Assembly (NCBI GenBank): GCA_041392955.1
Contig: JAWKLB010000001.1
Location: forward strand, 37,344-101,343
DNA length: 64,000 bases
Direction of reading: 5' to 3'
Origin: Chitinophagales bacterium
GTDB lineage: Bacteria > Bacteroidota > Bacteroidia > Chitinophagales > BACL12
Shown here: in pieces, positions 1-64,000 of the stretch
Layout of the letters: each line of letters begins with the position of its first letter
Numbering within the stretch: the stretch's first letter is position 1
Notes under the pieces: model-generated
Database searches by the model: none
Seen by the model: only the letters and a program-made list of their open reading frames with translations
Told to the model about the DNA's origin: nothing
Program-made: the position numbers and the translations under genes

Positions 1-869
1 ACAAAAATATTAATAACCCTATTGGTACTACATGGATAAATAAAAATCCGATAAGCTATTATGCATATACCCGCCCCGGTGGTTATTCACGTTCAGTAAC
101 TGATATTTTTGCAAAGCGCTTTGAAGATTCTCTGGTGACATCTCTTGTTATTGATTATGACAGTACGGGGATCGCGCATCTGGCAAATCAAACAACGGTG
201 ATGGAAGACACACTTGATCCGCCATATATAACAACGCAACTTCAGTTTCTGCATTATGGCCAGGATAGTTGGTGTTTTGGTTGCGGCGGACAATTTACCG
301 ATGACCGCGACGGACAAACCTATGCGCTCGTTTGCATCGGAGATCAAACCTGGATGGCAGAGAACTTAAAGTACAATGCCCCGGGGAGCGATTGCTATCA
401 GGAGGCTTTTGATAATTGCAATATATACGGTCGATTATACGACTGGTCAACCATTATGAATGGTGCATCTTCATCATCGGCGGAACCCAGCGGTGTGCAG
501 GGAGTTTGCCCGGATGGATTTCATGTACCAAGTATTGCAGAATGGAATACATTGATTAATGCGCTGGGTGGAATTTCACTTGCCGGAGGTGCCATGAAAA
601 GCACTGATCTGTGGGCAGATCCGAATACCGGTGCAACAAACAGCAGTGGATTTAACGCATTGCCTTCAGATATTTTTAATGGTATAAACTGGACCAGTAT
701 TGAATACAGTACGTATATGTGGTCGACCACAGAAACGGCGGGAAATCCGCAGAATATCGATGTTATACTCTTGTCGAATTACAACGGAGATGCTTCCACC
801 TATTCTATATATAAAGTAGCGCCCGGTGGCAGTGCCGTACTGGCGCCTTGCAGATGCGCGCGCAATTGA
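1..869 (+). CDS. Secreted protein with FISUMP (Fibrobacter succinogenes major paralogous, TIGR02145-like) domain; 5' end outside window
   Basis: Frame 3 is open from base 3, so the GTG at 135 used by the ORF track need not be the start. Motifs FTDDRDGQTYALVCIGDQTWMAENL, YGRLYDW, CPDGFHVPSIAEWNTL and NSSGFNALPS fit the FISUMP domain. Confidence 0.7.
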   Translation, partial: KNINNPIGTTWINKNPISYYAYTRPGGYSRSVTDIFAKRFEDSLVTSLVIDYDSTGIAHLANQTTVMEDTLDPPYITTQLQFLHYGQDSWCFGCGGQFTDDRDGQTYALVCIGDQTWMAENLKYNAPGSDCYQEAFDNCNIYGRLYDWSTIMNGASSSSAEPSGVQGVCPDGFHVPSIAEWNTLINALGGISLAGGAMKSTDLWADPNTGATNSSGFNALPSDIFNGINWTSIEYSTYMWSTTETAGNPQNIDVILLSNYNGDASTYSIYKVAPGGSAVLAPCRCARN

Positions 870-903
870 TTTGAATATATATTGCAACCCCGCTCCGCAC
901 GCT

Positions 904-1067
904 CTGCAAAGTCTCCAGACTTGCAATAATGCACTGCTCTGCAAAGTCTCCGACTTGCAGCACGCACTACTGCTCTGCTAAGTCTTCAGACTTGCAGCAC
1001 CCACTACAGCTCTGCAAAGTCTCCGACTTGCAGTAATGCACAGCTCTGCAAAGTCTCCGACTTGCCG
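904..1067 (+). repeat. Array of 5 GTCTCC-core palindromic units (REP/BIME-like)
   Basis: Units CTGCAAAGTCTCC(A)GACTTGCAG start at 904, 939, 975, 1012 and 1046 (period 34-37 bp). The array lies directly downstream of the stop at 869. Confidence 0.9.
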
Positions 1068-1186
1068 CACCAATTACACAACACAAACCTTATAAAGTCT
1101 GTAAATTCTTTCTCAGCTTTCAGTTGTACATAAAATACAAAACAAATTGATTGATCCCTTTTCAGCATCTTTGTACAAAATAGTGT

Positions 1187-1543
1187 ATGCTGACAGATAT
1201 CGTTCCCAAACTACCTATGCGCGATAAGATACAGACACGTGCATTTTATACAGAAAAGCTGGGTTTCCGCGATATTGGAAGTGCCGATTATCCCGCTTAT
1301 CTGATCCTGCAAAAAGAACAAGTGGAGTTGCAGTTCTTTATTTTTGAAGGACTCGTTCCGGCAGATAATTACGGACAAGTGTATATCCGGGTGCAGGATA
1401 TTGATGTATTGTATCAGGATTTTCTAGACAATCAGGTGCTCATACATCCCAGTGGCAACCTGCAAAATAAACCCTGGGGACAAAGAGAATTTTCCCTGCT
1501 GGATCCGGATAATAATTTGTTGACCTTCGGACAAGCTCTGTAA
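1187..1543 (+). CDS. VOC family protein (glyoxalase/bleomycin-resistance fold)
   Basis: 118 aa. The pattern FYTEKLGF...QFFIFEG...YIRVQDIDVLYQDF...PWGQREFSLLDPDNNLLTFGQ is typical of small bleomycin-resistance/glyoxalase-like proteins. Confidence 0.7.
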   Translation: MLTDIVPKLPMRDKIQTRAFYTEKLGFRDIGSADYPAYLILQKEQVELQFFIFEGLVPADNYGQVYIRVQDIDVLYQDFLDNQVLIHPSGNLQNKPWGQREFSLLDPDNNLLTFGQAL

Positions 1544-1634
1544 GTACTTGTATATATTGCAATGTAGTTCTCTTTAATTAATTAAATATCACACGAAGAA
1601 ATTTTGACTGAGCATTAACTATTAAGAATACAAG

Positions 1635-2324
1635 ATGCAGGGAAGAATACATATCATTTTTCTTCTTTTTATTTCTTGCAAAAGCTATCCGCTTTTTGCT
1701 CAGTCGTTGCATGGAACATATTGCACCAATAATGGTTTTGTTGGCGATTGCATCCATTTCAAAAAGGACAAAACATTTCAATATGATGCATGGGGTTGTT
1801 TTGGATCTTCTATAGGTACGGGCACTTACTTGCTGGGTAATGATTCCCTGGTCCTCCGATTTGATCCCATGGATTCAACTGAGTTGCACCTTTTTACTGT
1901 GGAAAGAGAAAGTTCAGCAGTATCCGATTCTGCCCTAATTACGATAATCGTTACGGATGATCAGGAAATGCCGCTTTCCTCCGCATATATCAGTATGACA
2001 TATTATTATCAGGGTGACACAACACATATTATTCAGACGGCAAAAACTGATCAGGATGGAGTAGCCGGCGTATATCTTCCATTAGGTGCAGAACAGATAC
2101 GTGTGCAGTCTACTTTTCTTGGGCAGAGTTCTGAACTTTTTACGTTGGATGCAAAAAAGGATTATTTACTTCACTGTCGTTTCTATATGGATGATCCGTT
2201 ACAGATAAAAAATGTGCTCAGTTTCTATAGGGTAATTTCTATTCAAAAAGGGACCATTATATTGCAGGATGCCGGCGGGCAAATATATACTTATCATAAA
2301 GGTAAGCGGAGAAAAAAAGATTAG
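1635..2324 (+). CDS. Hypothetical secreted protein
   Basis: N-terminal hydrophobic signal-like segment (IIFLLFISCKSYPLFAQS). No family recognised. Confidence 0.5.
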   Translation: MQGRIHIIFLLFISCKSYPLFAQSLHGTYCTNNGFVGDCIHFKKDKTFQYDAWGCFGSSIGTGTYLLGNDSLVLRFDPMDSTELHLFTVERESSAVSDSALITIIVTDDQEMPLSSAYISMTYYYQGDTTHIIQTAKTDQDGVAGVYLPLGAEQIRVQSTFLGQSSELFTLDAKKDYLLHCRFYMDDPLQIKNVLSFYRVISIQKGTIILQDAGGQIYTYHKGKRRKKD

Positions 2325-2624
2325 CCTTTACAGATATCAAACGATACCACGCGTCGAGGTATATATGATGTGTTCACCTTAAAAGAGTGTTCTTAAAAGA
2401 ATATAGAAAGGGATGTTCCGGAATTACCATGACTTTGGTTATAGCCAAAAGATTGTTTCCGGGCCGAAGGCAATTTGTTTACAGGCGAAATGCGATCTGT
2501 AGCAGTAAACCTATTAAAGTGCTGATCTTTAACCGAAGGCGCCGGATGGCCTGTCACTCGATGTATAAAGGAAGGGTATTATTTCAATGTCAAATTCCTT
2601 AGTTTTATCCACCCAATCTCATTT

Positions 2625-3728
2625 ATGCCACTCTATATGGACATCCACAGCGTTCCGGGCGTCAAGTCGCGGGATGTTGCTGAAGCACATCGCATGGACC
2701 TGTTGCATCAGGGGGAATATGGATGTAACTGCATGACCTACTGGATAGATGAGGATAGAGAAACCATTTTTTGTCTGATCGAGGCTACCGACAGAGATGC
2801 CGTTAAGAACATGCATAGCAAAGCGCATGGACTGGTGCCGCATAAGATCATTGAAGTGAGCAGCAATATTGTGCAATCTTTTTTGGGCAGAATATATGAC
2901 CCGGATGATGCCGTCATGGAAAATGGCCTCAAGGTATTTGCCAATCCGGGCTTTCGTGTACTCCTGATCGCAGAGACCATGGATCAAACTCTGATGCGGA
3001 GCCACCTTGGAACGGATGCAGCAAATACCTTGATCGCGACATTCAACGCTGAGGTCAGAAAGCAGTTATTGTTGCATAATGGAAGCGAAGTGGAACACCC
3101 GGGAGAAGGTTTTCTGGTTTCTTTTGCATCTGCCTCACAGGCCGTGAAATGCACCCTGGCCATTAAGGACCAATTGCCTGAAGAAGTTGCGCAATCTCTG
3201 GATCTGCATATGGCCATCAATGGTGGTGAGCCCATTGAGAAAAGCAACAATCTGTTTGGCGATGCTATACAGTTCGGACATTACTTGTGTTCTATTTTAA
3301 GCAAAGAAAGAGTGGCATTATCTGCCCAGATAAAAGAACTCGCTTCTAAAGAACTGGTGCAAAATCAGAAAGGTCGTTTGTACATATTATCGCAAGCCGA
3401 TGAAGATCTGCTGAAATTATTGTATGCTACACTCGAAGAGAAATATGCCGACCAGTATTTCGATCTCTCTGAATTTTCCCGCGCCATGGCCATGAGCCAA
3501 ACGCAGTTGTATCGCAAGCTGACCACACTCACCGGACACGCCTCCAATGCATTGTTAAAAGAATTCCGCCTGGAAAAGGCAAAGGAATTTATGCAGAAAG
3601 GAATCCATTCTATCTCTCAGGTAGCCTTTGACACAGGCTTTTCCAGTCCTTCCTATTTTACCAAATGCTTTAAGTCCAGATACGGACTCTTGCCCATGGA
3701 ATATATTGAGCTGCTGCAACGGCAGTGA
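2625..3728 (+). CDS. Transcriptional regulator: N-terminal DUF4242 domain, central degenerate class III cyclase-like domain, C-terminal AraC-type HTH
   Basis: The N-terminus MPLYMDIHSVPG...AEAHRMDLLHQGEYGCNCMTYWIDEDRETIFCLIEA...HSKAHGLVPHKIIEV is paralogous to the two downstream genes. The middle has GEGFLVSFASASQAVKCTLAIKD and GDAIQFG. The C-terminus QVAFDTGFSSPSYFTKCFKSRYGLLPMEY is an AraC HTH. Confidence 0.7.
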   Translation: MPLYMDIHSVPGVKSRDVAEAHRMDLLHQGEYGCNCMTYWIDEDRETIFCLIEATDRDAVKNMHSKAHGLVPHKIIEVSSNIVQSFLGRIYDPDDAVMENGLKVFANPGFRVLLIAETMDQTLMRSHLGTDAANTLIATFNAEVRKQLLLHNGSEVEHPGEGFLVSFASASQAVKCTLAIKDQLPEEVAQSLDLHMAINGGEPIEKSNNLFGDAIQFGHYLCSILSKERVALSAQIKELASKELVQNQKGRLYILSQADEDLLKLLYATLEEKYADQYFDLSEFSRAMAMSQTQLYRKLTTLTGHASNALLKEFRLEKAKEFMQKGIHSISQVAFDTGFSSPSYFTKCFKSRYGLLPMEYIELLQRQ

Positions 3729-3888
3729 TAGCAGAAGTATTGTACACCAAGTGTCTGCATGAATTTTACCATCCTTTGGACAGATTTTACCATGCCGGTG
3801 CCATGGAATGGTTGATTTGTTACAGCCGGGGAGCATTTCCCGCTCTTTCTTTGCTCTTACAAAAACAAACAAATCAAAATCAATAATT

Positions 3889-4173
3889 ATGAAAACGTAT
3901 TTGATCCAAAGGAATCTTCCCAATGCGGGAACCCTCACACTCGAACAAAAAATTTCCATTGCACAACGCTCCTGCGCCGTGATAGAAGAACTTGGCCATG
4001 ACCATTTGGTTTGGGACCACAGCTATATCACCGCTGATAACCTGTGGTGTGTATACCAGGCAGAAAATGAAGAAGTATTGCGTGAGCATGCGCGCCGCGG
4101 TCCTTTCCCGCTCGACAATATCTTCGAAGTGAAAGGAACTTTCAGTCCGGCAACTGCAGAATTAGTAGCATAA
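3889..4173 (+). CDS. DUF4242 domain protein (SCO4226-like), stand-alone, cytoplasmic
   Basis: I moved the start to the in-frame ATG at 3889 (MKTYLIQRNLP...), because the upstream extension is low-complexity. The sequence is about 94 aa with WDHSYITADNLWCVYQAENEEVLREHARRG and has no signal peptide. Confidence 0.65.
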   Translation: MKTYLIQRNLPNAGTLTLEQKISIAQRSCAVIEELGHDHLVWDHSYITADNLWCVYQAENEEVLREHARRGPFPLDNIFEVKGTFSPATAELVA

Positions 4174-4207
4174 AAAATTATTCAGGCAAAAAGTAAAACG
4201 TACTACA

Positions 4208-4828
4208 ATGAAAAAAAGAACAAGCATACTCGCGATCCTCTTTATACAATGCATCGCGCTTTCCGTTCATGCACAAACAAGTGCAGATAATTCCGGCACA
4301 CAGCATTTATATCTCGATGTCCATAAACTAGAACCCGGCTCCGTAACTTTCTCCGATGTGGAGGCTGCACATCAGAAAGATCTCGCAACAGAGGCAAAAT
4401 ATGGAGTTCAGTTCCTGAAATTCTGGGTAGATGAAAAAGAAGGTTTGGTATATTGTTTATCTTCTGCATCGGATAGTGCGGATATCAAACAAACACATGC
4501 CGAAGCACATGGTTTGATACCCGATCATATTTATGAGGTTACCGATGGCACCGCCGATCAGATGTTATCCGGCAAGAAATTGTTTTTGGATATCCATTAT
4601 CTGGGTGCAGGAAATGTAACAGCAACCGCGGTAGCCGGTGCACACGAAAAAGATCTTGCAACGCAATCAAAATACGGTGTGCACTTTATCAACTATTGGG
4701 TAGATGAAGCCGAAGGTGTTGTGATCTGTCTTTCACAGGCCGACGAAGCAGAAGATGTGATCAAAACACATACAGAAGCACATGGCCTCATCCCGACAGA
4801 AGTATTGGAAGTGCAGGAAGGTATGTAA
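4208..4828 (+). CDS. Secreted protein with two tandem DUF4242 domains
   Basis: Signal peptide MKKRTSILAILFIQCIALSVHAQ. Two internal repeats follow: LYLDVHKL...AAHQKDLATEAKYGVQFLKFWVDEKEGLVYCLS...HAEAHGLIPDHIYEV and LFLDIHYL...GAHEKDLATQSKYGVHFINYWVDEAEGVVICLS...HTEAHGLIPTEVLEV. Confidence 0.7.
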   Translation: MKKRTSILAILFIQCIALSVHAQTSADNSGTQHLYLDVHKLEPGSVTFSDVEAAHQKDLATEAKYGVQFLKFWVDEKEGLVYCLSSASDSADIKQTHAEAHGLIPDHIYEVTDGTADQMLSGKKLFLDIHYLGAGNVTATAVAGAHEKDLATQSKYGVHFINYWVDEAEGVVICLSQADEAEDVIKTHTEAHGLIPTEVLEVQEGM

Positions 4829-4896
4829 CCGGACAGCAATGCATTACTTTCTATCACCATCTGCCCATTAAAATATTTGGAGTAAAATATGATTAA

Positions 4897-4932
4897 ATGG
4901 CACCCGTTATGTCGGGTGCCATTCGTTTTTTT
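4897..4932 (+). terminator. Rho-independent terminator
   Basis: ATGGCACCCG-TTATGT-CGGGTGCCAT is a perfect 10-bp stem, followed by TCGTTTTTTT. Confidence 0.75.
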
Positions 4933-4948
4933 CATCCGCTCTTCCGCT

Positions 4949-5239
4949 CTGCAAAGTCTCCAGACTTGCAGTAATGCACAGTTCTGCAAAGTCTCCAGAC
5001 TTGCAGCACGCTCTGCTCTGCAAAGTCTCCAGACTTGCAGCACGTTCTGCTCTGCAAAGTCTCCAGACTTGCAGCACGCTCTTCCGCTCTGCAATGTCTC
5101 CGACATGCAGTAATGCACAGCTCTGCAAAGTCTCCAGACTTGCAGCACGTTCTGCTCTGCAAAGTCTCCGACTTGCAGCACCGCTCTTCCGCTCTGCAAT
5201 GTCTCCGACATGCAGAACCATTTCCTGGTCTCCGACCAG
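4949..5239 (+). repeat. Array of 8 GTCTCC-core palindromic units plus one short-stem relative
   Basis: Units start at 4949, 4984, 5018, 5052, 5089, 5123, 5157 and 5194. A short relative, CTGGTC-TCC-GACCAG, lies at 5225-5239. Linkers are drawn from three recurring sequence types. Confidence 0.9.
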
Positions 5240-5374
5240 CTTATAAAGCCTTCGGTATTATACATATTAAAGTACAAAAGCATCACACGCTTTTCATATT
5301 CTACTCCAATTGTAACATCTTTTAGTTACATTTGATATGCGCATGTAAATTCAAATTCATTAAAAAATAATATT

Positions 5375-7540
5375 ATGTTTTTTTACCGTTCAGCAAGTGT
5401 CCGGAATGCCTTATTCTTTTTTTGCATCTGCGTTTTATCTACTGTTGGCAATGCCCAGGCACCGGCAATACAATGGGAGCATTTATATTGTGATGGTCCC
5501 TATAATGATGCGACTTTTGTTCTGATGAATGATGGTGGAGCTGTTATTGGAACTTCTGCAAAAACAAATATATATTGTGAAAAATCCGAATATGGGGAAG
5601 GTGGTTATGATTACTGGATATATAGAATAGATTCAATTGGAAATATCATATGGCAAAATGTGATCGGAGGCTCGGGTGATGATAAACTTTCTTGTATAAA
5701 TAAAACCAGTGATGGCGGATTTATTTTAGCCGGAGCTTCAAATTCGCCGATATCAGGAGATAAAACTGAACCTCGTCAGGACTTGACCTATCCTTTTTCT
5801 GATGATATGTGGATTATTAAACTCGATTCAGTGGGAAACATACAATGGCAAAATACAATTGGTGGAAATTATGGAGAATGGGATGCATATATTGAACAGA
5901 CTACGAGCGGCGCTTATATATTGAGCTGCACTTCAAATTCTCATTTATCGGGAGATAAAATGGAAGATGTAATTGGGGGCACTACAAATGACGATTTTTG
6001 GATATTAAAGCTGAATCCGTCCGGAAATATCATGTGGCAAAATACAATTGGCGGTACGGAAAATGATTGGGTAAGTGCCGTGCATCAATTGCCCGATGGT
6101 GGTTATATATGTGCGGGTACATCCGCATCTCCGATATCCGGTGATAAAACAGAAGCCAATTTAACTCCAGGGTATACTGATTACTGGATCGTTAAATTGA
6201 ATAATGGCGGTGATGTTGTATGGGATAAAACCCTTGGTGGTTTATATAGTGATTGGTCAGCTGATATCATACGCGAAGATGATGGCACATTTACATTAGG
6301 AGGTTCGGGTGGTAACTATTTTGGTTTGAATTTTCAAGTGCTCCGTTTAAGTGCGGATGGTGAACTTATTTGGGAACATATATTGGATGCACCTAATTCG
6401 GATTTGAAAAGTATAAGCAAGACAATGGACGGTGGGTATATATTGGGAGGCTCTTCCAGTACGGATTATTGGACAGATAAAACGGATCCGAATAAACCTG
6501 CAAATGATTATGGATGGGAAGGTTGGGATATGTGGGTGGTTAAAACAGATTCTATGGGCAACCATGTTTGGGATAATGCCTTGGGTTCCGGTGATGATGA
6601 TGGCGTTGCATTTGTTCGGGAGACGGCAGATGGTGGATATCTGGTGAGTGGTTATGCCGGACATGATGATGAAGGAGATATATCTGATAAAGCTTCGTTA
6701 TACGACGGAACCTGGATCGTTAAATTGGCGAGTGCCGCCTGTGTGCCAACCATTGAATTATGCAATGGTATAGATGATAATTGCGATGGTATTGCCGACA
6801 ATGGTGTTGTAGAGAGCATTGTTGTATCGCCTGCCGGTCCGGTAACGTTTTGCAAAGGAGAGAGCGTTGACCTGAACGTTGTATCCTATACAGGCACCGG
6901 TGTGCAATGGAAAAAAAATGGTGAAGATATTCCAGGTGCTACGGACATAACTTACACGGCCACCAAAACAGGATTATATACATGTCAGACAAGCAGCGAT
7001 TGTGGCTTTGCTATTTCTTCCATCATCGATGTGACAGCAAACAAAATTCCAAATGCCAGTATTGATGCAGATGGACCTGTCACATTTTGCAGTGGTGATA
7101 GTGTAACATTGATCGAGACTCCATTTGGCGGATGCTCCTATCAATGGTATATAGGACATACACCAATACCCGGTGCAACAAGCACCTCCTTTGAAGCTTT
7201 TGCTGATGGCAATTACAGATGTGCCGTAACCAAAGTGGCCACGGGATGCACGGGAATTTCCAATAAGATCACTGTATCAGTTCCGTGCAGGGAAACAAAT
7301 GATCCATCCTTGCAAGATGTATTGCTATACCCAAATCCCACGTCAGATCTGTTATTTGTATCCACTTCTTTTACAGCTTTTGAATACCAGGTTACAGATA
7401 TGCCGGGTGCATTAATAGCAACCGGCATTTCGGATGAGAGCAACGCCATTTGTCCTGTTTCTGCATTGCAACCGGGTTGTTATTTTCTTACCTGTATATC
7501 AAATAACAAGATCTGCACAGTATCCTTTATTAAACAATAA
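5375..7540 (+). CDS. T9SS-secreted repeat (propeller-like) protein with MopE-like Cys motif, two Ig-like modules and type-A sorting domain
   Basis: It has a signal peptide. About 8 repeats of the pattern DGG(Y/F)IL.G.S.S..SGDKTE....DYWI.KL...GN..W...IGG follow. Then come CNGIDDNCDG and two modules of FC.G(E/D)SV.L...W..NG..IPGAT. The C-terminus LLYPNPTSDLLFV... is typical of a T9SS CTD. Confidence 0.8.
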   Translation: MFFYRSASVRNALFFFCICVLSTVGNAQAPAIQWEHLYCDGPYNDATFVLMNDGGAVIGTSAKTNIYCEKSEYGEGGYDYWIYRIDSIGNIIWQNVIGGSGDDKLSCINKTSDGGFILAGASNSPISGDKTEPRQDLTYPFSDDMWIIKLDSVGNIQWQNTIGGNYGEWDAYIEQTTSGAYILSCTSNSHLSGDKMEDVIGGTTNDDFWILKLNPSGNIMWQNTIGGTENDWVSAVHQLPDGGYICAGTSASPISGDKTEANLTPGYTDYWIVKLNNGGDVVWDKTLGGLYSDWSADIIREDDGTFTLGGSGGNYFGLNFQVLRLSADGELIWEHILDAPNSDLKSISKTMDGGYILGGSSSTDYWTDKTDPNKPANDYGWEGWDMWVVKTDSMGNHVWDNALGSGDDDGVAFVRETADGGYLVSGYAGHDDEGDISDKASLYDGTWIVKLASAACVPTIELCNGIDDNCDGIADNGVVESIVVSPAGPVTFCKGESVDLNVVSYTGTGVQWKKNGEDIPGATDITYTATKTGLYTCQTSSDCGFAISSIIDVTANKIPNASIDADGPVTFCSGDSVTLIETPFGGCSYQWYIGHTPIPGATSTSFEAFADGNYRCAVTKVATGCTGISNKITVSVPCRETNDPSLQDVLLYPNPTSDLLFVSTSFTAFEYQVTDMPGALIATGISDESNAICPVSALQPGCYFLTCISNNKICTVSFIKQ

Positions 7541-7555
7541 CCCGCTCTGCACGCT

Positions 7556-7775
7556 CTGCAAAGTCTCCGACTTGCAGCAAACCGCTCTGCAGGCTCTGCT
7601 AAGTCTCCAGATTTGCAGCACTATTCCCGGGTCTCCGACCCATTTTTAACACGCACTGCAAAGTCTCCAGACTTGCAGCACGCACTACTGCTCTGCAAAG
7701 TCTCCAGACTTGCAGCGCTAATCCCGGGTCTCCGACCCATTTTTAACACGCTCTGCTATGTCTCCAGACTTGCAG
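7556..7775 (+). repeat. Composite array: 5 long GTCTCC-core units interleaved with 2 short-stem units
   Basis: Long units start at 7556, 7596, 7656, 7693 and 7753. Short GGGTC-TCC-GACCC hairpins followed by ATTTTT lie at 7629-7641 and 7726-7738. The higher-order period is 97 bp. Confidence 0.9.
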
Positions 7776-7883
7776 CATCAACCCTGTCTCTCACCCACAT
7801 TAACCATCTCCCCAAAAAAATTATCTCCAAACATTTGCGTAGTCAAATAACTACATATATATTTGTAGTCAAATAGCTACATA

Positions 7884-8207
7884 ATGAACCTCCGACGCGA
7901 TGTTTTCCAGGCCATAGCCGACCCCACCCGCCGGGCCATTCTCTTGTTGCTGGCTTCGCAAAGTATGAGTGCCGGTGCCATAGCAGCTAATTTCGATACG
8001 GCAAGGCCAACCGTCTCCAAGCACCTGCAGATACTCACGGAATGTGAACTGTTGTCGCAGGAACACAACGGCAGGGAGGTGTATTATCATTTGAACGCTC
8101 AGGGTATGAAAGAAATAGCCGACTATATAGAACCCTTCCGCATGATGTGGGAGCATAGATTTCATAAGCTGGAATCAGTCATGAAAAAATATAAACGCAA
8201 AAAATAA
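7884..8207 (+). CDS. ArsR/SmtB family transcriptional regulator
   Basis: [20 protein letters not shown]...[10 protein letters not shown] is the canonical ArsR wHTH. Confidence 0.85.
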
Positions 8208-8212
8208 AGTAT

Positions 8213-8680
8213 ATGGAACGCAAAACGCAAGTGCATGCCGAAGCGGGCAGACAGGATCTGCTGATCACACGTGTATTCGAACTTCCTGTGGATCTGTTGT
8301 ACCGCGCTTTTACGGAAGCGGATATCGTACAACAGTGGATGAACACCCATGTGATCAAACTGGAAAGTAAGACACATGGCAGCTGGCAATTTGAAACGCT
8401 GGACCCATCGGGCAATGTTGCCTTTAAAGCGAACGGGACCATACATATACTTATACCGGAAGAAAAACTGGTGCGCACCTTCGAAATGGAAAATGCTGCC
8501 TTTGGTGTGCAGTTGGAAATTCTGGAATTCAAATCCATCGATGAAAATACAAGCAGTTTGCAGATGCATTCCATTTATGAATCAGTGGAACTTCGAGATG
8601 CCATGTTGAAATTACCTTTTGCGTATGGCATAAATATGGCCCACGATCGTTTGCAGGAAATTCTTCAATCATTAAAATAA
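8213..8680 (+). CDS. SRPBCC superfamily protein (Aha1/activator of Hsp90 ATPase-like domain)
   Basis: The size, the position immediately after ArsR, and the LITRVFELPVDLLYRAFTE...WM pattern fit the Aha1_N/SRPBCC family. Confidence 0.7.
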   Translation: MERKTQVHAEAGRQDLLITRVFELPVDLLYRAFTEADIVQQWMNTHVIKLESKTHGSWQFETLDPSGNVAFKANGTIHILIPEEKLVRTFEMENAAFGVQLEILEFKSIDENTSSLQMHSIYESVELRDAMLKLPFAYGINMAHDRLQEILQSLK

Positions 8681-8684
8681 CGTT

Positions 8685-9074
8685 ATGCAAAAAAGAAACA
8701 GGATCATATATTGGATAGCCACGGTGTGGCTTTGCCTGGGCATGGTCTCGACCGGAAGTGCGCAATTACGTCATGTGCAAAAAGGTCCTGGGGCAACAGA
8801 GATGATGACACATTTGGGTTATCCTGTATATATGCTCACCATGTTGGGTCTGTTGAAAGTGGCGGCAGCGGTCGCCTTGCTTATCCCGCGCTTTCCTTTA
8901 ATAAAAGAATGGGCATATGCCGGATGTTTTTTCCTGATGTTCGGAGCAATATGGTCGCATATCGCAGTTGGGGATACCGTTGCAGAATTAATTCCTGCCT
9001 TGCTGTTAATTGTACTTACCATTGTATCTTGGTATTTCCGACCGACCAACAGAAAATTGGTCTCACCCGTATAA
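8685..9074 (+). CDS. DoxX-like membrane protein
   Basis: 129 aa with four hydrophobic segments. The pattern KVAAAVALLIPRFPLIKEWAYAGCFFLMFGAIWSHI is typical of the DoxX-like family. Confidence 0.6.
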   Translation: MQKRNRIIYWIATVWLCLGMVSTGSAQLRHVQKGPGATEMMTHLGYPVYMLTMLGLLKVAAAVALLIPRFPLIKEWAYAGCFFLMFGAIWSHIAVGDTVAELIPALLLIVLTIVSWYFRPTNRKLVSPV

Positions 9075-9085
9075 AAAATACAGAA

Positions 9086-9643
9086 ATGAAAAAAGAATTA
9101 TCCGCAAAAGATCGCGACGCCCTGATAGAAATAGTACACAGGCGTTTTGCCAAACATATGCACAGGCATAAAGGCATAACATGGGATGATGTGCTGGTCA
9201 GACTGGAAAAAAATCCGAAAGCAATCCACGCTTTACAGGCTATGGAAGAAACTGGCGGAGAGCCGGATGTGATAGAAAGAGATAAAAAAACCGGTGCGAT
9301 CGTATTTTATGATTGCGCAGAGGAAAGTCCGAAGGGCAGACGTAGTTATTGTTATGATTATGAGGCCCTGATGTCGCGCAAAGAGCACAAACCCAAACAC
9401 AGTGCATTGGAGGCTGCTGCTGAAATGGGGATAGAATTATTGGATGAGGAGCAATACAAGTTTTTGCAGCAATTCGGTCCTTTCGACAATAAAACTTCCA
9501 GTTGGGTAAGAACACCGGATGCCGTTCGCGAGCTCGGCGGAGCCATTTTCGGTGATTGCCGTTTCGGTCGCATTTTCATCTACCACAACGGCGCCGAATC
9601 GTATTATGCAGCAAGAGGTTTCAGGGGGAGATTGGTGGTGTGA
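9086..9643 (+). CDS. DUF4256 domain protein
   Basis: I moved the start to the in-frame ATG at 9086 (MKKELSAKDRDALIE...). The long ORF-track extension (8711) overlaps the DoxX gene. Motifs GGEPDVI...YDCAEESPKGRRSYCYD and TSSWVRTP are present. Confidence 0.6.
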   Translation: MKKELSAKDRDALIEIVHRRFAKHMHRHKGITWDDVLVRLEKNPKAIHALQAMEETGGEPDVIERDKKTGAIVFYDCAEESPKGRRSYCYDYEALMSRKEHKPKHSALEAAAEMGIELLDEEQYKFLQQFGPFDNKTSSWVRTPDAVRELGGAIFGDCRFGRIFIYHNGAESYYAARGFRGRLVV

Positions 9644-9765
9644 AGAAATGAAAAATGAAAAATGAAAGATGAAAAATGAAAAATGAAAAATGTCCGCCGG
9701 TAGGCGGATCACCCGTAGGGTGGAAAGATGAAAAATGAAAGAGGAAAAATGAAATCGGTAATCAC
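9644..9765 (+). repeat. Period-7 array (AAAAATG)n interrupted by a conserved GC-rich double hairpin
   Basis: There are 7 heptamers at 9644-9692. TCCGCC-GGTA-GGCGGA lies at 9693-9708 and CACCC-GTA-GGGTG at 9710-9722. Six more heptamers lie at 9724-9765. The 37-nt core recurs at 59832-59868. Confidence 0.85.
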
Positions 9766-9804
9766 ATATCGTTGCAGGACGTAGCATTGCGTCACTTATA
9801 CAAA

Positions 9805-9960
9805 AATGAGGAATTAGGAATGATCCGTAACAATAACAAATAGTCCCTCTGCGCCCTCAGCGAAGAACTCTGCGATTTGCCTCCCGCAGGGACGGCACAC
9901 TGCGTGAAATTTAGGAATTAGGTCCGAAGGACCCCTTAGGGGAATAATGAATAAGGAATT
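9805..9960 (+). repeat. Mosaic intergenic segment: GGAATTA-type heptamers plus mini-hairpin pair GGTCC-GAA-GGACC / CCCC-TTA-GGGG
   Basis: Heptamers AATGAGG AATTAGG AATGATC start at about 9805. Hairpins lie at 9921-9933 and 9932-9942. The same stem pair occurs inverted at 23472-23492. Confidence 0.6.
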
Positions 9961-10023
9961 TCCTGGTGTACCTTTGTGCTGATTCTGTCATAGCGGCCTC
10001 GCCGGATACAAATGAAATGATGT

Positions 10024-10602
10024 ATGAACCCTAAAGCAAATTTCTTCTTCGATAAACCGACGCAGTGGCAAAAAGAATATGCCAAAATGCGCAGCATCGC
10101 ACTGGATTGTAATTTGGTGGAAGATGTAAAATGGGGTTGTCCCTGCTATACCCTCAACGGTAAAAACATAGTTCTTATTCATGGCTTCAAAGAATATTGC
10201 GCCTACTTGTTCTTTAAAGGTGCTTTACTCAAAGACACCGATAAGCTTCTGATCCAGCAGACTAAAAATGTGCAATCACCCAGGCAGATCCGCTTCACGA
10301 ACCTTAAACAGATCAAAGAGCTGGAAAAAGTACTGAAGACATATATTTTTCAGGCGATAGAAGTGGAAAAAGCCGGATTGAAAGTTGTATTAAAAGAACC
10401 CGAAGCTTTCGACATGGCGGAAGAATTTGAAATACAGCTGAGCAAAAGTGCAAAGCTCAAAAAAGCATTCTATGCATTGACTCCCGGCCGCCAGCGTGCC
10501 TATCTGCTGCATTTCTCCCAACCCAAGCAGGCAAAGACGCGGGAAGCCAGAGTGCAGAAGTGCATTCCGGCAATTATGCAAGGGCGGGGTTTGAATGATT
10601 GA
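10024..10602 (+). CDS. YdeI/OmpD-associated (DUF1801-related) family protein
   Basis: WQKEYAKMRSIALDCNLVEDVKWGCPCYTLNGKNIVLIHGFKEYCAYLFFKGALLKD, plus a C-terminal segment LTPGRQRAYLLHFSQPKQAKTREARVQKCIPAI, is typical of the family. Confidence 0.6.
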   Translation: MNPKANFFFDKPTQWQKEYAKMRSIALDCNLVEDVKWGCPCYTLNGKNIVLIHGFKEYCAYLFFKGALLKDTDKLLIQQTKNVQSPRQIRFTNLKQIKELEKVLKTYIFQAIEVEKAGLKVVLKEPEAFDMAEEFEIQLSKSAKLKKAFYALTPGRQRAYLLHFSQPKQAKTREARVQKCIPAIMQGRGLND

Positions 10603-10685
10603 TACTCCTTCAATAATTTTAACAGGTAAGATGGAAGGGTAAAGTACGCACGGCGTTTAGCCCATTTCCTTTTAATGGACAAATA

Positions 10686-10952
10686 ATGAAAACAGTAGTT
10701 ATCGGAGAATCATCCGGCGCAAGCATGGAAAAAATAATGGAAGTGTATCCGCGCCACAAAGCGGTTGCCGAAAAATTCATCGCCATGGGGGTAGTGATCG
10801 GCATCGGGCGCTTCAGTGGCTCCGGCAATATGGCCATTTTCAAAACACGGGAAGCGGCTGAGCAATTTGTGCGCGAAGATCCTTTTATTTTGGAAGGGCT
10901 TGTAGGTTCTTTCGTTATCCGCGATTGGATGGATGAGTTGATACCGGAATAA
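10686..10952 (+). CDS. YciI-like small protein
   Basis: 88 aa. The C-terminal FVREDPFILEGLVGSFVIRDW resembles the YciI-family signature (DPF...G). Confidence 0.5.
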   Translation: MKTVVIGESSGASMEKIMEVYPRHKAVAEKFIAMGVVIGIGRFSGSGNMAIFKTREAAEQFVREDPFILEGLVGSFVIRDWMDELIPE

Positions 10953-10968
10953 GTTTTTGCAACAATCA

Positions 10969-11715
10969 ATGAAATTCCAGGATAATTTTTCTGCTCAGTC
11001 TGCCCTCTACGCCAGATTGCGTCCGCAATATCCGGATGCATTGTTTTCTTTTTTGTCGGGGCTGACCTCCGGACATGAACTTTCCTGGGATGTCGGTTGT
11101 GGCAACGGGCAATCTGCTTTAAGTTTAACCGGACATTATAAACAGGTTATCGCAACAGATCCCAGTGCAGAGCAGATAGCGCATGCTACTCAACATGAGC
11201 AAATACGCTATACCGTGCAGCGCGCCGAAGATTGCGATCTGCCAAAAGCATCCGTAGATCTCATTACCGCAGCTAATGCATTGCATTGGTTCGATCTGCA
11301 GGCTTTTTATCCTGTAGCAGAAAAAGTGTTGAAACCGGGCGGCATATTCGCAGCATGGTGTTATGGTATTCCGGGGGTCAATGAATCAGTAGATGGCATT
11401 GTGCGCACATTGCATGATGAAGTGCTCGGTTCATTTTGGGTGGAAGCGAATCGTCTGGTAGAAAATGCATACCGGGATCTGTATTTCCCTTTTCCGGAAA
11501 TACAAGTTCCTGCGTTTACATCGATAAAAACATTCGATCTGCATACATTTTGTGATTACCTGCGCACCTGGTCTGCAGTGCAGAAATATATACAGGCATA
11601 TGGTTCTGATCCACTCAATAGTATTGAAAATGACCTGCGTGCGGTATGGGGAGATCCCGAAACACCAAAAAGCATAGTGTGGTCCCTTGCGTGTAAAGTG
11701 ACCGCTTGTAAATAA
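10969..11715 (+). CDS. Class I SAM-dependent methyltransferase
   Basis: SAM motif I is WDVGCGNGQSA. The later motif ITAANALHWFD also fits. I preferred the ATG at 10969 over the TTG at 10957. Confidence 0.8.
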   Translation: MKFQDNFSAQSALYARLRPQYPDALFSFLSGLTSGHELSWDVGCGNGQSALSLTGHYKQVIATDPSAEQIAHATQHEQIRYTVQRAEDCDLPKASVDLITAANALHWFDLQAFYPVAEKVLKPGGIFAAWCYGIPGVNESVDGIVRTLHDEVLGSFWVEANRLVENAYRDLYFPFPEIQVPAFTSIKTFDLHTFCDYLRTWSAVQKYIQAYGSDPLNSIENDLRAVWGDPETPKSIVWSLACKVTACK

Positions 11716-11778
11716 TTGCCTTAGAAAGTCAAGTAATTTTCGCTTCAAGCGGTCGTTATACTGAAAAGCGATGCTAAA

Positions 11779-12951
11779 ATGCGCTGTTTTCTCCTGCTCT
11801 ATCTTACACTCTGTTTGAGTCCTTTGTTGGGATTCGAAACGCCTACGTACACCCAACGAGAAAAAAACCTTGTATTTAGTTATTCTACAACGGGTGGTGA
11901 TTTCTATGACATGAACAAGGGAAATATCCTATATGCTTTAGTTAAAAAAACTATGCAGGAAGGCGGCTATCAGGATGAACCAGTGTTGCTTTGTGTCGGA
12001 TATTTTTTGTTCGATTCAACAGACATCGCAGTCGGCTATGGAAGCTTTGATTTTTTCGATTATATCAACGGTCGTATAGACTCCACACACTATACAGGCT
12101 TGAAATTGTATTTTAGTCATGAAGTGGATTTTCGTCAGATAATTACCGTGTTAGACAATGCCATTCAGCAAAGATCTGAGATCATCAAAAGACAAAAAGT
12201 ACTGGATACGGATTTTTATGGATTTAGTAATACCTATTACCCCCGCAAGGATACCATTCGATCTATTTCTCCATTGGAAATTTCACATATTATGAAAGCG
12301 CCAGGTACTCTAGTGGATAAAATTGACCAAGAGCGGACTTTTCCCGGAGTATTTAATTTGCCGATGTGCTCTGCCTACTTTTATTATTATCAAAACGGCA
12401 GATTTCATATTTATGCAGGCGATACAAGCGGCAAGATAATCGATACATTTCACTATAGATCAAACTACGATAAGTACACCAACTGCAATGGTGAAATGAC
12501 TTTATTTCCTCCCGAGTACAAGGGCGTGGATGTTTTGGAGGTGGTAAATATTTGGTGGGTTGATCAGTTAGATACCCTGGGCGCATGTATTTTTTCTGAC
12601 GCATATACATTTTATTTTGTAGATAAGCTTGCAGATACCATAACTGGCCCTTTTACCATGCATGGAGCAGATGCCGGCAGGTGGCCTTATATGGTTTATG
12701 AAAAAAAGGCTCAACCTGTACCACACGTTGTAATGAGAACCAATGGATATCGGGAAAGTCTGATGGCCTTGTTCATCCCGGAAAAGCAATTGCTGATCTC
12801 GCCATATGCACCCGGTGCTGAAAAATTTATTTTCGGTTTGTTGGCCGGCAATGCGCCGGGTGAAATGCTTGCCTTTCATACTTATTATGGTTTTCTTTTC
12901 TGCTTGGCATTTTGCGGTATGATATGTGTAGGGTTTTTGATAAAAGGATAG
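11779..12951 (+). CDS. Hypothetical protein with N-terminal signal and C-terminal TM segment
   Basis: 390-aa ORF with an N-terminal hydrophobic leader and a C-terminal YYGFLFCLAFCGMICVGFLI. No family recognised. Confidence 0.45.
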   Translation: MRCFLLLYLTLCLSPLLGFETPTYTQREKNLVFSYSTTGGDFYDMNKGNILYALVKKTMQEGGYQDEPVLLCVGYFLFDSTDIAVGYGSFDFFDYINGRIDSTHYTGLKLYFSHEVDFRQIITVLDNAIQQRSEIIKRQKVLDTDFYGFSNTYYPRKDTIRSISPLEISHIMKAPGTLVDKIDQERTFPGVFNLPMCSAYFYYYQNGRFHIYAGDTSGKIIDTFHYRSNYDKYTNCNGEMTLFPPEYKGVDVLEVVNIWWVDQLDTLGACIFSDAYTFYFVDKLADTITGPFTMHGADAGRWPYMVYEKKAQPVPHVVMRTNGYRESLMALFIPEKQLLISPYAPGAEKFIFGLLAGNAPGEMLAFHTYYGFLFCLAFCGMICVGFLIKG

Positions 12952-13029
12952 CAGATCGTTATGCCATTCATTTTTATTTGCCTGGTTTATTTTTTATTGT
13001 GAATGTATTTTATTATCTTAATTGAATAA

Positions 13030-13827
13030 ATGTCAACCGTAAATGATCCTTGGAACGAAGGCGAACTCTATACCCGCTACATGGGTCGATGGAGCAGTCT
13101 GGCAGCTGAACAATTTCTCCGATGGCTGCAAATGCCGGCGCATTTGGATTGGCTCGACCTGGGTTGCGGTGCCGGTGCTCTAAGTGTAGCTATTTCCAGG
13201 CGAAATGATCCCCGGAAATTATATTGCATAGATCCTTCAGCAGCTTTCCTGGAAAAAACGCAAAAGATGTTAGATATGCAAGCAACGTATGCAGTTGGTG
13301 ATGCGGAACATATTCCTTTCGCCGATGATAACTTTGATGTAGTGGTATCGGGATTGGCAATGAATTTTTTTCCATCCATGCAGGCTGCGTTGCAGGAGAT
13401 ATGCAGAGCAACGAAACCGGGAGGGACCATAGCTGCATACATATGGGATTATGCCGGTGTAATGGATATGTTGCGCATTTTTTGGAGTGCGGTCATAGAA
13501 CTGGATCCTGCAGCAAAAAAGCTGGATGAAGCGGTCCGTTTTGCGCAATATACGCCTGCGTTCCTGAGGCAACATTTTCTCCAGGCTAAATTGGAACATA
13601 TCGAGACCGGATTCATGGAGATCGAAACGGTATTTCAGGATATGGAGGATTATTGGTCGCCATTCCTGAGCGGACAAGGTCCTGCTCCCGGATATGTTGC
13701 CTCCCTAAATGAAAATAACAGGGAAAGATTGTTCCGGCATCTGCAAAACAAACTTCCGATACAGCGAGATGGCAGTTTACATCTAAAAGCGAGGGCTATC
13801 GCTATAGCCGGTAAATGCCCTTTATAA
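13030..13827 (+). CDS. Class I SAM-dependent methyltransferase
   Basis: SAM motif I is LDLGCGAGALS. The post-I segment DVVVSGLAMNFF and KPGGTIAAYIWD also fit. Confidence 0.8.
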   Translation: MSTVNDPWNEGELYTRYMGRWSSLAAEQFLRWLQMPAHLDWLDLGCGAGALSVAISRRNDPRKLYCIDPSAAFLEKTQKMLDMQATYAVGDAEHIPFADDNFDVVVSGLAMNFFPSMQAALQEICRATKPGGTIAAYIWDYAGVMDMLRIFWSAVIELDPAAKKLDEAVRFAQYTPAFLRQHFLQAKLEHIETGFMEIETVFQDMEDYWSPFLSGQGPAPGYVASLNENNRERLFRHLQNKLPIQRDGSLHLKARAIAIAGKCPL

Positions 13828-14204
13828 CCAAACGCATACCTCCGTTTTGTGTGTGGCCGATCAGGCTTTGCACATCGGCGATTCGGCATCCATGAGATAA
13901 AAATTTTCAATACTTTTTAATCCTTGCTTTTGTATCCGTTACATATAATTATATGCGTGCACATTTTTATCGCAAGATGTGATCGGCTTTCGCGCGTGCT
14001 ATAACGTTGCAATAAATAGATATTGATTGAATGAAAAAAGGATTTGTGCGTCTATATCCTCTATTATCCTTTTCTGTTTGGATTAGTATGTCTTGCTTAT
14101 GTGTTTTTCCAGTTATATAGACTGTAGTTGCACCTATATGTAGTAAATTCAGTGACGCTAAATAAAGTATTAAGAATTGCTTATTAAGATTCCCCCTAAA
14201 AGCC

Positions 14205-16883
14205 TTATTGTACCACAATTCGACTATTAAATTCTCCTTGATTAGGTATTAGAACATGAATTAGATATATCCCTGCCGGAAGGTTTGCACAAGAAAAAGC
14301 ATAGAAGCTACCCGAAAACTTTTGTTCTTGTATGGTTTTCCCATCTAAACCTGTCAATTGAAATATGGCGTTGTCAACATAGCAATTAAGCTGCATTTTT
14401 GCCAATCCACCGGTTGGATTCGGAGAAATTGAAATTTCCAATGGCGCATTGTCGTTGATATTAACTTGCGGTAGGTAAATAAGTGTCTTGGCGGTATCAG
14501 TAAGTATGGGAGCGTTATAATCGAAAATAATGGATGCGCTATTTTCGATAAAATCGCCTGGAGCCAGATCCGACCTTGTCCTAATTTCATATACGAGATA
14601 GCCATGGCTACCCGCTTCATCTATATCAGCATATGGTAGTTTAATATTAGAAAAATCGAAAATCAGATTGTTAGCTGCATCCAGTGCGAAATAAGTGATA
14701 GTGTCTGATACAGCTTTAATGGTAATGCTTTCAACTATAAGGCCTTCCGGTAATGTATTTTGCAAGCGCACAAAGAAAGCTGTATCTGTTCCTGTATTTT
14801 GAAAATTTATAGTATATTCTAAGAGCGGATTGGAAGGTAGATCATTAAAGGATAACAATTCTTTATCCACATAAATGTTATTTGGATCGAAAGAACTTGT
14901 AATTAGTACAGAGACTGTATCAAAATTGCATTCAGGACCTGCATCATCTATTATAGGGTCTATTTTAAAATGGGAAACGGCATAAGTGGAATCAAAAGGT
15001 GCATCTTCATTTACTGTTACGAACAAAATGTAAACCCCTCCTTCAAATGGGTCAAGGACGGGAGTTTCCCAGACAATGGAATCCTCGCTGAGCAGGTCTG
15101 GACTGACAGTGCAAGAATCATAAGTGATATATTCAGAAGGATAGAATGTTATGGTTCCTGGTAGGGTAGTGGTACCCATATTAAAATAATACATTCCATA
15201 GCATGCTGTAAATCCCGGTCGGAAAGGGGTCAGTGCGAACGCATCAATACATAGATCATTAAAATCTCCGTAGGGCTGATAAACAAAGGATTTTCCAGTA
15301 TCCACGTTTCCAAACGCTCCATATGTATTTGAATAAGAGGATGGAACAAGGTCATAATACATTAAGGCTGGTGCAGAAACTATATATGTGCCCGTTTCAG
15401 GGATGCCAAGTGTATAGCTGCCATCTGCTTTTGATAATGTGATCGAGCCGGATGTTTCATCCTGTATCAGCATATTGATCCAATAAAAGTCATCTCCATC
15501 AATAATTCCATTTGCATCAAAGTCTACTCCGATATCTCCTTGTACAAGATTGAGATCGTGCGATATCTTCACGATCCAAATATCATCTCCTCCATGAGAT
15601 GTTACCGTTTTATTCCCGTTCAATAATGAACCAGAAGTGCCGCATAGCACATAAGCATAATCATTTGTTTGTACAACGTCTGCTAATTGATCGTCATTTG
15701 TTCCGCCAAAGGTGATATCCTGTAAAATATTCCCAAGTGGGTCTAATTCAACAAACCAATAGTCGTAATCTCCGAAAGAGGCTTCAGTTTTATCGGCAAA
15801 TATTCCTGAGCTGGATTCGCCGGCCAATAAATAGTTGCCATCTATTGTTTGAATCGCATGATATAGACGTTCATTTTGATCAGCCCCTATGGTATTTTGC
15901 CACTGTATGTGTCCGTAAGGATCTAATTTGACTACCCAGTAATCAAAAAGTCCAATACTGGCTTCAGTTTTATTGCCATTAATTCCGGAAGCTGAATATC
16001 CAACTAATAAAAAGCCATTGTCAAAAGTTTGTATTATATCCGATAAATAGTCATTTACATTTCCGCCAAAATCTTTTTGCCAAATACTATTTCCTTCCGC
16101 ATTAATTTTAGTTATATAATAGTCTATTCCACCAATTTGATCTGCTTCTTTTAAACAGTTAATATCAGAATCTGAGCTTCCACCAATAAGATATCCACCA
16201 TCTGACGTAGATATAATACATCTGCCCCAATCGTTTGAAAATCCTCCCATCTCTTTTTGCCAGATAATATCGCCAGTTTCATCAATTTTAATATACCAAT
16301 AATCCGGGTACGGCAAAGGCGGAAAGCAGTTTTCTACCGTTTTGTTACCGGAAATCAGGGAACCGGATTCACCCATTAAAATATACCCACCACCATAAGC
16401 GGGTGCAATCTGATAAAGATAGTCTTCTTCGTCTCCGCCATAACTACGGTCCCAAAGCACCTCTCCATCATTATCCAGTTTAACTAACCAATAATCAAAA
16501 CTTCCGTACAAAACAGCGGTTTTATCATATGCGGGGGCTGAGGATGAATAACCACCAACCAAATAGCCACCATCTTCGGTTTGTATGATACATGTTGCAT
16601 AGTCGTAACCGGCAGCACCAATAGTATTCTCCCAAATCAAATTTCCGTCGGGATCTGTTTTAATTATCCAGTAATCGTAAAATCCTAAACTATTCTCCGA
16701 TTTCTCGAAACCTGCTGATGAAGCTGAGTATGCTGCGATAAGGATATTTCCATTTGTATCAACTATGGCTTTGCTTATTACATCATCATAATTACCTCCA
16801 ATCGCTTTTTGCCATAGCACAGTTTGAGCATGTGTATGTAAACATAGTATATAAATAAAAGTAAAAAGTAATGGTAGTTTCAT
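14205..16883 (-). CDS. T9SS-secreted repeat (propeller-like) protein, paralogue of 5375-7540
   Basis: It has a signal peptide and about 8 repeats of DGGY.L.G.S.S......KT....G..DYW.VKLD..G...W. A central SFDPNNIYVDKE segment resembles a DUF11-like conserved repeat region. The C-terminus ISISPNPTGGLAKMQL...IYLIHV is a type-A sorting domain. Confidence 0.8.
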   Translation of the reverse strand: MKLPLLFTFIYILCLHTHAQTVLWQKAIGGNYDDVISKAIVDTNGNILIAAYSASSAGFEKSENSLGFYDYWIIKTDPDGNLIWENTIGAAGYDYATCIIQTEDGGYLVGGYSSSAPAYDKTAVLYGSFDYWLVKLDNDGEVLWDRSYGGDEEDYLYQIAPAYGGGYILMGESGSLISGNKTVENCFPPLPYPDYWYIKIDETGDIIWQKEMGGFSNDWGRCIISTSDGGYLIGGSSDSDINCLKEADQIGGIDYYITKINAEGNSIWQKDFGGNVNDYLSDIIQTFDNGFLLVGYSASGINGNKTEASIGLFDYWVVKLDPYGHIQWQNTIGADQNERLYHAIQTIDGNYLLAGESSSGIFADKTEASFGDYDYWFVELDPLGNILQDITFGGTNDDQLADVVQTNDYAYVLCGTSGSLLNGNKTVTSHGGDDIWIVKISHDLNLVQGDIGVDFDANGIIDGDDFYWINMLIQDETSGSITLSKADGSYTLGIPETGTYIVSAPALMYYDLVPSSYSNTYGAFGNVDTGKSFVYQPYGDFNDLCIDAFALTPFRPGFTACYGMYYFNMGTTTLPGTITFYPSEYITYDSCTVSPDLLSEDSIVWETPVLDPFEGGVYILFVTVNEDAPFDSTYAVSHFKIDPIIDDAGPECNFDTVSVLITSSFDPNNIYVDKELLSFNDLPSNPLLEYTINFQNTGTDTAFFVRLQNTLPEGLIVESITIKAVSDTITYFALDAANNLIFDFSNIKLPYADIDEAGSHGYLVYEIRTRSDLAPGDFIENSASIIFDYNAPILTDTAKTLIYLPQVNINDNAPLEISISPNPTGGLAKMQLNCYVDNAIFQLTGLDGKTIQEQKFSGSFYAFSCANLPAGIYLIHVLIPNQGEFNSRIVVQ

Positions 16884-17131
16884 ATGCTAAAAATACAGTC
16901 TTTTTCTCATGTAGGATACATGTTCTTTTTTTACGTATCCATTTAACCGTATTGCCTGGGCCCCATCCGGTGGTTGTCAAACCCCTCCTATTGCTAATAT
17001 ATGCACCCTGAACTTATATCTATAGTATAATAAATACTTTTATTCTAATTGTTGAAAACAGCTTTGTACCAAATTACAGATGATCTTTTTTTATTTACGC
17101 AAGTATACTCTGCTAAAGTATCTTTGCTCCT

Positions 17132-17641
17132 ATGCCCGTTTCTTTTACTACATCTGTGCGCGCTATTTTCCATTGTTCCCTCGAACGTGCATTTAAAACA
17201 CCCATGCTCTGTGATGTTTCCAAGGTGCACACAGGATACGGCCTGATGCCTGCCATTACGCATTGCTCTGATGATGCCAACTGGGGAAAACCGGGCGGCA
17301 CTAAAAAAGTGTATGCCGCCAGGTCGCTGACTTTTAAAGGCGGCGAAGTGTCGATGGACAAGGTCATTGAGCGAGTGGAGAATAAATACTGGATCATTGA
17401 AGTAAGTGATTTCAAAAGCTGGATGCTGGGTTTCGATCGCTTCACGGGCACCTGGAAAACTACAGAGCTTGCAGAGAACACCGTCCAGATCGACTATACC
17501 TATACCTTACATGCACGCACTATTTTATTCTTTCCATTGAACTGGCTTTTTACCAAATGGTTCTGGCATGTGTATATGAAAAAGGTTATGGAGAATATAC
17601 GCAGACTAGCTGATAAGAAAGAACCTTATTTGTATCCCTGA
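17132..17641 (+). CDS. Hypothetical protein, possibly SRPBCC/START-like
   Basis: 169-aa ORF. The assignment rests only on weak resemblance to the polyketide-cyclase/START fold. The start is uncertain. Confidence 0.4.
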   Translation: MPVSFTTSVRAIFHCSLERAFKTPMLCDVSKVHTGYGLMPAITHCSDDANWGKPGGTKKVYAARSLTFKGGEVSMDKVIERVENKYWIIEVSDFKSWMLGFDRFTGTWKTTELAENTVQIDYTYTLHARTILFFPLNWLFTKWFWHVYMKKVMENIRRLADKKEPYLYP

Positions 17642-17689
17642 ATTGTCAAAACTTTGCTGTAGTTTTCTGATCCAAACCGGCACCATCCT

Positions 17690-18334
17690 ATGTCGCACGA
17701 AAAGGGTAATAGCAAAGACCTTGAAAGAGCAGTGATGTTCAACGATGCGGTGTTTGCTATTGTACTTACGCTCCTGGTATTGGAACTACGCCTTCCCGAT
17801 CACGCAGAAACAGAAACTCCTGTCGGCATGTTGCATGCTTTACAGGAGATGTTACCGCATTTCCTCGCTTTTTTACTCAGTGCAGTGTTGGTGGGCGGTA
17901 ATTGGATCTCTGTTTTCAATTTGCAAAGAACCCTGATACGCATCGATAATTTCTTTGTTGCCGATCTGGTATTGTACCTCATTATTATTTCGCTCATTCC
18001 GTTTTGTTGTTATCTGGTGGGGAATTATCCTGAGAACCCTATTTCCTTTGTAGCTTTTGGTGGGGTGTGTCAGGCTTTAGTGGTGAATTCCTTTTTCTTT
18101 ATCCGGCATTGCCGCAAAAAGAATCTTTTTCATCCGGATGCGGATCTGCCGGAAATAAAAAGGCTGGAAATGGCCTTGTGGATCATCTTCGTTTTGTTGG
18201 GTGGCATGATGTGGATCGCATTTTATAATACACATCTTTCGCTGATCTTATTTCTTTCCTATAACCTCATTCCGTTTTTTGTCACGCAACGTTTGAAGAT
18301 AAAAACACCAAAACAAGGCGACGGTTATTTCTGA
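17690..18334 (+). CDS. TMEM175/DUF1211 family potassium-channel homologue
   Basis: The signature RAVMFNDAVFAIVLTLLVLEL fits RxxxF(S/N)D at the start of TM1. About six hydrophobic segments are present. Confidence 0.7.
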   Translation: MSHEKGNSKDLERAVMFNDAVFAIVLTLLVLELRLPDHAETETPVGMLHALQEMLPHFLAFLLSAVLVGGNWISVFNLQRTLIRIDNFFVADLVLYLIIISLIPFCCYLVGNYPENPISFVAFGGVCQALVVNSFFFIRHCRKKNLFHPDADLPEIKRLEMALWIIFVLLGGMMWIAFYNTHLSLILFLSYNLIPFFVTQRLKIKTPKQGDGYF

Positions 18335-18470
18335 ACGTTGCACTAAGTGCTTCTGCGGGTGACCTAAATCTGTAAGCAGACGGTATAAAATCACCACATA
18401 TCGCTGGTAAAGCAGAGTATTTTTGGTCTGTATTCCGAAAATGGATTCCGGGAGATTGAAAAGATCCTAT

Positions 18471-19277
18471 ATGCGAGTGGAAGATAAAGTATAGGTTGTT
18501 ACCGGAGCAGGTAATGGTATGGGCAGGGAGTTGGCCTTATTATTATTGAAGAAAGGTGCAAAAGTAGCGGGCGTGGATATACGCACCGAATCCCTGAATG
18601 AGACCAAAAAGTTGGCGGGTGCATCGGCTGATCATATGTCTGTGCATGCTGTAAATATCACCGACGCTGAAGCGGTGCGATCGCTGCCGGAGCAAATCAT
18701 TGCAATACATGGTGCGATCCACGGACTGATAAATAACGCCGGGATCATACAGCCATTTGTGCGCATCAATGATTTGGATATGGAGCATATACAAAAAGTA
18801 ATGCAGGTGAATTTTTTTGGAGCCTTGTACATGACCAAAGCTTTCCTGCCACATTTGCTGCAACGCGAAGAGGCACATATTGTAAATACGTCGAGTATGG
18901 GCGGATTTTTACCTGTTCCGGGACAAGGGATCTATGGCGCATCTAAAGCGGCGATTAAACTAATGACTGAGGCGTTATATGCCGAATTGCGCGAGACGCA
19001 TGTGCATGTTTCTGTTGTATTTCCCGGTGCCGTGGGCACGCATATCACAGAAAATTCAGGAGTGGATATGCCAAATGTGGGAAAGGATATGCAGAAAGCA
19101 CAGGCCAAAACACTATCTCCCGAAAAAGCCGCCGCGATAATTGTGCATGGTATGGAGAAAAATACGGTGCGCATATTTGTCGGCAAGGATTCCAGATTCA
19201 TGGATAGATTATACCGACTAGCACCAGGTTTTGCCACACGTTTTATTGCGAAGCAGATGCGCGCTTTGTTGCATTAA
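18471..19277 (+). pseudogene. Short-chain dehydrogenase/reductase interrupted by an in-frame TAG at 18492-18494
   Basis: The reading is ATG(18471) MRVEDKV-TAG-VVTGAGNGMGRELA... The Rossmann TGxxxGxG motif starts 2 codons after the stop. The first ATG after the stop (18519) falls inside the motif. The remainder of the protein carries the NNAG motif and the YGASKAA catalytic motif. Confidence 0.7.
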
Positions 19278-19312
19278 GGTAAGTTGACCGGTAATACGTA
19301 TTTTTAATAGAT

Positions 19313-19942
19313 ATGCGCACATTGCTTGTCTTTGTTTTTGGGATTCTCAGCAGCACTCTCCTTAGATCTCAGGTCGGTTTAGGTGTTATTCAGGTGGATG
19401 TACAAACCACTTTTCAGATAGACCTTTTCGCAAAGTTGAGTGATACTATTCCGGCAAAACAATTGAATTTTGGTTTCGACGAGGAATCGTATACTATGGA
19501 TCTTGCAAATAGGGATTCGGTGGACACATGGTTTCATCCGGAAGCTTATTTTCCCGATTACGATATTTTTCTGCTGAGATGCATGGATACCCTGAGCGGC
19601 AGATATTTAATAGAGGTCGATAGTGGAACACATGCGCAATATTGGATCCCTGCCGCTGCTACCTATACATTCAGAAGTTGGAAAGATTTCCTTGAAAATG
19701 TGCTTACGATAGAGCGCTCAAATCCACAACCTATCTATACAGTACCTGATGAAAAGGCTTCTACATTGAAATATGATGGCCAGGATTGTTTTAGTGTAAA
19801 ACAAGTGCAGGGAGCCTGGATGGAGATCACCACCTTCGGACCATGTCTGGAGAATGAATGGACCGACAGTACACTTGCCTCCGGCTGGATCAAATGGCAT
19901 GATGGCCATACATTATTGATCAACTATTACCTGATCTATTAA
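19313..19942 (+). CDS. Hypothetical secreted protein
   Basis: Signal-like N-terminus MRTLLVFVFGILSSTLLRSQ. No family recognised. Confidence 0.5.
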   Translation: MRTLLVFVFGILSSTLLRSQVGLGVIQVDVQTTFQIDLFAKLSDTIPAKQLNFGFDEESYTMDLANRDSVDTWFHPEAYFPDYDIFLLRCMDTLSGRYLIEVDSGTHAQYWIPAAATYTFRSWKDFLENVLTIERSNPQPIYTVPDEKASTLKYDGQDCFSVKQVQGAWMEITTFGPCLENEWTDSTLASGWIKWHDGHTLLINYYLIY

Positions 19943-19949
19943 TCCCGCT

Positions 19950-20049
19950 CTGCAAAGTCTCCAGACTTGCAGAACTTTATTCAGGTCTCCGACCTGCATG
20001 CTCTGCAAAATCTCCAGACTTGCATAACCTTATTCAGTTCTCCGACCGT
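19950..20049 (+). repeat. Two long plus two short GTCTCC-core palindromic units
   Basis: Long units lie at 19950-19972 and 20003-20025. The short unit CAGGTC-TCC-GACCTG lies at 19982-19996. A degenerate unit CAGTTC-TCC-GACCG lies at 20035-20049. Confidence 0.85.
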
Positions 20050-20056
20050 TCCTTAA

Positions 20057-20563
20057 ATGCCATACATCAAAAAAACACTATTTTCGTCAACAAAATCTAC
20101 AAGTATGCCAAAAGGACTTTACATCGAAAAAAGTGTCGAAATAGCACGTTCAAAAAGCGAAGTATATAATTATTTAAAATATTGCAGAAATCAGGATCAA
20201 TTCTCTGTTTGGAATATGGCCGATCCGGAAAAGAAAACAAATTACACAGGAACGGATGGAGAAGTTGGATTTGTTTATTCCTGGGACAGCACCAACAAAA
20301 ACGTGGGCGCCGGAAGTCAGGAGATAAAGAAAATGAATCCGGATGAGCGCATAGAATATGAACTGCGTTTTGAACGTCCGATGAAGAACGTAGGTGTCTC
20401 TGTATTCACGCTTGCAGAGGCCGGAAGTGGGACAAAAGTTACCTGGAATTTCAGCGGTCCTACCAAGTTCCCGATGAGTTTATTCAAAGGCATGTTCCAA
20501 AAGATGTTGGGCAAAGACATTGCAAAAAGTTTAGATAATCTAAAGACTGTACTGGAGAAATAG
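20057..20563 (+). CDS. SRPBCC family protein (polyketide cyclase/dehydrase-like)
   Basis: IEKSVEIARSKSEVYNYL...FSVWN...VTWNFSG is typical of the family. The internal ATG at 20105 (MPKGLYIEKS...) is an equally plausible start. Confidence 0.6.
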   Translation: MPYIKKTLFSSTKSTSMPKGLYIEKSVEIARSKSEVYNYLKYCRNQDQFSVWNMADPEKKTNYTGTDGEVGFVYSWDSTNKNVGAGSQEIKKMNPDERIEYELRFERPMKNVGVSVFTLAEAGSGTKVTWNFSGPTKFPMSLFKGMFQKMLGKDIAKSLDNLKTVLEK

Positions 20564-20609
20564 TTCGATGTTGTTTATTTAATAAGTCGCTCCTAAAAAT
20601 CTTTCGAAA

Positions 20610-21203
20610 ATGGGTTTGGATGGTTTGGAATTATTGATGCGAATCGAGTCTTATTTTCAAATTGAAATATCAGATAGTGAAGCTGCGGAAATTTTTACGG
20701 TTTCAGATCTTATCCATTGTATAAAAGGTAAAATACAACCAGGGAAAAGTGATCATTGTCTTGGACAAGAACTGTTTTATCGAATAAGGCAATATTTTAT
20801 ACAGGAAAAGGGGTTTTTAAAGGAGCAATTAACACCGCAAACAAAATTGTTTGAGATATTGGGTAATGATAGAACCCATACCTGGAAGTCATTGGCAGAA
20901 TATATTGGCATGAGATTGCCCAAGCTGAATTACCTCGACACGCATCCGGAAGCCCCTGAACAAATAGCTGTCTTTGGGGTGCGGATGTGGTCAAGAAAAA
21001 AGCCGCTCACAGAAGGTGTAGTAAGTGATCTGGTGTATTGGATTATGGCGTTACAATATAAAGAATTGTTTAAACCGGGTTTACATTTTATGGATAAGGA
21101 TCTGGAAGCTATAACTATTGGGATCATTCATGATACATTGGGCGTTCCCGTGGATGAGATCGACCCGGCTAAAAGTATTGTCCGTGACTTGGGTATTGAA
21201 TAA
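20610..21203 (+). CDS. Hypothetical protein with carrier-protein-like half-motifs at both termini
   Basis: The N-terminus GLDGLELLMRIESYFQIEISDSEAAEIFTVSDL resembles ACP helix II-IV. The C-terminus IIHDTLGVPVDEIDPAKSIVRDLGIE resembles ACP helix I up to the DLG motif. Confidence 0.45.
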   Translation: MGLDGLELLMRIESYFQIEISDSEAAEIFTVSDLIHCIKGKIQPGKSDHCLGQELFYRIRQYFIQEKGFLKEQLTPQTKLFEILGNDRTHTWKSLAEYIGMRLPKLNYLDTHPEAPEQIAVFGVRMWSRKKPLTEGVVSDLVYWIMALQYKELFKPGLHFMDKDLEAITIGIIHDTLGVPVDEIDPAKSIVRDLGIE

Positions 21204-21272
21204 TGAGATAAAGAGTATAATGTAAATTATTTGCATTCAATTAAGACATTTATCATTTTATTAATAGAAGAT

Positions 21273-21665
21273 ATGCTCGATCCTGAAATTCTCCAATACA
21301 ACAAAAAACAATCCGCAGCAGAAAAATCCATATGCGATATGCTCGCTCGTGAAATAGACAAAGCGCTTCCCGATGCAGAGAACAAAATATGGCATGCGCA
21401 TCCTGTATGGTTCCTCGATGGTAATCCGGTAGCCGGTTACAGCAAACTCAAGGATAGTATACGGCTTTTGTTCTGGAGTGGTCAGTCCTTTGAAGAATCA
21501 AAATTGCAGGTGGAGGGAAAATTTAAAGCTGCGGAAATGCGCTATACGGCTGTCGATCAGATCGATACGGAGGATCTTGAGCGCTGGTTACAAAAAGCGC
21601 GTGCCATACAATGGGATTATAAAAATATTGTAAAGCGAAAAGGTGTGCTTCTGCGATTAAAATAG
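21273..21665 (+). CDS. DUF1801 (YdhG-like) domain protein
   Basis: The start is set at ATG 21273 (MLDPEILQY...). The pattern IWHAHPVWFLDGNPVAGYSKLKDSIRLLFWSG fits DUF1801. Confidence 0.6.
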   Translation: MLDPEILQYNKKQSAAEKSICDMLAREIDKALPDAENKIWHAHPVWFLDGNPVAGYSKLKDSIRLLFWSGQSFEESKLQVEGKFKAAEMRYTAVDQIDTEDLERWLQKARAIQWDYKNIVKRKGVLLRLK

Positions 21666-22020
21666 CGGCAACATTTACGTACAATTGAAGTGCATACTTT
21701 TCTGCAACTAAATGATAAAGTTTGAGGCAATTTGTAATTGGTTTCGGGGTATTGAATTTGGTTTGCCCTGTGTATATGGTATATGAAATCTGTGGAAGAA
21801 GAAGTCCATCCTCCAGTTTATGGGTTTTCCTACCTATGCCAACGGCCCATTCGCAGTCTTTGGCATACAGACCAACATGCCGTTCATGGCCGGATTTCTT
21901 ACCGTATGTGTCCTGCAATATATAGCAGCCTGCGGTATCTGTCAGGGTCTGAAGTGCTGTGCGATCCTCAGCATGTGTCTTATCCCGCTCGAACGTATGT
22001 ATTATTTTAGGTTTGCACAT
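21523..22020 (-). CDS. Hypothetical protein (doubtful model)
   Basis: This is the longest ORF in a 450-bp region otherwise lacking a call. Its 3' 140 nt run antisense through the DUF1801 gene, so the true end, or the gene itself, is uncertain. Confidence 0.25.
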   Translation of the reverse strand: MCKPKIIHTFERDKTHAEDRTALQTLTDTAGCYILQDTYGKKSGHERHVGLYAKDCEWAVGIGRKTHKLEDGLLLPQISYTIYTGQTKFNTPKPITNCLKLYHLVAEKYALQLYVNVAAILIAEAHLFALQYFYNPIVWHALFVTSAQDPPYRSDRQPYSAFPQL

Positions 22021-22120
22021 CCGTTCGGTCCTCCATTCGCTTTGGCACGCATTATTTTGCATGCACTTAGTTGGCGAACTTTAAAAGGTTGAGTTATCTT
22101 CCGGTATAGTTATCGCACGC

Positions 22121-23293
22121 ATGCAATTTTTACCTTTGTATGGATATATGCCAGGCTACACAGGACCCGAAGACATATTATATATTTCCGGAATAGTATT
22201 ATCTCTCTTCCTTTCTTTTATTTTATTTTCTAAAAATAAAAAGACGACGCCCGATATCATCCTCGGGATATGGCTGTTGGTTTCCGGTGCCGATCTGTTC
22301 ACCTTCTTTTTATTTTTTACCGGTGCATATACGCACATGCCCGCTGTTACGGCGCTTGGTTTCCCTATGCCACTCCTGCAGGGACCCTTCTTATTTTTAT
22401 ATACAAAGTATCAAACCGGAAACAATGCTTTTCGCAGGAAGGACCTTTTGCATTTTGCACCGGCTTTGTGTTCCCTTCTGATGTTTTTCCCTTTTTATTT
22501 GCTTTCATATGCCGATCAGGTAAGGGTGTTTCAGGAAGAAGGGAAAGGATATATGGTGCAGATGTCGGTCAATGTGATCGCCATTATGGTATCCGGCGTA
22601 ATATATATTGTTTTGTCGATGCGGCGCTTGCTTTCTTTTCGCAAAAAGATCGTCGATCGCTTTTCCAATACGGATAAGATCCGTTTCAACTGGTTATTAT
22701 ATCTTATTATTGGTATTGCATGTATTTGGGTCGTGATCCTGTTCGTAGGAGAGGACCACTTGATCTTTGCTTCTTCGGCATTATTTATTTTATGGCTTGG
22801 GTATTACGGTATTAAGCAATCACAGGTGTTTAATCAGCATGCCGAGGTGGACTGGACCTATTTTACAACGAGCCAAGACCATGTGCAGGAAAATGAGATG
22901 GATGGATCCGAGCACACTAAGGTAAAATACAGCCGTTCTGCGCTCCAGGCAGAAGAGGCAATCAGGATACACAATGCGCTGCAAAAACGGATGGCGGAGC
23001 AAAAACCGTTTACGGATCCGGAACTCACGCTCGATGCACTTGCAGCCATCTTACAGGTACAACCCGACCACCTGTCGCAGGTGATCAACAGCCTGGAAGG
23101 AAAAAATTTCTACGATTATATCAATACCCTGCGGGTAGAAGAGTTCCTGCGCAAAACGCAGAATGGGGATGACATCCGTTATACCTTGCTTGCACTCGCA
23201 TTCGACTGCGGGTTCAATTCAAAGGCATCCTTCAACAGGAACTTTAAGAAGATCATGGGCACCTCGCCGAGTATGTATTTGAATAAAGGTTAG
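22121..23293 (+). CDS. Membrane-anchored AraC family transcriptional regulator
   Basis: The N-terminal half has about 6 TM segments. The C-terminus LLALAFDCGFNSKASFNRNFKKIMGTSPSMY is an AraC HTH. Confidence 0.8.
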   Translation: MQFLPLYGYMPGYTGPEDILYISGIVLSLFLSFILFSKNKKTTPDIILGIWLLVSGADLFTFFLFFTGAYTHMPAVTALGFPMPLLQGPFLFLYTKYQTGNNAFRRKDLLHFAPALCSLLMFFPFYLLSYADQVRVFQEEGKGYMVQMSVNVIAIMVSGVIYIVLSMRRLLSFRKKIVDRFSNTDKIRFNWLLYLIIGIACIWVVILFVGEDHLIFASSALFILWLGYYGIKQSQVFNQHAEVDWTYFTTSQDHVQENEMDGSEHTKVKYSRSALQAEEAIRIHNALQKRMAEQKPFTDPELTLDALAAILQVQPDHLSQVINSLEGKNFYDYINTLRVEEFLRKTQNGDDIRYTLLALAFDCGFNSKASFNRNFKKIMGTSPSMYLNKG

Positions 23294-23510
23294 GGGTTAA
23301 GGGTTAGGGGTTAAGAGTTATGGGTTAGGTGTTAGGGCCGTTATTGTCCATAGTACTTACTTTATGTCAGACTGTGACTGCGACTGCGACTGAGACTGGA
23401 CCATTGGTCATGAGGGAAAGATAATTGTTTAAAGCACTGCCTTCACATGCAGGCAGACATTCACCACTCACCCCCAAAGGGGTCCAAAGGACATTCACCA
23501 TTCACCATTT
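23288..23510 (+). repeat. Mosaic intergenic element: telomere-like (GGTTAGG)7, AGTACT anchor, (GACTGY)5, mini-hairpin pair, (CATTCAC)n
   Basis: GGTTAGG GGTTAAG GGTTAGG GGTTAAG AGTTATG GGTTAGG TGTTAGG lies at 23288-23336 and contains the AraC stop codon. AGTACT lies at 23352-23357. GACTGTGACTGCGACTGCGACTGAGACTG lies at 23369-23397. CCCC-AAA-GGGG and GTCC-AAA-GGAC lie at 23472-23492. Confidence 0.85.
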
Positions 23511-23581
23511 TTAACAGGTATCATCCTTCCTGATGATACGCTCTGCGCTTGCGTTTGCGACATCTTCGCAAAAAAAAGACA

Positions 23582-24583
23582 ATGAAAAAGTTCTTAGGTT
23601 TTGTTGGTATCGCCTGGTTGCTGTTGCAGCTAAGTGCTTGCCTGCAGGTAGATGAACCCGGAAATCTGGTCCCGAAAACGGTGGATGAGGATGCATCACT
23701 TCCTGCTATTTATGTGAACGGCGTATTTCTGCATGCCGAGGCATTTGGCCCGCCGGATAGCACACTGGTCATCGTGTTGCATGGTGGTCCGGGTTCTGAT
23801 TACAGATATCTTTTGCATTGCAAAGACCTGGCAGATGCAGGCTATCGTGTGGTATTCTATGACCAGCGCGGTTCGGGTTTGTCGCAGCGCTTCGACGCGG
23901 ATTATTATCTGGACAAAAGGGAAGCAGCTTTGGATCTTATGTATGACGATCTGAGTGCGGTCATTGCCTATTATCGTACCTCTGCCGATCAAAAAGTATT
24001 TCTCATTGGACATTCCTGGGGTGCCATGATGGCAACGGCATACACCGGTAAACATCCGGATGATATTCAGGGTCTGGTGGCATGCGAGCCCGGCGGATTG
24101 CACTGGGATGATGTGCGCACCTATATCTCCAATGAATTTGAATTCGGATTCTGGGGAGAACAATTGAATGATGCAGCATATATGGATGCATTCATCAGCA
24201 CCTATGCCGATGCACATGAAGTGGCCGATTATAAATTAATGCTGATGGGATCGGAAAACAACATTACGGGTGAGCATAATGTTGCACCCGCAAGTTCCTG
24301 GAGAGCGGGCGCAATAATAAACGCAACCTTTCTGCAAATAGGTGAGACCTATCAACCGGATCTGGCAGAAGGGATAGAACAATTCCATACACCGGTCCTG
24401 TTTTTTTACAGTTCAGATAACATGGCTTATCCCGATAGTTGGGCAGAAAGAATAACCGATGTGTATGACACCGTTGAAGTTATAAAGGTGAACGGAACAG
24501 GGCACGATGGTATCATCACAGATGCAGAAAAATGGCAAACGGTTACCATGCCGCACATACTCAGTTATTTTCAATCCAGATAA
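23582..24583 (+). CDS. Alpha/beta hydrolase lipoprotein (proline iminopeptidase-like)
   Basis: The start is set at ATG 23582, giving a lipoprotein-type signal MKKFLGFVGIAWLLLQLSAC. It has HGGPGS and the nucleophile elbow GHSWGA. Confidence 0.75.
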   Translation: MKKFLGFVGIAWLLLQLSACLQVDEPGNLVPKTVDEDASLPAIYVNGVFLHAEAFGPPDSTLVIVLHGGPGSDYRYLLHCKDLADAGYRVVFYDQRGSGLSQRFDADYYLDKREAALDLMYDDLSAVIAYYRTSADQKVFLIGHSWGAMMATAYTGKHPDDIQGLVACEPGGLHWDDVRTYISNEFEFGFWGEQLNDAAYMDAFISTYADAHEVADYKLMLMGSENNITGEHNVAPASSWRAGAIINATFLQIGETYQPDLAEGIEQFHTPVLFFYSSDNMAYPDSWAERITDVYDTVEVIKVNGTGHDGIITDAEKWQTVTMPHILSYFQSR

Positions 24584-24593
24584 AAATAAATCT

Positions 24594-25265
24594 ATGCGAA
24601 TCAAATATGTAATGTTATTATGCATGCTGTGCGCAATGAGCGCATGTCTGCAAGCACAATATATCAATTGGAATACAACGGATAGTACTTTTGATCAATG
24701 GGTAAGCCTCAGCGGAAGCGTTGAGAACGGAGTAGTTTTTGACGCGGGTTATGCGCATAAACTACCTGTTCAGAAGTTGCCGTTGTTTCTGGATATACAT
24801 CTGATGACTTTATCCGGAGAAGATATCGGAGATGATATGGCGATCACTGCCGGTGTGCAAACACTACTTGTACAACATGGTTATTGGGGCCTGAGTGCGA
24901 ATGGTGGATTTTCACTGCGCAGAAATGAAAATGTATTTGCCCGTATGTGGGCGCCGGGTATGTATGCCGGTGTTGCCGGAGGTTATTATCGCACGCATTT
25001 CTTTTTACTTGCTGAAGTTGGGATAGATGCATCTATCGCTACACATATTCAGCATAGCGAAGCATATCTCGGTCAGTATCCCGATGCTGTCAGTGGGTGG
25101 TATGGTCCTTTTCCGGGGGGCGAATGGTCTTTTGGTATTACAGCCGGGAGCTCTATACATACATTGGATATATCTCTCTCTGCAGGAATATTGCGCAACA
25201 TGGATATCACATCTATACCGCTGATCCCATTTTATGGAAAGTTGGGATTGGCGTACCGGTTTTGA
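24594..25265 (+). CDS. Hypothetical outer-membrane beta-barrel-like protein
   Basis: The start is set at ATG 24594 (MRIKYVMLLCMLCAMSACLQAQ). The sequence shows alternating aromatic/Gly-rich strands and a C-terminal LGLAYRF. Confidence 0.5.
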   Translation: MRIKYVMLLCMLCAMSACLQAQYINWNTTDSTFDQWVSLSGSVENGVVFDAGYAHKLPVQKLPLFLDIHLMTLSGEDIGDDMAITAGVQTLLVQHGYWGLSANGGFSLRRNENVFARMWAPGMYAGVAGGYYRTHFFLLAEVGIDASIATHIQHSEAYLGQYPDAVSGWYGPFPGGEWSFGITAGSSIHTLDISLSAGILRNMDITSIPLIPFYGKLGLAYRF

Positions 25266-25431
25266 GCGGAAACTTATATAATGGCTGGCATGAAGCAGAA
25301 ATCGATGGTCCTGCTGCCAGCCATTGTTTTCTTTCAAAACCATGTTCATGATGAGCTTCGTAAAACCTTTGTAAAAGGAATAACACTACATACTAAAGAC
25401 AACATTAAAAGGTTTTACGCTAAACACACGT

Positions 25432-26250
25432 ATGAAAACCATCTTTGCCCGAAAGGCGTTCCTGCCTGTATTTATAATGCTTCTCATTACTTCCGCTTGC
25501 CGAAATGGCAATGTGCAAACGGCAGACGATGCTGCGGTTACCTTACAGGAGATGTCCAACACCGAATCACGCGCCTCCGTGTTGCCTGCGGATCGCATGC
25601 TGGAAATGACCGCAGAACTGGAGTTTGAAACGCATGATCCCAAAGCCGACAGGAAAAAAATATTTGCTGCACTGCATATTTGTGGTGGTTATGCCGAGAA
25701 CGACGAAACAAAGAACGCTCCTCCGCAAATGCGAACCAATCTTGTACTGCGCATACCGTCTGATTCTTTCGAGATCTTTTTAAAAGATATTACTGAAGGA
25801 ATTGAAAAATTTGACAGACGGGAGGTCCATGTGGAAGATGTTACGGATGTGTATGCCGATCTGGATTCCCGTTTACATGCAAAGAAGGAAATGGAAAACA
25901 GATATTTGCAATTACTGGAGCAGGCAAAAACGGTTCCCGATATGTTAGAGATCGAAAAGCAGATCGGGATATTGCGTGCAGATATTGAAGCGATGGAGGG
26001 TAGAATACAAAACATACAAAAAGATGTGCACTGGGCTACAGTGGACATTACCTATTATCAGGTCACGGAAAAGAGGAGTTTGTTCGGTGAAAGGTTCAAT
26101 AGAGGATTGCAAAGCGGCTGGAATAATCTGTTGCGTTTTTTGATCGGATTGAGTTATGGCTGGCCATTTATTGTGATCGGCGTTCTCTTCTTTTTCTTCA
26201 TGCGACGCCGGATAAGATTCAAACAGAATAAGCTCACAGGAATAAAATGA
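25432..26250 (+). CDS. DUF4349 domain protein
   Basis: Lipoprotein-like signal, a central coiled-coil (DLDSRLHAKKEMENRYLQLLEQAK...IGILRADIEAMEGRIQNIQ), and C-terminal TM segments match the DUF4349 layout. Confidence 0.6.
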   Translation: MKTIFARKAFLPVFIMLLITSACRNGNVQTADDAAVTLQEMSNTESRASVLPADRMLEMTAELEFETHDPKADRKKIFAALHICGGYAENDETKNAPPQMRTNLVLRIPSDSFEIFLKDITEGIEKFDRREVHVEDVTDVYADLDSRLHAKKEMENRYLQLLEQAKTVPDMLEIEKQIGILRADIEAMEGRIQNIQKDVHWATVDITYYQVTEKRSLFGERFNRGLQSGWNNLLRFLIGLSYGWPFIVIGVLFFFFMRRRIRFKQNKLTGIK

Positions 26251-26280
26251 AAGTGTTTCTTATCTTTAACATGCACCTGA

Positions 26281-26862
26281 ATGAAAGAGGAAAACCATAT
26301 TTCGAAGATTGAGCTGACGCTGATTATTGGTATCGTCGGGTGTATGTTTTTAGCTACCTGGGAATTGGGTCATTTGATGACCGACAAATGGTTCGAAGGA
26401 TGGGTGAAATACCATTATTTTATCAGGGAACGTATTATTCGGTACGGGGTTGCTTTTTTCTTTGCCGGGACTTCACTCGGTATAGCCGTGCTCACCATAC
26501 ATCAAGAATCCCGGTTCATGGCTGCCATCAATCGTGCCTTGTTGTGGTTTGGTGTTTCCTTACTGATGAGTACCATTATCTTTTTTCTTTTTGATTGTTT
26601 ACCCGAAGTTGCTGCAGGGTTTTTAGGTGCCATGCTTTTCGGAACTACAATATATTTTGTGCAAAAAAGATATTTCACACCCGAGAGAAGGATGCAAATA
26701 CACAAGAAAAGGGGCCAATGTCCGGTATGCAGTATGCCTGTAGATAGAAATGATCACTATTGTTCTGAATGCGGAACGAATTTGATCCGCCAATGCAGTT
26801 CGTGTAAAACAGAAAATATGTTGTATGACAAGTATTGCAAAAACTGCGGACATATTTTATGA
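26281..26862 (+). CDS. Membrane protein with C-terminal double zinc ribbon
   Basis: About four TM segments are followed by CPVCSMPVDRNDHYCSECG...CSSCKTENMLYDKYCKNCG. Confidence 0.6.
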   Translation: MKEENHISKIELTLIIGIVGCMFLATWELGHLMTDKWFEGWVKYHYFIRERIIRYGVAFFFAGTSLGIAVLTIHQESRFMAAINRALLWFGVSLLMSTIIFFLFDCLPEVAAGFLGAMLFGTTIYFVQKRYFTPERRMQIHKKRGQCPVCSMPVDRNDHYCSECGTNLIRQCSSCKTENMLYDKYCKNCGHIL

Positions 26863-27075
26863 TGTTTTGTATGCAGAATGTTCATAGAAGTATTGATTCA
26901 ATGTAGATTAATAGCATTATCTGTTATTCCAATAAAGTGCACTTGAAATCAATAAATGTACTTTCGCATCACTAAAAAAGAATTTTGATAGCATTTTTGT
27001 GCAACAAGCATATTTGGATTTTTCATTGGATTTTTGCCTTCCAGTTTCATCAGTTCCCTTTTTTAATTCCATTTA

Positions 27076-27876
27076 ATGCCAGGTCGTTTATTAACTTATT
27101 TCAGCAAAACAGGCACCGCCTTCCTGCACCCCGGGGAGAAGACTGCCACGGCTTTATTGTTGCGGAAATTGCAGCCGCAGGAAGCTGAACATATCCTGGA
27201 ACTCGGATTTGGCACCGGTGCAACGCTGGTGCAACTCCATGCAATGCAAAGTAAAGCGCTTATATACGGACTGGAAAAAAATGCATCCATGCTCGCCATG
27301 GCAAACAAACGATTGCGCTGCTGTGGTCTTGGTAAAAAGATCACATTATTTGCTGTAGATCATACCAATGTTATTCCCTTCGAGGCAGCTTCCATGGATA
27401 GTGTATATGCAGAATCTGTACTCGCATTATCGGAGGGAGATTCACTGCGCAGCATGTTGCAACAAATACATACCATACTGAAACCCGGTGGTAAACTCTG
27501 TATGAATGAATTATTGTGGATGCAACATGTTTCCAAGCAGCATATGGAAGAAATGAATGCACAAATACAAGAGATCTTTGGCATGCCGCAGGCAAATACC
27601 ACTTGTTCCGATATAACGGCATGGAAGGATCTGCTCCGGGATTGCGGATTTGAATTGCTCGAAACAATGAACCTGGACACAGTTACTGCAAACGCATATC
27701 ATTTACCGTTTTCATGGAAGGCGTTTATTTCTGATTGTTTTACTTTATTTTACAAGGCGCGCGGTGTATTGCATTCTACCTTACGCAAAGAGCGGAAGCA
27801 ATATCGCAAAGAGATGCGTGCGATACACAGGGAAAAAATATTGGAACCCTGGCTGATCTGTGCGATTAAAAAATAA
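27076..27876 (+). CDS. Class I SAM-dependent methyltransferase
   Basis: Motif I is ILELGFGTGATL. The motif LKPGGKLCMNE also fits. Confidence 0.75.
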   Translation: MPGRLLTYFSKTGTAFLHPGEKTATALLLRKLQPQEAEHILELGFGTGATLVQLHAMQSKALIYGLEKNASMLAMANKRLRCCGLGKKITLFAVDHTNVIPFEAASMDSVYAESVLALSEGDSLRSMLQQIHTILKPGGKLCMNELLWMQHVSKQHMEEMNAQIQEIFGMPQANTTCSDITAWKDLLRDCGFELLETMNLDTVTANAYHLPFSWKAFISDCFTLFYKARGVLHSTLRKERKQYRKEMRAIHREKILEPWLICAIKK

Positions 27877-27900
27877 CAGGGATATTTTTATTTTTGATAC

Positions 27901-28518
27901 ATGACGGTATTGCGAATTTTCAAACATGCATCCGGACTGCGAGCGATCTTTCTTGCAATGTGTTTATGCATTGCTGTGCGCAACGGAAATATATTGTACG
28001 CACAAAATACCTGCACGCATGGTCCGAGCGATTGTTGTGGCTTTTATTTTGGCGCCGGTATTGGTGGCGGATTGCTCGCCTTGAAAACGAATGGCGTTTC
28101 AGAAACTTCTTTCTCTCTGAGTTTACCAAATCTCCACGCCGGCTGGATGTTCAACAGCCGCTGGGGTGCTATGCTCATGCAGGCCGGTTCCATATATACA
28201 TATGCAGGTTCCGACCGGGCCCTCGAAGCTTTTATGCTTGGGGGTGAATATTGGTTCGACAGGACCTGGTGGGCAATGGCAGGAGTGGGCATGACCCTCG
28301 ATGCATCTGCCTTTTATACGGTAGATAAGCTCAGTGATGGCGAATTTTATACCGGGTTCCCGGCTCTAACTGCCGGAATCTCCTACGATATGTGGAAGGC
28401 TGAGAATAGCAATATCAGTCTGCAATACCGCATTTTTTATGCCGGTATCAACGAGGATAAGGTGCTGAAACGCAGCGGATTGGCCAACCAACTACTGCTT
28501 ATATTTGATTGGTACTGA
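27901..28518 (+). CDS. Hypothetical outer-membrane beta-barrel-like protein
   Basis: Signal-like N-terminus, Gly/aromatic-rich strands, and C-terminal LLLIFDWY. Confidence 0.45.
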   Translation: MTVLRIFKHASGLRAIFLAMCLCIAVRNGNILYAQNTCTHGPSDCCGFYFGAGIGGGLLALKTNGVSETSFSLSLPNLHAGWMFNSRWGAMLMQAGSIYTYAGSDRALEAFMLGGEYWFDRTWWAMAGVGMTLDASAFYTVDKLSDGEFYTGFPALTAGISYDMWKAENSNISLQYRIFYAGINEDKVLKRSGLANQLLLIFDWY

Positions 28519-28584
28519 GTATACAAGCTCCGGAAAATGGCCATTTGAGCAAAATTTCGTAACTTTATATGTATATACACGTAT

Positions 28585-29487
28585 ATGGAACGAAAAGCCT
28601 TCCTCCACTCGTTATTCGCCTTGACAACTATGGGATCTTTAAGCAGTTTTAAGAAATTCACCGACGAGCTGCCCGTGCAGGGCAAGAAAATGCCGGTATT
28701 GTTCACCTCACACGGTAACCCTATTGACATTCCGCTGAGTAAAGAGGAGAGACCCTTTTGGAATACGCTTTTCGAATTGGGTAAGGACCTGCAGAGCGGG
28801 TATGAGGTGAAGGCAGCGCTGATCGTTTCAGCACATTGGTGTACGCGCGGCACCTTTGTAAATATCTCACCTGAGCAGGAACAGATATTCGATTATTATG
28901 GCTTTCCCGATGAGTACTATAAAGTGTACTATGCGGCAAAAGGAGCCCCCGAAATTGCGCATGAAGTAAAAAAGATCATCCCTTCCATTACGGAAACACC
29001 CGAGTGGGGTTTGGATCACGGCGCCTGGCCCATGTTGATGCATCTATTCCCGGATGCCAATATTCCGGTGTTTCAGATGAGCATCGATTATTATGCAAAA
29101 CCGGAATATCATTACGAACTCGGCAAGCAGTTAAAAAGCCTGCGCGAAAAAGGAGTGCTCATTATCGGCAGCGGTTCACTTATTCATAACCTGAAACTGG
29201 CAGGACAGAAAATGATGGCGAATGATATGACACCATATGGCTGGGAAGATGAATACGATGCTTGGATCAAAAAACAGATCGACGAACGCAATATTCAGAA
29301 TATCATCAATTATACCGACAGCCATCCGCTGGGCAAACTGGCAGCACCCACGCCCGATCATTTCGTACCGGTTTTGTACAGTTTGGGCCTGATGGATACT
29401 GCAGATGAACTGAAATACTTCTACGAGGCACAGGGTACTCTCCCGGCTTTCAGCGAGCGGAGTTTTATACTCAGCAACACTAAATAG
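28585..29487 (+). CDS. ygiD: 4,5-DOPA dioxygenase extradiol-like (LigB family, YgiD-like)
   Basis: MPVLFTSHGNPIDIP...AALIVSAHW...DYYGFP...GLDHGAWPML...IPVFQMSID...LIIGSGSLIHNL matches the YgiD/LigB pattern. There is an extra N-terminal leader of about 35 aa. Confidence 0.75.
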   Translation: MERKAFLHSLFALTTMGSLSSFKKFTDELPVQGKKMPVLFTSHGNPIDIPLSKEERPFWNTLFELGKDLQSGYEVKAALIVSAHWCTRGTFVNISPEQEQIFDYYGFPDEYYKVYYAAKGAPEIAHEVKKIIPSITETPEWGLDHGAWPMLMHLFPDANIPVFQMSIDYYAKPEYHYELGKQLKSLREKGVLIIGSGSLIHNLKLAGQKMMANDMTPYGWEDEYDAWIKKQIDERNIQNIINYTDSHPLGKLAAPTPDHFVPVLYSLGLMDTADELKYFYEAQGTLPAFSERSFILSNTK

Positions 29488-29562
29488 GCAGGTTCGGGCA
29501 ATCTGCATCAGATCTGTTCCGTTTCTGTAGGAGTTGGTTTGCTTTTTTTATATTTTTGAGGT

Positions 29563-29967
29563 ATGCAGGGATTAGCAAAAAGGCTTACTGCTTTGTGTTT
29601 ACTCAGCTATTTTGCTTTTGGGAGCATGTTGCTGCCGCAAGGTGATTTTTCCGTCAGCGTTGATCTGCCGGCAATGTATCGCCAATGTAAAGCGACGGAA
29701 GACCCTGATATGACCCCATTCGATTTTATTAAAGATCATTTATTGAATATCGATGGAGCGTTTGACGCGCATGACCATGGTGACGAACAAAAACCGCATC
29801 AACCTGTAGCCTATCATCATCTGCTACCGCAGGTATTATACACGCATTGTATCTTTAATATAAATGGGCAGGAGCTGTACCATACAGAAACATGTCTGCA
29901 GCTGCCTATTGCAAAAAATGATCACAGCGGTTTTTTGCCTTCTGTTTTTCATCCTCCACTTGGTTGA
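29563..29967 (+). CDS. Hypothetical protein
   Basis: 134-aa ORF with an N-terminal hydrophobic segment and a His-rich stretch DAHDHGDEQKPHQP. No family recognised. Confidence 0.4.
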   Translation: MQGLAKRLTALCLLSYFAFGSMLLPQGDFSVSVDLPAMYRQCKATEDPDMTPFDFIKDHLLNIDGAFDAHDHGDEQKPHQPVAYHHLLPQVLYTHCIFNINGQELYHTETCLQLPIAKNDHSGFLPSVFHPPLG

Positions 29968-30015
29968 GGGGATTTTTTCATCGAAAAACATTTTCTTACC
30001 ATTAAATTTTAGATC

Positions 30016-30478
30016 ATGAAAAATATCATATTGGCATTTTTGTGCCCGTGCATCATCGTATTGCATGCCTGCGGTCAGAAAGCCGCAGAGGTGCCGGATG
30101 CTGTTAAGACAGCATTTGCGAACAAATTCCCGGAAGCCAAAAAAGTGTCCTGGGACATGGAAAAACCCGGTGAGTTCGAAGCTGAATTCAAAGGGTCTGA
30201 TGGAGAATATTCGGCAAACTTTACCTCTGATGGGACCTGGGTGGAAACAGAAAAAGAGATCGACATCTCGGATCTTCCGGATGCCGTTCAAAGTGTTTTG
30301 AATGAACAATATGGTGGATATAAATCCAATGAGGCAGGGCAAGTCATGCGCAGTGACGGTTCAACCTTTTTGAAGTTGAGCTGGAGAAAGAGCATACAAC
30401 GTATGAGTTATCCATTTCTGCCACCGGTGAATTGCTGGGTCCATTAAAGTTGAGACCGACGACGACGACGATGAATAG
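30016..30478 (+). pseudogene. PepSY-like (DUF2874-type) lipoprotein, frameshifted
   Basis: Frame 1 gives VPDAVKTAFANKFPEAKKVSWDMEKPGEFEAEFK...LPDAVQSVLNEQYGGYKSNEAGQV..DGSTF. The expected continuation FEVELEKEHTTYELSISATGELLG is in the -1 frame after the T5 run at 30367-30371. A third frame ends SIKVETDDDDDE-TAG at 30478, just before the terminator. Confidence 0.65.
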
Positions 30479-30481
30479 ATC

Positions 30482-30516
30482 ATATGGCCGGCGCAGTTAT
30501 GCGCCGGCCATATTTA
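30482..30516 (+). terminator. Rho-independent terminator
   Basis: ATATGGCCGGCGCA-GTTA-TGCGCCGGCCATAT is a perfect 14-bp stem, followed by TTAATT. Confidence 0.85.
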
Positions 30517-30540
30517 ATTGTACTATAAGAACATAAATAT

Positions 30541-31299
30541 ATGCACGATAAAGTATTGAGTAAAGTGGCCCGTATAACTTTGTTATTCTGGCTGATGAAG
30601 GTGGTAGCCACCACCTTAGGTGAAACACTGGGAGATTTTATTTCCATGACACTGAACCTTGGTTATAGTGTAGGGATCGCTATCACCTTTGTGTTTTTTA
30701 TTTTGGTTTTGGTGACGCAATTGCGTACCAAACATTACATACCCTATGTGTATTGGTTGGTCATTGTCGGAACCACAACCCTGGGGACAGAAATATCCGA
30801 CTGGATAGATCGGACCCTGCACCTGGGTTATATTGCCGGAAGTATCGTTTTGGTCGTTCTCCTTATTGCTGCTTTGTTCATCTGGTTCAAAAAATTCGGT
30901 GATCTGAAGGTATATCCCATCCTTACACCGGGAAAAGAACTGTACTATTGGATCGCCATACTGTTTTCGAATAGTTTGGGCACCGCCTTTGGTGATTATC
31001 TGACCGACAATCTGGAATTGAGTTATATGCACGGCGCACTGATCACCGGAGGTATCATACTGTGTGTGGCAGCCTTGCATTATCTGACCAGGATCAATGA
31101 TGTATTGCTCTTTTGGATAGCATTTGTATTCACAAGGCCTTTCGGAGCTACCTTCGGCGACTTTCTTACAAAACCTGTAAGCAAAGGAGGCTTAAATTTG
31201 GGAACACTTGCATCATCCCTGGTGGCTATTGCCATTCTGACACTTTTTATCATTTTGGAACATCAGCAGGAGGACAAACGAAGAAAAGCCACGACATAG
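30541..31299 (+). CDS. Integral membrane protein with four internal repeats (COG4705-like)
   Basis: The motif recurs four times between TM pairs: LGETLGDFIS, LGTEISDWID, LGTAFGDYLTD, FGATFGDFLTK. Confidence 0.6.
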   Translation: MHDKVLSKVARITLLFWLMKVVATTLGETLGDFISMTLNLGYSVGIAITFVFFILVLVTQLRTKHYIPYVYWLVIVGTTTLGTEISDWIDRTLHLGYIAGSIVLVVLLIAALFIWFKKFGDLKVYPILTPGKELYYWIAILFSNSLGTAFGDYLTDNLELSYMHGALITGGIILCVAALHYLTRINDVLLFWIAFVFTRPFGATFGDFLTKPVSKGGLNLGTLASSLVAIAILTLFIILEHQQEDKRRKATT

Positions 31300-31394
31300 T
31301 TTTAATTCATATATCTAATCGGATTAAGGCTGTTAAAAGAAATATCCTTCGGCTTATGTGGCTTTACCTGTTATTTTTACGGTGATCTGAATGT

Positions 31395-32231
31395 ATGCGC
31401 TGGCAAGATATAGTAAAGAAAGGTATGCTGTGGATGTCTCCTCCTGTTTTATATAGGTATATCCTTTTCCGGCATGTTCGCACATGGGATAAACGCCATA
31501 TACCCAATGAAGAGGCGGAGTTGCTCTTACTTCCCTATATATTGGACCCGGATTCTGTTTGTGTGGATATCGGAGCGCATATAGGCTTATATACGTATGC
31601 AGCAAGTAATGTGGTCGGGCAGAAAAATATATTCGCCATCGAACCGAATCCTTCTGCGGCAAAGCAGCTACAGCGGGCCTTTCCAAAAGTGCACCTGCAT
31701 GAACTGGCGCTTTCGGATGTACAAGGTGAAATTCCATTCAAAATTCCCAAACTCAATGGCATCTTGTACCCTACCAGAGGTAAGCTGAATATAACTTGGC
31801 TGGAACCAAATGAAACCTCTGCAATTATATATACGGTTCCCGTAAACACACTCGATACATTTGTACAAGAACAAAACATCCGGAAACTGGACTTCATCAA
31901 AATAGACGTAGAAGGTAATGAAGCTGCCGTTCTGCGAGGAGGTATGAACTGTATACGCGCATGCAGACCGGTAATCCTGGCGGAGATAGAACAAAGACAT
32001 CACCATTTTCCCGTATCTGAAATATTTGATCTCCTCCTGAAGGAAGGGTATGTGTCCTTTTATTTTGATACAGAAAAACTGGAATTGGTGGTGATTCCCG
32101 AAGATATTTCCCGGATACAAGATCCGGCAAATATGCGCACAGCGAAATATTATCATAATTTTTTCTTTCTGCCGGTGGAAAAAGTAGATATGGGTTTGCC
32201 GGAAAAAATAAACAGTGCGATGCATACATAA
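31395..32231 (+). CDS. FkbM family methyltransferase
   Basis: VDIGAHIGLYT...FAIEPNP...ALSDVQGEIPF...IKIDVEGNEAAVLRG is the FkbM (TIGR01444-like) pattern. The start may be one of the internal Met residues. Confidence 0.7.
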   Translation: MRWQDIVKKGMLWMSPPVLYRYILFRHVRTWDKRHIPNEEAELLLLPYILDPDSVCVDIGAHIGLYTYAASNVVGQKNIFAIEPNPSAAKQLQRAFPKVHLHELALSDVQGEIPFKIPKLNGILYPTRGKLNITWLEPNETSAIIYTVPVNTLDTFVQEQNIRKLDFIKIDVEGNEAAVLRGGMNCIRACRPVILAEIEQRHHHFPVSEIFDLLLKEGYVSFYFDTEKLELVVIPEDISRIQDPANMRTAKYYHNFFFLPVEKVDMGLPEKINSAMHT

Positions 32232-32298
32232 ACGGGAAAGGACGTTTACGGATTTTTCCGGCTATTTTGCTGATAATTGATTGTATTAAATTTCTCTT

Positions 32299-32976
32299 AT
32301 GAAAAAGGACTTAGCTGCTATAGCGTTTTTACTATTATCCCATGGGTGTCCGGCACAGTTTGCAGTAATTCAGGATCCCGACGGCAATACCAATGTCCGT
32401 CAGGAGCCGGATGGCACTTCTGCCGTGGTATATACCCTCCATAACGATGAGGTATTTATGAGTGCGATGCTTCCCGATCCCGACATCCAATGGTTACCCG
32501 TGACCATAGCAAAAAACCCCTGCACGATCATATGTGGAGATTTTGATTATATCACAGGTTATATCCACAGATCAAGGGTGCAGTTTATAGAAGATCTTCC
32601 AACCTATACGGGCGATCAGGTATCTATACAATTAGAAGTGAGACCGTTTTCAGAAGCCGGGAAGTATTTTGAATATGTAGATTCTGATCTGAAATATATT
32701 TCTAAAATAAACGGACTGCATTTTTGGGGAACAGATGGTGATCTGCCAAAGACAGAAGTTGGTGCATTTCATATTATGGTTTTTGGAAACGATCTGACGA
32801 TACCTGAAATATTCTATACAGATCTGTTCGATTGCAATAAGGAATATACGATTTATCGAAAAGGTGATATTTTTTTTGCAGAAAACCGGAATAGCGATGG
32901 GGCCGGCAGTTATTCTTTAGTGTGGGTGTTTGATAGCCATGCCATTTTGCAGCGATTTATCGTCGGGGCCCCATAA
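32299..32976 (+). CDS. Hypothetical secreted protein (SH3-like N-terminal segment)
   Basis: A signal peptide is followed by AVIQDPDGNTNVRQEPDGTSAVVYTL, which resembles bacterial SH3 domains. Confidence 0.5.
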   Translation: MKKDLAAIAFLLLSHGCPAQFAVIQDPDGNTNVRQEPDGTSAVVYTLHNDEVFMSAMLPDPDIQWLPVTIAKNPCTIICGDFDYITGYIHRSRVQFIEDLPTYTGDQVSIQLEVRPFSEAGKYFEYVDSDLKYISKINGLHFWGTDGDLPKTEVGAFHIMVFGNDLTIPEIFYTDLFDCNKEYTIYRKGDIFFAENRNSDGAGSYSLVWVFDSHAILQRFIVGAP

Positions 32977-33123
32977 AGAAACATGATAATAAAATATTTT
33001 TGTTCGAATAGCTGCAAAGGCGGAATCGCATAATTACCTCGGCATTTTTCCTTGCACCTTTTCTGATCATTATGTAGTATTACCGGTCCATATATTCTTT
33101 TTACATTTTAGGTCAGTGACCCT

Positions 33124-33441
33124 ATGTGCGAACATCTAATAAAACTGGAAAAAGCCATTCAGGCTGCGGGCATTAAAGAAACTTTTCGCGGACAAGCATG
33201 GTCAGACAATTGCCGTGAATGGGTATACTTCGATTGTCGCTTGCACATCGATAAGGTCACGCAGCTATTTGCCCTTCCTCCTTGCGTGGAGTTGTATAGC
33301 AATGAGGATGAGCGCTCCGGTTTGGAACAAGGATTTGTTTGTGTGCTCTGTCATGATGCTATAATGGGTGTACATCCACGTGCTTCAACAGACAGGCAGG
33401 TGCCGCTTTTTCCACCGGAACACGAACGGGAAACCAGGTAA
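33124..33441 (+). CDS. Hypothetical small Cys-rich protein
   Basis: 105-aa ORF containing a CVLCH motif. No family recognised. Confidence 0.35.
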   Translation: MCEHLIKLEKAIQAAGIKETFRGQAWSDNCREWVYFDCRLHIDKVTQLFALPPCVELYSNEDERSGLEQGFVCVLCHDAIMGVHPRASTDRQVPLFPPEHERETR

Positions 33442-33507
33442 GACATTGGTATTTAACCACCTGTTAAGGGCATTATTTCTTCCCTCGAATTATTGTATTT
33501 TCACCAT

Positions 33508-35529
33508 GTGAAACGCACACTGTATTGCCTCCTTCTTTTTGTTTCCATGCAGGGAGTATTGCAGGCGCAGTACGCAGCGAAAGCCGATTCACTTCTGAAG
33601 ATCATTCAAACGGCAAAGTCATTTGCACTGCGAAAAGATGCCTGCACGGAACTTTCCTATCTCGCTTATGATGATTCCTCTTTCCGGACACAATATATTC
33701 TACCTGCATTGGCAGCATCTCATAAAGCCGGTGATAAATGTTCAGAAGCGGTACTCTATTTGTGGACGGGTCGGTATAGCTGGAAATATGGCAGGTTTAG
33801 CCTTGCTGTTGCAGATCATCAAAAAGCACTGGAACTTTTATCCGGTTGCAATGATCTCAAATATATAGCCGTGGCAAACCGCTCCCTCGGGCAGGATTTT
33901 CTGGATTCAGGGAAATATGATATTGCAAATAAATATCTTACCACTTCACTGAGATCATTTACCGAGCTTGAGGATACATATAATGTCGGCTTAGTATACC
34001 AGTTGATATCTTACATGTATCAACAATTGGGCGATAATGTCGCATCTACGGATGCACTATTAAAAGGACTCAAAAGTTTCGAGGAGGCTGAGGACACATT
34101 GGGCGTTGCTGTTTCACTGGCAAATCTGGGAGATGCTTACGTAAGTGTGGAAAATTATACCGAAGGATTGAAGTATTATCAGGATGCAGTTAAAATACTT
34201 GTTCAGATCGATACGATAAATGCGGCCATATCTTATGGTTCTATGGGTGATATATTGGAAGAACTGGGTAAGTATGCGGATGCAATACCTTATTATCGAC
34301 AACAATTGGATCTGGGAACAAAGATCCATGATGCAGGTATACAGGCAGCTGCCTATCTGAGGATCGGAAAATGGTTTGTGCATGAGGGACAAGAGGATTC
34401 TGCGCGGGTTTATTTTCAGCAGGGTTCCAATGCATATCATGTCTCCGGTTTCAGCAGGCCGCAATTGGCAGAATTATATGTGGAGATGGTAAATCTGTAT
34501 GTGCGTCAAAAAAACTATGCGTCGGCGGAAATATTTCTCGACAGTGTGCATCAGATAAGTGAGGAGATACAAAGTAAATTGATCTACGCCGGGTATTACC
34601 ATGCATTGCAGAAACTGGATTCTGTGCACGGCAGATGGGAGGATGCCTTTGCACATTATAAATTATATATACTTTACCAGGACAGCATACAGAATCTGGA
34701 TGATGCCAAAAAGGTGGTGTCCATGCAGATGCAGTACAACTTCGATAAAAAAGAAGCAGCTACAAAAGCAGAGCAGGAGAAAAAAGATCTGCGGCAAAAA
34801 ACGATACGCAATGCCATTGCCCTCGGACTGCTCGGCGCGCTGATATTCCTGGTAGTTGTTGCACGGCAACGCAACAAGATAGGGAAAGAAAAGAAACGCA
34901 GCGACAACCTTTTGCTGAATATCCTGCCGGAAGAAGTGGCAGATGAATTAAAAGAGAAAGGCTCGGCAGATGCAAAACAATTCGATGATGTGACGGTTAT
35001 GTTCACCGATTTCAAAGGATTTACCACTATCTCCGAAAAATTAAGTGCCAGGGAATTGGTCTCGGAGATCGATACCTGTTTCAAAGCCTTCGATAATATC
35101 ATAGCCAAATATGGATTGGAGAAGATAAAGACCATAGGCGACAGCTATATGTGTGCAGGTGGTTTGCCTGTGCCCAACAAAACACATGCAATGGATGTGG
35201 TGCGCGCAGCCATGGAGATATTGCAATTCATGGAGGAACATTTGAAAAGCAATCACGCTGAAGGTAAAGAAGCCTTTGAGATACGTATCGGAATACATAC
35301 CGGTCCGGTTGTGGCAGGTATCGTTGGGGTCAAAAAATTTGCATACGATATTTGGGGCGATACGGTGAATATCGCTTCGCGTATGGAGTCTTCGGGTGAA
35401 GCGGGAAAAGTAAATATCAGCGGCTCTACCTACGCAGTGATAAAGAATTCCATTACCTGCACTTTCCGGGGTAAAATTCCGGCAAAAAATAAAGGTGATA
35501 TCGAAATGTATTTTGTGGATATGCCTTAA
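33508..35529 (+). CDS. TPR-repeat, single-TM class III adenylate/guanylate cyclase
   Basis: The GTG at 33508 gives the signal-like N-terminus KRTLYCLLLFVSMQGVLQAQ. There are about 10 TPR-like repeats and a TM segment IALGLLGALIFLVVV. The catalytic motifs VTVMFTDFKGFT, KTIGDSYMCAGGLP and RIGIHTGPVVAGIVG..KFAYDIWGDTVNIASRMES are present. Confidence 0.85.
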   Translation: MKRTLYCLLLFVSMQGVLQAQYAAKADSLLKIIQTAKSFALRKDACTELSYLAYDDSSFRTQYILPALAASHKAGDKCSEAVLYLWTGRYSWKYGRFSLAVADHQKALELLSGCNDLKYIAVANRSLGQDFLDSGKYDIANKYLTTSLRSFTELEDTYNVGLVYQLISYMYQQLGDNVASTDALLKGLKSFEEAEDTLGVAVSLANLGDAYVSVENYTEGLKYYQDAVKILVQIDTINAAISYGSMGDILEELGKYADAIPYYRQQLDLGTKIHDAGIQAAAYLRIGKWFVHEGQEDSARVYFQQGSNAYHVSGFSRPQLAELYVEMVNLYVRQKNYASAEIFLDSVHQISEEIQSKLIYAGYYHALQKLDSVHGRWEDAFAHYKLYILYQDSIQNLDDAKKVVSMQMQYNFDKKEAATKAEQEKKDLRQKTIRNAIALGLLGALIFLVVVARQRNKIGKEKKRSDNLLLNILPEEVADELKEKGSADAKQFDDVTVMFTDFKGFTTISEKLSARELVSEIDTCFKAFDNIIAKYGLEKIKTIGDSYMCAGGLPVPNKTHAMDVVRAAMEILQFMEEHLKSNHAEGKEAFEIRIGIHTGPVVAGIVGVKKFAYDIWGDTVNIASRMESSGEAGKVNISGSTYAVIKNSITCTFRGKIPAKNKGDIEMYFVDMP

Positions 35530-35531
35530 CA

Positions 35532-35948
35532 TTGTATATGCAAGGTTTTGTATTGACCACCAACACTTTTACCATCAGATTTATGTATTATGTTGCAGAA
35601 GCACCGCACACCTGTCGCGCTTTTCAGGACATGTTGCCCAACACGTACATTTTTGCACATGCCCGTGTTTCCGGTGCGGAATTTTGGTTGGGCGATCTCA
35701 CCTTTCCGGAAATTCCGCAGGAAAATGCTTCCGTGTTTGTACTGCCCGGTGAGGCAGTTTTGGGCCCTTCAAAACCTGAGCGCTTGAAAACCGCCGGCAC
35801 CCTGGGTTTCTACTATGGAGAGGGAAAAGGCCTGGATGCCTGTAATATTTTTGCCTGTGTAGTTGATGAAGATAGAGAAGAACTAAAGAAATTAGGCATG
35901 TATGTTTGGAACCACGGAGCAATGGAAATAACGCTAACTGCGATGTAA
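35532..35948 (+). CDS. Hypothetical protein, possibly cyclophilin-like fold (DUF3830-like)
   Basis: 138 aa. The assignment rests on a weak resemblance (AEAPHTCRAFQDMLP...ARVSGAEFW) and is low confidence. Confidence 0.4.
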   Translation: MYMQGFVLTTNTFTIRFMYYVAEAPHTCRAFQDMLPNTYIFAHARVSGAEFWLGDLTFPEIPQENASVFVLPGEAVLGPSKPERLKTAGTLGFYYGEGKGLDACNIFACVVDEDREELKKLGMYVWNHGAMEITLTAM

Positions 35949-35961
35949 ACAGATCAACGGT

Positions 35962-36558
35962 ATGGCAATAAAAGAAGTATATAAAGGCATCCTTGCTATT
36001 GCAGCATCCGACAGAAAAGTGTGGCGTAAATGGCTCGAAAAGAATCATGCAAAGGAAGAAAAGGTGTGGTTGATCCTCTTTCGGCAATCCGGTGAAACAC
36101 CGAGTGTTACTTATCCGGAAGCAGTGGAAGAAGCCTTGTGTTTTGGATGGATCGATAGTGTAAAGAATACCCGTGATGCGAAAAGTGCATATCAGTATTT
36201 TGCGAAGCGAAAACCTAAAAGTGTTTGGAGCAAATCGAACCGGGAAAGGGTAGAGAAACTGATCGCTGCAGGACAAATGACCGAAAGCGGCATGGCATTG
36301 ATAGAACTCGCAAAAAAAACAGGCACCTGGGAAGCGCTGGTGGAAGTTGAACAGAATATTATTCCGGAAGACCTGCAAATAGCATTGCAAAAAAATAAAA
36401 AGGCACAAAAATATTTTACAGCCTTCCCGCCTTCATCCAGGCGTATCATTCTCGAATGGATACGGCAGGCAAAAAAACAGGAGACCAGAAAAAAGCGCAT
36501 TGCCGAAACGGTGAGGCTCGCAGCAAAAAATATCCGCGCCAATCACTACAGACAATGA
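35962..36558 (+). CDS. YdeI/OmpD-associated family protein
   Basis: WRKWLEKNHAKEEKVWLILFRQSG...VTYPEAVEEALCFGWIDSVKN...FAKRKPKSVWSKSNRERVEKLIAAGQMTESG is the canonical YdeI pattern. Confidence 0.7.
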   Translation: MAIKEVYKGILAIAASDRKVWRKWLEKNHAKEEKVWLILFRQSGETPSVTYPEAVEEALCFGWIDSVKNTRDAKSAYQYFAKRKPKSVWSKSNRERVEKLIAAGQMTESGMALIELAKKTGTWEALVEVEQNIIPEDLQIALQKNKKAQKYFTAFPPSSRRIILEWIRQAKKQETRKKRIAETVRLAAKNIRANHYRQ

Positions 36559-36588
36559 TCTCTGTTCCGGGATAACAGGTGATTAAAA

Positions 36589-37998
36589 ATGCGTAAAGTG
36601 CAGTATATTCGGTACATGAGATATACTTTTTTATACGCTGTGCTTTTGTTCTGCAATGTGCTTAAAGCCCAAACAGAACTCGACCTTTATATTTTAGATG
36701 TGATGGAGACCCGCCATATCAGTGGAGTAAGCGCTTGTATCATAAAAGAAGGAAAACTGGCATGGACCGGGAACTATGGTTTGGCAAATCGTCCCGCTAT
36801 GCAGGAGGTGGATGAAAACACGATGTTCATGCTGGCATCGATATCCAAAACAATTACCGCTACTGCTCTTATGCAATTATATGATGCGGGTTATTTTAAC
36901 CTGGACGATGATATCAATGCATACCTCCCATTTCCCGTCCATAATCCGCTCTATCCGGATGCACCCATCACCTTTGAACAATTGCTGACGCATACCAGCA
37001 GCATACAGGATAACTGGGACGTGATGATACCATTATATGTTGACGGAGATTCGCCCGTGGGATTGGGATATTTTATGGAACAATATCTAACAGATACAGG
37101 GATCTATTTCGATGCCGATAATAATTACTATACGTTTACCCCCGGAACGCATTTGCATTATAGTAATATTGGCGCCTCCCTATGCGGATATCTGGTAGAG
37201 ATCATCAGCGGCTCTCCGTTCAATACATATTGTAATACGCATATCTTCGAACCAATGTGCATGGATAACACCGGCTGGTTTCTGAGCGAACTGGACGAAG
37301 AGCATGTCGCACATCCCTATTCCTATTATACAGGTAATTACCACGATAATGGATTATATGGTTACCCCGATTATCCCGACGGTCAACTGCGCACCACCTG
37401 TATATCTCTTGCCAAATTTTTATGGATGAATATGAACGGAGGTTTGTTCGACGGACAACAAATTTTGCAACCCGCAACTGTAGAGCTCATGCAATCGTCG
37501 ATCTTTCCCGCTATTGATCCCACACAAGGACTCATCTGGTATTATTATTCCAATGCAACCGGTACCTGGTGGGGACATAACGGTGGTGATGATGGCGTAA
37601 ATACGGATATGTTCTACAACCCGGATACGCAAACAGGGATCATCGTGCTTACCAATGGCGATGGCAGCCATACCAATATCTGGAATGCATTGATCGATCA
37701 TGCTGCTACGTTGGATGTGAGTGATCTTCCCGAAATAGCCTGTGTTACAGAAATACCTGCTGCGGTCAACAACACTGCTTTGGAGCACATTTCCATCTCC
37801 CCGAATCCTGTACACAATATCCTGCACATGCAAGGTATAGATGCCGGTACAGGGATGTTTATTTATGATGCAACAGGAACTATATGTATGTATGAAATAT
37901 TTTCCGGTCAGGCATTGGACGTTTCTGCACTGCCCGCCGGAACTTATTTTATGAAACCTGCATCTGCAGCATCGGGGCTTGCTTTCATTAAATGGTAA
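36589..37998 (+). CDS. Beta-lactamase-family serine hydrolase with T9SS type-A sorting domain
   Basis: The SxxK motif is LASISKTITATAL, with YSN downstream. The C-terminus ISISPNPVHNILHMQ...GTYFMK is a T9SS CTD. Confidence 0.8.
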   Translation: MRKVQYIRYMRYTFLYAVLLFCNVLKAQTELDLYILDVMETRHISGVSACIIKEGKLAWTGNYGLANRPAMQEVDENTMFMLASISKTITATALMQLYDAGYFNLDDDINAYLPFPVHNPLYPDAPITFEQLLTHTSSIQDNWDVMIPLYVDGDSPVGLGYFMEQYLTDTGIYFDADNNYYTFTPGTHLHYSNIGASLCGYLVEIISGSPFNTYCNTHIFEPMCMDNTGWFLSELDEEHVAHPYSYYTGNYHDNGLYGYPDYPDGQLRTTCISLAKFLWMNMNGGLFDGQQILQPATVELMQSSIFPAIDPTQGLIWYYYSNATGTWWGHNGGDDGVNTDMFYNPDTQTGIIVLTNGDGSHTNIWNALIDHAATLDVSDLPEIACVTEIPAAVNNTALEHISISPNPVHNILHMQGIDAGTGMFIYDATGTICMYEIFSGQALDVSALPAGTYFMKPASAASGLAFIKW

Positions 37999-37999
37999 T

Positions 38000-38536
38000 A
38001 TGAACAGAAAAGTAATGGTGTATATCGCCGTATCCGCAGATGGTTTTATTGCGGGCCCGGATGGCGACATGTCATTTTTAGATATACAAACACCCGAAGG
38101 AGAAGATTTTGGGTACCATGCTTTTATCGCAGAGGTTGACACGGTAATACTCGGACGTAAAACATATGATTGGGTCATGACACAGGTGGATACATTCCCG
38201 CACGCGCACTTGGAATCATATATCATCACTTCCGCACAGAAGGAGCCGGAAGGGAATATCCGATTTTATTCCGGCGATCCCTGCGCTCTGGTGCGCACAC
38301 TGAGATCCCGTTCCGGGAAAAATATTTTTGTGGACGGCGGTGCACAACTGATCCAGGCATTGCGGGAGGAGCAATTGATCGACACCTATATTATTACCAT
38401 TATTCCCGTTTTACTGGGTTCCGGCACTGCACTTTTCCGGAGCCCCGGTCCGGCGGAAGAACTTTCCCTGCATTATGCACGCTCCTGGCCAAATGGCATG
38501 ACACAATTGCGCTACGAACGGAATCGGTCGGTTTGA
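38000..38536 (+). CDS. Dihydrofolate reductase family protein (RibD C-terminal domain)
   Basis: The start is set at ATG 38000. MNRKVMVYIAVSADGFIAGPDGDMSFL...ILGRKTYDW...IFVDGGAQLIQ...IIPVLLGSG fits the family. Confidence 0.75.
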   Translation: MNRKVMVYIAVSADGFIAGPDGDMSFLDIQTPEGEDFGYHAFIAEVDTVILGRKTYDWVMTQVDTFPHAHLESYIITSAQKEPEGNIRFYSGDPCALVRTLRSRSGKNIFVDGGAQLIQALREEQLIDTYIITIIPVLLGSGTALFRSPGPAEELSLHYARSWPNGMTQLRYERNRSV

Positions 38537-38657
38537 CAGCGGAGATCGTTGTAAAGTCGGGATTTCCGGAGGTCGGGACGTCTTGATGTCTGCTTATAAA
38601 CGGATACAGGAATTTCAAGTTGCCTATTGTCCACCGCAATTGCCCACTCTCTATCAG

Positions 38658-38741
38658 CTATTCACCATTCACCAATCACTATTCACCATTTACTATTCAC
38701 CATTCACCATTCACCATTCATCTTTCCTCATTCCTCATTAC
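38658..38741 (+). repeat. Twelve-unit period-7 array (CYATTCA/CATTCAC type) ending 13 nt before a start codon
   Basis: The units are CTATTCA CCATTCA CCAATCA CTATTCA CCATTTA CTATTCA CCATTCA CCATTCA CCATTCA TCTTTCC TCATTCC TCATTAC. Confidence 0.9.
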
Positions 38742-38754
38742 CTTTATTCTGCAT

Positions 38755-40302
38755 ATGAAAGAAAAAATCGCTCTTCTCACGATACTTGCACCTTTTTCCT
38801 TTTCCCTTTTCGCACAAGAGGGCACATTGGATCCGTCTTTTGGTACCGGTGGAATTGTCATCACAGATTTTGAATATGCCAGTGATGTGGCTTACAGCAT
38901 GGCACTACAGGACGACGGCAAAATGGTGGTGGTAGGATTCAGCAATCTGGGTCCCGCTCTGCGCAAAGACATTACGATGGTGCGATATGATGCTGATGGT
39001 GTGCTGGATCCTTCCTTTGGCGACGGCGGTAAAGTGATCACGGATATTGGTGGCCTCGAAGAAAGTGACTTTGCATACGATGTGGCCATTCAAAACGACG
39101 GCAAGATCGTCGTGACCGGAACCACTATACCGGATGGCGGATATAAAATTCTCGTTGTACGATATAATTCCGATGGATCTCTGGATCCTACATTTGGCTC
39201 GGGAGGTTATATGGAAACCGATTTCGGCGGCATGGAAGAAATAGGGCAATCCGTGAAAATATTGGATGACGGAAAGATCATTGTAGGTGGATTTCGCAAC
39301 GATGGTTTGAAGCGCAACTTCGCACTGATCAAATTGAATACCGACGGCACACTGGATGATTCGTTCGGTACAGGCGGTAAAGTATATACTTCCTTTGCCG
39401 GCGACAGGCATGATTCTGGGTATGATGTGGAAATTGACAATGAGGGCAGGATAGTTCTTGCCGGATATAGTTATGTGGGAACATCTTCCGATTTTCAATT
39501 TGCGCTTGCCCGCTATATGCCGGATGGTTCGCTGGATGCAACTTTTGACGGCGATGGAAAATTGCTCACCGATGCGGGATTGTTGGTCGGACAGGCATAT
39601 GCGATGGTGTTGCAACCGGATAATAAAATTGTAGTTGGCGGATATGGTTACTACGGATTTATCGCAGATTTTGCAGTGGTGCGGTATAATCAGGACGGAA
39701 CACTCGATCCTACATTCGGAGTTGGTGGCATAACGCACACCGATTTTGGAAGTAATAAAGACGACTGGGGCTTCGCGCTTTGCCTGCAGCCCGATGGTAA
39801 AATATTACTTGCCGGTGCCGCGTTTGATGGATCACATAATAATGTGGCTATAGCAAGATATCGGGTGAACGGATTTCTCGATCCTGCCTTCGGTGGATCG
39901 GGAATGGTCGTCACACCCATAGGTCCGGCTTCAGAAGGTGCCTTTTCTATTCTTATGCAACCCGACGACCGGATACTTATTTCCGGATATACTTTTCAGT
40001 TGGGTGCCAATGACTTCCTCACGGCAAGATATAATCCGGTGGAGTTGGAGGAAAGTACCGCAGATACTTACGCGGAAACATATCTGCAATTGAGTCCGAA
40101 TCCCTGCAGCGATCACCTTTCCATACAAAGTAAATACGAGGGCCTGGCAACTATTTCAGATATCACTGGAGCCATCGTTTGGCGGCGTGAGATCGATCCG
40201 GGTGTCACCTACCTCTCTACGCAGTCCTTTGCTCCGGGCATCTATTTTCTCCATTTGCAGGGAAATGAAGGCGTGGCCGATTTGCGTTTTGTAAAACATT
40301 GA
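38755..40302 (+). CDS. Delta-60 repeat (DUF5122 beta-propeller) protein with T9SS sorting domain
   Basis: The start is set at ATG 38755 (MKEKIALLTILAPFSFSLFAQ). There are about 9 repeats of G.LDP(S/T)FG.GG......F......A.A...Q.DGKI.V.G. The C-terminus LQLSPNPCSDHLSI...GIYFLHL is a T9SS CTD. Confidence 0.75.
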   Translation: MKEKIALLTILAPFSFSLFAQEGTLDPSFGTGGIVITDFEYASDVAYSMALQDDGKMVVVGFSNLGPALRKDITMVRYDADGVLDPSFGDGGKVITDIGGLEESDFAYDVAIQNDGKIVVTGTTIPDGGYKILVVRYNSDGSLDPTFGSGGYMETDFGGMEEIGQSVKILDDGKIIVGGFRNDGLKRNFALIKLNTDGTLDDSFGTGGKVYTSFAGDRHDSGYDVEIDNEGRIVLAGYSYVGTSSDFQFALARYMPDGSLDATFDGDGKLLTDAGLLVGQAYAMVLQPDNKIVVGGYGYYGFIADFAVVRYNQDGTLDPTFGVGGITHTDFGSNKDDWGFALCLQPDGKILLAGAAFDGSHNNVAIARYRVNGFLDPAFGGSGMVVTPIGPASEGAFSILMQPDDRILISGYTFQLGANDFLTARYNPVELEESTADTYAETYLQLSPNPCSDHLSIQSKYEGLATISDITGAIVWRREIDPGVTYLSTQSFAPGIYFLHLQGNEGVADLRFVKH

Positions 40303-40406
40303 TTTCCAAAGCATTGCTTTATTTCGGACAAATTATTTGTTAAAATATTTGCGCAACCGAATAGTTGCATATATATTTGCAACCAATTGGTAGCAAATTA
40401 AAAGAT

Positions 40407-40718
40407 ATGCGCAGAGATGTATTTCAGGCAATAGCAGATCCAACCCGCAGAGAGATCATTCATTTGGTGGCAAAGGGCCCCATGACACCAAATGCCCTGG
40501 CCGAACATTTTGATTGCAGCAGGCAGGCCGTATCCAAACATTTAAAGATCCTTGCCGAGTGTGCACTCTTGCGGCAGGAACAGGCAGGAAGGGAGATCTT
40601 TTACAAGTTGCATATCCGGAAATTAAAAGAAGTGGATAATTGGCTTGCTCCCTATAAAAAAATGTGGGAAGGCAGATTTGATCAGCTGGATGAAGTTTTG
40701 AAAAAAATGAAAAAATAA
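40407..40718 (+). CDS. ArsR/SmtB family transcriptional regulator (paralogue of 7884-8207)
   Basis: [22 protein letters not shown]...QAVSKHLKIL. I estimate roughly half the positions are identical to the first ArsR, by eye. Confidence 0.85.
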   Translation: MRRDVFQAIADPTRREIIHLVAKGPMTPNALAEHFDCSRQAVSKHLKILAECALLRQEQAGREIFYKLHIRKLKEVDNWLAPYKKMWEGRFDQLDEVLKKMKK

Positions 40719-40729
40719 AACCATGTATT

Positions 40730-41224
40730 ATGATACTCAAAAAAGAAACCATCTACAAACAAGACCTCGACAATAAAAAACTTATCGTCTTGAGGCATTT
40801 TGATGCAGCACCTGAAAAGGTTTGGAAAGCGTGGACAGAACCTGCCCTTTTAGATCAGTGGTGGGCACCAAAACCCTGGAAAGCGGAAACAAAAAGTATG
40901 GACTTCCGCGAAGGCGGGACCTGGTTATACGCCATGGTTGGTCCGGAAGGCGAACAGCATTTTGCCCGCGTATTATATCATCAGATTGAACCGGTGCATA
41001 TGTTTTCCGGGCATGACGGATTTTGTGATGCCGACGGCAATCCCGATACCGCTTTGCCGGGAATGGAATGGACCGTGCAGTTCAAAGCAGTGGCCGATGG
41101 AACGGATGTGGAAGTAGAAGTGGCTTTTGCCAGCATCAAAGACCTGGAGACCATCGTAGAAATGGGGTTCAAAGAGGGCTTTGCCATGGCGCACGATAAC
41201 CTGGACGAGCTGTTACTTGGCTGA
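40730..41224 (+). CDS. SRPBCC superfamily protein (Aha1-like domain)
   Basis: LIVLRHFDAAPEKVWKAWTEPALLDQWWAPKPW is the typical N-terminus of ArsR-linked Aha1/SRPBCC proteins. Confidence 0.7.
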   Translation: MILKKETIYKQDLDNKKLIVLRHFDAAPEKVWKAWTEPALLDQWWAPKPWKAETKSMDFREGGTWLYAMVGPEGEQHFARVLYHQIEPVHMFSGHDGFCDADGNPDTALPGMEWTVQFKAVADGTDVEVEVAFASIKDLETIVEMGFKEGFAMAHDNLDELLLG

Positions 41225-41244
41225 GAACAACGAACGAATAGTAC

Positions 41245-41279
41245 ACACCGGAGTGCAACTTACTCCGGTGTTTTTTTTT
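41245..41279 (+). terminator. Rho-independent terminator
   Basis: ACACCGGAGT-GCAACTT-ACTCCGGTGT is followed by a T9 run. Confidence 0.85.
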
Positions 41280-41307
41280 GTATCAAGGGGCCCTAATTTT
41301 ACAGGAC

Positions 41308-41826
41308 ATGTTTTTGGAAACGGAAAGATTATTATTGAGGCCCTTCACGCAGGAAGATGCTGCTTTCGTATTGGAATTGGTAAATACGGAAGGTTGGTTG
41401 AAAAATATAGGTGATCGTGGGGTGCATACATTGGAAGATGCAGAAGCATATCTCCAAACCCGCATTATTTCGGCATATGAAAAATATGGGTATGGATTGA
41501 ATGCACTGATACAAAAAACAGATGATACTTTGATCGGCATGGTGGGTCTGGTCAACAGAGATTCGCTGCAACATCCCGATCTGGGTTTTGCCGTTTTACC
41601 TGCTTATATGGGCAAGGGGTATACTACCGAGATCGCACAGGTTGTTCTGGAATATGCCGACGAGGTGCTGGATATCGCTGAGTTATCAGCCATAACCATC
41701 CCGGAAAATATGCCTTCCAGAAGAGTGCTGGAAAAATGTGGCTTCCAACTTTCCGGAGAAATGACGGAAGCAAATGGCGACAGATTATTGGTATATTCAC
41801 GTGCGCAAAAAAAGAAAGATGGGTAA
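41308..41826 (+). CDS. GNAT family N-acetyltransferase (RimJ/RimL-like)
   Basis: The start is at ATG 41308. TERLLLRPFTQEDA...GLVNRDSLQHPDLGFAVLPAYMGKGYTTE...RRVLEKCGF fits the family. Confidence 0.8.
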   Translation: MFLETERLLLRPFTQEDAAFVLELVNTEGWLKNIGDRGVHTLEDAEAYLQTRIISAYEKYGYGLNALIQKTDDTLIGMVGLVNRDSLQHPDLGFAVLPAYMGKGYTTEIAQVVLEYADEVLDIAELSAITIPENMPSRRVLEKCGFQLSGEMTEANGDRLLVYSRAQKKKDG

Positions 41827-42226
41827 CAGGATTATGGCTGTCGTTTTCGGACTCCTTGCCGGCTGGGCCCTCGTTATGGCAGGTGATGCTATTGTGCATC
41901 ATCAATACGCCCCTCCGGCAGGGTTTGATTTTAATGATAAGGAAGCATTAAAGGCCTATGTCGGTACTTTGCCGGATAAAGCGTTTTATATTTTACTTAC
42001 TTTTTGGGTGCTATCTGTTTTTGCCGCTGCACTGATCGCTGCGCTTATCGCCCGGGCTGCAAAGATTCGTGTAGCATTGATCGTCGGGATCATTCTGATG
42101 ATAGGGAGCGCCATCAATGTATTTACCATACCGCATCCGGTCTGGCTCAGGATCATCACCATCGTACAATATATCCCTGTCGCGTATATAGGTGGAAGAT
42201 TGGGTATGCGCTTTTCGCATTCGTGA
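41819..42226 (+). CDS. Hypothetical membrane protein
   Basis: The ATG at 41819 overlaps the GNAT stop (ATGGGTAA). There are four hydrophobic segments. Confidence 0.5.
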   Translation: MGNRIMAVVFGLLAGWALVMAGDAIVHHQYAPPAGFDFNDKEALKAYVGTLPDKAFYILLTFWVLSVFAAALIAALIARAAKIRVALIVGIILMIGSAINVFTIPHPVWLRIITIVQYIPVAYIGGRLGMRFSHS

Positions 42227-42337
42227 ATCAGTGTCCAATTACTGTAAAATGTGCGAGTATACTTTTTGTTCAGAATGTAGTATGTATCGCAAATACTTTG
42301 GAAAATAGAATTGCTCATCGCATATATAAATAACCGT

Positions 42338-42700
42338 ATGAAATTATTGAACCTCCGTCCCATGTTCTGGACAGAACACATACAGGAAACCATTGATTTT
42401 TATACACAAGTGTTGGGTTTTACCTGTGGCGCGCGCAACGATGATTGGGGCTGGGCTGCCATGCATCGCGATGAAGTGGAGATCATGATCGCAAAACCCA
42501 ATGCGCATACACCATTTGACAAGCCTTATTTTTCGGGTTCCATATACATCAACGTCGATGATGTAGAAACGCTCTGGAACGATTTGAAAGACAAAGTGCA
42601 AATATGCTATCCCGTAGAGGAATTTGAATGGGGCATGCGCGAATTTGCCATCTATGATAACAATGGGTATTTATTGCAATTTGGTGAAGATATCAGCTGA
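42338..42700 (+). CDS. VOC family protein (glyoxalase/bleomycin-resistance fold)
   Basis: The start is at ATG 42338. The pattern FYTQVLGFT...EIMIAKPN...YINVDDVETLWNDLKDK...WGMREFAIYDNNGYLLQFGE parallels the gene at 1187. Confidence 0.7.
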   Translation: MKLLNLRPMFWTEHIQETIDFYTQVLGFTCGARNDDWGWAAMHRDEVEIMIAKPNAHTPFDKPYFSGSIYINVDDVETLWNDLKDKVQICYPVEEFEWGMREFAIYDNNGYLLQFGEDIS

Positions 42701-42789
42701 TAATAATCACCTGTTTCTGAAAGCTTTTTTCACCGATTTTTTGGATTTTTGTAATGGAAAATTTTATTTCTACATAAAATTGCCGCGAA

Positions 42790-44163
42790 ATGCATGTAAT
42801 GGATCATGGGATAGAAACCGGAGTTTGTTTTGAAGAAGAAAACTTTATTACATTGCGTAATAAGGAATATCCCTACTTAGACGAACAGAGTCAGGTGTAT
42901 CTGGATTTTACCGGAGGAAACCTCTGTCCGGTTTCCCTGTTAGACAAGCATCATGCCCTGTTGCGCAACAATATCTTAGGCAATCCGCATTCCACCAATC
43001 CTACGTCGCAACTTTCCACTAAATTAGTGGAAGAGGCCCGCCAAAAGGTGTTATCTTTTTTTCGCGCCGAAGATTATATCTGCATATTCACTAAAAATGC
43101 ATCCGGCGCACTGAAGATCGTCGGGGAGAGTTATCCCTTTCATGCCGACAGTTCTTTTGTGCTTACGGGCGATAACCACAATTCTGTGAACGGTATACGA
43201 TCATTTTGTCAGGCAAAAGGCGGAACAACAAAATATATAGGCATACAATACGAAGATCTGCAGATTGATGCGGAGAATGCCATCCAAATTTTACAGACCG
43301 GTGATCCGGAAGCGCATAACCTGTTTGCATTTCCTGCTCAGTCCAATGTTTCAGGTGTCAAACACGATCTGGGATGGATAGAAAAAGCAGAAGATTTAGG
43401 ATATGACGTTTTATTGGATGCTGCGGCATTTGTTCCTACGTCTGTACTTGATCTGAGCAAGGTTCATCCTGCCTTTGTCGTAATATCTTTTTATAAAATG
43501 TTTGGCTATCCTACCGGTATCGGCTGTTTGCTGGTGCACAAAAAAGCATATCATAAATTGCAAAAACCCTGGTTTGCCGGAGGAACGGTTAAAGTTGTTT
43601 CCGTTGCCGACCAGCATCAGATCCTGGCAGAAGGCCATGAGAAATTTGAAGACGGCACACTGAATTACGCCGGGATACCTGCCATTACTTTCGGCCTGGA
43701 GTACCTGGAGTCTATCGGGATGGATAGGATCAATCAGCGTGTATTATCTCTCATTCAATATGTCTATACCAAACTGACTGCCTTGCAACATGCAAATGGT
43801 GTACACGTGGTAAAGATCTTTGGCCCCGAGCACTTCAATAACCATGGCGGCAACATCATAATGAATTTTTGTAATGCAGAAGGGCGGATCATTCCTTATA
43901 TGGAATTTGAAGAATTGGCAAATGCACACAATATTTCTATTCGCTCAGGTTGCTTTTGCAATCCGGGTATCGATGAGATAAACAACTGTATTACGGGAGA
44001 GGAAATGGCCGGCTATTTTTCCAGCAGGGAAGATGGCGACTACAACGATATGGTGAAATATCTGGGCAAATTACGGGGAGCGATACGCCTGTCGGTAGGT
44101 ATTGCCACCACACAAAAAGATCTGGATACTTTTATTGCACTGGTGGATTCCCTGCGCAACTGA
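42790..44163 (+). CDS. Class V aminotransferase-fold PLP enzyme (MoCo-sulfurase/cysteine-desulfurase-like)
   Basis: YLDFTGGNL...LGNPHSTNPTS...FTKNASGALK...FPAQSNVSGVKH...DAAAFVPT...SFYKMFGYPTGIGCLLV is typical of the ABA3/NifS-like N-terminal domain. Confidence 0.7.
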   Translation: MHVMDHGIETGVCFEEENFITLRNKEYPYLDEQSQVYLDFTGGNLCPVSLLDKHHALLRNNILGNPHSTNPTSQLSTKLVEEARQKVLSFFRAEDYICIFTKNASGALKIVGESYPFHADSSFVLTGDNHNSVNGIRSFCQAKGGTTKYIGIQYEDLQIDAENAIQILQTGDPEAHNLFAFPAQSNVSGVKHDLGWIEKAEDLGYDVLLDAAAFVPTSVLDLSKVHPAFVVISFYKMFGYPTGIGCLLVHKKAYHKLQKPWFAGGTVKVVSVADQHQILAEGHEKFEDGTLNYAGIPAITFGLEYLESIGMDRINQRVLSLIQYVYTKLTALQHANGVHVVKIFGPEHFNNHGGNIIMNFCNAEGRIIPYMEFEELANAHNISIRSGCFCNPGIDEINNCITGEEMAGYFSSREDGDYNDMVKYLGKLRGAIRLSVGIATTQKDLDTFIALVDSLRN

Positions 44164-44202
44164 TATTTTTGGAAATAAGCGTTTACCTCACAGGAACCGA
44201 AC

Positions 44203-44745
44203 CTAGGATTCCCTTAACAAGTATAATTTATTATCCTCAACTTTATACAGCATCGGCGCGATCATGATCTTCGGATAGCGCAAACGCAGCCGCTTGGTTT
44301 CGCTGAGTACGAAATCAACTTCATTGCCTATTTCGAACATGGGTGCAAAATGCATGAAATGTTCTTCGGCCCACTGTTTTTCCCAGCCCGCCTCTTCTAC
44401 CAAACCTGTGATGAATTGTTCTTTGCGCGCAACCAGATTTACCATACCGCAGTGATTATGACCGATCAGCGCAATATGATGCACATTGCCAACTGCGATG
44501 GCATAGGAAACTTTGAATTCACTATACCGGAGATTGGCACCACCCGAACGGATGATATAAGAAAAGTTATCCGGCATATGCAGGTGCTTTCTGTTATCCA
44601 TACACATGCCGACAAGCAGTTGCGCCTGCGCATAGGTGTCGAACTCCCTGTTCAAATTGTGGTATTCCAGCAATAACCCGATAGGTGTATCCTGATATTG
44701 CGCGAAGATGTCTTCTTTCTTTTCTACAGCTACTAATCTGTTCAT
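44203..44745 (-). CDS. Beta-carbonic-anhydrase-like protein
   Basis: The zinc-ligand pattern C-x-D-x-R (GMCMDNR) and H-x-x-C (GHNHCGM) is present at beta-CA-like spacing. Confidence 0.6.
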   Translation of the reverse strand: MNRLVAVEKKEDIFAQYQDTPIGLLLEYHNLNREFDTYAQAQLLVGMCMDNRKHLHMPDNFSYIIRSGGANLRYSEFKVSYAIAVGNVHHIALIGHNHCGMVNLVARKEQFITGLVEEAGWEKQWAEEHFMHFAPMFEIGNEVDFVLSETKRLRLRYPKIMIAPMLYKVEDNKLYLLRES

Positions 44746-44811
44746 AATATATGCCTGTGATGTACTATGTGTAAAAATACGACAATGTTCATGATGCTGA
44801 ACAACGGAGAT

Positions 44812-45177
44812 TCAAATATGTTCAAGTTCGTTCCGGGTTTTTGTATCCTGCACATCACCGGTATTCACCGTCCCGGCAGGCTCAAAAAGCATTACCTCTA
44901 CCTCTTCCTGTGCGACAGGACGGTGTTCCACACCGCGAGGCACCACGATGCATTCTCCGGTATGCAGGGTGACCTTCTTATCGCGGAACTCCATATCAAA
45001 GGATCCACGCAGCACATAAAATAATTCGTCGGCATCGGCATGTGCATGCCATACGAAAGGACCTTGAAATTTTACCAGTTTGACCTCCTGTCCGTTCAGT
45101 GCTGCTATGATGCGCGGGTTCCAGTGATCAGTGAACAATTGTAGTTTTTCCTGAATATTTATTTTATCTGCACTCAT
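44812..45177 (-). CDS. Cupin domain protein
   Basis: The cupin motifs are WHAHADADELFYVLRG and HTGECIVVPRGVEHRP. Confidence 0.75.
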   Translation of the reverse strand: MSADKINIQEKLQLFTDHWNPRIIAALNGQEVKLVKFQGPFVWHAHADADELFYVLRGSFDMEFRDKKVTLHTGECIVVPRGVEHRPVAQEEVEVMLFEPAGTVNTGDVQDTKTRNELEHI

Positions 45178-46007
45178 TGTGCTAAAAATTTTTGTATAAC
45201 CGCAACATAGGCATCTTTATCTACCCGGAAATTATCTCCCTGATCAGGATTCTGCACGATATAAATATCCTTGTCTATCACATTCTTCTTCTTTGCAGCA
45301 AGCGATTGCATATCGGCAACAGTAAATAAAATATCATTACTTCCTATGATCAGCTTGATCTGTTTCGTGGTGTTGTTCCGGGTAGAAGGTTCGATATCCA
45401 GGCAATAAATGGGTTCATGTTTTTTGTCATAACCGGCAAAAGGTACTTCCATAGGCTCGTCCCAGGATGAAAATCGTTCATCCAGATCTTCCATGCTTAA
45501 AAAAGGCGTATCTGCAATGATATGTTTTATTTCGGGGCGGTTATATCCAATTCCGAAAGCCAATCCGGCACCTATACCCCAACCATATATATCGAATGTT
45601 TGTACGAATTGTTTTCTGCAGAAATCGATCATGGCTTTCACATCGTCCTGAAAATGCGGGTAGATGAACATGTTGTTATCTATTTCAAATGCACTGCTCT
45701 CACCATAACCCCGGTAATCGAAGAACATGACATTGTATCCCATTCCGGTAAAGCTATCAGCGCGCCGCAGGTAATCGCCCATATTGCCTTCGCCGTTATG
45801 GCAAACCAGCAAAAGGTTTGTAGTAGTGCCGGTTCGAGAAGGAAAATACCAGGCTTTCAATGTAGCGCCATCATCAGTAGGCACATCATAAGCCGTGAAC
45901 TGCATGTTGTATTTGTCGGGAGTTTGTTTGTAAGTCCTGGAAGGATTTAATCCAAAGCATCCGGAAATGGAATAAAAGAAAGTGAGCAAAAGTGTGATCT
46001 GTTTCAT
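45174..46007 (-). CDS. Alpha/beta-hydrolase-fold protein, apparently lacking the catalytic Ser and His
   Basis: The fold landmarks are LLLVCHNGEGN and FFDYRGYGES. The nucleophile elbow reads GWGIG instead of GxSxG, and the C-terminal His position reads QGDN. There is a 4-nt overlap (ATGA) with the cupin gene. Confidence 0.65.
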   Translation of the reverse strand: MKQITLLLTFFYSISGCFGLNPSRTYKQTPDKYNMQFTAYDVPTDDGATLKAWYFPSRTGTTTNLLLVCHNGEGNMGDYLRRADSFTGMGYNVMFFDYRGYGESSAFEIDNNMFIYPHFQDDVKAMIDFCRKQFVQTFDIYGWGIGAGLAFGIGYNRPEIKHIIADTPFLSMEDLDERFSSWDEPMEVPFAGYDKKHEPIYCLDIEPSTRNNTTKQIKLIIGSNDILFTVADMQSLAAKKKNVIDKDIYIVQNPDQGDNFRVDKDAYVAVIQKFLAQ

Positions 46008-46037
46008 TTTGTGTGTTTATCAAAACGAAACTAAAAA

Positions 46038-46853
46038 TTAATTACCGGAATCGGGCTTCTTTTTCGGGAAAAGTGTATGTCCCCATTTTTTAGGGAGAAG
46101 AGGCGCGATCAATTGTCCCGCATAATGTGTGGGGAATGATTCTTCTATTCCCAATCTTTCCGGTTCGTGCGGCGGACAGTGATATGTGCCGAAAAGTAAG
46201 TCCATGAGCGGTGATATATTGGCATAATTACCGGCGTGTTGATCCATGCTATGATGCCAGTGGTGTAGCTCAGGGGAGCCTATAAGCATGCGCAAAGGAC
46301 CTATGCGCAATCGCACATTTGAATGAATATAAATGGCCCAGATACCGCGAAATGCAATCACTCCTGCGAGTGTTTCCAATGGAAATCCCAGAATAAATGC
46401 TGGTAGATTGATCAGGCTGATCGTATAAATGCTGTCGAGCGGATGTTCTCTGTGTGCCGCCAGCCAATCGAGATGTGTTGCGCTGTGATGCACTTTGTGA
46501 AAGCGCCACAAAAAAGGAACATGATGTTGTAATCGATGTGCCCAGTATATGATCAGATCGCTGAATAATATGACTTCCACCGCTTGTAAGATCCATGGTT
46601 GAGATCGCAGTTTTGCACTAAATGGAATCGGTACCCAATGGTGCAGATGATCATTGAAATATTGCAATGCCAACAATACCAATCCACTCCAAAGAAAATA
46701 TTGACCGGCAAAGTAACAGAAGTCGAGGAACCACTGCGGACGGAAAAACTTCTGTCCTTTATTCGCAGGAAATGCTTTTTCCATGGGAATAAAGAGAACC
46801 ATGAGAAAAAGGAGGCTGCCGCCTGTTGCTGTTATGATCCCCGGGATGTGCAT
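46038..46853 (-). CDS. Fatty acid hydroxylase / sterol desaturase family membrane protein
   Basis: The histidine boxes are HRLQHH, HKVHH and HHWHH, and several TM segments are present. Confidence 0.75.
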   Translation of the reverse strand: MHIPGIITATGGSLLFLMVLFIPMEKAFPANKGQKFFRPQWFLDFCYFAGQYFLWSGLVLLALQYFNDHLHHWVPIPFSAKLRSQPWILQAVEVILFSDLIIYWAHRLQHHVPFLWRFHKVHHSATHLDWLAAHREHPLDSIYTISLINLPAFILGFPLETLAGVIAFRGIWAIYIHSNVRLRIGPLRMLIGSPELHHWHHSMDQHAGNYANISPLMDLLFGTYHCPPHEPERLGIEESFPTHYAGQLIAPLLPKKWGHTLFPKKKPDSGN

Positions 46854-46856
46854 ATA

Positions 46857-47309
46857 TCAATCTTCCGACCTCCCATCTTTCTTGCCTTTACCGAGAACCG
46901 GTCTATCAAATACCGGCCCTGATTTTGGGCTGTAGAAATGGAGGTAATGCTTTTCGGTGCTGTCTTTTTTTTCAGTGTTTTGGATCGCGTCCTGCGATTG
47001 TACACTATCCCTCATAAATTCCTGAATGGTTTGCATCTCTAAATGTAATGACGTATCGGGATAAAATGACCTTTTCCTCTCTGTAATCACAATGGATTTT
47101 GATGAAGACATTATGGTAAGATGTTCCTGATCAATGTCGGGCAGACTGTCAGTTTCGCTTGCTGTCGTATTTGTGAGAGAACCGCCGTTGTGGCTGGTTT
47201 GGATCCCATAGGCAGCATGTTTAAAAGCACCTGACCTGTAAAGCACGAAGCAACTGATCCCGGTAAAAAACAACAGTAAGGTAGCACCTTGTAAAAAAAC
47301 TCGTTTCAT
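46857..47309 (-). CDS. Hypothetical protein with N-terminal TM/signal segment
   Basis: This is the first gene of the minus-strand cluster, ending 3 nt before the next start. No family recognised. Confidence 0.45.
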   Translation of the reverse strand: MKRVFLQGATLLLFFTGISCFVLYRSGAFKHAAYGIQTSHNGGSLTNTTASETDSLPDIDQEHLTIMSSSKSIVITERKRSFYPDTSLHLEMQTIQEFMRDSVQSQDAIQNTEKKDSTEKHYLHFYSPKSGPVFDRPVLGKGKKDGRSED

Positions 47310-47605
47310 AATTCAATGTATCCGGATCAAAAACGATCAATACGGACTTATGTTGTACAAGGTATGCAATTAATGTAAAGAATAAAAAGTGCGGCGTCTC
47401 TTGAATGGAAAATGGCGCATGGTTGAAAAGTGAAGTCCCATTTTATAGCCGGTGAGCTGAACTCACTAATCCTGATTCCGCAAGAAGTCGCGGTTACATC
47501 TCCTTTAAATAATTAGTAATGATATTTAAATCGGCCCTGACCTTCCTAAGAGTCCTTTGGACTTTACCATTTCAAGTTATGTCTACCAATAACGACGAAC
47601 AAACG

Positions 47606-47825
47606 CACTATAGAAATTCCCCCTTGACCAGCCCACACACCCTGACCCCTGACCTTTTCTCAATACATAAAACAATAATAACCATCTAACTCACTACAGA
47701 AATTCATTCTTGAATAGGATGCACACCCTGACCCCTGACCTTCTCACAATACATAAAACAATAACAACCATCTAACTCACTATAGAAATTCCCCCTTGAA
47801 TAGGATGCACACCCTGACCCCTTTA
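47606..47825 (+). repeat. 86-bp tandem repeat, 2.5 copies, abutting the stop codon of the tail-fibre-like gene
   Basis: Units lie at 47606-47691, 47692-47777 and 47778-47825 (truncated). Each contains CACCCTGACCCCTGACC. Confidence 0.9.
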
Positions 47826-50800
47826 TTACTTACTTATCACCATCTGTTTCGTTGCAACCACTTTACCATCCACAACCAATGAATACGCATACGTACCACT
47901 TGCCATATTGCCGGATTCTATAACCAGATGTGTTTCATCACACGCGATCGGAATAACGGTGATCACTTTGCCTTCAGCACTGTTCACGATCATGATGCTT
48001 GCATCTCTGCAATCTTTGGGAATACGGAATGGTATCATAGTGGTATTATCAAATGGATTTGGAATATTCTGACCCAATAATGCATTTTCAGGATCAGCAG
48101 CCGAAACGCTTATGATGCCGTCATTGAGTTTTGCATCGGAGGCCTGCGCACTGAGTTCGGCTATTTGTGCCTTTAATGCCTCAATTTCTTTTTGCTGTTC
48201 TTCCAACTGTTCATTTTGCGCAGTGTTTACTGAATCTAATTCCTGTGCAGCTTTTACCAGTGGCACCACAAATTCCGCGTAACGCAATCCGTATAAATTA
48301 TTTTCATTTTGCGGTTTGTCCACTCCGGAAAAATCATAACCGATCTGCTGTGCTGCTTTCTCCACATCCTGCGCAATAAAGCCGGTATAAGTGATCTGTG
48401 CCTTTGCATCCAATGCTTTTTTATTGATCTGTTGAGTAACCTTGTCTTCGGAATAAATGCTGTCGCTTAGGATGCGATCCTCTTCCAGATGTCCGCTTAA
48501 AGCTTCCATTTTTAATGTATATGTTACCGGTTGAAGCAATTTGATGAACTCCAATCCCGGTACATCTTCCTGCACATTCTCTTTCATTCTTTCATCACTG
48601 ATATTTGTCCAGCCTGCATATCCGCCGATACTGGTCACTGAGCTATTCCCGATACGCACCTGATTGTCGGCATCGGTCCTTGCATTATAGCCAAGTGCTG
48701 TACTGTTGGTGAGTGAGAATGCGCCGTTATTTGCCGCATAACATCCCAGATACGTGCAGTTCGTATTGAAACTGTAAGAGCTGCCCGTTGACAATCCGAT
48801 ACCAATATTATATGAACCGGTGGTGTTGAATTCCAGAGCACCATTCCCCAGGGCAACCTTATTATGACCGGTGCTGTTATAATATAATGCCGACGCGCCA
48901 ACAGCGACATCAAACCCGCCGCTGGTATTAGAGTACAAGGCAGATGATCCCACACCTGTATTGGAACCTCCGTTGACGTTGCTGTACAAAGTGCGATATC
49001 CTATTGCTGTATTAATGGAACCGGTATTGGTGTATAAACTTTGATATCCTATCGCAGTATTATTCGAACCATTCGTATTGGAGTAAGATGCATTAAACCC
49101 GATGGCCGTATTGAACCATCCGTTATTATTCAGATAACTCGCACGGATACCCATAGCTGTATTGTATGAACCATTCACATTACTGTATAGTGTGGAGTAA
49201 CCAACGGCGGTATTTCCTGCGCCGGTAGTATTGCTGTATAAACTCTGACTTCCAATGGCAGTAAATTCATTTCCTGTTGTTGAACTGTATAAGGCATTTA
49301 CGCCCAATGCAGTAATTCCAATCCCGGTTGTATTATTATATGCTGCATAAGAGCCAACACCCGTGTTGCTGTCGCCGGTAGTATTGCTGCGCATGCTGTG
49401 GTCGCCGATCGCAGTATTACCATCACCATCTGTATTGTTATACATGGAAAATAAACCCATGGCCGTATTTGAATTTCCCGTTTGATTGGAATAGAGTGCA
49501 GATGAACCAAATGCTGCATTGAACGATCCGGTAGTGTTTAATTGCAGTGCCGAGTTTCCTGTGGCTGTATTGGAACTCCCGGTGGTATTTGTATACATGG
49601 CACGAAAACCTATTGCAGTATTCAGATCGGCCGTTGAATGATATAATGCCTCACTACCAACGGCAGTGGAATATGAATTTCCGGCTAAAGTGTAAGAAGC
49701 TTTATGGCCTATTGCCGTGTTATTGGTTCCGGTGGTGAGATTAAATAACGTAGAATCCCCCACGGCAACATTGTAGGTGGAAGTCCCGGCGTTGTATAAA
49801 CTATAACTTCCCACGGCTGTGTTATTCCAACCATATACACTGGTAGATAAAGCATATGCGCCGAGAGCTGTATTAAATTGTCCGCTCGCATTTTCTTTCA
49901 GGGAATAGGAACCAACGGCGGTATTGTATGAACCGATGCCATTGCTGTACATCGACAGGGCACCGATGGCCACATTTTCATTTCCGCCATGCGTATTATA
50001 CATGGAAAAAGTGCCGAAGGCGCTGTTGTTATTACCATCTTCATTTAAATACAGCACATCTTTACCCATACCGGTATTATTTGAACCTCCAACATTATTA
50101 TATAATGCCTCAGCACCCACGCCAACATTATTCAAGCCGGTGGTATTTGAATACATGGCATGACTTCCTATTGCTGTATTCTGACTACCCGTTGTGTTTA
50201 CCCACAAACTGGCATTTCCTACCGCGACATTTTCACTACCACTTGTATTATAGAGCATGGCCCATTCACCCAATGCAGTATTTTCATTTCCGTCTATATT
50301 GAATCCGAGTGCCGACAATCCAACAGCAGTATTCAGGGATCCCGTAGTATTGGTTTGCAAACTTCCGCTGCCTACTGCGGTATTGGAGTATCCTGTAGTA
50401 TTGGCATACATAGCATTTGATCCGATGGCCGTATTATAGTATGCAGTTTGATTAGCACGCAATGCCTGACTGCCTAAAGCGGTATTTTCTTCTCCTGTTG
50501 TATTATACCACATACTCTCATTTCCCACCGCGACATTATCATTGCCCGTTGTATTGTACGTCATGGCATTTTGCCCGATCGCAGTATTTCTATTGCCCAT
50601 TGTATTGAAAGCCAGTGTGGAAATACCAACGGCAGTATTCAGAGAACCGGCAGTATTATATTCCATGGAGCCACTCCCGACGGCAGTATTGGAATAACCA
50701 TCTACGTTATCGCGTAATGCGTCCGAACCTACTGCTGTGAGATAATAATGTGTTTCATTTGTTTTCAATGCATTATTTCCAATGGCTGTATTGCTGCCTC

Positions 50801-51788
50801 CGGTTGTGTTGTTGAGCATTGCAGAACTCCCCACTGCCACATTACTGCTTCCTGTTGTATTATTATAAAATGCAGAATCTCCTGCAGCAAGATTGTCTGT
50901 GCCGGAATTCCCCAAAGCGATACCTGCTCCGATAAATATATTTTGTGACCCCTGATTGGAAATAAATCGTTTATTATCCAGAAATACATATCCGTCGAGA
51001 TACAGATCCTTCCATGTATTTACCGTGCTTCCTAAACTATACGTAAAGGTGGTATTTGGAACAAGTGATTGATTGATCGCTGTTGCGCTCAGGTTAGATA
51101 AACTTGTATTCGCACCGCCACCACCACCTGCAACAGTGGTCCAGGATAAAATACCTGCGCCGTTCGTTGTCAGTACCTGTCCGCTTGTACCGTCCGCTGC
51201 CGGTAATACCCAAATGAAATTTGCAGCGATATTATCTGCTGCCTTGAAACCGGTATAATTATTTCCGTTCGCCGCTAATTCATTGAATCGCAATTCACCT
51301 GTTGCTCCGGCCAGCACATCGTAAGGTTTAATGCGGATGGCTCCGGGCACAGTGGGTGTGATATCTATCATGGCTCCCGGTGTTGCGGTGGAGCCGAGAG
51401 ATAATTTATTTTTGATATAGGCATTGCCGCCGGCTGTCGACCAGAAAACAGGTGCTCCCGTTCCGTCGCGGAACTCATACCGCGAATTCGTGTTGCTGAA
51501 AACCAAACCATAATTCGGATTTCCGGAATAGCGGAAAGCATAATGATCACCAGCAACCAAAAAATCGGCGTTGCCGCTGAAACTCAGATCGCCATCGAGT
51601 CCAAAAGCCGAATGATCGGCACCGGTTCCGAATTGGGAAATGCCACCTTCTACCTGCAAAAGAGTGGATGGCGTCACGGTTCCTACGCCCACATTTCCAC
51701 TGGCAGGAAATGTATTTGTTTGTGCACCAAGGAACAGCGGCGAGATAAAAAGGAAAACACTACATAAGCGGCGGAGCATTTTTTTCAT
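47826..51788 (-). CDS. Tail-fibre-domain adhesin-like protein: signal peptide, about 900 aa of NTA.G repeats, S74-type intramolecular chaperone domain, coiled coil, T9SS sorting domain
   Basis: The start is set at the Met giving MKKMLRRLCSVFLFISPLFLGAQT. There are dozens of roughly 14-aa repeats (NTAVG..AL..NTTG..). The motif GGYAGWTNISDERMKENV...YTGFIAQDVEKA...YGLRYAEFVVPLVKAAQEL matches the phage tailspike chaperone domain. The C-terminus QNIPNPFDNTTMIPF...GTYAYSLVVDG is a T9SS CTD. Confidence 0.8.
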   Translation of the reverse strand: MKKMLRRLCSVFLFISPLFLGAQTNTFPASGNVGVGTVTPSTLLQVEGGISQFGTGADHSAFGLDGDLSFSGNADFLVAGDHYAFRYSGNPNYGLVFSNTNSRYEFRDGTGAPVFWSTAGGNAYIKNKLSLGSTATPGAMIDITPTVPGAIRIKPYDVLAGATGELRFNELAANGNNYTGFKAADNIAANFIWVLPAADGTSGQVLTTNGAGILSWTTVAGGGGGANTSLSNLSATAINQSLVPNTTFTYSLGSTVNTWKDLYLDGYVFLDNKRFISNQGSQNIFIGAGIALGNSGTDNLAAGDSAFYNNTTGSSNVAVGSSAMLNNTTGGSNTAIGNNALKTNETHYYLTAVGSDALRDNVDGYSNTAVGSGSMEYNTAGSLNTAVGISTLAFNTMGNRNTAIGQNAMTYNTTGNDNVAVGNESMWYNTTGEENTALGSQALRANQTAYYNTAIGSNAMYANTTGYSNTAVGSGSLQTNTTGSLNTAVGLSALGFNIDGNENTALGEWAMLYNTSGSENVAVGNASLWVNTTGSQNTAIGSHAMYSNTTGLNNVGVGAEALYNNVGGSNNTGMGKDVLYLNEDGNNNSAFGTFSMYNTHGGNENVAIGALSMYSNGIGSYNTAVGSYSLKENASGQFNTALGAYALSTSVYGWNNTAVGSYSLYNAGTSTYNVAVGDSTLFNLTTGTNNTAIGHKASYTLAGNSYSTAVGSEALYHSTADLNTAIGFRAMYTNTTGSSNTATGNSALQLNTTGSFNAAFGSSALYSNQTGNSNTAMGLFSMYNNTDGDGNTAIGDHSMRSNTTGDSNTGVGSYAAYNNTTGIGITALGVNALYSSTTGNEFTAIGSQSLYSNTTGAGNTAVGYSTLYSNVNGSYNTAMGIRASYLNNNGWFNTAIGFNASYSNTNGSNNTAIGYQSLYTNTGSINTAIGYRTLYSNVNGGSNTGVGSSALYSNTSGGFDVAVGASALYYNSTGHNKVALGNGALEFNTTGSYNIGIGLSTGSSYSFNTNCTYLGCYAANNGAFSLTNSTALGYNARTDADNQVRIGNSSVTSIGGYAGWTNISDERMKENVQEDVPGLEFIKLLQPVTYTLKMEALSGHLEEDRILSDSIYSEDKVTQQINKKALDAKAQITYTGFIAQDVEKAAQQIGYDFSGVDKPQNENNLYGLRYAEFVVPLVKAAQELDSVNTAQNEQLEEQQKEIEALKAQIAELSAQASDAKLNDGIISVSAADPENALLGQNIPNPFDNTTMIPFRIPKDCRDASIMIVNSAEGKVITVIPIACDETHLVIESGNMASGTYAYSLVVDGKVVATKQMVISK

Positions 51789-51929
51789 AATCATGATTTT
51801 TGTGCATTGCATAATAGAATAAGGACAAACACAAAAATATCCGCCCGCTCAGAGCCATGAAATACCCGAATCCGAGTATGGGAAGGTTAGGGCTGGGGCA
51901 GGAGCAGGGGAAGTCACAGTCACAGTCGG

Positions 51930-52160
51930 ACTCAATTATGAGCTCTTATTGTTTAAAAAAGTACTGCCCTGACCAATGACTTCTGACCCCTAACCCTTGT
52001 CATATCGCAGCAGCAGCCCAACTCAATTATGTATACTTATCCTTTTAAAAAGTACTGCCCTGACCCCTGACCCTTGTCATATCGCAGCAGCAGCCCAACT
52101 CAATTATGTGCACTTATCCTTTTAAAAAGTACTGCCCTGACCCCTGACTCCTCTCACCTT
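51930..52160 (+). repeat. Tandem repeat (91, 77 and about 61 bp units) upstream of the tail-fibre-like gene
   Basis: Units start at 51930, 52021 and 52098 with ACTCAATTATG...AAAAAGTACTGCCCTGACC... Units 1 and 2 differ in length by 14 nt, i.e. two heptamers. Confidence 0.9.
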
Positions 52161-52203
52161 TTCAATCAGTATTTATTATTCTCTTGATTACTCATAATTA
52201 AAC

Positions 52204-52236
52204 CGGCCCTAACCCCTAACCCCAACCCCTAACATT
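52204..52236 (+). repeat. C-rich telomere-like heptamer array (CCCTAAC type)
   Basis: The sequence is CGGCCCTAACCCCTAACCCCAACCCCTAACA. The junction CGGCCCTAAC is shared with the inverted array at 23321-23340. Confidence 0.85.
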
Positions 52237-52241
52237 TTCCG

Positions 52242-52249
52242 TACATTTG
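52242..52249 (+). promoter_or_regulatory. Candidate Bacteroidota -7 box (TAnnTTTG) for lemA
   Basis: TACATTTG lies 16 nt upstream of ATG 52265. No clear -33 TTG is present, because that position lies inside the C-rich array. Confidence 0.35.
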
Positions 52250-52264
52250 TCTCAAACAACAGCC

Positions 52265-52825
52265 ATGCTTATACCCATAATCATAGTGGTCGTTCTGATC
52301 CTGATCATTGTCGGCCTTTATAACTCTCTGGTCAACCGCAAGAACCAGGTGGAAAACGCATTCGGGACCATCGATGCCATGCTCAAAAAACGGTATGATC
52401 TTATCCCCAACCTGGTGGAGACCGTAAAGCAATACATGACCTATGAGAAAGATACCCTCACCAAGATCGTGGAGTTGCGCAATACCATTCAGCAGAATCC
52501 GACCATGCCTGCACAGGAACGCATCGGAATGGAGAATCAGCTTACCGGACTGCTCGGCCAGCTGCGCGTTGCCGTGGAGAATTATCCCGACCTGAAGGCG
52601 AACAACAGCTTTATCCAATTGCAATCTACATGGACCGAAATAGAAGAGCAGCTTTCTGCTGCACGCCGCACCTATAATGCCGCCGTGACCTCCTATAATA
52701 ATTCGGTGGAGATGTTCCCCACCAACATCATGGCCAACATGATGGGTTATAAGCGGAAAGAGGTGTTGAAGATCGATGAGGCGGAACGCAAGAATATTTC
52801 TGCCCACGACCTGTTCAACAAGTAA
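52265..52825 (+). CDS. lemA: LemA family protein
   Basis: The start is at ATG 52265 (MLIPIIIVVVLILIIVGLYNSLV). The pattern NQVENAFGTIDAMLKRRYDLIPNLVETVK...RTYNAAV..YN is canonical LemA. Confidence 0.85.
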   Translation: MLIPIIIVVVLILIIVGLYNSLVNRKNQVENAFGTIDAMLKKRYDLIPNLVETVKQYMTYEKDTLTKIVELRNTIQQNPTMPAQERIGMENQLTGLLGQLRVAVENYPDLKANNSFIQLQSTWTEIEEQLSAARRTYNAAVTSYNNSVEMFPTNIMANMMGYKRKEVLKIDEAERKNISAHDLFNK

Positions 52826-52923
52826 AATATCGGGCGCGGATCGCCGTCAATATCTAAGTGGAATAGCGAAACTTTTTTATTGGGTATTCGTTATACATTT
52901 GACAAAAAATTAATCTAAGCAAC

Positions 52924-53601
52924 ATGATTGGAGCATATTTAATAGGTATTGTATTTGCCGTTGTTGGCATGATCATTTCAGGAGTTCTGAAGAGCAAGTT
53001 CAGGAAGTATTCAGAGATCGCACTGCGCGACGGCTCTACCGGCCGCGACGTGGCTGAGCGCATGCTGCGCGAAAATGGGATCAATGACGTACAGGTGATC
53101 TCTGTTGCCGGTCAGCTCACCGACCATTATAACCCGGCCAATAAAACAGTGAATCTCAGTGAAGGTGTATATAATTCGAACAGCATTGCCGCAGCAGCGG
53201 TAGCTGCGCATGAATGCGGTCACGCCGTACAACACGCCAAAGGCTATGCCTGGCTGAAAATGCGTTCTTCCATGGTTCCGATGGTGAGTATTGCCTCCCA
53301 ATGGGTCATGTGGGTATTGCTCGCGGGTATCCTGTTGATCAATACTTTCCCCAACCTGCTTTTGATCGGGATCATACTGTTCGCGGTGCTAACCCTCTTC
53401 AGTTTCATCACTTTGCCCGTTGAGATCGATGCCAGTCGCAGAGCTATTCACTGGTTGCAAGGTTCCACCCTTGCGGGAAGCATGGAAATGGGTAAAGCAA
53501 AAGATGCCCTTACCTGGGCTGCCCTCACCTATGTGGCCGCTGCCCTCGGTTCTCTGGCAACCTTGATCTATTATATCATGATATACATGGGCCGCCGATA
53601 A
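52924..53601 (+). CDS. Zinc metallopeptidase (YugP-like, Zn_peptidase_2 family) membrane protein
   Basis: The motifs are DHYNPANKTVNLSE and HExxH (AAHECGHAVQH), with flanking TM segments. Confidence 0.75.
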   Translation: MIGAYLIGIVFAVVGMIISGVLKSKFRKYSEIALRDGSTGRDVAERMLRENGINDVQVISVAGQLTDHYNPANKTVNLSEGVYNSNSIAAAAVAAHECGHAVQHAKGYAWLKMRSSMVPMVSIASQWVMWVLLAGILLINTFPNLLLIGIILFAVLTLFSFITLPVEIDASRRAIHWLQGSTLAGSMEMGKAKDALTWAALTYVAAALGSLATLIYYIMIYMGRR

Positions 53602-53632
53602 AAATTTTGGTGCCAAAATTTTACTGAAAATC

Positions 53633-53663
53633 AGCGTGTTATGAAGGTAGCACGCTTTTTTTT
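53633..53663 (+). terminator. Rho-independent terminator
   Basis: AGCGTG...CACGCT forms a stem (extendable through T-A/A-T pairs), followed by a T8 run. Confidence 0.7.
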
Positions 53664-53674
53664 GTCCCCAAATC

Positions 53675-53705
53675 TTGCTTTGTACAACGGCTGAATTTAT
53701 CTTTG
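53675..53705 (+). promoter_or_regulatory. Candidate Bacteroidota promoter for rplM operon (-33 TTG / -7 TATCTTTG)
   Basis: TTG lies at 53675-53677 and TATCTTTG at 53698-53705, a 20-nt spacer. This is about 45 nt upstream of the rplM start. Confidence 0.4.
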
Positions 53706-53748
53706 CAGCCCCGAAAATCCGGGTAAAAAAAACAGAAAAAAAGCTATT

Positions 53749-54192
53749 GTGAATACATTGAGTTACAAAACGATATCGGCGAATGATGCCACCGTCACCA
53801 GAGCATGGTGGGTGATCGACGCCGAAGATCAGACCCTCGGACGCCTGAGCACCCGGGTGGCAGCGATCCTGCGTGGCAAGAATAAGCCATATTATACTCC
53901 CCACACCGATTGTGGCGATTATGTGATCATCATCAATGCCGAAAAGGTGCGCCTTACAGGTAATAAAATGATGGACAAGGAGATCGACTGGTATACCGGT
54001 TATCCCGGCGGCCGCAAAGTGGCCAACCCGAAGACCGTTCTCTCCAAGCACCCTGAAAAATTGCTCGAACGCTCTATCAAAGGCATGTTGCCCCACACTA
54101 AATTGGGTCGTGCCATGTATAAAAAATTATTCGTGTATGCCGGTGCAGAACATCCGCATGCAGCACAAAAACCTCAAACATTAAAATTTTAA
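53749..54192 (+). CDS. rplM: 50S ribosomal protein L13
   Basis: WWVIDAEDQTLGRLSTRVAAILRGKNKPYYTPHTDCGDYVIIINAEKV is canonical L13. The start codon is GTG. Confidence 0.9.
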   Translation: MNTLSYKTISANDATVTRAWWVIDAEDQTLGRLSTRVAAILRGKNKPYYTPHTDCGDYVIIINAEKVRLTGNKMMDKEIDWYTGYPGGRKVANPKTVLSKHPEKLLERSIKGMLPHTKLGRAMYKKLFVYAGAEHPHAAQKPQTLKF

Positions 54193-54195
54193 TGC

Positions 54196-54582
54196 ATGGA
54201 TGTAATTAATGCAGTAGGACGCAGAAAAAATGCTGTTGCGCGTGTATTCCTCCGCAAAGGAAAAGGAAATATCACGGTGAACGGCAAAGACTACAAAGTA
54301 TACTTTGCAGCAGAACACCTCTTACATAATATCACTGACCCACTGGAAACTGTTTCCATGACCGGCGATTTTGACATCACGGTGAACGCAACAGGCGGTG
54401 GCATAAAAGGACAGGCCGAAGCAGTAAGATTGGGCATTTCCCGCGCGTTGGTAAAACTCAATGAAGAGTTGAAACCGGCATTGAAAGCAAAGGGATTCCT
54501 CACACGCGACAGCCGTATGGTTGAACGCAAGAAATTCGGTCTGCACAAAGCACGCCGCGCTACGCAATTCTCTAAACGTTAA
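54196..54582 (+). CDS. rpsI: 30S ribosomal protein S9
   Basis: [20 protein letters not shown]... with the C-terminus [26 protein letters not shown] is canonical S9. Confidence 0.9.
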
Positions 54583-54600
54583 AAGGAAAAGGGACAAGAC

Positions 54601-55467
54601 ATGGAAAAATTATCATATGATCAGCTTTTGGAGGCGGGTGTGCATTTTGGCCATTTACGCAAAAAGTGGAATCCGAAAATGTTGCCTTATATCTTCATGG
54701 AGAAGAAAGGTATTCATATCATCGACCTCTATAAGACCTTAGATAAATTGGAAGAAGCTGCAGCCGCATTAAAAAATATTGCACGCAGTGGTAAAAAGAT
54801 CATGTTCGTTGCAACGAAAAAGCAGGCGAAGGAGATCATGGAAGAGCAGGCGCGCCGCGCAGGTATGCCATTCGCTACAGAGCGTTGGCTCGGTGGTATG
54901 CTCACCAACTTTACAACGATCCGCAAGAGCATTAAAAAACTGCAAACCATTGAGAAAATGTTGTCTGATGGTTCTGCAGAGAATATGACCAAGAAAGAGC
55001 GTCTGGTGCTGAGCCGCGAACGCGATAAATTGGAAAGAGTGATCGGTGGTGTGGCTCAACTCAATCGCCTTCCCGCTGCATTACTTCTTGTAGATATCGG
55101 TCATGAACATATCGCAGTTGCTGAAGCGGAAAGATTGAACATCACTACCATCGGTATGGTGGACACGAATTGCGATCCGAACAAAGTTGACTTTGCTATC
55201 CCTGCAAATGACGATGCCGCAAAATCTATTGCCATTATAGTGAAATATCTTACGACCGCCATCATGGAAGGTCTCGAAGAGCGCGCTAAGAACAAAGAAG
55301 AGATCGAAGCAGAACGCCACGACAGGGAAGATATGGAAAATGAAGATGGTGAAATGGGCGTTGGTGAGGACGAAGAAAAGGATAAGGACGACAGCGGTAA
55401 AAAATTCCGCGGCAAAAATGACAAACGTCCCGCAGCAAAAAGACCACTTCGCGAAAAAAGAAGATAA
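54601..55467 (+). CDS. rpsB: 30S ribosomal protein S2 (with charged C-terminal extension)
   Basis: LLEAGVHFGHLRKKWNPKMLPYIF....GIHIIDL is canonical S2. The last roughly 55 aa are an acidic then basic tail. Confidence 0.9.
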   Translation: MEKLSYDQLLEAGVHFGHLRKKWNPKMLPYIFMEKKGIHIIDLYKTLDKLEEAAAALKNIARSGKKIMFVATKKQAKEIMEEQARRAGMPFATERWLGGMLTNFTTIRKSIKKLQTIEKMLSDGSAENMTKKERLVLSRERDKLERVIGGVAQLNRLPAALLLVDIGHEHIAVAEAERLNITTIGMVDTNCDPNKVDFAIPANDDAAKSIAIIVKYLTTAIMEGLEERAKNKEEIEAERHDREDMENEDGEMGVGEDEEKDKDDSGKKFRGKNDKRPAAKRPLREKRR

Positions 55468-55502
55468 TAGATCCTGACGACAGGGTATTGTAAACAATAT
55501 GG

Positions 55503-55532
55503 AAACCCTGCCTCAACAGGCAGGGTTTTTTT
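55503..55532 (+). terminator. Rho-independent terminator/attenuator between rpsB and tsf
   Basis: AAACCCTGCC-TCAACA-GGCAGGGTTT runs into a T-run. Confidence 0.85.
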
Positions 55533-55553
55533 AAAAAGTAAATACTAGATACA

Positions 55554-56381
55554 ATGATAACTGCAAGTGATGTAAACAAATTGCGCCAGATCACTGGCGC
55601 AGGTATGATGGATTGTAAAAAAGCACTTACGGAAACGAACGGTGATTTTGAAGCAGCCATTGATAATTTGAGAAAAAAAGGACAAAAAGTTAGTGAGAAA
55701 CGTGCCGACCGTGAAACCAAAGAAGGAGCTGTTATCGCACTGATAAGTGCAGATGCTTCTTATGGTATAATTATGGGTTTGGGTTGCGAGACCGATTTCG
55801 TAGCAAAAAATGATGATTACGTGCAATTTGCAAATGCTGTTGCTCAACGCGCACTGGAAGCAAAACCTGCCGACAGGGAAGCATTGCTCGCACTGCCTAT
55901 GGAAAGCAGCACCGTTGCTGAACAAATTGCTGAACAGATCGGTAAGATCGGCGAGAAAATAGAGATCACCGATTATGGTATGGTACAAGGTGAAACAGTT
56001 GTTGCATATAACCACAGCAACGGAAAAGTTGGCGTGCTGGTCGCATTGAACAAAAAAGGCGATGCAGTGGAAGCTGCCGGTAAAGATATTACCATGCAAA
56101 TCGCAGCAATGGCACCAATAGCCATTGATAAAGACGATGTGCCTGAAGAAGTGAAAGCACGCGAATTGGCTATCGGCCGTGAGCAGGCACTTGCTGAAGG
56201 CAAACCGGAAGCTATTTTGGACAAGATTGCAAATGGCAAGTTGGAGGCATATTACAAAGATGCCACCCTCTTAAATCAGAAATTCGTGAAGGATGCGACC
56301 AAATCCATCCGCGACGTACTCAGCGGCGTGGAGAAAGACCTGACGGTGATCGCCTTCGTACGCGTTGCCATTGGGGCCTGA
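55554..56381 (+). CDS. tsf: Translation elongation factor Ts
   Basis: ITASDVNKLRQITGAGMMDCKKALTETNGDFEAAIDNLRKKG is the canonical EF-Ts N-terminus. Confidence 0.9.
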   Translation: MITASDVNKLRQITGAGMMDCKKALTETNGDFEAAIDNLRKKGQKVSEKRADRETKEGAVIALISADASYGIIMGLGCETDFVAKNDDYVQFANAVAQRALEAKPADREALLALPMESSTVAEQIAEQIGKIGEKIEITDYGMVQGETVVAYNHSNGKVGVLVALNKKGDAVEAAGKDITMQIAAMAPIAIDKDDVPEEVKARELAIGREQALAEGKPEAILDKIANGKLEAYYKDATLLNQKFVKDATKSIRDVLSGVEKDLTVIAFVRVAIGA

Positions 56382-56408
56382 TAGGTATTTTGTAAATTTT
56401 ATGATAAT

Positions 56409-56435
56409 CGTGCCACAGATCGCCTCTGTGGCACG
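56409..56435 (+). terminator. Stem-loop after tsf (no T-run)
   Basis: CGTGCCACAG-ATCGCCT-CTGTGGCACG is a perfect 10-bp stem. It lacks a U-tract, so its terminator function is only inferred. Confidence 0.55.
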
Positions 56436-56531
56436 TCTATGTACCGGAAATGGTGATTTCATTACCCAGTTTCTTAACAGCACGGACTGAATTTTTTATC
56501 TTAGCATGTCGAATTGAAACCTTTTAGTGCC

Positions 56532-59500
56532 ATGAATCATACACAACGTTCCCTGTTGGTATTGCTTTGCCTATTGCCTTCCCTTATTTGGGCAAACCAA
56601 AATACCATATCGGAAAATTCCGTTTCGGGGAATTCTTCTGCAGTATTTATTGAAAATAATGGTCAGATAACACATCCCGATGGATCTGCTGCATCCGAAG
56701 TGCTTTATACCCTGCGCACAGCCGGATTGCAGGTGTTCGTATATAAAAATGGCCTGAGCTATCAGCTGAGTGCTAAGGGCGATCAGGTCGACCATTCGGC
56801 CATGTTGCCCGGTATCGATGCAGATCTTGCGGATATGGTGGTGCATGCATCCGAGCGCACAGTGCGCTTTAATGTGATCCTGGAAAATGCCAACATGCTC
56901 GCACGTGTGGAAGCGCTGGAAAATACGCCCTATGTGGAACAATATTTCACTGCGAAAGATCAAAATCAGATCCGCGCAGGCAGTTGCAAAAAACTGATCG
57001 TGCACGATATCTACCCCGGAATTGATTGGGTATTATATGTCAGGGATAATACGATCAAATACGATTTTATTGTTGCTCCCGGTTCTGATCCGGCACAAAT
57101 ACGATTTTTAGTGGAGGGTGCAGATGCTATCAGCACACCGCAAAAAGATATTTTACAATATAGTACTACTCTTGGAGATGTTCGCGATGCACATCTTTCT
57201 TGTTCATTACAGGAAGATAATATGCCTGTGGATGCATCCTTTATTGTAGAGCAACAGGTTGTGCGTTTTGATGTTGCAGATTACGACAGAAAAAAAACGC
57301 TGGTCATCGATCCCGAATTGGAATGGTCAACTTTTTATGGTGGAGAAGGTGAAGATGCGATCAACGGTATCACCATTTCACAAGATGGCTTCTTGTATTT
57401 TACCGGCTATACACACAGCTCTACGAATATGGCCTACCTGGGATATCAAATGACATATGGCGGGGGCAATTTCGACATGTATTTTGTCAAAATGGATACC
57501 CTGGGAAACAGGATATGGGGAACCTATTTTGGTGGTTCAGAAGGTGACTATGGCACTGGTGTGAACGTAGATATCGATGGCAATTTATTGGTAAGCGGAT
57601 TTTCATACAGCCCCGATTTTCCAACTACACCTGGCGCATTTCAAACGGCATTCGGAGGGAATATCGACGGCGTCCTCATAAAAGCAACAACAGATGGGGA
57701 GATCCTTTTTGCCACTTTATTTGGAGGCAGCGGTGTGGAATATATGCGTTCCGTTTCTTCAGATAGTGAAGGCAATATTTATATAGGTGGTTCTGCAAGC
57801 AGCGACTCACTGGGTTACGGTGCTTCGGCACATCAGATATACGTTGGCGGTTTAAGCGACGAATGTTTGGTGAAATTCGATAGTGACGGTAATAGAATCT
57901 GGGCGACCTATCTCGGTGGAACCGGCGACGATTATAGCCGCGCGGTTGGTGTTGACCTGGAAGATAATGTATATCTGGGTGGTATAGCCACCAGTGCAAA
58001 CGGCATCTGGTTCGGTGTTGGTTATGATTCTACCTGGTTCAATAATAATGATGGTACGGTTGCCAAATTTGATACTGCCGGCACCTTGCTTTGGTCAACC
58101 TATTATGGCGGGAATGGTGATGATAATGTGAATGGCCTTGCCTTCGACGAACATAATAATGTATATGTTGCCATGCAGGCCGGAAGTAAAAACGGTTTGG
58201 CATATAACGGATACCTGAATTTCGGTTTCGGGAAAGTGGACGCTGTATTAATAAAATTCAAACCGGATGGTATTCGCGAATGGGCAACCTATTATGGTGG
58301 TTCATTTGAGGATATGGGTAAAGCAGTTGCCGTGTATCAGGACAGAGTATATCTGGTTGGTCACTCCTATAGTTCATTTGGTGTGGCTGTAGGTGGTTAT
58401 CAAAATTATTTGGTCGGATTTGGCGATGCAATGATCGTTCGTTTCGATACAACGGGAGCGTTTTATTGGGGGTCTTATGCCGGCGGTTATGATGTGGATT
58501 ATGGGCGTGGTGTTGCTGTGAGTTCCGAGGGTACCATTTATATGGGTGGTAAAACCTTCAGTTATACATTTCCTACTACCGACGGCGCCTATCAGGAAGT
58601 ATTTGGAGGTGATCCGGCCGATGGCTTTATCCAAAAAATAAGTGAGTGCCCGGGCACCTGGTATTATTTTGATTATGATGGAGATGGATACGGGAATTCC
58701 TTTTTTCCTGTATTTGCATGTAGTCCGCCGCTCGGATATGTGTTGAACGATGGCGATTGTAATGATTTTTTGGCCTCCATACATCCCGGTGCAGCCGAAA
58801 TATGTAACGACCTGGATGATGATTGTGATTTTCTGGTAGACTCAGATGATCCGGATGCCGTTGGAGAACCCATTTGGTATTTTGATGGCGATGCCGATGG
58901 TTATGGTGATGTGAATAATACAACCGCGGCTTGCGAGGTACCCGCATTATATGTTGCCGATTCAACTGATTGTAATGACACCATGAATACCATCTATCCT
59001 GGTGCAACGGAAGTATGCAATGGGTTAGATGATGATTGCGATGCAATGGTAGATGAAGATGTGATCGTTGCTGCTATAACTGCGGGCGGACCTACCACTT
59101 TTTGTAAAGGCGATCATGTTACCCTGAATGCAAATACAGGTGTTGGTTATCTCTATCAGTGGAAGCGGAATGGAAATATTATTCCGGGTGCAATTACCGG
59201 TTCTTATGCTACGAACAAGGGTGGGAACTATACCGTGGATGTTACCCTGCCGGGTGGTTGCGCCGATCTGTCCGACATTACTACGGTTACGGTGTTGACG
59301 AAACCAAGCGCGAATATTGTCGCAATGAACGATACGGATATTTGTGTATTGGGTTATTGCAAATTGAAAACAAACAGCAGCCCCGGATTTACTTATCAAT
59401 GGTTTTGGTATGGTTCACCAATTCCGGGCGCTACCAATAATATCCTGAACGCCATTTTTACAGGTCCGCATTATGTGCGTGTAACCAATGCATCCGGTTG

Positions 59501-59816
59501 TTCAAAGAATTCGGCAACCATAAACCTTACATCCAGTTGTAAGTTATCAGATGAGAACACTCCGGAACTGTCCATATTCCCGAACCCGGCATCCAATGAT
59601 CTGTATGTGCAACTGCATGGTATACCATCTGCACAAGATGCATGGGTCTCCATGTATAACGCTATAGGAGAATTGGTATACTCCGGTCAAACAGAGGTGA
59701 ACAACGGAGAGCTGGATCTGTATCTCAACGTATCTGCATTTGTGCCCGCTTCAAATTATTTCATACGCATAGAAGCCGGCGGAAACGTATATACCGGACA
59801 GTGGACGAAGCAGTGA
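56532..59816 (+). CDS. T9SS-secreted SBBP-type beta-propeller repeat protein with MopE-like metal-binding motifs and two Ig-like modules
   Basis: The start is at ATG 56532 (MNHTQRSLLVLLCLLPSLIWA). It has repeats of YFGGSG.D.G..V.VD..GN.Y..G.T.S..FPTT, and DGDGYG...CNDLDDDCD three times. The module FCKGDHVTLNAN...YQWKRNGNIIPGA is shared with 5375-7540. The C-terminus LSIFPNPASNDLYVQL is a T9SS CTD. Confidence 0.8.
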   Translation: MNHTQRSLLVLLCLLPSLIWANQNTISENSVSGNSSAVFIENNGQITHPDGSAASEVLYTLRTAGLQVFVYKNGLSYQLSAKGDQVDHSAMLPGIDADLADMVVHASERTVRFNVILENANMLARVEALENTPYVEQYFTAKDQNQIRAGSCKKLIVHDIYPGIDWVLYVRDNTIKYDFIVAPGSDPAQIRFLVEGADAISTPQKDILQYSTTLGDVRDAHLSCSLQEDNMPVDASFIVEQQVVRFDVADYDRKKTLVIDPELEWSTFYGGEGEDAINGITISQDGFLYFTGYTHSSTNMAYLGYQMTYGGGNFDMYFVKMDTLGNRIWGTYFGGSEGDYGTGVNVDIDGNLLVSGFSYSPDFPTTPGAFQTAFGGNIDGVLIKATTDGEILFATLFGGSGVEYMRSVSSDSEGNIYIGGSASSDSLGYGASAHQIYVGGLSDECLVKFDSDGNRIWATYLGGTGDDYSRAVGVDLEDNVYLGGIATSANGIWFGVGYDSTWFNNNDGTVAKFDTAGTLLWSTYYGGNGDDNVNGLAFDEHNNVYVAMQAGSKNGLAYNGYLNFGFGKVDAVLIKFKPDGIREWATYYGGSFEDMGKAVAVYQDRVYLVGHSYSSFGVAVGGYQNYLVGFGDAMIVRFDTTGAFYWGSYAGGYDVDYGRGVAVSSEGTIYMGGKTFSYTFPTTDGAYQEVFGGDPADGFIQKISECPGTWYYFDYDGDGYGNSFFPVFACSPPLGYVLNDGDCNDFLASIHPGAAEICNDLDDDCDFLVDSDDPDAVGEPIWYFDGDADGYGDVNNTTAACEVPALYVADSTDCNDTMNTIYPGATEVCNGLDDDCDAMVDEDVIVAAITAGGPTTFCKGDHVTLNANTGVGYLYQWKRNGNIIPGAITGSYATNKGGNYTVDVTLPGGCADLSDITTVTVLTKPSANIVAMNDTDICVLGYCKLKTNSSPGFTYQWFWYGSPIPGATNNILNAIFTGPHYVRVTNASGCSKNSATINLTSSCKLSDENTPELSIFPNPASNDLYVQLHGIPSAQDAWVSMYNAIGELVYSGQTEVNNGELDLYLNVSAFVPASNYFIRIEAGGNVYTGQWTKQ

Positions 59817-59831
59817 TGGGAAAGGAATAAG

Positions 59832-59909
59832 AAATGTCCGCCGGTAGGCGGACCACCCGTAGGGTGGAGGAATCAGTAATCAGTAATCAGTAATAAGTAA
59901 TAGTTAATA
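59832..59909 (+). repeat. Second copy of the GC-rich double hairpin, followed by (AGTAATC)6
   Basis: AAATGTCCGCCGGTAGGCGGACCACCCGTAGGGTGGA lies at 59832-59868 and has one substitution versus 9688-9724. Heptamers AGGAATC AGTAATC AGTAATC AGTAATA AGTAATA GTTAATA lie at 59868-59909. Confidence 0.85.
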
Positions 59910-59942
59910 CTTCATTTGACAATAAGATTTATCATTCTTATA

Positions 59943-60012
59943 AGTACTCATTATTTCATCAGTCCTAACGCTTAACACCTAACCCCTAACCCATAACTCT
60001 TAGCCCATAACC
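59943..60012 (+). repeat. AGTACT anchor plus C-rich telomere-like heptamer array, inverted copy of 23288-23357
   Basis: AACACCTAACCC(CTAACCC)ATAACTCTTAGCCC matches the reverse complement of 23296-23327, except for one extra heptamer and one substitution. Confidence 0.8.
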
Positions 60013-60081
60013 CCCTTCCCTCCACCGAAGCAAAAAACATTTTCAGTAATCATACACACTCTTAGTAGCACCCCGACCAAT

Positions 60082-63000
60082 TTATTTTACCCATATCTCA
60101 TCACAAAATATCCATCTCGGATTGCCGGAACCCGGATGCCATTCCGGTATGTTGCCTCTGCCTTTTGCAATGAATTTGATGTATCTGCAGGTAACAGGTT
60201 TGGAGAGATCTATTTCCATATCATCAAGCTTTCCGGAAGTATTATCTTGTTCGGCCGTTGTATTTTCTTCTGTTCCTATTGTTTTATATTCCTGGCCATC
60301 CGTTGAAACCTGGATCTCCAGTGCCTCCGGCATCCAGATCCAGCTTCCGATATCTTGTAAAAATCCGGCGCCTGCCGACATGATCGGTGTTTCTGATCCA
60401 AGATCGAGGATAACGATCATATCGTTTCCCTGCCAGCCCTGCCACATACCTGTGCGAAAATCATTTCCGCCCCGCACGCCATCAACCAATGTAGTTGCGC
60501 CTCCACCGGTATATTGATGTGCATACTGTGTTTCATATTGCACAGAGTAATTATTGTTGAGTTTATGTAAAACGGTTTTGATGACAGCACTCGTGTTTTC
60601 CTTTTTATTGATCGTGATCGCACGAATAGTTGCGGAGCTATCCATAGTGAACGGTTTGGCATATAGTATACCGTTTTGTGCAGGATCAGAACCATCCGTC
60701 GTAAATAAAATGGCACAATCAGCACATAATGTGTGCATGCTGATCGTTGTGCTATCTGAAAATACGGTATGTGACGATTGGATGACCGGTGCAAAGGGGA
60801 TGTCACTGCTGAAATAATTTTCTGAGAATTTACCCCAATTCTTATTCGGTTCAGTGCCAAGTGTGAAAATGATCCTGGCGCCATCCAAAAGTTCCTGATG
60901 TGTAAGCAGCACATTTTTTCTGGCTTTGCCGTTCACTGTAATATCCTGAATATACTTATTGCGCTCATCCGGCTCATTAGCATAAATGGCTACCATTTTT
61001 CCATCAGCGGGGTGCAGATCTACACGGTCAAAAATCGGTGTGCCGAAAACGTAGGTCGGTTTACCGGGACATTCCGGATAAAAACCCATGGCGCTGAAAA
61101 CATACCAGGCACTCATCTGTCCGCAATCTTCATTGCCGATAAGGCCATCCGGTGCATTGGTATAAAATGTATACATGATCTGCGCGGTGCGCTCCTGTGT
61201 TTTATACGCAGCATTGCAGAAATCATACATGTATGCAATATGATGGCTGGGTTCATTGCCATGCGCATATTGTCCGATCAATCCTGTTATATCTGATTGA
61301 TCTCTGCCGGTTGTTTCCTGCGGCGCTGTAAACAATCCGTCCAATTTCTTTTCCATCGCTTCGGCCGAGCTGTATTCACCCATATATGCAGGCACATCAT
61401 GCGGAAAGAAAAAATGATATTGCCATGCGTTCGCTTCTGTATAGTTGAAATTCACTTCCCGCGGATCAAAAGGTGTGTACCAGCCTCCATTGTACCTCGG
61501 CCTGATAAAATCACCATCGAACAGATTGAGATAATTTTTACCGCGCAACCAGTAATTCCAATATTGACTGTCTTCACCTGCAATTACCTTGCGCAACTGT
61601 GCAATACACCAATCATCATAGGCATATTCCAGAGTTCTGCTCACCGACTCAGAAGCATCATTGCTTTCAATGAATCCTTTTGCTTTGTAATCTTTTAATC
61701 CGAAAATCTGCAGATTGGCAGAGTGTAGAACAGCATCCCAAGCGGTATCCAGATTGAAACCACCGATACCTTTAACTGCGGCATCTGCAATAACAGGCAC
61801 CGCATGGTAACCGATCATACATTCCGTTTCATTGGAGCTCAATTCCCATACGGGTAATTTTCCGCCCTGTTCATATTCTTTGAGAAAGGTTTGAATAAAA
61901 TCAGTGGTCCTTTTGGTGTCTAAAATGGTCAGCAATGGATGCAAGGCACGAAATGTATCCCACAAGGAGAAAACCGTATAATAGTCAAATCCCTCTGCGG
62001 TATGTATCTGCATATCTCTGCCTCGATATTTGTGATCCACATCCATATATAAATTCGGAGCGATCATACAGTGATATAAAGCAGTATAGAAAATAACCAT
62101 TTTGTTGGAAGGATCTGTTAACGGCAGTTTTACATCTGCACCATCTTGTACTATGATCCTTTCCAGTTCATTTTCCCAGACTGTGTTTGCTTGAGTACGG
62201 ATCGCATCAAAATCCCACCCGGGGTTTTCTGCATGCATATTGTTCCATGCACCCGCACAGGATACTGCTGAAAGAGCTACTTTGATATACAATGGCTTAC
62301 CATTGTTATCTGAGAAACCAAAGGAACCCTTCAATGCTGTGCCACTCAGAATATTGGAAAGAAAATAACCCGGACTTGTCTGCAGATCTATGCTGTCGCT
62401 CTGCAACTCCGAGCGGATGAACGGTTCAGAAAATTCTATGGCAAAATACAACCACTGGTCGCCGGCCCAGGATTTACTTCTGCGCAAACCCTGGATCTTG
62501 GTTGGGCTGATCAACTCGATATATGTTCCATCCAATAATTTATCGCGATGCGTGAGGTCGATGACGATATTTCGTTTCCCTTTTTTGCTGAAAGTATATT
62601 TATGCATGCCCGTTCTGAGTGTGGTGGTCATCTCAGCGAAAATGGAATCGTCTTCCAGCAATACACTATAATATCCCGGCGCGGCGGATTCGTTGGCATG
62701 ATGAAATAAAGAAGCGTATCCTTTTTTGGGGTCGTTATCCGCAATATTTTGTAAAAGCGGAGTTCCCGACATGGGCATCAACAAAATATCACAATAATCC
62801 GGTACGCCGGTTCCGCTCAGATGCGTGTGTGAGAAACCGTAGATGATGCTATCAGAATAATGATAGCCACCGCATGCATCCCAGTCGTAATATCCATCGG
62901 GCCTGGTATCCGGACTCAACTGTACCATCCCGAAAGGCATAGTTGCCCCGGGAAAGGTATGGCCATGTCCGCCGGTCCCGATGAACGGGTTGACATATTG

Positions 63001-63111
63001 TGTCACCTGTGCAACAGAAGTGCCGGTAATACAAACTAAGCAAATACAAAAAACAGCGAAGCGGTTGTGGTTTTTCCGAGTGTTGCTGTCAGGTTTTAGC
63101 ATCCAGTTCAT
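60082..63111 (-). CDS. GH92 family alpha-mannosidase with C-terminal CHB_HEX_C-like and F5/8 type C (discoidin) domains
   Basis: VNPFIGTGGHGHTFPGATMPFGMVQLSPDT is the GH92 N-terminal hallmark. Later motifs include GNEPSHHIAYMY and DCGQMSAWYVF. FTTDGSDP and a discoidin-like tail follow. Confidence 0.9.
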   Translation of the reverse strand: MNWMLKPDSNTRKNHNRFAVFCICLVCITGTSVAQVTQYVNPFIGTGGHGHTFPGATMPFGMVQLSPDTRPDGYYDWDACGGYHYSDSIIYGFSHTHLSGTGVPDYCDILLMPMSGTPLLQNIADNDPKKGYASLFHHANESAAPGYYSVLLEDDSIFAEMTTTLRTGMHKYTFSKKGKRNIVIDLTHRDKLLDGTYIELISPTKIQGLRRSKSWAGDQWLYFAIEFSEPFIRSELQSDSIDLQTSPGYFLSNILSGTALKGSFGFSDNNGKPLYIKVALSAVSCAGAWNNMHAENPGWDFDAIRTQANTVWENELERIIVQDGADVKLPLTDPSNKMVIFYTALYHCMIAPNLYMDVDHKYRGRDMQIHTAEGFDYYTVFSLWDTFRALHPLLTILDTKRTTDFIQTFLKEYEQGGKLPVWELSSNETECMIGYHAVPVIADAAVKGIGGFNLDTAWDAVLHSANLQIFGLKDYKAKGFIESNDASESVSRTLEYAYDDWCIAQLRKVIAGEDSQYWNYWLRGKNYLNLFDGDFIRPRYNGGWYTPFDPREVNFNYTEANAWQYHFFFPHDVPAYMGEYSSAEAMEKKLDGLFTAPQETTGRDQSDITGLIGQYAHGNEPSHHIAYMYDFCNAAYKTQERTAQIMYTFYTNAPDGLIGNEDCGQMSAWYVFSAMGFYPECPGKPTYVFGTPIFDRVDLHPADGKMVAIYANEPDERNKYIQDITVNGKARKNVLLTHQELLDGARIIFTLGTEPNKNWGKFSENYFSSDIPFAPVIQSSHTVFSDSTTISMHTLCADCAILFTTDGSDPAQNGILYAKPFTMDSSATIRAITINKKENTSAVIKTVLHKLNNNYSVQYETQYAHQYTGGGATTLVDGVRGGNDFRTGMWQGWQGNDMIVILDLGSETPIMSAGAGFLQDIGSWIWMPEALEIQVSTDGQEYKTIGTEENTTAEQDNTSGKLDDMEIDLSKPVTCRYIKFIAKGRGNIPEWHPGSGNPRWIFCDEIWVK

Positions 63112-64000
63112 TCCAGATCAACGATGCACTGCCGAGTATGGCTGCCTCACTTTCTTTCAATCCACTGGGCAGGATCGGTATTTTATTTTTATAAATAGGC
63201 AGCAAATTCTTTTCAAAGTTTTCGATGGTGGGTTTAAATAACAGATCTCCTGCTTGCGCAAGTCCGCCAAATAAAAAGATCTTTTCAGGACGCGTATAGC
63301 ACACCGAGTTGGCAAGTGCAAAGCCAAGGGTCTCGCCTGTTTTTTGAAATGCTTCAAGTGCGATAGCGTCACCGTCTTCCGCTTTTTTACATATTTCCGC
63401 ACTATCCATCATATTGCCGATGCTGGTGCGAAAGGTATCGACATTCTCAGCACGCAATAATTCATAATATGTTTTTACAATTCCGGTAGCGCTGGCATAT
63501 TGTTCCAGGCAGCCGCGTCGCCCGCATCCGCACAAACGGCCATTCGGAAATACAATGATATGTCCCAATTCGCCGGCCAGACTATCATATCCGTAAGCGA
63601 TACGTCCATTCACTACAATTCCGCTTCCCAATCCCGTTCCCAGAGTGATGAACAGAAAATCTTTCATGCCTTTGGCGTTGCCGAAATACATCTCGCCCAA
63701 TGCAGCAGCTTTTGCATCATTGGTCAAGGCGGCGGGGACACCCATAGCATCTGAAAATAATTTTTTCAGCGGGATGATATCCTTCCAGGGAAGATTCGGG
63801 GCAAATTCAACATTACCTGTATAGTAATTTCCATTCGGCGAACCAATGCCCACACCTTTTAATGTAAATGATTGCGTTGCAGCAGTTTTGGTATACCAGG
63901 CAAAAAGATCGATAGGTAATTGGGCCGGATCGGGGTAGCCCTTGGTTTTTACTTTGTCGGTTGCAAGTATCTTCCCGGCTCTGTCAACAATACCGAATTT
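63089..64000 (-). CDS. ROK family sugar kinase (glucokinase-like); 5' end outside window
   Basis: GELGHIIV...RLCGCGRRGCLEQYASATG is the ROK zinc motif. The frame stays open to base 64000 (KFGIVDRAGKILATDKV...), so the ORF-track start at 63853 is internal. There is a 23-nt overlap with the GH92 start. Confidence 0.85.
   Translation of the reverse strand, partial: KFGIVDRAGKILATDKVKTKGYPDPAQLPIDLFAWYTKTAATQSFTLKGVGIGSPNGNYYTGNVEFAPNLPWKDIIPLKKLFSDAMGVPAALTNDAKAAALGEMYFGNAKGMKDFLFITLGTGLGSGIVVNGRIAYGYDSLAGELGHIIVFPNGRLCGCGRRGCLEQYASATGIVKTYYELLRAENVDTFRTSIGNMMDSAEICKKAEDGDAIALEAFQKTGETLGFALANSVCYTRPEKIFLFGGLAQAGDLLFKPTIENFEKNLLPIYKNKIPILPSGLKESEAAILGSASLIWNELDAKT

Follow-up and report, generated by a model that had tools for sequence, protein, structure and literature searches.

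The locus lies in a 64-kb stretch of an uncultured Chitinophagales genome, referred to below as the window, and comprises an AraC-family regulator gene (22121-23293, + strand; HTH_18/HTH_AraC domains, from the ORF and a domain search), a short G-rich repeat that begins in its stop codon and an alpha/beta-hydrolase gene with its ATG at 23582. The AraC protein is 100% identical to an annotated NCBI protein from a Chitinophagales MAG, encoded on a 208-kb bacterial contig, and the next homologue after the identical one is at most 54% identical. A scan of genome contigs yielded no relative above 45% identity. The repeat, here called array A, is 50 nt long, has an internal position flanked by two bacterial genes that are conserved and syntenic, and ends 244 nt before the next start codon. 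It is a degenerate heptamer SSR of seven units on the + strand (23288-23337), which TRF describes as period 7 with 7.1 copies and 79% matches, and which scores better at period 14 (23284-23337, 3.9 copies, 85% matches). The head-to-tail units are, in order, GGTTAGG, GGTTAAG, GGTTAGG, GGTTAAG, AGTTATG, GGTTAGG and TGTTAGG, of which the first four form an exact 14-nt duplication. The sense-strand unit is GGGGTTA, written as GGTTAGG in an earlier, sequence-only reading of the same DNA.

The AraC reading frame ends AAA GGT TAG, with the TAG at 23291-23293 inside the first unit, so that unit 1 supplies the last glycine codon and the stop of the gene. The tail of the protein after the motif [ST]P..[YF] is 4 amino acids, the most common length being 7 among 110 homologues. 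Array A contains five tracts of three or more G, with the runs spaced GGGG-TTAA-GGG-TTA-GGGG-(11 nt)-GGG. It is followed by a 14-nt spacer leading into AGTACT (23338-23357, AGTACT itself at 23352-23357), by the junction CGGCCCTAAC and by a (GACTGY) hexamer array of 4.8 copies. Another heptamer array, (CATTCAC)2.6 at 23492-23509 (+), is C-rich in the sense orientation and lies 73 nt upstream of the hydrolase ATG. The sequence-only reading had placed the stop codon inside the first unit, listed the same G-runs and reported the hexamer array together with a relative elsewhere in the window; the first two can be read directly from the sequence, and TRF finds the hexamer arrays at 23370-23398 (+) and 51912-51927.

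Heptamer arrays in the window and across Bacteroidota

About 12 period-7 arrays were found in the window by TRF, nearly all of them intergenic and built from many different units (TGAAAAA, GAAAAAT, ATTCACC, CATTCAC, CATTCCT, AATCAGT, CCCTGAC and CCCTAAC), with small GC hairpins and a 34-nt hairpin repeat interspersed among them. Arrays of the CCCTRAC/GGGGTYA type occupy five intergenic spacers, several per 64 kb and on both strands. A search for (CCCTRAC)2 with at most two mismatches gave 18 matches in these spacers against 0.57 expected, far above chance, and the arrays at 23.3, 47.6, 52.0, 52.2 and 59.97 kb are supported as one repeat family of this genome. At 47587-47822 the family takes the form of an 86-nt tandem repeat with (CCCTGAC)2 in its units; the final copy, D3 (47812-47822), lies 3 nt from the stop of a 1,328-amino-acid gene (47826-51812, - strand), and its G-rich strand is the sense strand. 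Three copies of AAGTACT-G-(CCCTGAC)2-3, called C1 to C3, sit within a 77-nt tandem repeat (51967-52148, G-rich on the - strand), with an (AGTCAC)2.7 hexamer array (51912-51927, +) 39 nt 5' of C1. Array E (52207-52233, -) reads (CCCTAAC)4 on the + strand, giving four C/G tracts, and precedes the lemA ATG (52265) by 31 nt, with its G-rich strand non-coding. Array B (59963-60014, -), which reads (CCTAACC)7.3 on the + strand, has its G-rich strand in the sense of a GH92 gene, about 67 nt after the stop at 60082-60084, and shares its spacer with an (AATCAGT)4.4 array found by TRF (59871-59901, +).

The same class of repeat also occurs with unrelated units. An array of (TGAAAAA)7.3 (9641-9692, +) starts exactly on the TGA stop of a DUF4256 gene (8711-9643), and (ATTCACC)8.7 followed by (CATTCCT)3.6 (38660-38739, +), C-rich in the sense orientation, ends 16 nt upstream of an ATG at 38755. 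No common theme was seen among the genes flanking the arrays, which include AraC, alpha/beta hydrolase, DUF4256, DUF5122, LemA, GH92 and T9SS-sorted proteins.

Period 7 is the dominant repeat length beyond this genome as well. In 1.44 Mb of control Bacteroidota loci, TRF at a score of 50 or more returned 23 period-7 arrays, while no other period between 3 and 13 reached more than 3. Control period-7 arrays were intergenic in 39 of 40 cases, while intergenic DNA makes up 13.6% of the sequence, and most of them lay 0 to 15 nt after a stop codon. The nearer ORF was on the 5' side of the G-richer strand in 31 of 34, or about 19 of 23 when orthologous loci were collapsed. All the CCCTRAC arrays in the window follow the same rule of strand and position, as do 28 of 39 metagenomic (CCCTRAC)n arrays. 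The idea that a stop triplet in the heptamer provides stops in all three frames was dropped, as the numbers were close to expectation: by hand count a stop triplet is present in the sense unit of only about 7 of the 14 arrays next to stops in other Bacteroidota, against some 40% expected for AT-rich heptamers.

Origin of array A and its relation to the other copies

It is quite probable that array A is an ordinary, decayed heptanucleotide SSR of the lineage-specific GGGGTYA family which originated through slippage at its stop-codon heptamer. A slipped-strand duplication would have started on the heptamer that holds the AraC stop (GGT TAG G), and the added units would fall after the stop and thus carry no cost to the protein. 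At least one step of growth would have been of 14 nt, that is, two units, and later point substitutions would have interrupted the array, making further slippage unlikely and the array probably stable today. Slippage itself was not observed. As support for seeding on a stop codon, the (TGAAAAA)n array likewise begins on the stop of its gene. Against neutral seeding, the strong rule of strand and position could reflect selection for a function. A function of array A is unproven, the candidates being a 3'-UTR element, a weak RNA or DNA G-quadruplex (G4) and a protein-binding site.

The orthologous spacers between AraC and hydrolase genes in two relatives, L084 (54% amino acid identity) and L085 (51%), have no array, and both relatives have almost no SSRs at all. 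In L084 the spacer contains AGTACgAGTACTTTAC about 30 nt after the stop, and since no array accompanies it, an AGTACT-type motif may predate array A at this locus.

The sequence-only reading had regarded arrays A (23.3 kb) and B (59.97 kb) as inverted copies of one element that differ by a single heptamer. The arrays are indeed similar, but the best alignment, of the reverse complement of 23301-23336 with 59978-60013, is ungapped, with 33 of 36 positions identical, three substitutions and no indel; a gapped reading with a 7-nt step is inferior, and the alignment does not require the proposed change in length. Homology is confined to the array. Variation in both arrays is almost entirely at unit positions 1 and 3, and when these positions were constrained, independently degenerate arrays shared as many variant units in 27 to 50% of simulations. 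With uniform substitution, the raw A/B score had a P of 0.03 to 0.2 at realistic divergence. The similarity does not exceed that expected between two degenerate arrays of independent origin (P about 0.3 to 0.5), and we dropped shared descent of A and B, the shared variant units being non-significant in the simulations.

Some copies nevertheless share features outside the array, and a possible, though unlikely, alternative is that these are parts of a dispersed modular element, a non-coding unit of about 110 to 150 nt that would combine the heptamer array and its 14-nt spacer with AGTACT, an AT-rich segment and a hexamer or heptamer array of CAGT type. Recombination or a non-autonomous mobile element would have copied it between spacers, with the length of the array drifting afterwards. 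Every one of the five truly intergenic AGTACT sites in the window adjoins a CCCTRAC array, at most 21 nt from its 5' side. The motif had been noted earlier 15 to 20 nt beyond arrays A and B; it is present in both places (23352-23357 and 59943-59948), but exactly 14 nt from the first CCCTAAC-type unit. AGTACT was dropped as a generally enriched motif, with 11 occurrences where 6-mers of equal composition average 14.3; the enrichment is found only beside CCCTRAC arrays. The junction CGGCCCTRAC occurs three times in the window (23331-23340, -; 47532-47541, +; 52204-52213, +) against 0.10 expected, and each of the two non-coding (CAGTCR)n hexamer arrays has a CCCTRAC array 32 to 39 nt away, with side and orientation the same in both cases. 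Anchored on the arrays, the 45-nt 5' flanks of B (59963) and E (52207) are identical at 28 of 45 positions (null 11.8 ± 3.1; 5 of 500 in a flank-shuffle test), and GGTTAGGGCTGG at 51885 is the inverted partner of CCGGCCCTAACC at 52203. The AGTACT at 14 nt, the CGGCCCTRAC junction, the hexamer array and the B/E identity speak against a purely in-place origin, in that not every copy is independent, and the shared flanks make limited copying of array plus flank within this genome likely.

The case for a defined element is weakened by several observations. No inverted repeats of 10 nt or more were found in 23230-23600 or 59800-60100, leaving A and B without terminal inverted repeats, and the MITE hallmarks of terminal inverted repeats, target-site duplication and a conserved body were lacking, the flanks of A and B being unalignable beyond TAAGTACT. 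The spacing of AGTACT is 1 nt in C1 to C3 against 14 nt in A and B, and the array-less spacer of L084 has AGTACTTTAC. When metagenomes were scanned for (CCCTRAC)3, at least 120 contigs came up, diverse and for the most part high in GC, and among the 80 arrays checked neither AGTACT nor the CGG junction was present (0/80), so a universal anchor was dropped, and the shared junction described in the sequence-only reading, although real in the window, is not general. The evidence for the element comes from one 64-kb window, and Rehm et al. (PMC4692102) report no link between heptameric repeats of this kind and mobile elements.

Structure, phase variation and resemblance to telomeres

A functional G4 or i-motif, either as an RNA G4 in the AraC 3' UTR or as a DNA fold during transcription, could act as a barrier to exonucleases, make RNA polymerase pause or terminate, or insulate the hydrolase gene, but we consider it doubtful that this accounts for array A. 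G4Hunter (window 25) gives 1.8 at 23286-23312. The window has five G4-capable sites, every one of them an intergenic repeat of this kind, and downstream of stops it is the G-rich strand that serves as sense. Related repeats of Xanthomonas and Nostoc form G4s in vitro (PMC4692102), and no intrinsic terminator was found in the AraC-hydrolase spacer. The formal G4 capability stated in the sequence-only reading holds under a relaxed rule with loops of up to 12 nt, but the canonical motif (G3+N1-7) is broken by the third loop of 11 nt, and allowing a G4 moves the predicted energy from -6.8 to -8.0 kcal/mol, a gain of only 1.2. In array E, the sole canonical G4 motif in the window, the predicted change is from -2.1 to -14.3 kcal/mol, a gain of 12. 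By these predictions, the G4 potential of array A is weak, or marginal, and array E is a much better candidate. Arrays of the same positional class have units that lack G-tracts (TGAAAAA and AATCAGT here, AAGAAGA and TTAGATT in other Bacteroidota), which means that G4 formation cannot be a property that they share. Array A is not conserved in relatives, and Rehm et al. could not identify a regulatory role for the related repeats (PMC4692102). A structured RNA or a terminator was dropped as well: no Rfam match at the gathering score was found in the whole window, the spacer has no intrinsic terminator, and the Watson-Crick fold is no better than that of shuffled sequences (z = +1.35).

A combination of these two ideas is conceivable but has little probability in our view. 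The GGGGTYA arrays, AGTACT at its fixed 14 nt, the CGG junction, the CAGT-type arrays and an AT-rich arm would then be modules of an undescribed dispersed non-coding element of this Chitinophagales lineage. It would be copied between spacers and kept at the 3' ends of genes through its sense-strand G-rich array, serving as an RNA 3'-end or termination signal by way of a G4 or a bound protein. If true, the phylum-wide placement 0 to 15 nt after stops, with the G-richer strand as sense, would reflect a common function and not neutral seeding.

Simple sequence repeats are classic switches, the unit length is not divisible by three, and array E lies in the promoter region of lemA; phase variation, in which gain and loss of 7-nt units switch the expression of AraC or the hydrolase, is nevertheless very unlikely. 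Because array A begins at the stop codon, a change in copy number cannot alter the reading frame, and the next start codon is 244 nt away. The array is interrupted (79% matches), which suppresses slippage, and the neighboring genes have no bias toward surface proteins or adaptation. Polymorphism in unit number was not seen in a comparison of Logan contigs from two samples that are probably of the same population, array A being identical in SRR32022410 and SRR28338156; arrays E and TGAAAAA were identical in one further assembly.

The reading of the array as telomere-related sequence, eukaryotic contamination or an assembly artefact has only the likeness of TTAGGGG to TTAGGG or TTTAGGG behind it and is refuted by its internal position between conserved syntenic genes and by the same assembly in independent samples, together with the AraC match on the 208-kb bacterial contig and the several arrays per 64 kb on both strands. 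What had been called telomere-like is a resemblance only, in a 7-nt unit among many unrelated heptamer arrays, and the case serves as a caution that telomere-like and G4-like motifs in bacterial spacers need to be read against the general repeat background of the genome.

Comparison with known repeats

The likeness to eukaryotic telomere repeats (TTAGGG, TTTAGGG) is limited to a short unit of T/A followed by a G-tract and to the propensity to form G4s. Array A has a unit of 7 nt (TTAGGGG or TTAAGGG), is degenerate and is made of seven internal units away from any chromosome end.

Among bacterial repeats, MacGregor (2015; PMC4679880) described TAACTGA direct repeats in Beggiatoaceae, cyanobacteria and a few Bacteroidetes. 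They are also intergenic heptamers near ORF boundaries with a fixed orientation relative to the neighboring gene, and the (AATCAGT)n array in the window, TTACTGA on the other strand, is one base from that unit. However, they lie mostly immediately upstream of start codons, while array A is found at a stop codon, and its G-rich unit is unrelated to theirs. According to the accounts in PMC4679880 and PMC4692102 of Mrazek (2007), heptanucleotide repeats are the most abundant class of long SSRs, and polymerase slippage was proposed as their origin. As far as these accounts go, the cyanobacterial STRR and long heptanucleotide SSRs resemble the arrays described here in having several different heptamer units, in being intergenic, often several per spacer, and lineage-specific, with an origin proposed in slippage favoring 7-nt steps; they differ in phylum and units, and the window has GC hairpins and a 34-nt hairpin repeat interleaved with its arrays.

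The closest match is the class of G-rich heptameric SSRs described by Rehm et al. (2015; PMC4692102), with GGGAATC in Xanthomonas and GGGGA(C/T)T in Nostoc (class unit GGGNATC or GGGGA(C/T)T). Those repeats have many copies, a strong non-coding bias and positions between aligned ORFs, and degenerate units are common. Within 0 to 50 bp of a stop codon, or where they overlap it, their G-rich strand is the coding strand, and directly before an ORF it is the non-coding one; four or more G-tracts are common, G4 formation was shown in vitro by CD, and no functional bias was found among the neighboring genes (PMC4692102). Our arrays are likewise tandem 7-nt units of a G-tract plus three or four other bases with many non-coding copies, and their placement corresponds: A overlaps the AraC stop, D3 lies 3 nt after a stop, E precedes lemA by 31 nt and has its G-rich strand as the non-coding one, and B is on the coding strand about 67 nt after the GH92 stop. 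The unit in this genome (GGGGTTA, GGGTTAA or GGGGTCA) is new, and this is not the same repeat. The host is an uncultured member of Chitinophagales with about 44% G+C, in contrast to a high-GC proteobacterium and a cyanobacterium, array A departs from the canonical G4 loop rule, and the sharing of AGTACT, the CGG junction and a hexamer array by some copies is unreported for the class of Rehm et al. By itself array A matters little, being another heptanucleotide SSR with a new unit in a new phylum. Our results suggest, however, that the strand-biased placement abutting stop codons known from Xanthomonas and Nostoc holds in Bacteroidota too.

An array overlapping the AraC stop codon

The AraC-family gene (22121-23293, + strand; 390-aa product with HTH_18/HTH_AraC domains) ends AAA GGT TAG, and its last codon and stop (TAG, 23291-23293) lie within the first unit of the heptamer array A, which confirms the sequence-only reading that the array begins inside a stop codon; its likeness to a telomere is superficial. 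TRF reports array A at 23288-23337 on the + strand with period 7 (7.1 copies, 79% matches), the units being, in order, GGTTAGG, GGTTAAG, GGTTAGG, GGTTAAG, AGTTATG, GGTTAGG and TGTTAGG. Units 1 to 4 are one 14-mer duplicated exactly, and period 14 gives the better TRF score (23284-23337, 3.9 copies, 85%). Past the conserved [ST]P..[YF] the AraC protein continues for only 4 residues, the mode in 110 homologues (P0001-P0120; window 23270-23293) being 7. So short a tail fits a takeover of the ORF end by the array, and the variable C-terminal tail may have been captured or truncated by array A. The motifs described around the array were likewise all found: AGTACT at 23352-57 and 59943-48, the junction CGGCCCTAAC at 23331-40 (- strand) and 52204-13, the (GACTGY) array at 23370-23398 and its relative, AGTCAC repeats, at 51912-27 (both TRF). 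Together with CGGCCCTGAC at 47532-41, the junction has 3 matches in the window versus 0.10 expected.

An NCBI protein labelled 'MAG: Chitinophagales bacterium', encoded on a contig of 208 kb, matches the AraC protein at 100% identity, and the next homologues have at most 54% identity. Two relatives' loci with the AraC orthologue (L084 and L085) keep the gene order AraC, alpha/beta hydrolase, 223-aa protein; their AraC-hydrolase spacers hold no array, and the loci have almost no SSRs. Since L084 has AGTACgAGTACTTTAC about 30 nt past the AraC stop and no array, array A may be younger than the AGTACT segment beside it. Near the hydrolase start, ACAGGTATCATyCyTCCT is common to the window (23509-23530) and L084 (3540-3570), a 54%-identity relative; the window copy folds into a hairpin of 8 bp, and the sequence is a possible operator or promoter element for the hydrolase. 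Separately, TAACAGGT recurs in five window spacers.

The 7-nt steps in length that had been proposed were not seen in a minimal sampling, in which array A and its spacer were identical in the Logan assemblies of two samples (SRR32022410 and SRR28338156) and array E and the TGAAAAA array were identical in SRR32022410 too. Short-read (Logan) contigs of the source organism break near heptamer repeats: L207 ends (window ~9672) inside the TGAAAAA array, and the end of L001 (~23349) and the start of L003 (~23356) lie ~7 nt apart at AGTACT, just past array A. Heptamer-bearing spacers fragment k-mer assemblies.

Placement, strand and origin of heptamer arrays

A start inside a stop codon is not unique to array A, because the (TGAAAAA)7.3 array at 9641-9692 begins exactly on the TGA stop of a DUF4256 gene (8711-9643) and would be another case of seeding at a stop. 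The period-7 arrays of the window, about a dozen according to TRF, have unrelated units and are nearly all intergenic; they include GAAAAAT at 9723-9754, CATTCAC at 23492-23509, ATTCACC and CATTCCT at 38660-38739, AATCAGT at 59871-59901, and CCCTGAC and CCCTAAC arrays at 47.6, 52.0, 52.2 and 59.97 kb. With up to 2 mismatches, (CCCTRAC)2 has 18 matches in five spacers of the window versus 0.57 expected, and none in 85 loci (1.47 Mb) from other Bacteroidota.

The G-rich strand is the sense strand for array A, which overlaps the AraC stop, for the last (CCCTGAC) copy (47812-22), 3 nt after the stop of the gene at 47826-51812(-), and for array B (59963-60014), ~67 nt past the GH92 stop; it is antisense for array E (52207-52233), which has the lemA ATG 31 nt downstream. 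These G-rich arrays follow the same placement rule as other Bacteroidota heptamer arrays. In 80 loci gathered as AraC relatives (L004-L083, 1.44 Mb), 23 period-7 arrays have a TRF score of at least 50, whereas no other period between 3 and 13 has more than 3, and 39 of the 40 period-7 arrays scoring at least 44 are intergenic, intergenic DNA making up 13.6% of the sequence. The nearer ORF is the one 5' of the G-richer strand in 31 of 34 arrays with G/C-skewed units, or in ~19/23 once orthologous Flavobacterium loci are collapsed by hand. About 14 of the collapsed arrays follow a stop codon by 0-15 nt and have the G-richer strand as sense; about 6 closely precede a start, and in these the sense strand is the C-richer one. 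When metagenomes were scanned for (CCCTRAC)3, at least 120 contigs, compositionally very diverse, carried it; on crude gene maps 81 of 87 arrays were outside long ORFs, and 28 followed the orientation rule versus 11 that did not. Stop-codon placement with strand bias looks like a phylum-wide rule in Bacteroidota.

In the most likely history of array A, the stop-codon heptamer GGTTAGG would have been duplicated by slipped-strand mispairing, more units would have been added downstream, unseen by the protein and at least once as a 14-nt block, and later substitutions at unit positions 1 and 3 would have interrupted the array. Stop codons are made of G, A and T, never C, and such seeding would thus also account for the presence of G and scarcity of C on the sense strand of arrays that abut stops. 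Seeding alone does not account for arrays a few bases from stops or upstream of starts, and a selected role, for instance as a G-quadruplex (G4) or as a binding site in the 3' or 5' UTR, is therefore possible. A role as G4 is opposed by the weak G4 of array A and by G-less units at the same positions elsewhere.

The G4 capability claimed for array A survives in part: the array matches a relaxed motif (loops up to 12), and an own implementation of G4Hunter (window 25) has its maximum, 1.8, over 23286-23312, but with a third loop of 11 nt the array does not match the canonical G3+N1-7 motif. When G-quadruplexes are allowed in ViennaRNA, the minimum-energy structure includes a three-layer G4 at a gain of only 1.2 kcal/mol (-8.0 versus -6.8), so the predicted G4 is weak. 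Base-pair folding of the region was not better than that of shuffles (z = +1.35 and +0.56), and neither an Rfam match nor a terminator-like site was found. Array E, the sole canonical G4 motif of the window (52207-52233), gains 12 kcal/mol in ViennaRNA and is the purer array, with a predicted canonical G4.

Relation between the arrays and their flanks

Array B had been described as an inverted copy of array A differing by exactly one heptamer. The 7-nt gap is not required: when 23301-23336 is reverse-complemented, its top alignment to 59978-60013 has no gap and 33/36 identities. The periodicity of the arrays also permits the gapped register (27 nt, one 7-nt gap, one substitution). Variation in both arrays is almost confined to positions 1 and 3 of CCCTAAC. 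In simulations that held variation to these positions or permuted the unit order, 27-50% of pairs of independent 7-unit arrays had in common at least 3 identical variant states without a gap, or at least 4 with a gap of one unit. At 12%, 17% and 22% divergence under uniform substitution, the P values of the raw score are 0.22, 0.026 and 0.0014; the observed divergences are 10% and 18%. Beyond the arrays, TAAGTACT is all that aligns between the two loci. Arrays A and B thus belong to one repeat family, but the comparison does not demonstrate that one specific ancestor gave rise to both, and the reading of one element differing by one heptamer is only weakly supported.

The flanks nevertheless have features in common. 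Each of the 5 truly intergenic AGTACT sites of the window, 3 of them copies inside one 77-nt tandem repeat, is found 5' of a CCCTRAC array at no more than 21 nt, and for arrays A and B the distance is exactly 14 nt. Non-coding hexamer arrays number just two in the window; both are CAGTCR-type, lie 32 and 39 nt from CCCTRAC arrays, and agree in side and orientation. The 5' flanks of arrays B and E, anchored at the array, are identical at 28/45 positions (null 11.8 +/- 3.1), and their gapped alignment score was reached by 5/500 shuffled flanks. In addition, GGTTAGGGCTGG (51885-51896) is an inverted partner, at 11/12, of CCGGCCCTAACC (52203-52214), the pair bracketing a 330-nt block with a hexamer array and the 77-nt tandem repeat. 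We read these shared flanks as probable local duplication or recombination among spacers, atop slippage. Judged on one 64-kb window, a modular dispersed element is a less likely but possible alternative. A discrete mobile element is opposed by the lack of terminal inverted repeats around A or B, by the variable spacing of the modules and by the metagenomic arrays, 0/80 of which have the AGTACT or CGG anchors.

The window holds other repeats. The most abundant dispersed one is a REP/BIME-like, 34-nt imperfect palindrome (GCTCTGCAAAGTCTCCAGACTTGCAGCAC...) in tandem and dispersed clusters in at least 4 intergenic spacers (896-1065, 4942-5218, 7542-7777 and 19947-20047). Two copies of a 37-nt element that carries a pair of GC mini-hairpins (AATGTCCGCCGGTAGGCGGAyCACCCGTAGGGTGGA) lie at 9688-9724 and 59832-59868 (36/37 identical), each 20-50 nt past a stop codon with heptamer arrays on both sides; similar triloop mini-hairpins lie at 23464-23487 and 9922-9945. 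Tandem repeats of 86 nt (x2.7, 47587-47822) and 77 nt (x2.2, 51983-52148), each unit with (CCCTGAC)2, bracket the 1328-aa gene at 47826-51812(-), which has a Peptidase_S74 chaperone domain.

Comparison with known heptamer repeats

Among long SSRs, heptanucleotide repeats lead in abundance in most genomes, possibly because DNA polymerase holds a segment of matching length (7 nt), according to Mrazek et al. 2007 as cited in PMC4692102 and PMC4679880, and several heptamer direct repeats have been described in Bacteroidetes spacers (MacGregor 2015, PMC4679880). Array A is a genuine feature, though an ordinary one in its lineage. The G-rich heptameric SSRs of Rehm et al. 2015 (PMC4692102), with the units GGGAATC in Xanthomonas and GGGGA(C/T)T in Nostoc, are found genome-wide, are mostly non-coding and enriched between aligned ORFs, favour four units, form G4s in vitro, and have no link to mobile elements and no identified function. 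Array A resembles this class in structure and position and belongs to it, while its unit sequence and its host phylum differ and are what is new.

Follow-up and report, generated by a model that had tools for sequence, protein, structure and literature searches.

A 64,000-nt stretch of the genome of an uncultured Chitinophagales bacterium (referred to below as the window) contains a large gene of the tail-fibre type with tandem repeats on both sides, one of which stops directly at the end of the gene. A preliminary description of this sequence had proposed that the repeats, which have the heptamer CCCTGAC in common, might bracket a recombination cassette permitting gain, loss or replacement of the gene; as a fallback, it had suggested just another site preference of mosaic elements. 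The question raised by this locus is whether the position of the repeats has to do with the fibre gene itself or with a wider property of the intergenic DNA. The evidence presented here favours the fallback: the array at the end of the gene has no demonstrable role in moving it, and it probably represents non-coding, STRR-like heptamer DNA, duplicated via its heptamer blocks and limited by selection on coding and promoter sequences.

Structure of the arrays on the two sides of the fibre gene

The features of the locus are as follows.

46038-46853: fatty-acid hydroxylase gene, paired with orf150
46857-47309, minus strand: orf150 (an ORFan), spaced 4 nt from the hydroxylase gene; its start is 223 nt from the 86-bp array
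47533-47822, plus strand: 86-bp heptamer-anchored tandem array, layout H'-S0-H-S1-H-S2-H (last H truncated)
47535-47541 (single), 47640-47653, 47726-47739 and 47812-47822 (CCCTGACCCCT): heptamer blocks of the 86-bp array
47551-47563: mini-hairpin AGTCCTTTGGACT in the degenerate leading unit, reverse complement of the GTCCAAAGGAC module at 23481-23491
47823-47828, minus strand: double stop TAA TAA of the fibre gene (gene end AAG TAA TAA)
47826-51812, minus strand: surface fibre gene (longest ORF)
51832-51839, minus strand: Bacteroidota-type -7 promoter box TATTTTTG of the fibre gene, between the gene and the 77-bp array
51914-52150, plus strand: 77-bp heptamer-anchored tandem array of three units, the first degenerate
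51967-51996 (degenerate, 4 heptamers), 52058-52071 and 52135-52148: heptamer blocks of the 77-bp array
52207-52233, plus strand: (CCCTAAC)n array of about 4 copies, 31 nt before the LemA start
52242-52249: LemA -7 box TACATTTG, just downstream of the (CCCTAAC)n array
52265-52825, plus strand: LemA gene, the first of a block conserved in relatives (LemA, Zn-peptidase, rplM, rpsI, rpsB, tsf and further genes)

TRF analysis identified a single array at 47587-47822 (period 86, 2.7 copies, 84% matches, score 332), confirming that the 86-bp repeat, whose units had been judged about 85-90% identical by eye, is real. In the register used for that estimate, 73 of 86 positions (85%) are identical between units 1 and 2, as are 41 of 48 between units 3 and 2; in the heptamer register, the agreement between 47640-47725 and 47726-47811 rises to 80/86 (93%). 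A gapless scan and pairwise alignment extended the array by a degenerate leading copy reaching back to about 47533, with a single CCCTGAC at 47535. Unit 3 (first register) is an exact chimera, as its first 22 nt are those of unit 1 and its last 23 nt those of unit 2.

The third unit had been reported to break off at the base before the stop codon of the gene. The array does abut the stop, but its true end is 47822 and not 47825. The sequence 47823-47828 is TTATTA (minus strand: TAA TAA) and is directly preceded by the last base of the array; since bases 47823-47825 (TTA) form a second in-frame stop, it is a double stop codon that the array adjoins. A full heptamer block had likewise been ascribed to every unit. 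Units 1 and 2 indeed carry CACCCTGACCCCTGACC, but the last block is cut to CCCTGACCCCT.

That CCCTGAC is common to the repeats on both sides of the gene, in one strand orientation, was borne out: the window contains (CCCTGAC)2 at four places (starts at 47640, 47726, 52058 and 52135), compared to 0.02 expected, and all four copies flank the fibre gene on the plus strand. The single heptamer occurs 13 times (4.2 expected), with 11 of these copies placed within the two spacers flanking the gene. The 77-bp array (TRF core 51983-52148, 2.2 copies, 96% matches) begins and finishes in heptamer blocks, as does the 86-bp array. An identical 14-nt block is found on both sides of the gene, in multiple copies within the arrays and 100 nt from the gene start. 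Outside the 14-15 nt heptamer block, the two unit families have nothing in common, and the similarity between their 60-70-nt non-heptamer parts was no better than that of shuffled sequences in both orientations. The heptamer of the third array, CCCTAAC, is a one-base variant of CCCTGAC.

Since the source of the sequence is a MAG and independent short-read contigs stop at the arrays, the tandem copies might be thought to result from mis-assembly of a metagenome bin. We consider this extremely improbable. Three other samples yielded short-read contigs that are 99.96-100% identical to the flanks (L087 with 1 mismatch in 2222 bases), and two of these contigs also match the outer array units, exactly reproducing the array edges (L087 up to 47669, L002 from 52133). 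This independent support covers the flanks and outer units, as the contigs from other samples (1.4-2.2 kb) end in or near the arrays, and it indicates that the array sequence is not a one-off assembly product. Moreover, the aligned units, counted by eye, differ at 6-13 positions and have no exact stretch of 31 nt or more in common, so they can be resolved by reads. Similar arrays are also present across the window and in isolate genomes such as that of Pinibacter. Such arrays break short-read assemblies, which is relevant to MAG quality.

The fibre gene and its position in relatives

The reported gene length of 1320 aa fits a probable start at 51788 (MKKMLRRL), the longest ORF being 1328 aa. 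No exact-protein match was found with either of the two alternative start codons. In the encoded protein, a signal peptide and a long body of NTA-type repeats are combined with a Peptidase_S74 chaperone domain (aa 1072-1156) and, at the C-terminus, a domain of T9SS type. The match to PF18962 is full length but sub-threshold (16.7 bits), and the C-terminal domain can be aligned over its entire length with the T9SS sorting domain of homologues. There are 4374 homologues at E<=1e-20, the best with approx. 50% identity, which are named “tail fiber domain-containing protein”; in PHROGs, the repeat body groups with phage tail-spike families. The last residues of the protein (...ATKQMVISK) align with homologues to the final residue, so the gene is not truncated by the array, and such truncation was ruled out.

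A prophage origin of the fibre gene was ruled out by the signal peptide, the T9SS-type C-terminus, the lack of tRNA genes (none within 40-60 kb) and the chromosomal character of the neighbours. These are, on the left, genes for an aminotransferase, carbonic anhydrase, cupin, hydrolase, fatty-acid hydroxylase and orf150 and, on the right, LemA, Zn-peptidase, rplM, rpsI, rpsB and tsf. The “tail-fibre” label thus denotes a secreted cellular fibre and not a prophage. The single match of orf150 is an identical protein in an NCBI Chitinophagales MAG, in which the hydroxylase is also identical. Small ORFs occupy the position equivalent to that of orf150 in L089 and L090. The neighbourhoods of the best relatives of the hydroxylase (72% identity) are unrelated to the left flank in the window.

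In the nearest relatives present in the genome collection, the Zn-peptidase is 79-82% identical. The block from LemA to GH92 is syntenic between the window and three related loci (L003, L004 and L005). Upstream of LemA, these loci contain genes for Dus and a CAAX protease, neither of which is found in the window, and they have no orthologue of the fibre gene beside LemA. Since the right flank is conserved and the left flank is absent, the fibre gene lies at a synteny break and not opposite a clean empty site. The comparison of synteny, suggested earlier as a check on the cassette, thus places an accessory gene at a synteny break with one conserved flank.

In L005, the slot upstream of LemA is occupied by an unrelated three-gene insertion (NUDIX, a PLD-helicase-DUF3427 protein and a small restriction-like protein). 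In L005, the spacers next to LemA, the Zn-peptidase gene and rplM, orthologous to those of the window, contain arrays of other heptamers (CTCCTCT, TAATTGA, TGGTGAG and CAGAACT); the orthologous spacers of L003 and L004 are short and contain no heptamer arrays. One heptamer, ATTCACC/TGGTGAA, is common to the window and L005, at non-orthologous sites. The closest homologues of the fibre gene (approx. 50% identity) are located in another conserved neighbourhood (TPR protein, 149-aa ORF). One of them is in L085, which belongs to the same array-rich genome as L005. None of these closest homologues is flanked by arrays, and each has a hairpin and a T-run directly after the stop codon. Relatives thus carry homologues of the gene with clean flanks and, conversely, repeats beside genes such as LemA, the Zn-peptidase gene and rplM, so that in relatives the repeats show no tie to gene content; outcomes of this kind had been named in the preliminary description as refuting the cassette.

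The fibre gene of the window has no hairpin terminator of the kind found after its homologues, because the array sits in that place. Transcripts of the fibre gene may consequently extend into orf150 and the hydroxylase gene, probably as a side effect of the array.

These data bear directly on the proposal that the direct CCCTGAC blocks are substrates for gain, loss or swap of the fibre gene. Some of the observations are in line with it: a 14-nt block in direct orientation is present on both sides, synteny with L003-L005 breaks exactly at this accessory gene, and the slot upstream of LemA is variable, as seen from the small restriction/defence insertion in L005. That insertion, however, is not bracketed by arrays, and the fibre homologues have clean flanks. 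Pfam scans of ORFs of at least 120 aa (40.7-63.1 kb) detected no recombinase, integrase or transposase, and tRNA genes are likewise missing from the vicinity. The blocks lie inside the arrays and not at defined boundaries, the remaining unit sequence is unrelated on the two sides, and a match of 14 nt offers little homology for RecA-dependent exchange. Gene and flanks have the same GC content, and arrays are found equally at conserved housekeeping spacers. Finally, co-oriented bracketing recurs elsewhere, around a gene (5375-7540) placed between arrays of a 34-bp hairpin. A recombination cassette around the fibre gene is thus not supported and appears very unlikely, although the 14-nt direct repeats could now and then mediate deletion of the gene.

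The same break in synteny could have arisen if insertion or rearrangement placed the fibre gene, or the block to which it belongs, in an older spacer rich in CCCTGAC, with the cut block 47812-47822 as the junction. The single heptamer orientation on both sides, the terminal block cut exactly at the gene end and the lack of a terminator that homologues possess would agree with such an event. It would nevertheless be expected to leave a complementary half-block (GACC...) at the other gene end, and none is present in 51813-51913; outside the heptamers, the two arrays show no relationship, and the ancestral unsplit spacer is found in no available relative. We therefore regard splitting of an older spacer as unlikely.

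Heptamer arrays in the window and their possible function

Approximately 10 spacers of the window contain heptamer or hairpin arrays. The heptamers are CCCTGAC, CCCTAAC (also as GGTTAGG/CCTAACC), ATTCACC, AATCAGT and TGAAAAA, in arrays of up to 8.7 copies. Other repeats include one hexamer array, a 34-bp hairpin family and a 35-nt double-hairpin module present twice (9692-9725 and 59836-59870). Tiny hairpin modules, such as this double hairpin and AGTCCTTTGGACT at 47551-47563, are placed within or beside heptamer arrays.

The position of the 86-bp array relative to the stop codon is not exceptional. In five of nine stop-bordering spacers (array edges at 7542, 9641, 19947, 23284 and 47822), the edge of an array lies -10 to +4 nt from the stop, compared to 0.67 spacers expected under uniform placement (P ~4e-5); at 23284, the first heptamer contains the stop codon. 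The distances to start codons are mostly about 100 nt or more, usually 100-270 nt. Since arrays of the window generally hug stop codons, the exact end of the 86-bp array at a stop reflects a general habit and is not specific for the fibre gene, in agreement with the fallback reading.

The occurrence of one repeat on both sides of a gene also has a parallel. The 34-bp hairpin family comprises 13 copies in four neighbouring spacers (0.9-20 kb), all on the plus strand and on both sides of gene 5375-7540, which indicates that repeat families cluster locally here, in one orientation.

The 86-bp array itself was analyzed for coding capacity, structure and dispersal. The region 47310-47825 contains no ORF of at least 60 aa and no TAnnTTTG box (the -7 boxes of the fibre and LemA genes are outside the arrays), and the array shows no excess of sigma-70-like promoter sequences. 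A search of Rfam produced no family match, and folding of the whole array and of single units, on both strands, was no better than that of shuffled sequences (z from -0.97 to +1.85). A terminator scan found no terminator-like sites inside the arrays. On these results, a structured RNA, a terminator and a promoter within the array were rejected.

No inverted repeat was detected in 47310-47830, and there are neither terminal inverted repeats nor a stable hairpin of MITE/REP type. Further copies of the non-heptamer parts of the unit were absent from the window and from 1.5 Mb of fetched Bacteroidota loci, and a scan of JGI metagenome contigs with unit-specific 21-mers yielded one chance match, in an unrelated coding sequence (...HTLTPDL...). 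A dispersed MITE/REP-type element, which would be present in many copies, was therefore rejected for the window, the related loci and the JGI contigs. A CRISPR array was also rejected, since the “spacers” are 85-96% identical to each other and no cas genes were found.

The arrays could still serve as regulatory or contingency elements, with the blocks binding a protein, or with their number and spacing tuning how the fibre gene and the orf150 operon are transcribed, terminated or read through; changes in copy number would then result in variable expression of the surface protein. The 77-bp array does lie in a divergent promoter region, just past two -7 boxes, and SSR-controlled surface proteins have precedents (reviewed in PMC4679880 and PMC4692102). 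In the window, arrays are enriched beside genes for T9SS cargo, being present in 6 of 12 adjacent spacers compared to 4 of 49 others (Fisher P = 0.002, for a small sample). This enrichment hints at more than neutral filler, but the accessory character of T9SS-cargo genes is a confounding factor. It was not reproduced in the genome containing L005 and L085, where arrays adjoin housekeeping genes and the fibre homologue has none. Regulation is also hard to reconcile with the 86-bp array being located downstream (3') of the fibre gene, with 223 nt separating it from the next start codon, and containing no promoter or terminator motif or significant structure. Furthermore, heptamers differ from spacer to spacer, and no single binding protein would therefore fit. 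A regulatory role is, on balance, improbable.

A broader variant of this idea is that heptamer and hairpin arrays are preferentially recruited to the ends of genes for T9SS surface proteins, where their local spread on one strand supplies short direct repeats and strips terminators, driving gene turnover (deletion or replacement) or variable read-through. This is doubtful; if true, it would represent a contingency system for surface proteins made of intergenic repeats.

Tandem heptamers are not confined to the window. Their frequency per 10 kb is 8.7 in L026, 4.8 in L055 (Pinibacter), 4.35 in L005 and 2.66 in the window, with a median of 0.48 in 83 other loci, i.e. they are sporadically enriched in other Chitinophagales.

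Proposed origin of the 86-bp array and its relation to known repeats

The structure of the two arrays suggests how they may have formed. CCCTGAC blocks would have arisen, or been seeded, in two adjoining spacers. Where two such blocks were about 86 bp apart (77 bp on the other side), slipped-strand mispairing or unequal recombination between them could then have doubled the intervening segment. The expected product is H-S-H-S-H, an array that starts and closes with the short repeat, and this layout is seen in both arrays. Later exchange between units may have generated mosaic units; the chimeric unit 3 fits an exchange of segments among units, and also fits with unit 3 as the ancestral state. 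The scheme further predicts that copy number varies.

We infer that expansion of the array, or its tolerance, ended at the first functionally important base (“tolerated space”). This limit would be the stop codon of the fibre gene at one end and, at the other, the approx. 220 nt in front of orf150, presumably containing its promoter. The presence of the heptamer on both sides of the gene is most readily explained by local same-strand spread, as in the 34-bp hairpin family.

Several points count against this scheme. It is striking that 11 of the 13 CCCTGAC copies are in exactly the two spacers around one accessory gene, all on one strand, and “local spread” names no known mechanism. Two heptamer copies per block are short for classical slippage, and the hugging of stop codons could instead be an active insertion preference.

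Intergenic direct repeats of heptamers (STRR) were reportedly described in heterocystous cyanobacteria by Mazel et al. in 1990, and very small dispersed repeats (SDR) nested in the heptamer arrays of Nostoc are said to have been described by Elhai et al. in 2008. The repeats of the window resemble these SDR in that tiny hairpin modules occur in or beside heptamer arrays; they differ in sequence and host phylum, and the 86-bp unit is not dispersed. Intergenic heptamer arrays are known from Cyanobacteria, Beggiatoaceae and a few Bacteroidetes; they are missing in close relatives with the same gene order, are often located a few nt from start or stop codons and are mixed with other heptamers (PMC4679880). 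Heptamer SSRs have also been found to be over-represented, near ORF ends and variable between relatives, and polymerase slippage was proposed as their origin (PMC4692102).

The arrays of the window agree with STRR/TAACTGA-type arrays in (i) the head-to-tail arrangement of intergenic 7-nt units, (ii) the intergenic placement of all blocks, with arrays a few nt from start or stop codons, (iii) the use of several unrelated heptamers per genome, mixed in one spacer, and (iv) a sporadic, lineage-specific spread, with absence from close relatives with the same gene order. On the other hand, the CCCTGAC blocks have only two copies and are embedded in an 86- or 77-bp period, CCCTGAC is not among the heptamers described, and the host is an uncultured Chitinophagales bacterium.

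With the G-rich SSRs of Xanthomonas (GGGAATC) and Nostoc (GGGGA(C/T)T) (PMC4692102), the blocks share a G/C-rich sequence (GGGGTCA on the minus strand) and an intergenic position very close to an ORF end, and probably also a length that differs between relatives. In contrast, two copies per block cannot alone form an intramolecular G-quadruplex, and at least four G-runs are present only in the (CCCTAAC)n arrays (52207-52233, 23284-23337 and 59964-60014).

As to minisatellites/VNTRs, both periods fall within their unit size of 10-100 bp. The 86-bp units are arranged head to tail, are 85-93% identical and include mosaic units pointing to unequal exchange. The defining property of a VNTR is copy-number polymorphism, and the likeness here is drawn from the unit structure of one sequence.

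The locus thus provides a new case of the known but poorly understood intergenic repeats based on heptamers, here from an uncultured Chitinophagales bacterium, and a false lead has been removed, as the fibre gene is not in a demonstrable mobile cassette. The relevance for bacterial genome architecture is modest, the main points of note being the hugging of stop codons, the co-oriented clustering and a possible link to surface proteins. Any mechanism, be it slippage, local copying or targeted insertion, must explain both the close approach to stop codons and the local clustering on one strand. Some uncultured Chitinophagales, like cyanobacteria and giant sulfur bacteria, fill their intergenic DNA with heptamer arrays and tiny hairpins.

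Array position relative to coding regions

Analysis of the spacers in the window revealed that tandem arrays adjoin stop codons far above chance frequency: in five of nine spacers the array edge lies between -10 and +4 nt from a stop (P about 4e-5, window-wide). The distance between array and start codon is mostly about 100 nt or more. In two cases the stop forms part of the repeat itself. An AraC-family gene ends in a TAG that falls within the first GGTTAGG heptamer (23284-23293), and at 9641 a TGA stop supplies the opening three bases of the TGAAAAA array.

Arrays were identified in 6 of the 12 spacers beside genes encoding the Por_Secre_tail C-terminal domain, compared to 4 of the remaining 49 (Fisher P = 0.002, from a small sample); no such enrichment was seen in the related array-rich genome represented by loci L005 and L085. 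The cargo genes of the type IX secretion system (T9SS) are distributed as follows.

T9SS-cargo genes of the window
5375-7540, with adjoining arrays
38755-40302, with adjoining arrays
47826-51812 (-), the fibre gene, with adjoining arrays
56514-59816, with adjoining arrays
14205-16883, without adjoining arrays
36589-37998, without adjoining arrays

The first of these genes has arrays of a 34-bp hairpin family (GCTCTGCAAAGTCTCCAGACTTGCAGCAC) on either side, one of which begins 1 nt after its stop codon. All 13 copies of this family in the window are on the + strand, confined to a group of four neighbouring spacers in the first 20 kb, where they build arrays with periods of 34, 71, 97 and 105 bp.

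Stretches occupied by the 34-bp hairpin family
896-1065 (+)
4942-5218 (+)
7542-7777 (+)
19947-20047 (+)

Secondary structure potential of the arrays

The window has two copies of a 35-nt double-hairpin module (ATGTCCGCCGGTAGGCGGAyCACCCGTAGGGTGGA), one inside the TGAAAAA heptamer array and the other adjoining an AATCAGT array (9692-9725 and 59836-59870). The module is similar to the very small dispersed repeats that Nostoc carries within its heptamer arrays, and was not found in any of the fetched relatives.

Smaller mini-hairpin modules (GGTCCGAAGGACC, CCCCAAAGGGG/CCCCTTAGGGG and AGTCCTTTGGACT) are repeated beside different arrays in both orientations (47551-47563, 23469-23491 and 9922-9943).

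The following heptamer arrays contain four or more G-runs, and could therefore form G-quadruplexes, a potential shared with the G-rich heptamers of Nostoc and Xanthomonas (PMC4692102).

CCCTAAC/GGTTAGG arrays
23284-23337 (+)
52207-52233 (-)
59964-60014 (-)

The repeat unit of these arrays is also similar to telomere repeats of the GGGGTTA type.

In other Chitinophagales, namely Chitinophagaceae bacterium 26-R-25, Pinibacter aurantiacus and MAG_MBR_AS.25, inverted pairs of heptamer or octamer arrays lying 60-120 nt apart are present in many spacers (loci L026 and L055 in full, and L005 9758-9933). One such pair in the Pinibacter locus L055 (AGTTGAG, 10675-10706; TCTCAAC, 10767-10803) is located immediately 3' of a Zn-peptidase stop codon. 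Orthologous spacers of L026 and L055 differ in their heptamers. Such pairs could fold into very long hairpins that might serve as terminators.

Genomic context and 3' end of the fibre gene

The slot occupied by the fibre gene contains, in the related locus L005, a three-gene insertion (4929-9019) between Dus and LemA, which is lacking in the syntenic loci L003 and L004. It encodes a NUDIX hydrolase, a 1047-aa PLD-nuclease/helicase/DUF3427 protein and a 163-aa protein that gave a weak HinfI-like match, and has the appearance of a small defence islet.

In each of the three homologues closest to the fibre gene, the stop codon is immediately followed by a clear terminator, a hairpin plus T-run.

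Terminators of the homologues
L083, 13286-13340
L084, 13304-13345
L085, 13142-13200

No such terminator follows the fibre gene itself (47823-47600, minus strand), where the array fills this position. The next gene, orf150 (46857-47309, minus strand), located 4 nt upstream of a fatty-acid hydroxylase gene, has no homologue other than its own copy among 5.8 billion proteins; at the related hydroxylase loci L089 and L090, its position is taken by small ORFs of 193 and 168 aa, respectively, which are unrelated. Since the terminator is missing, it is possible that transcription from the fibre gene reads through into orf150 as well as the hydroxylase operon.
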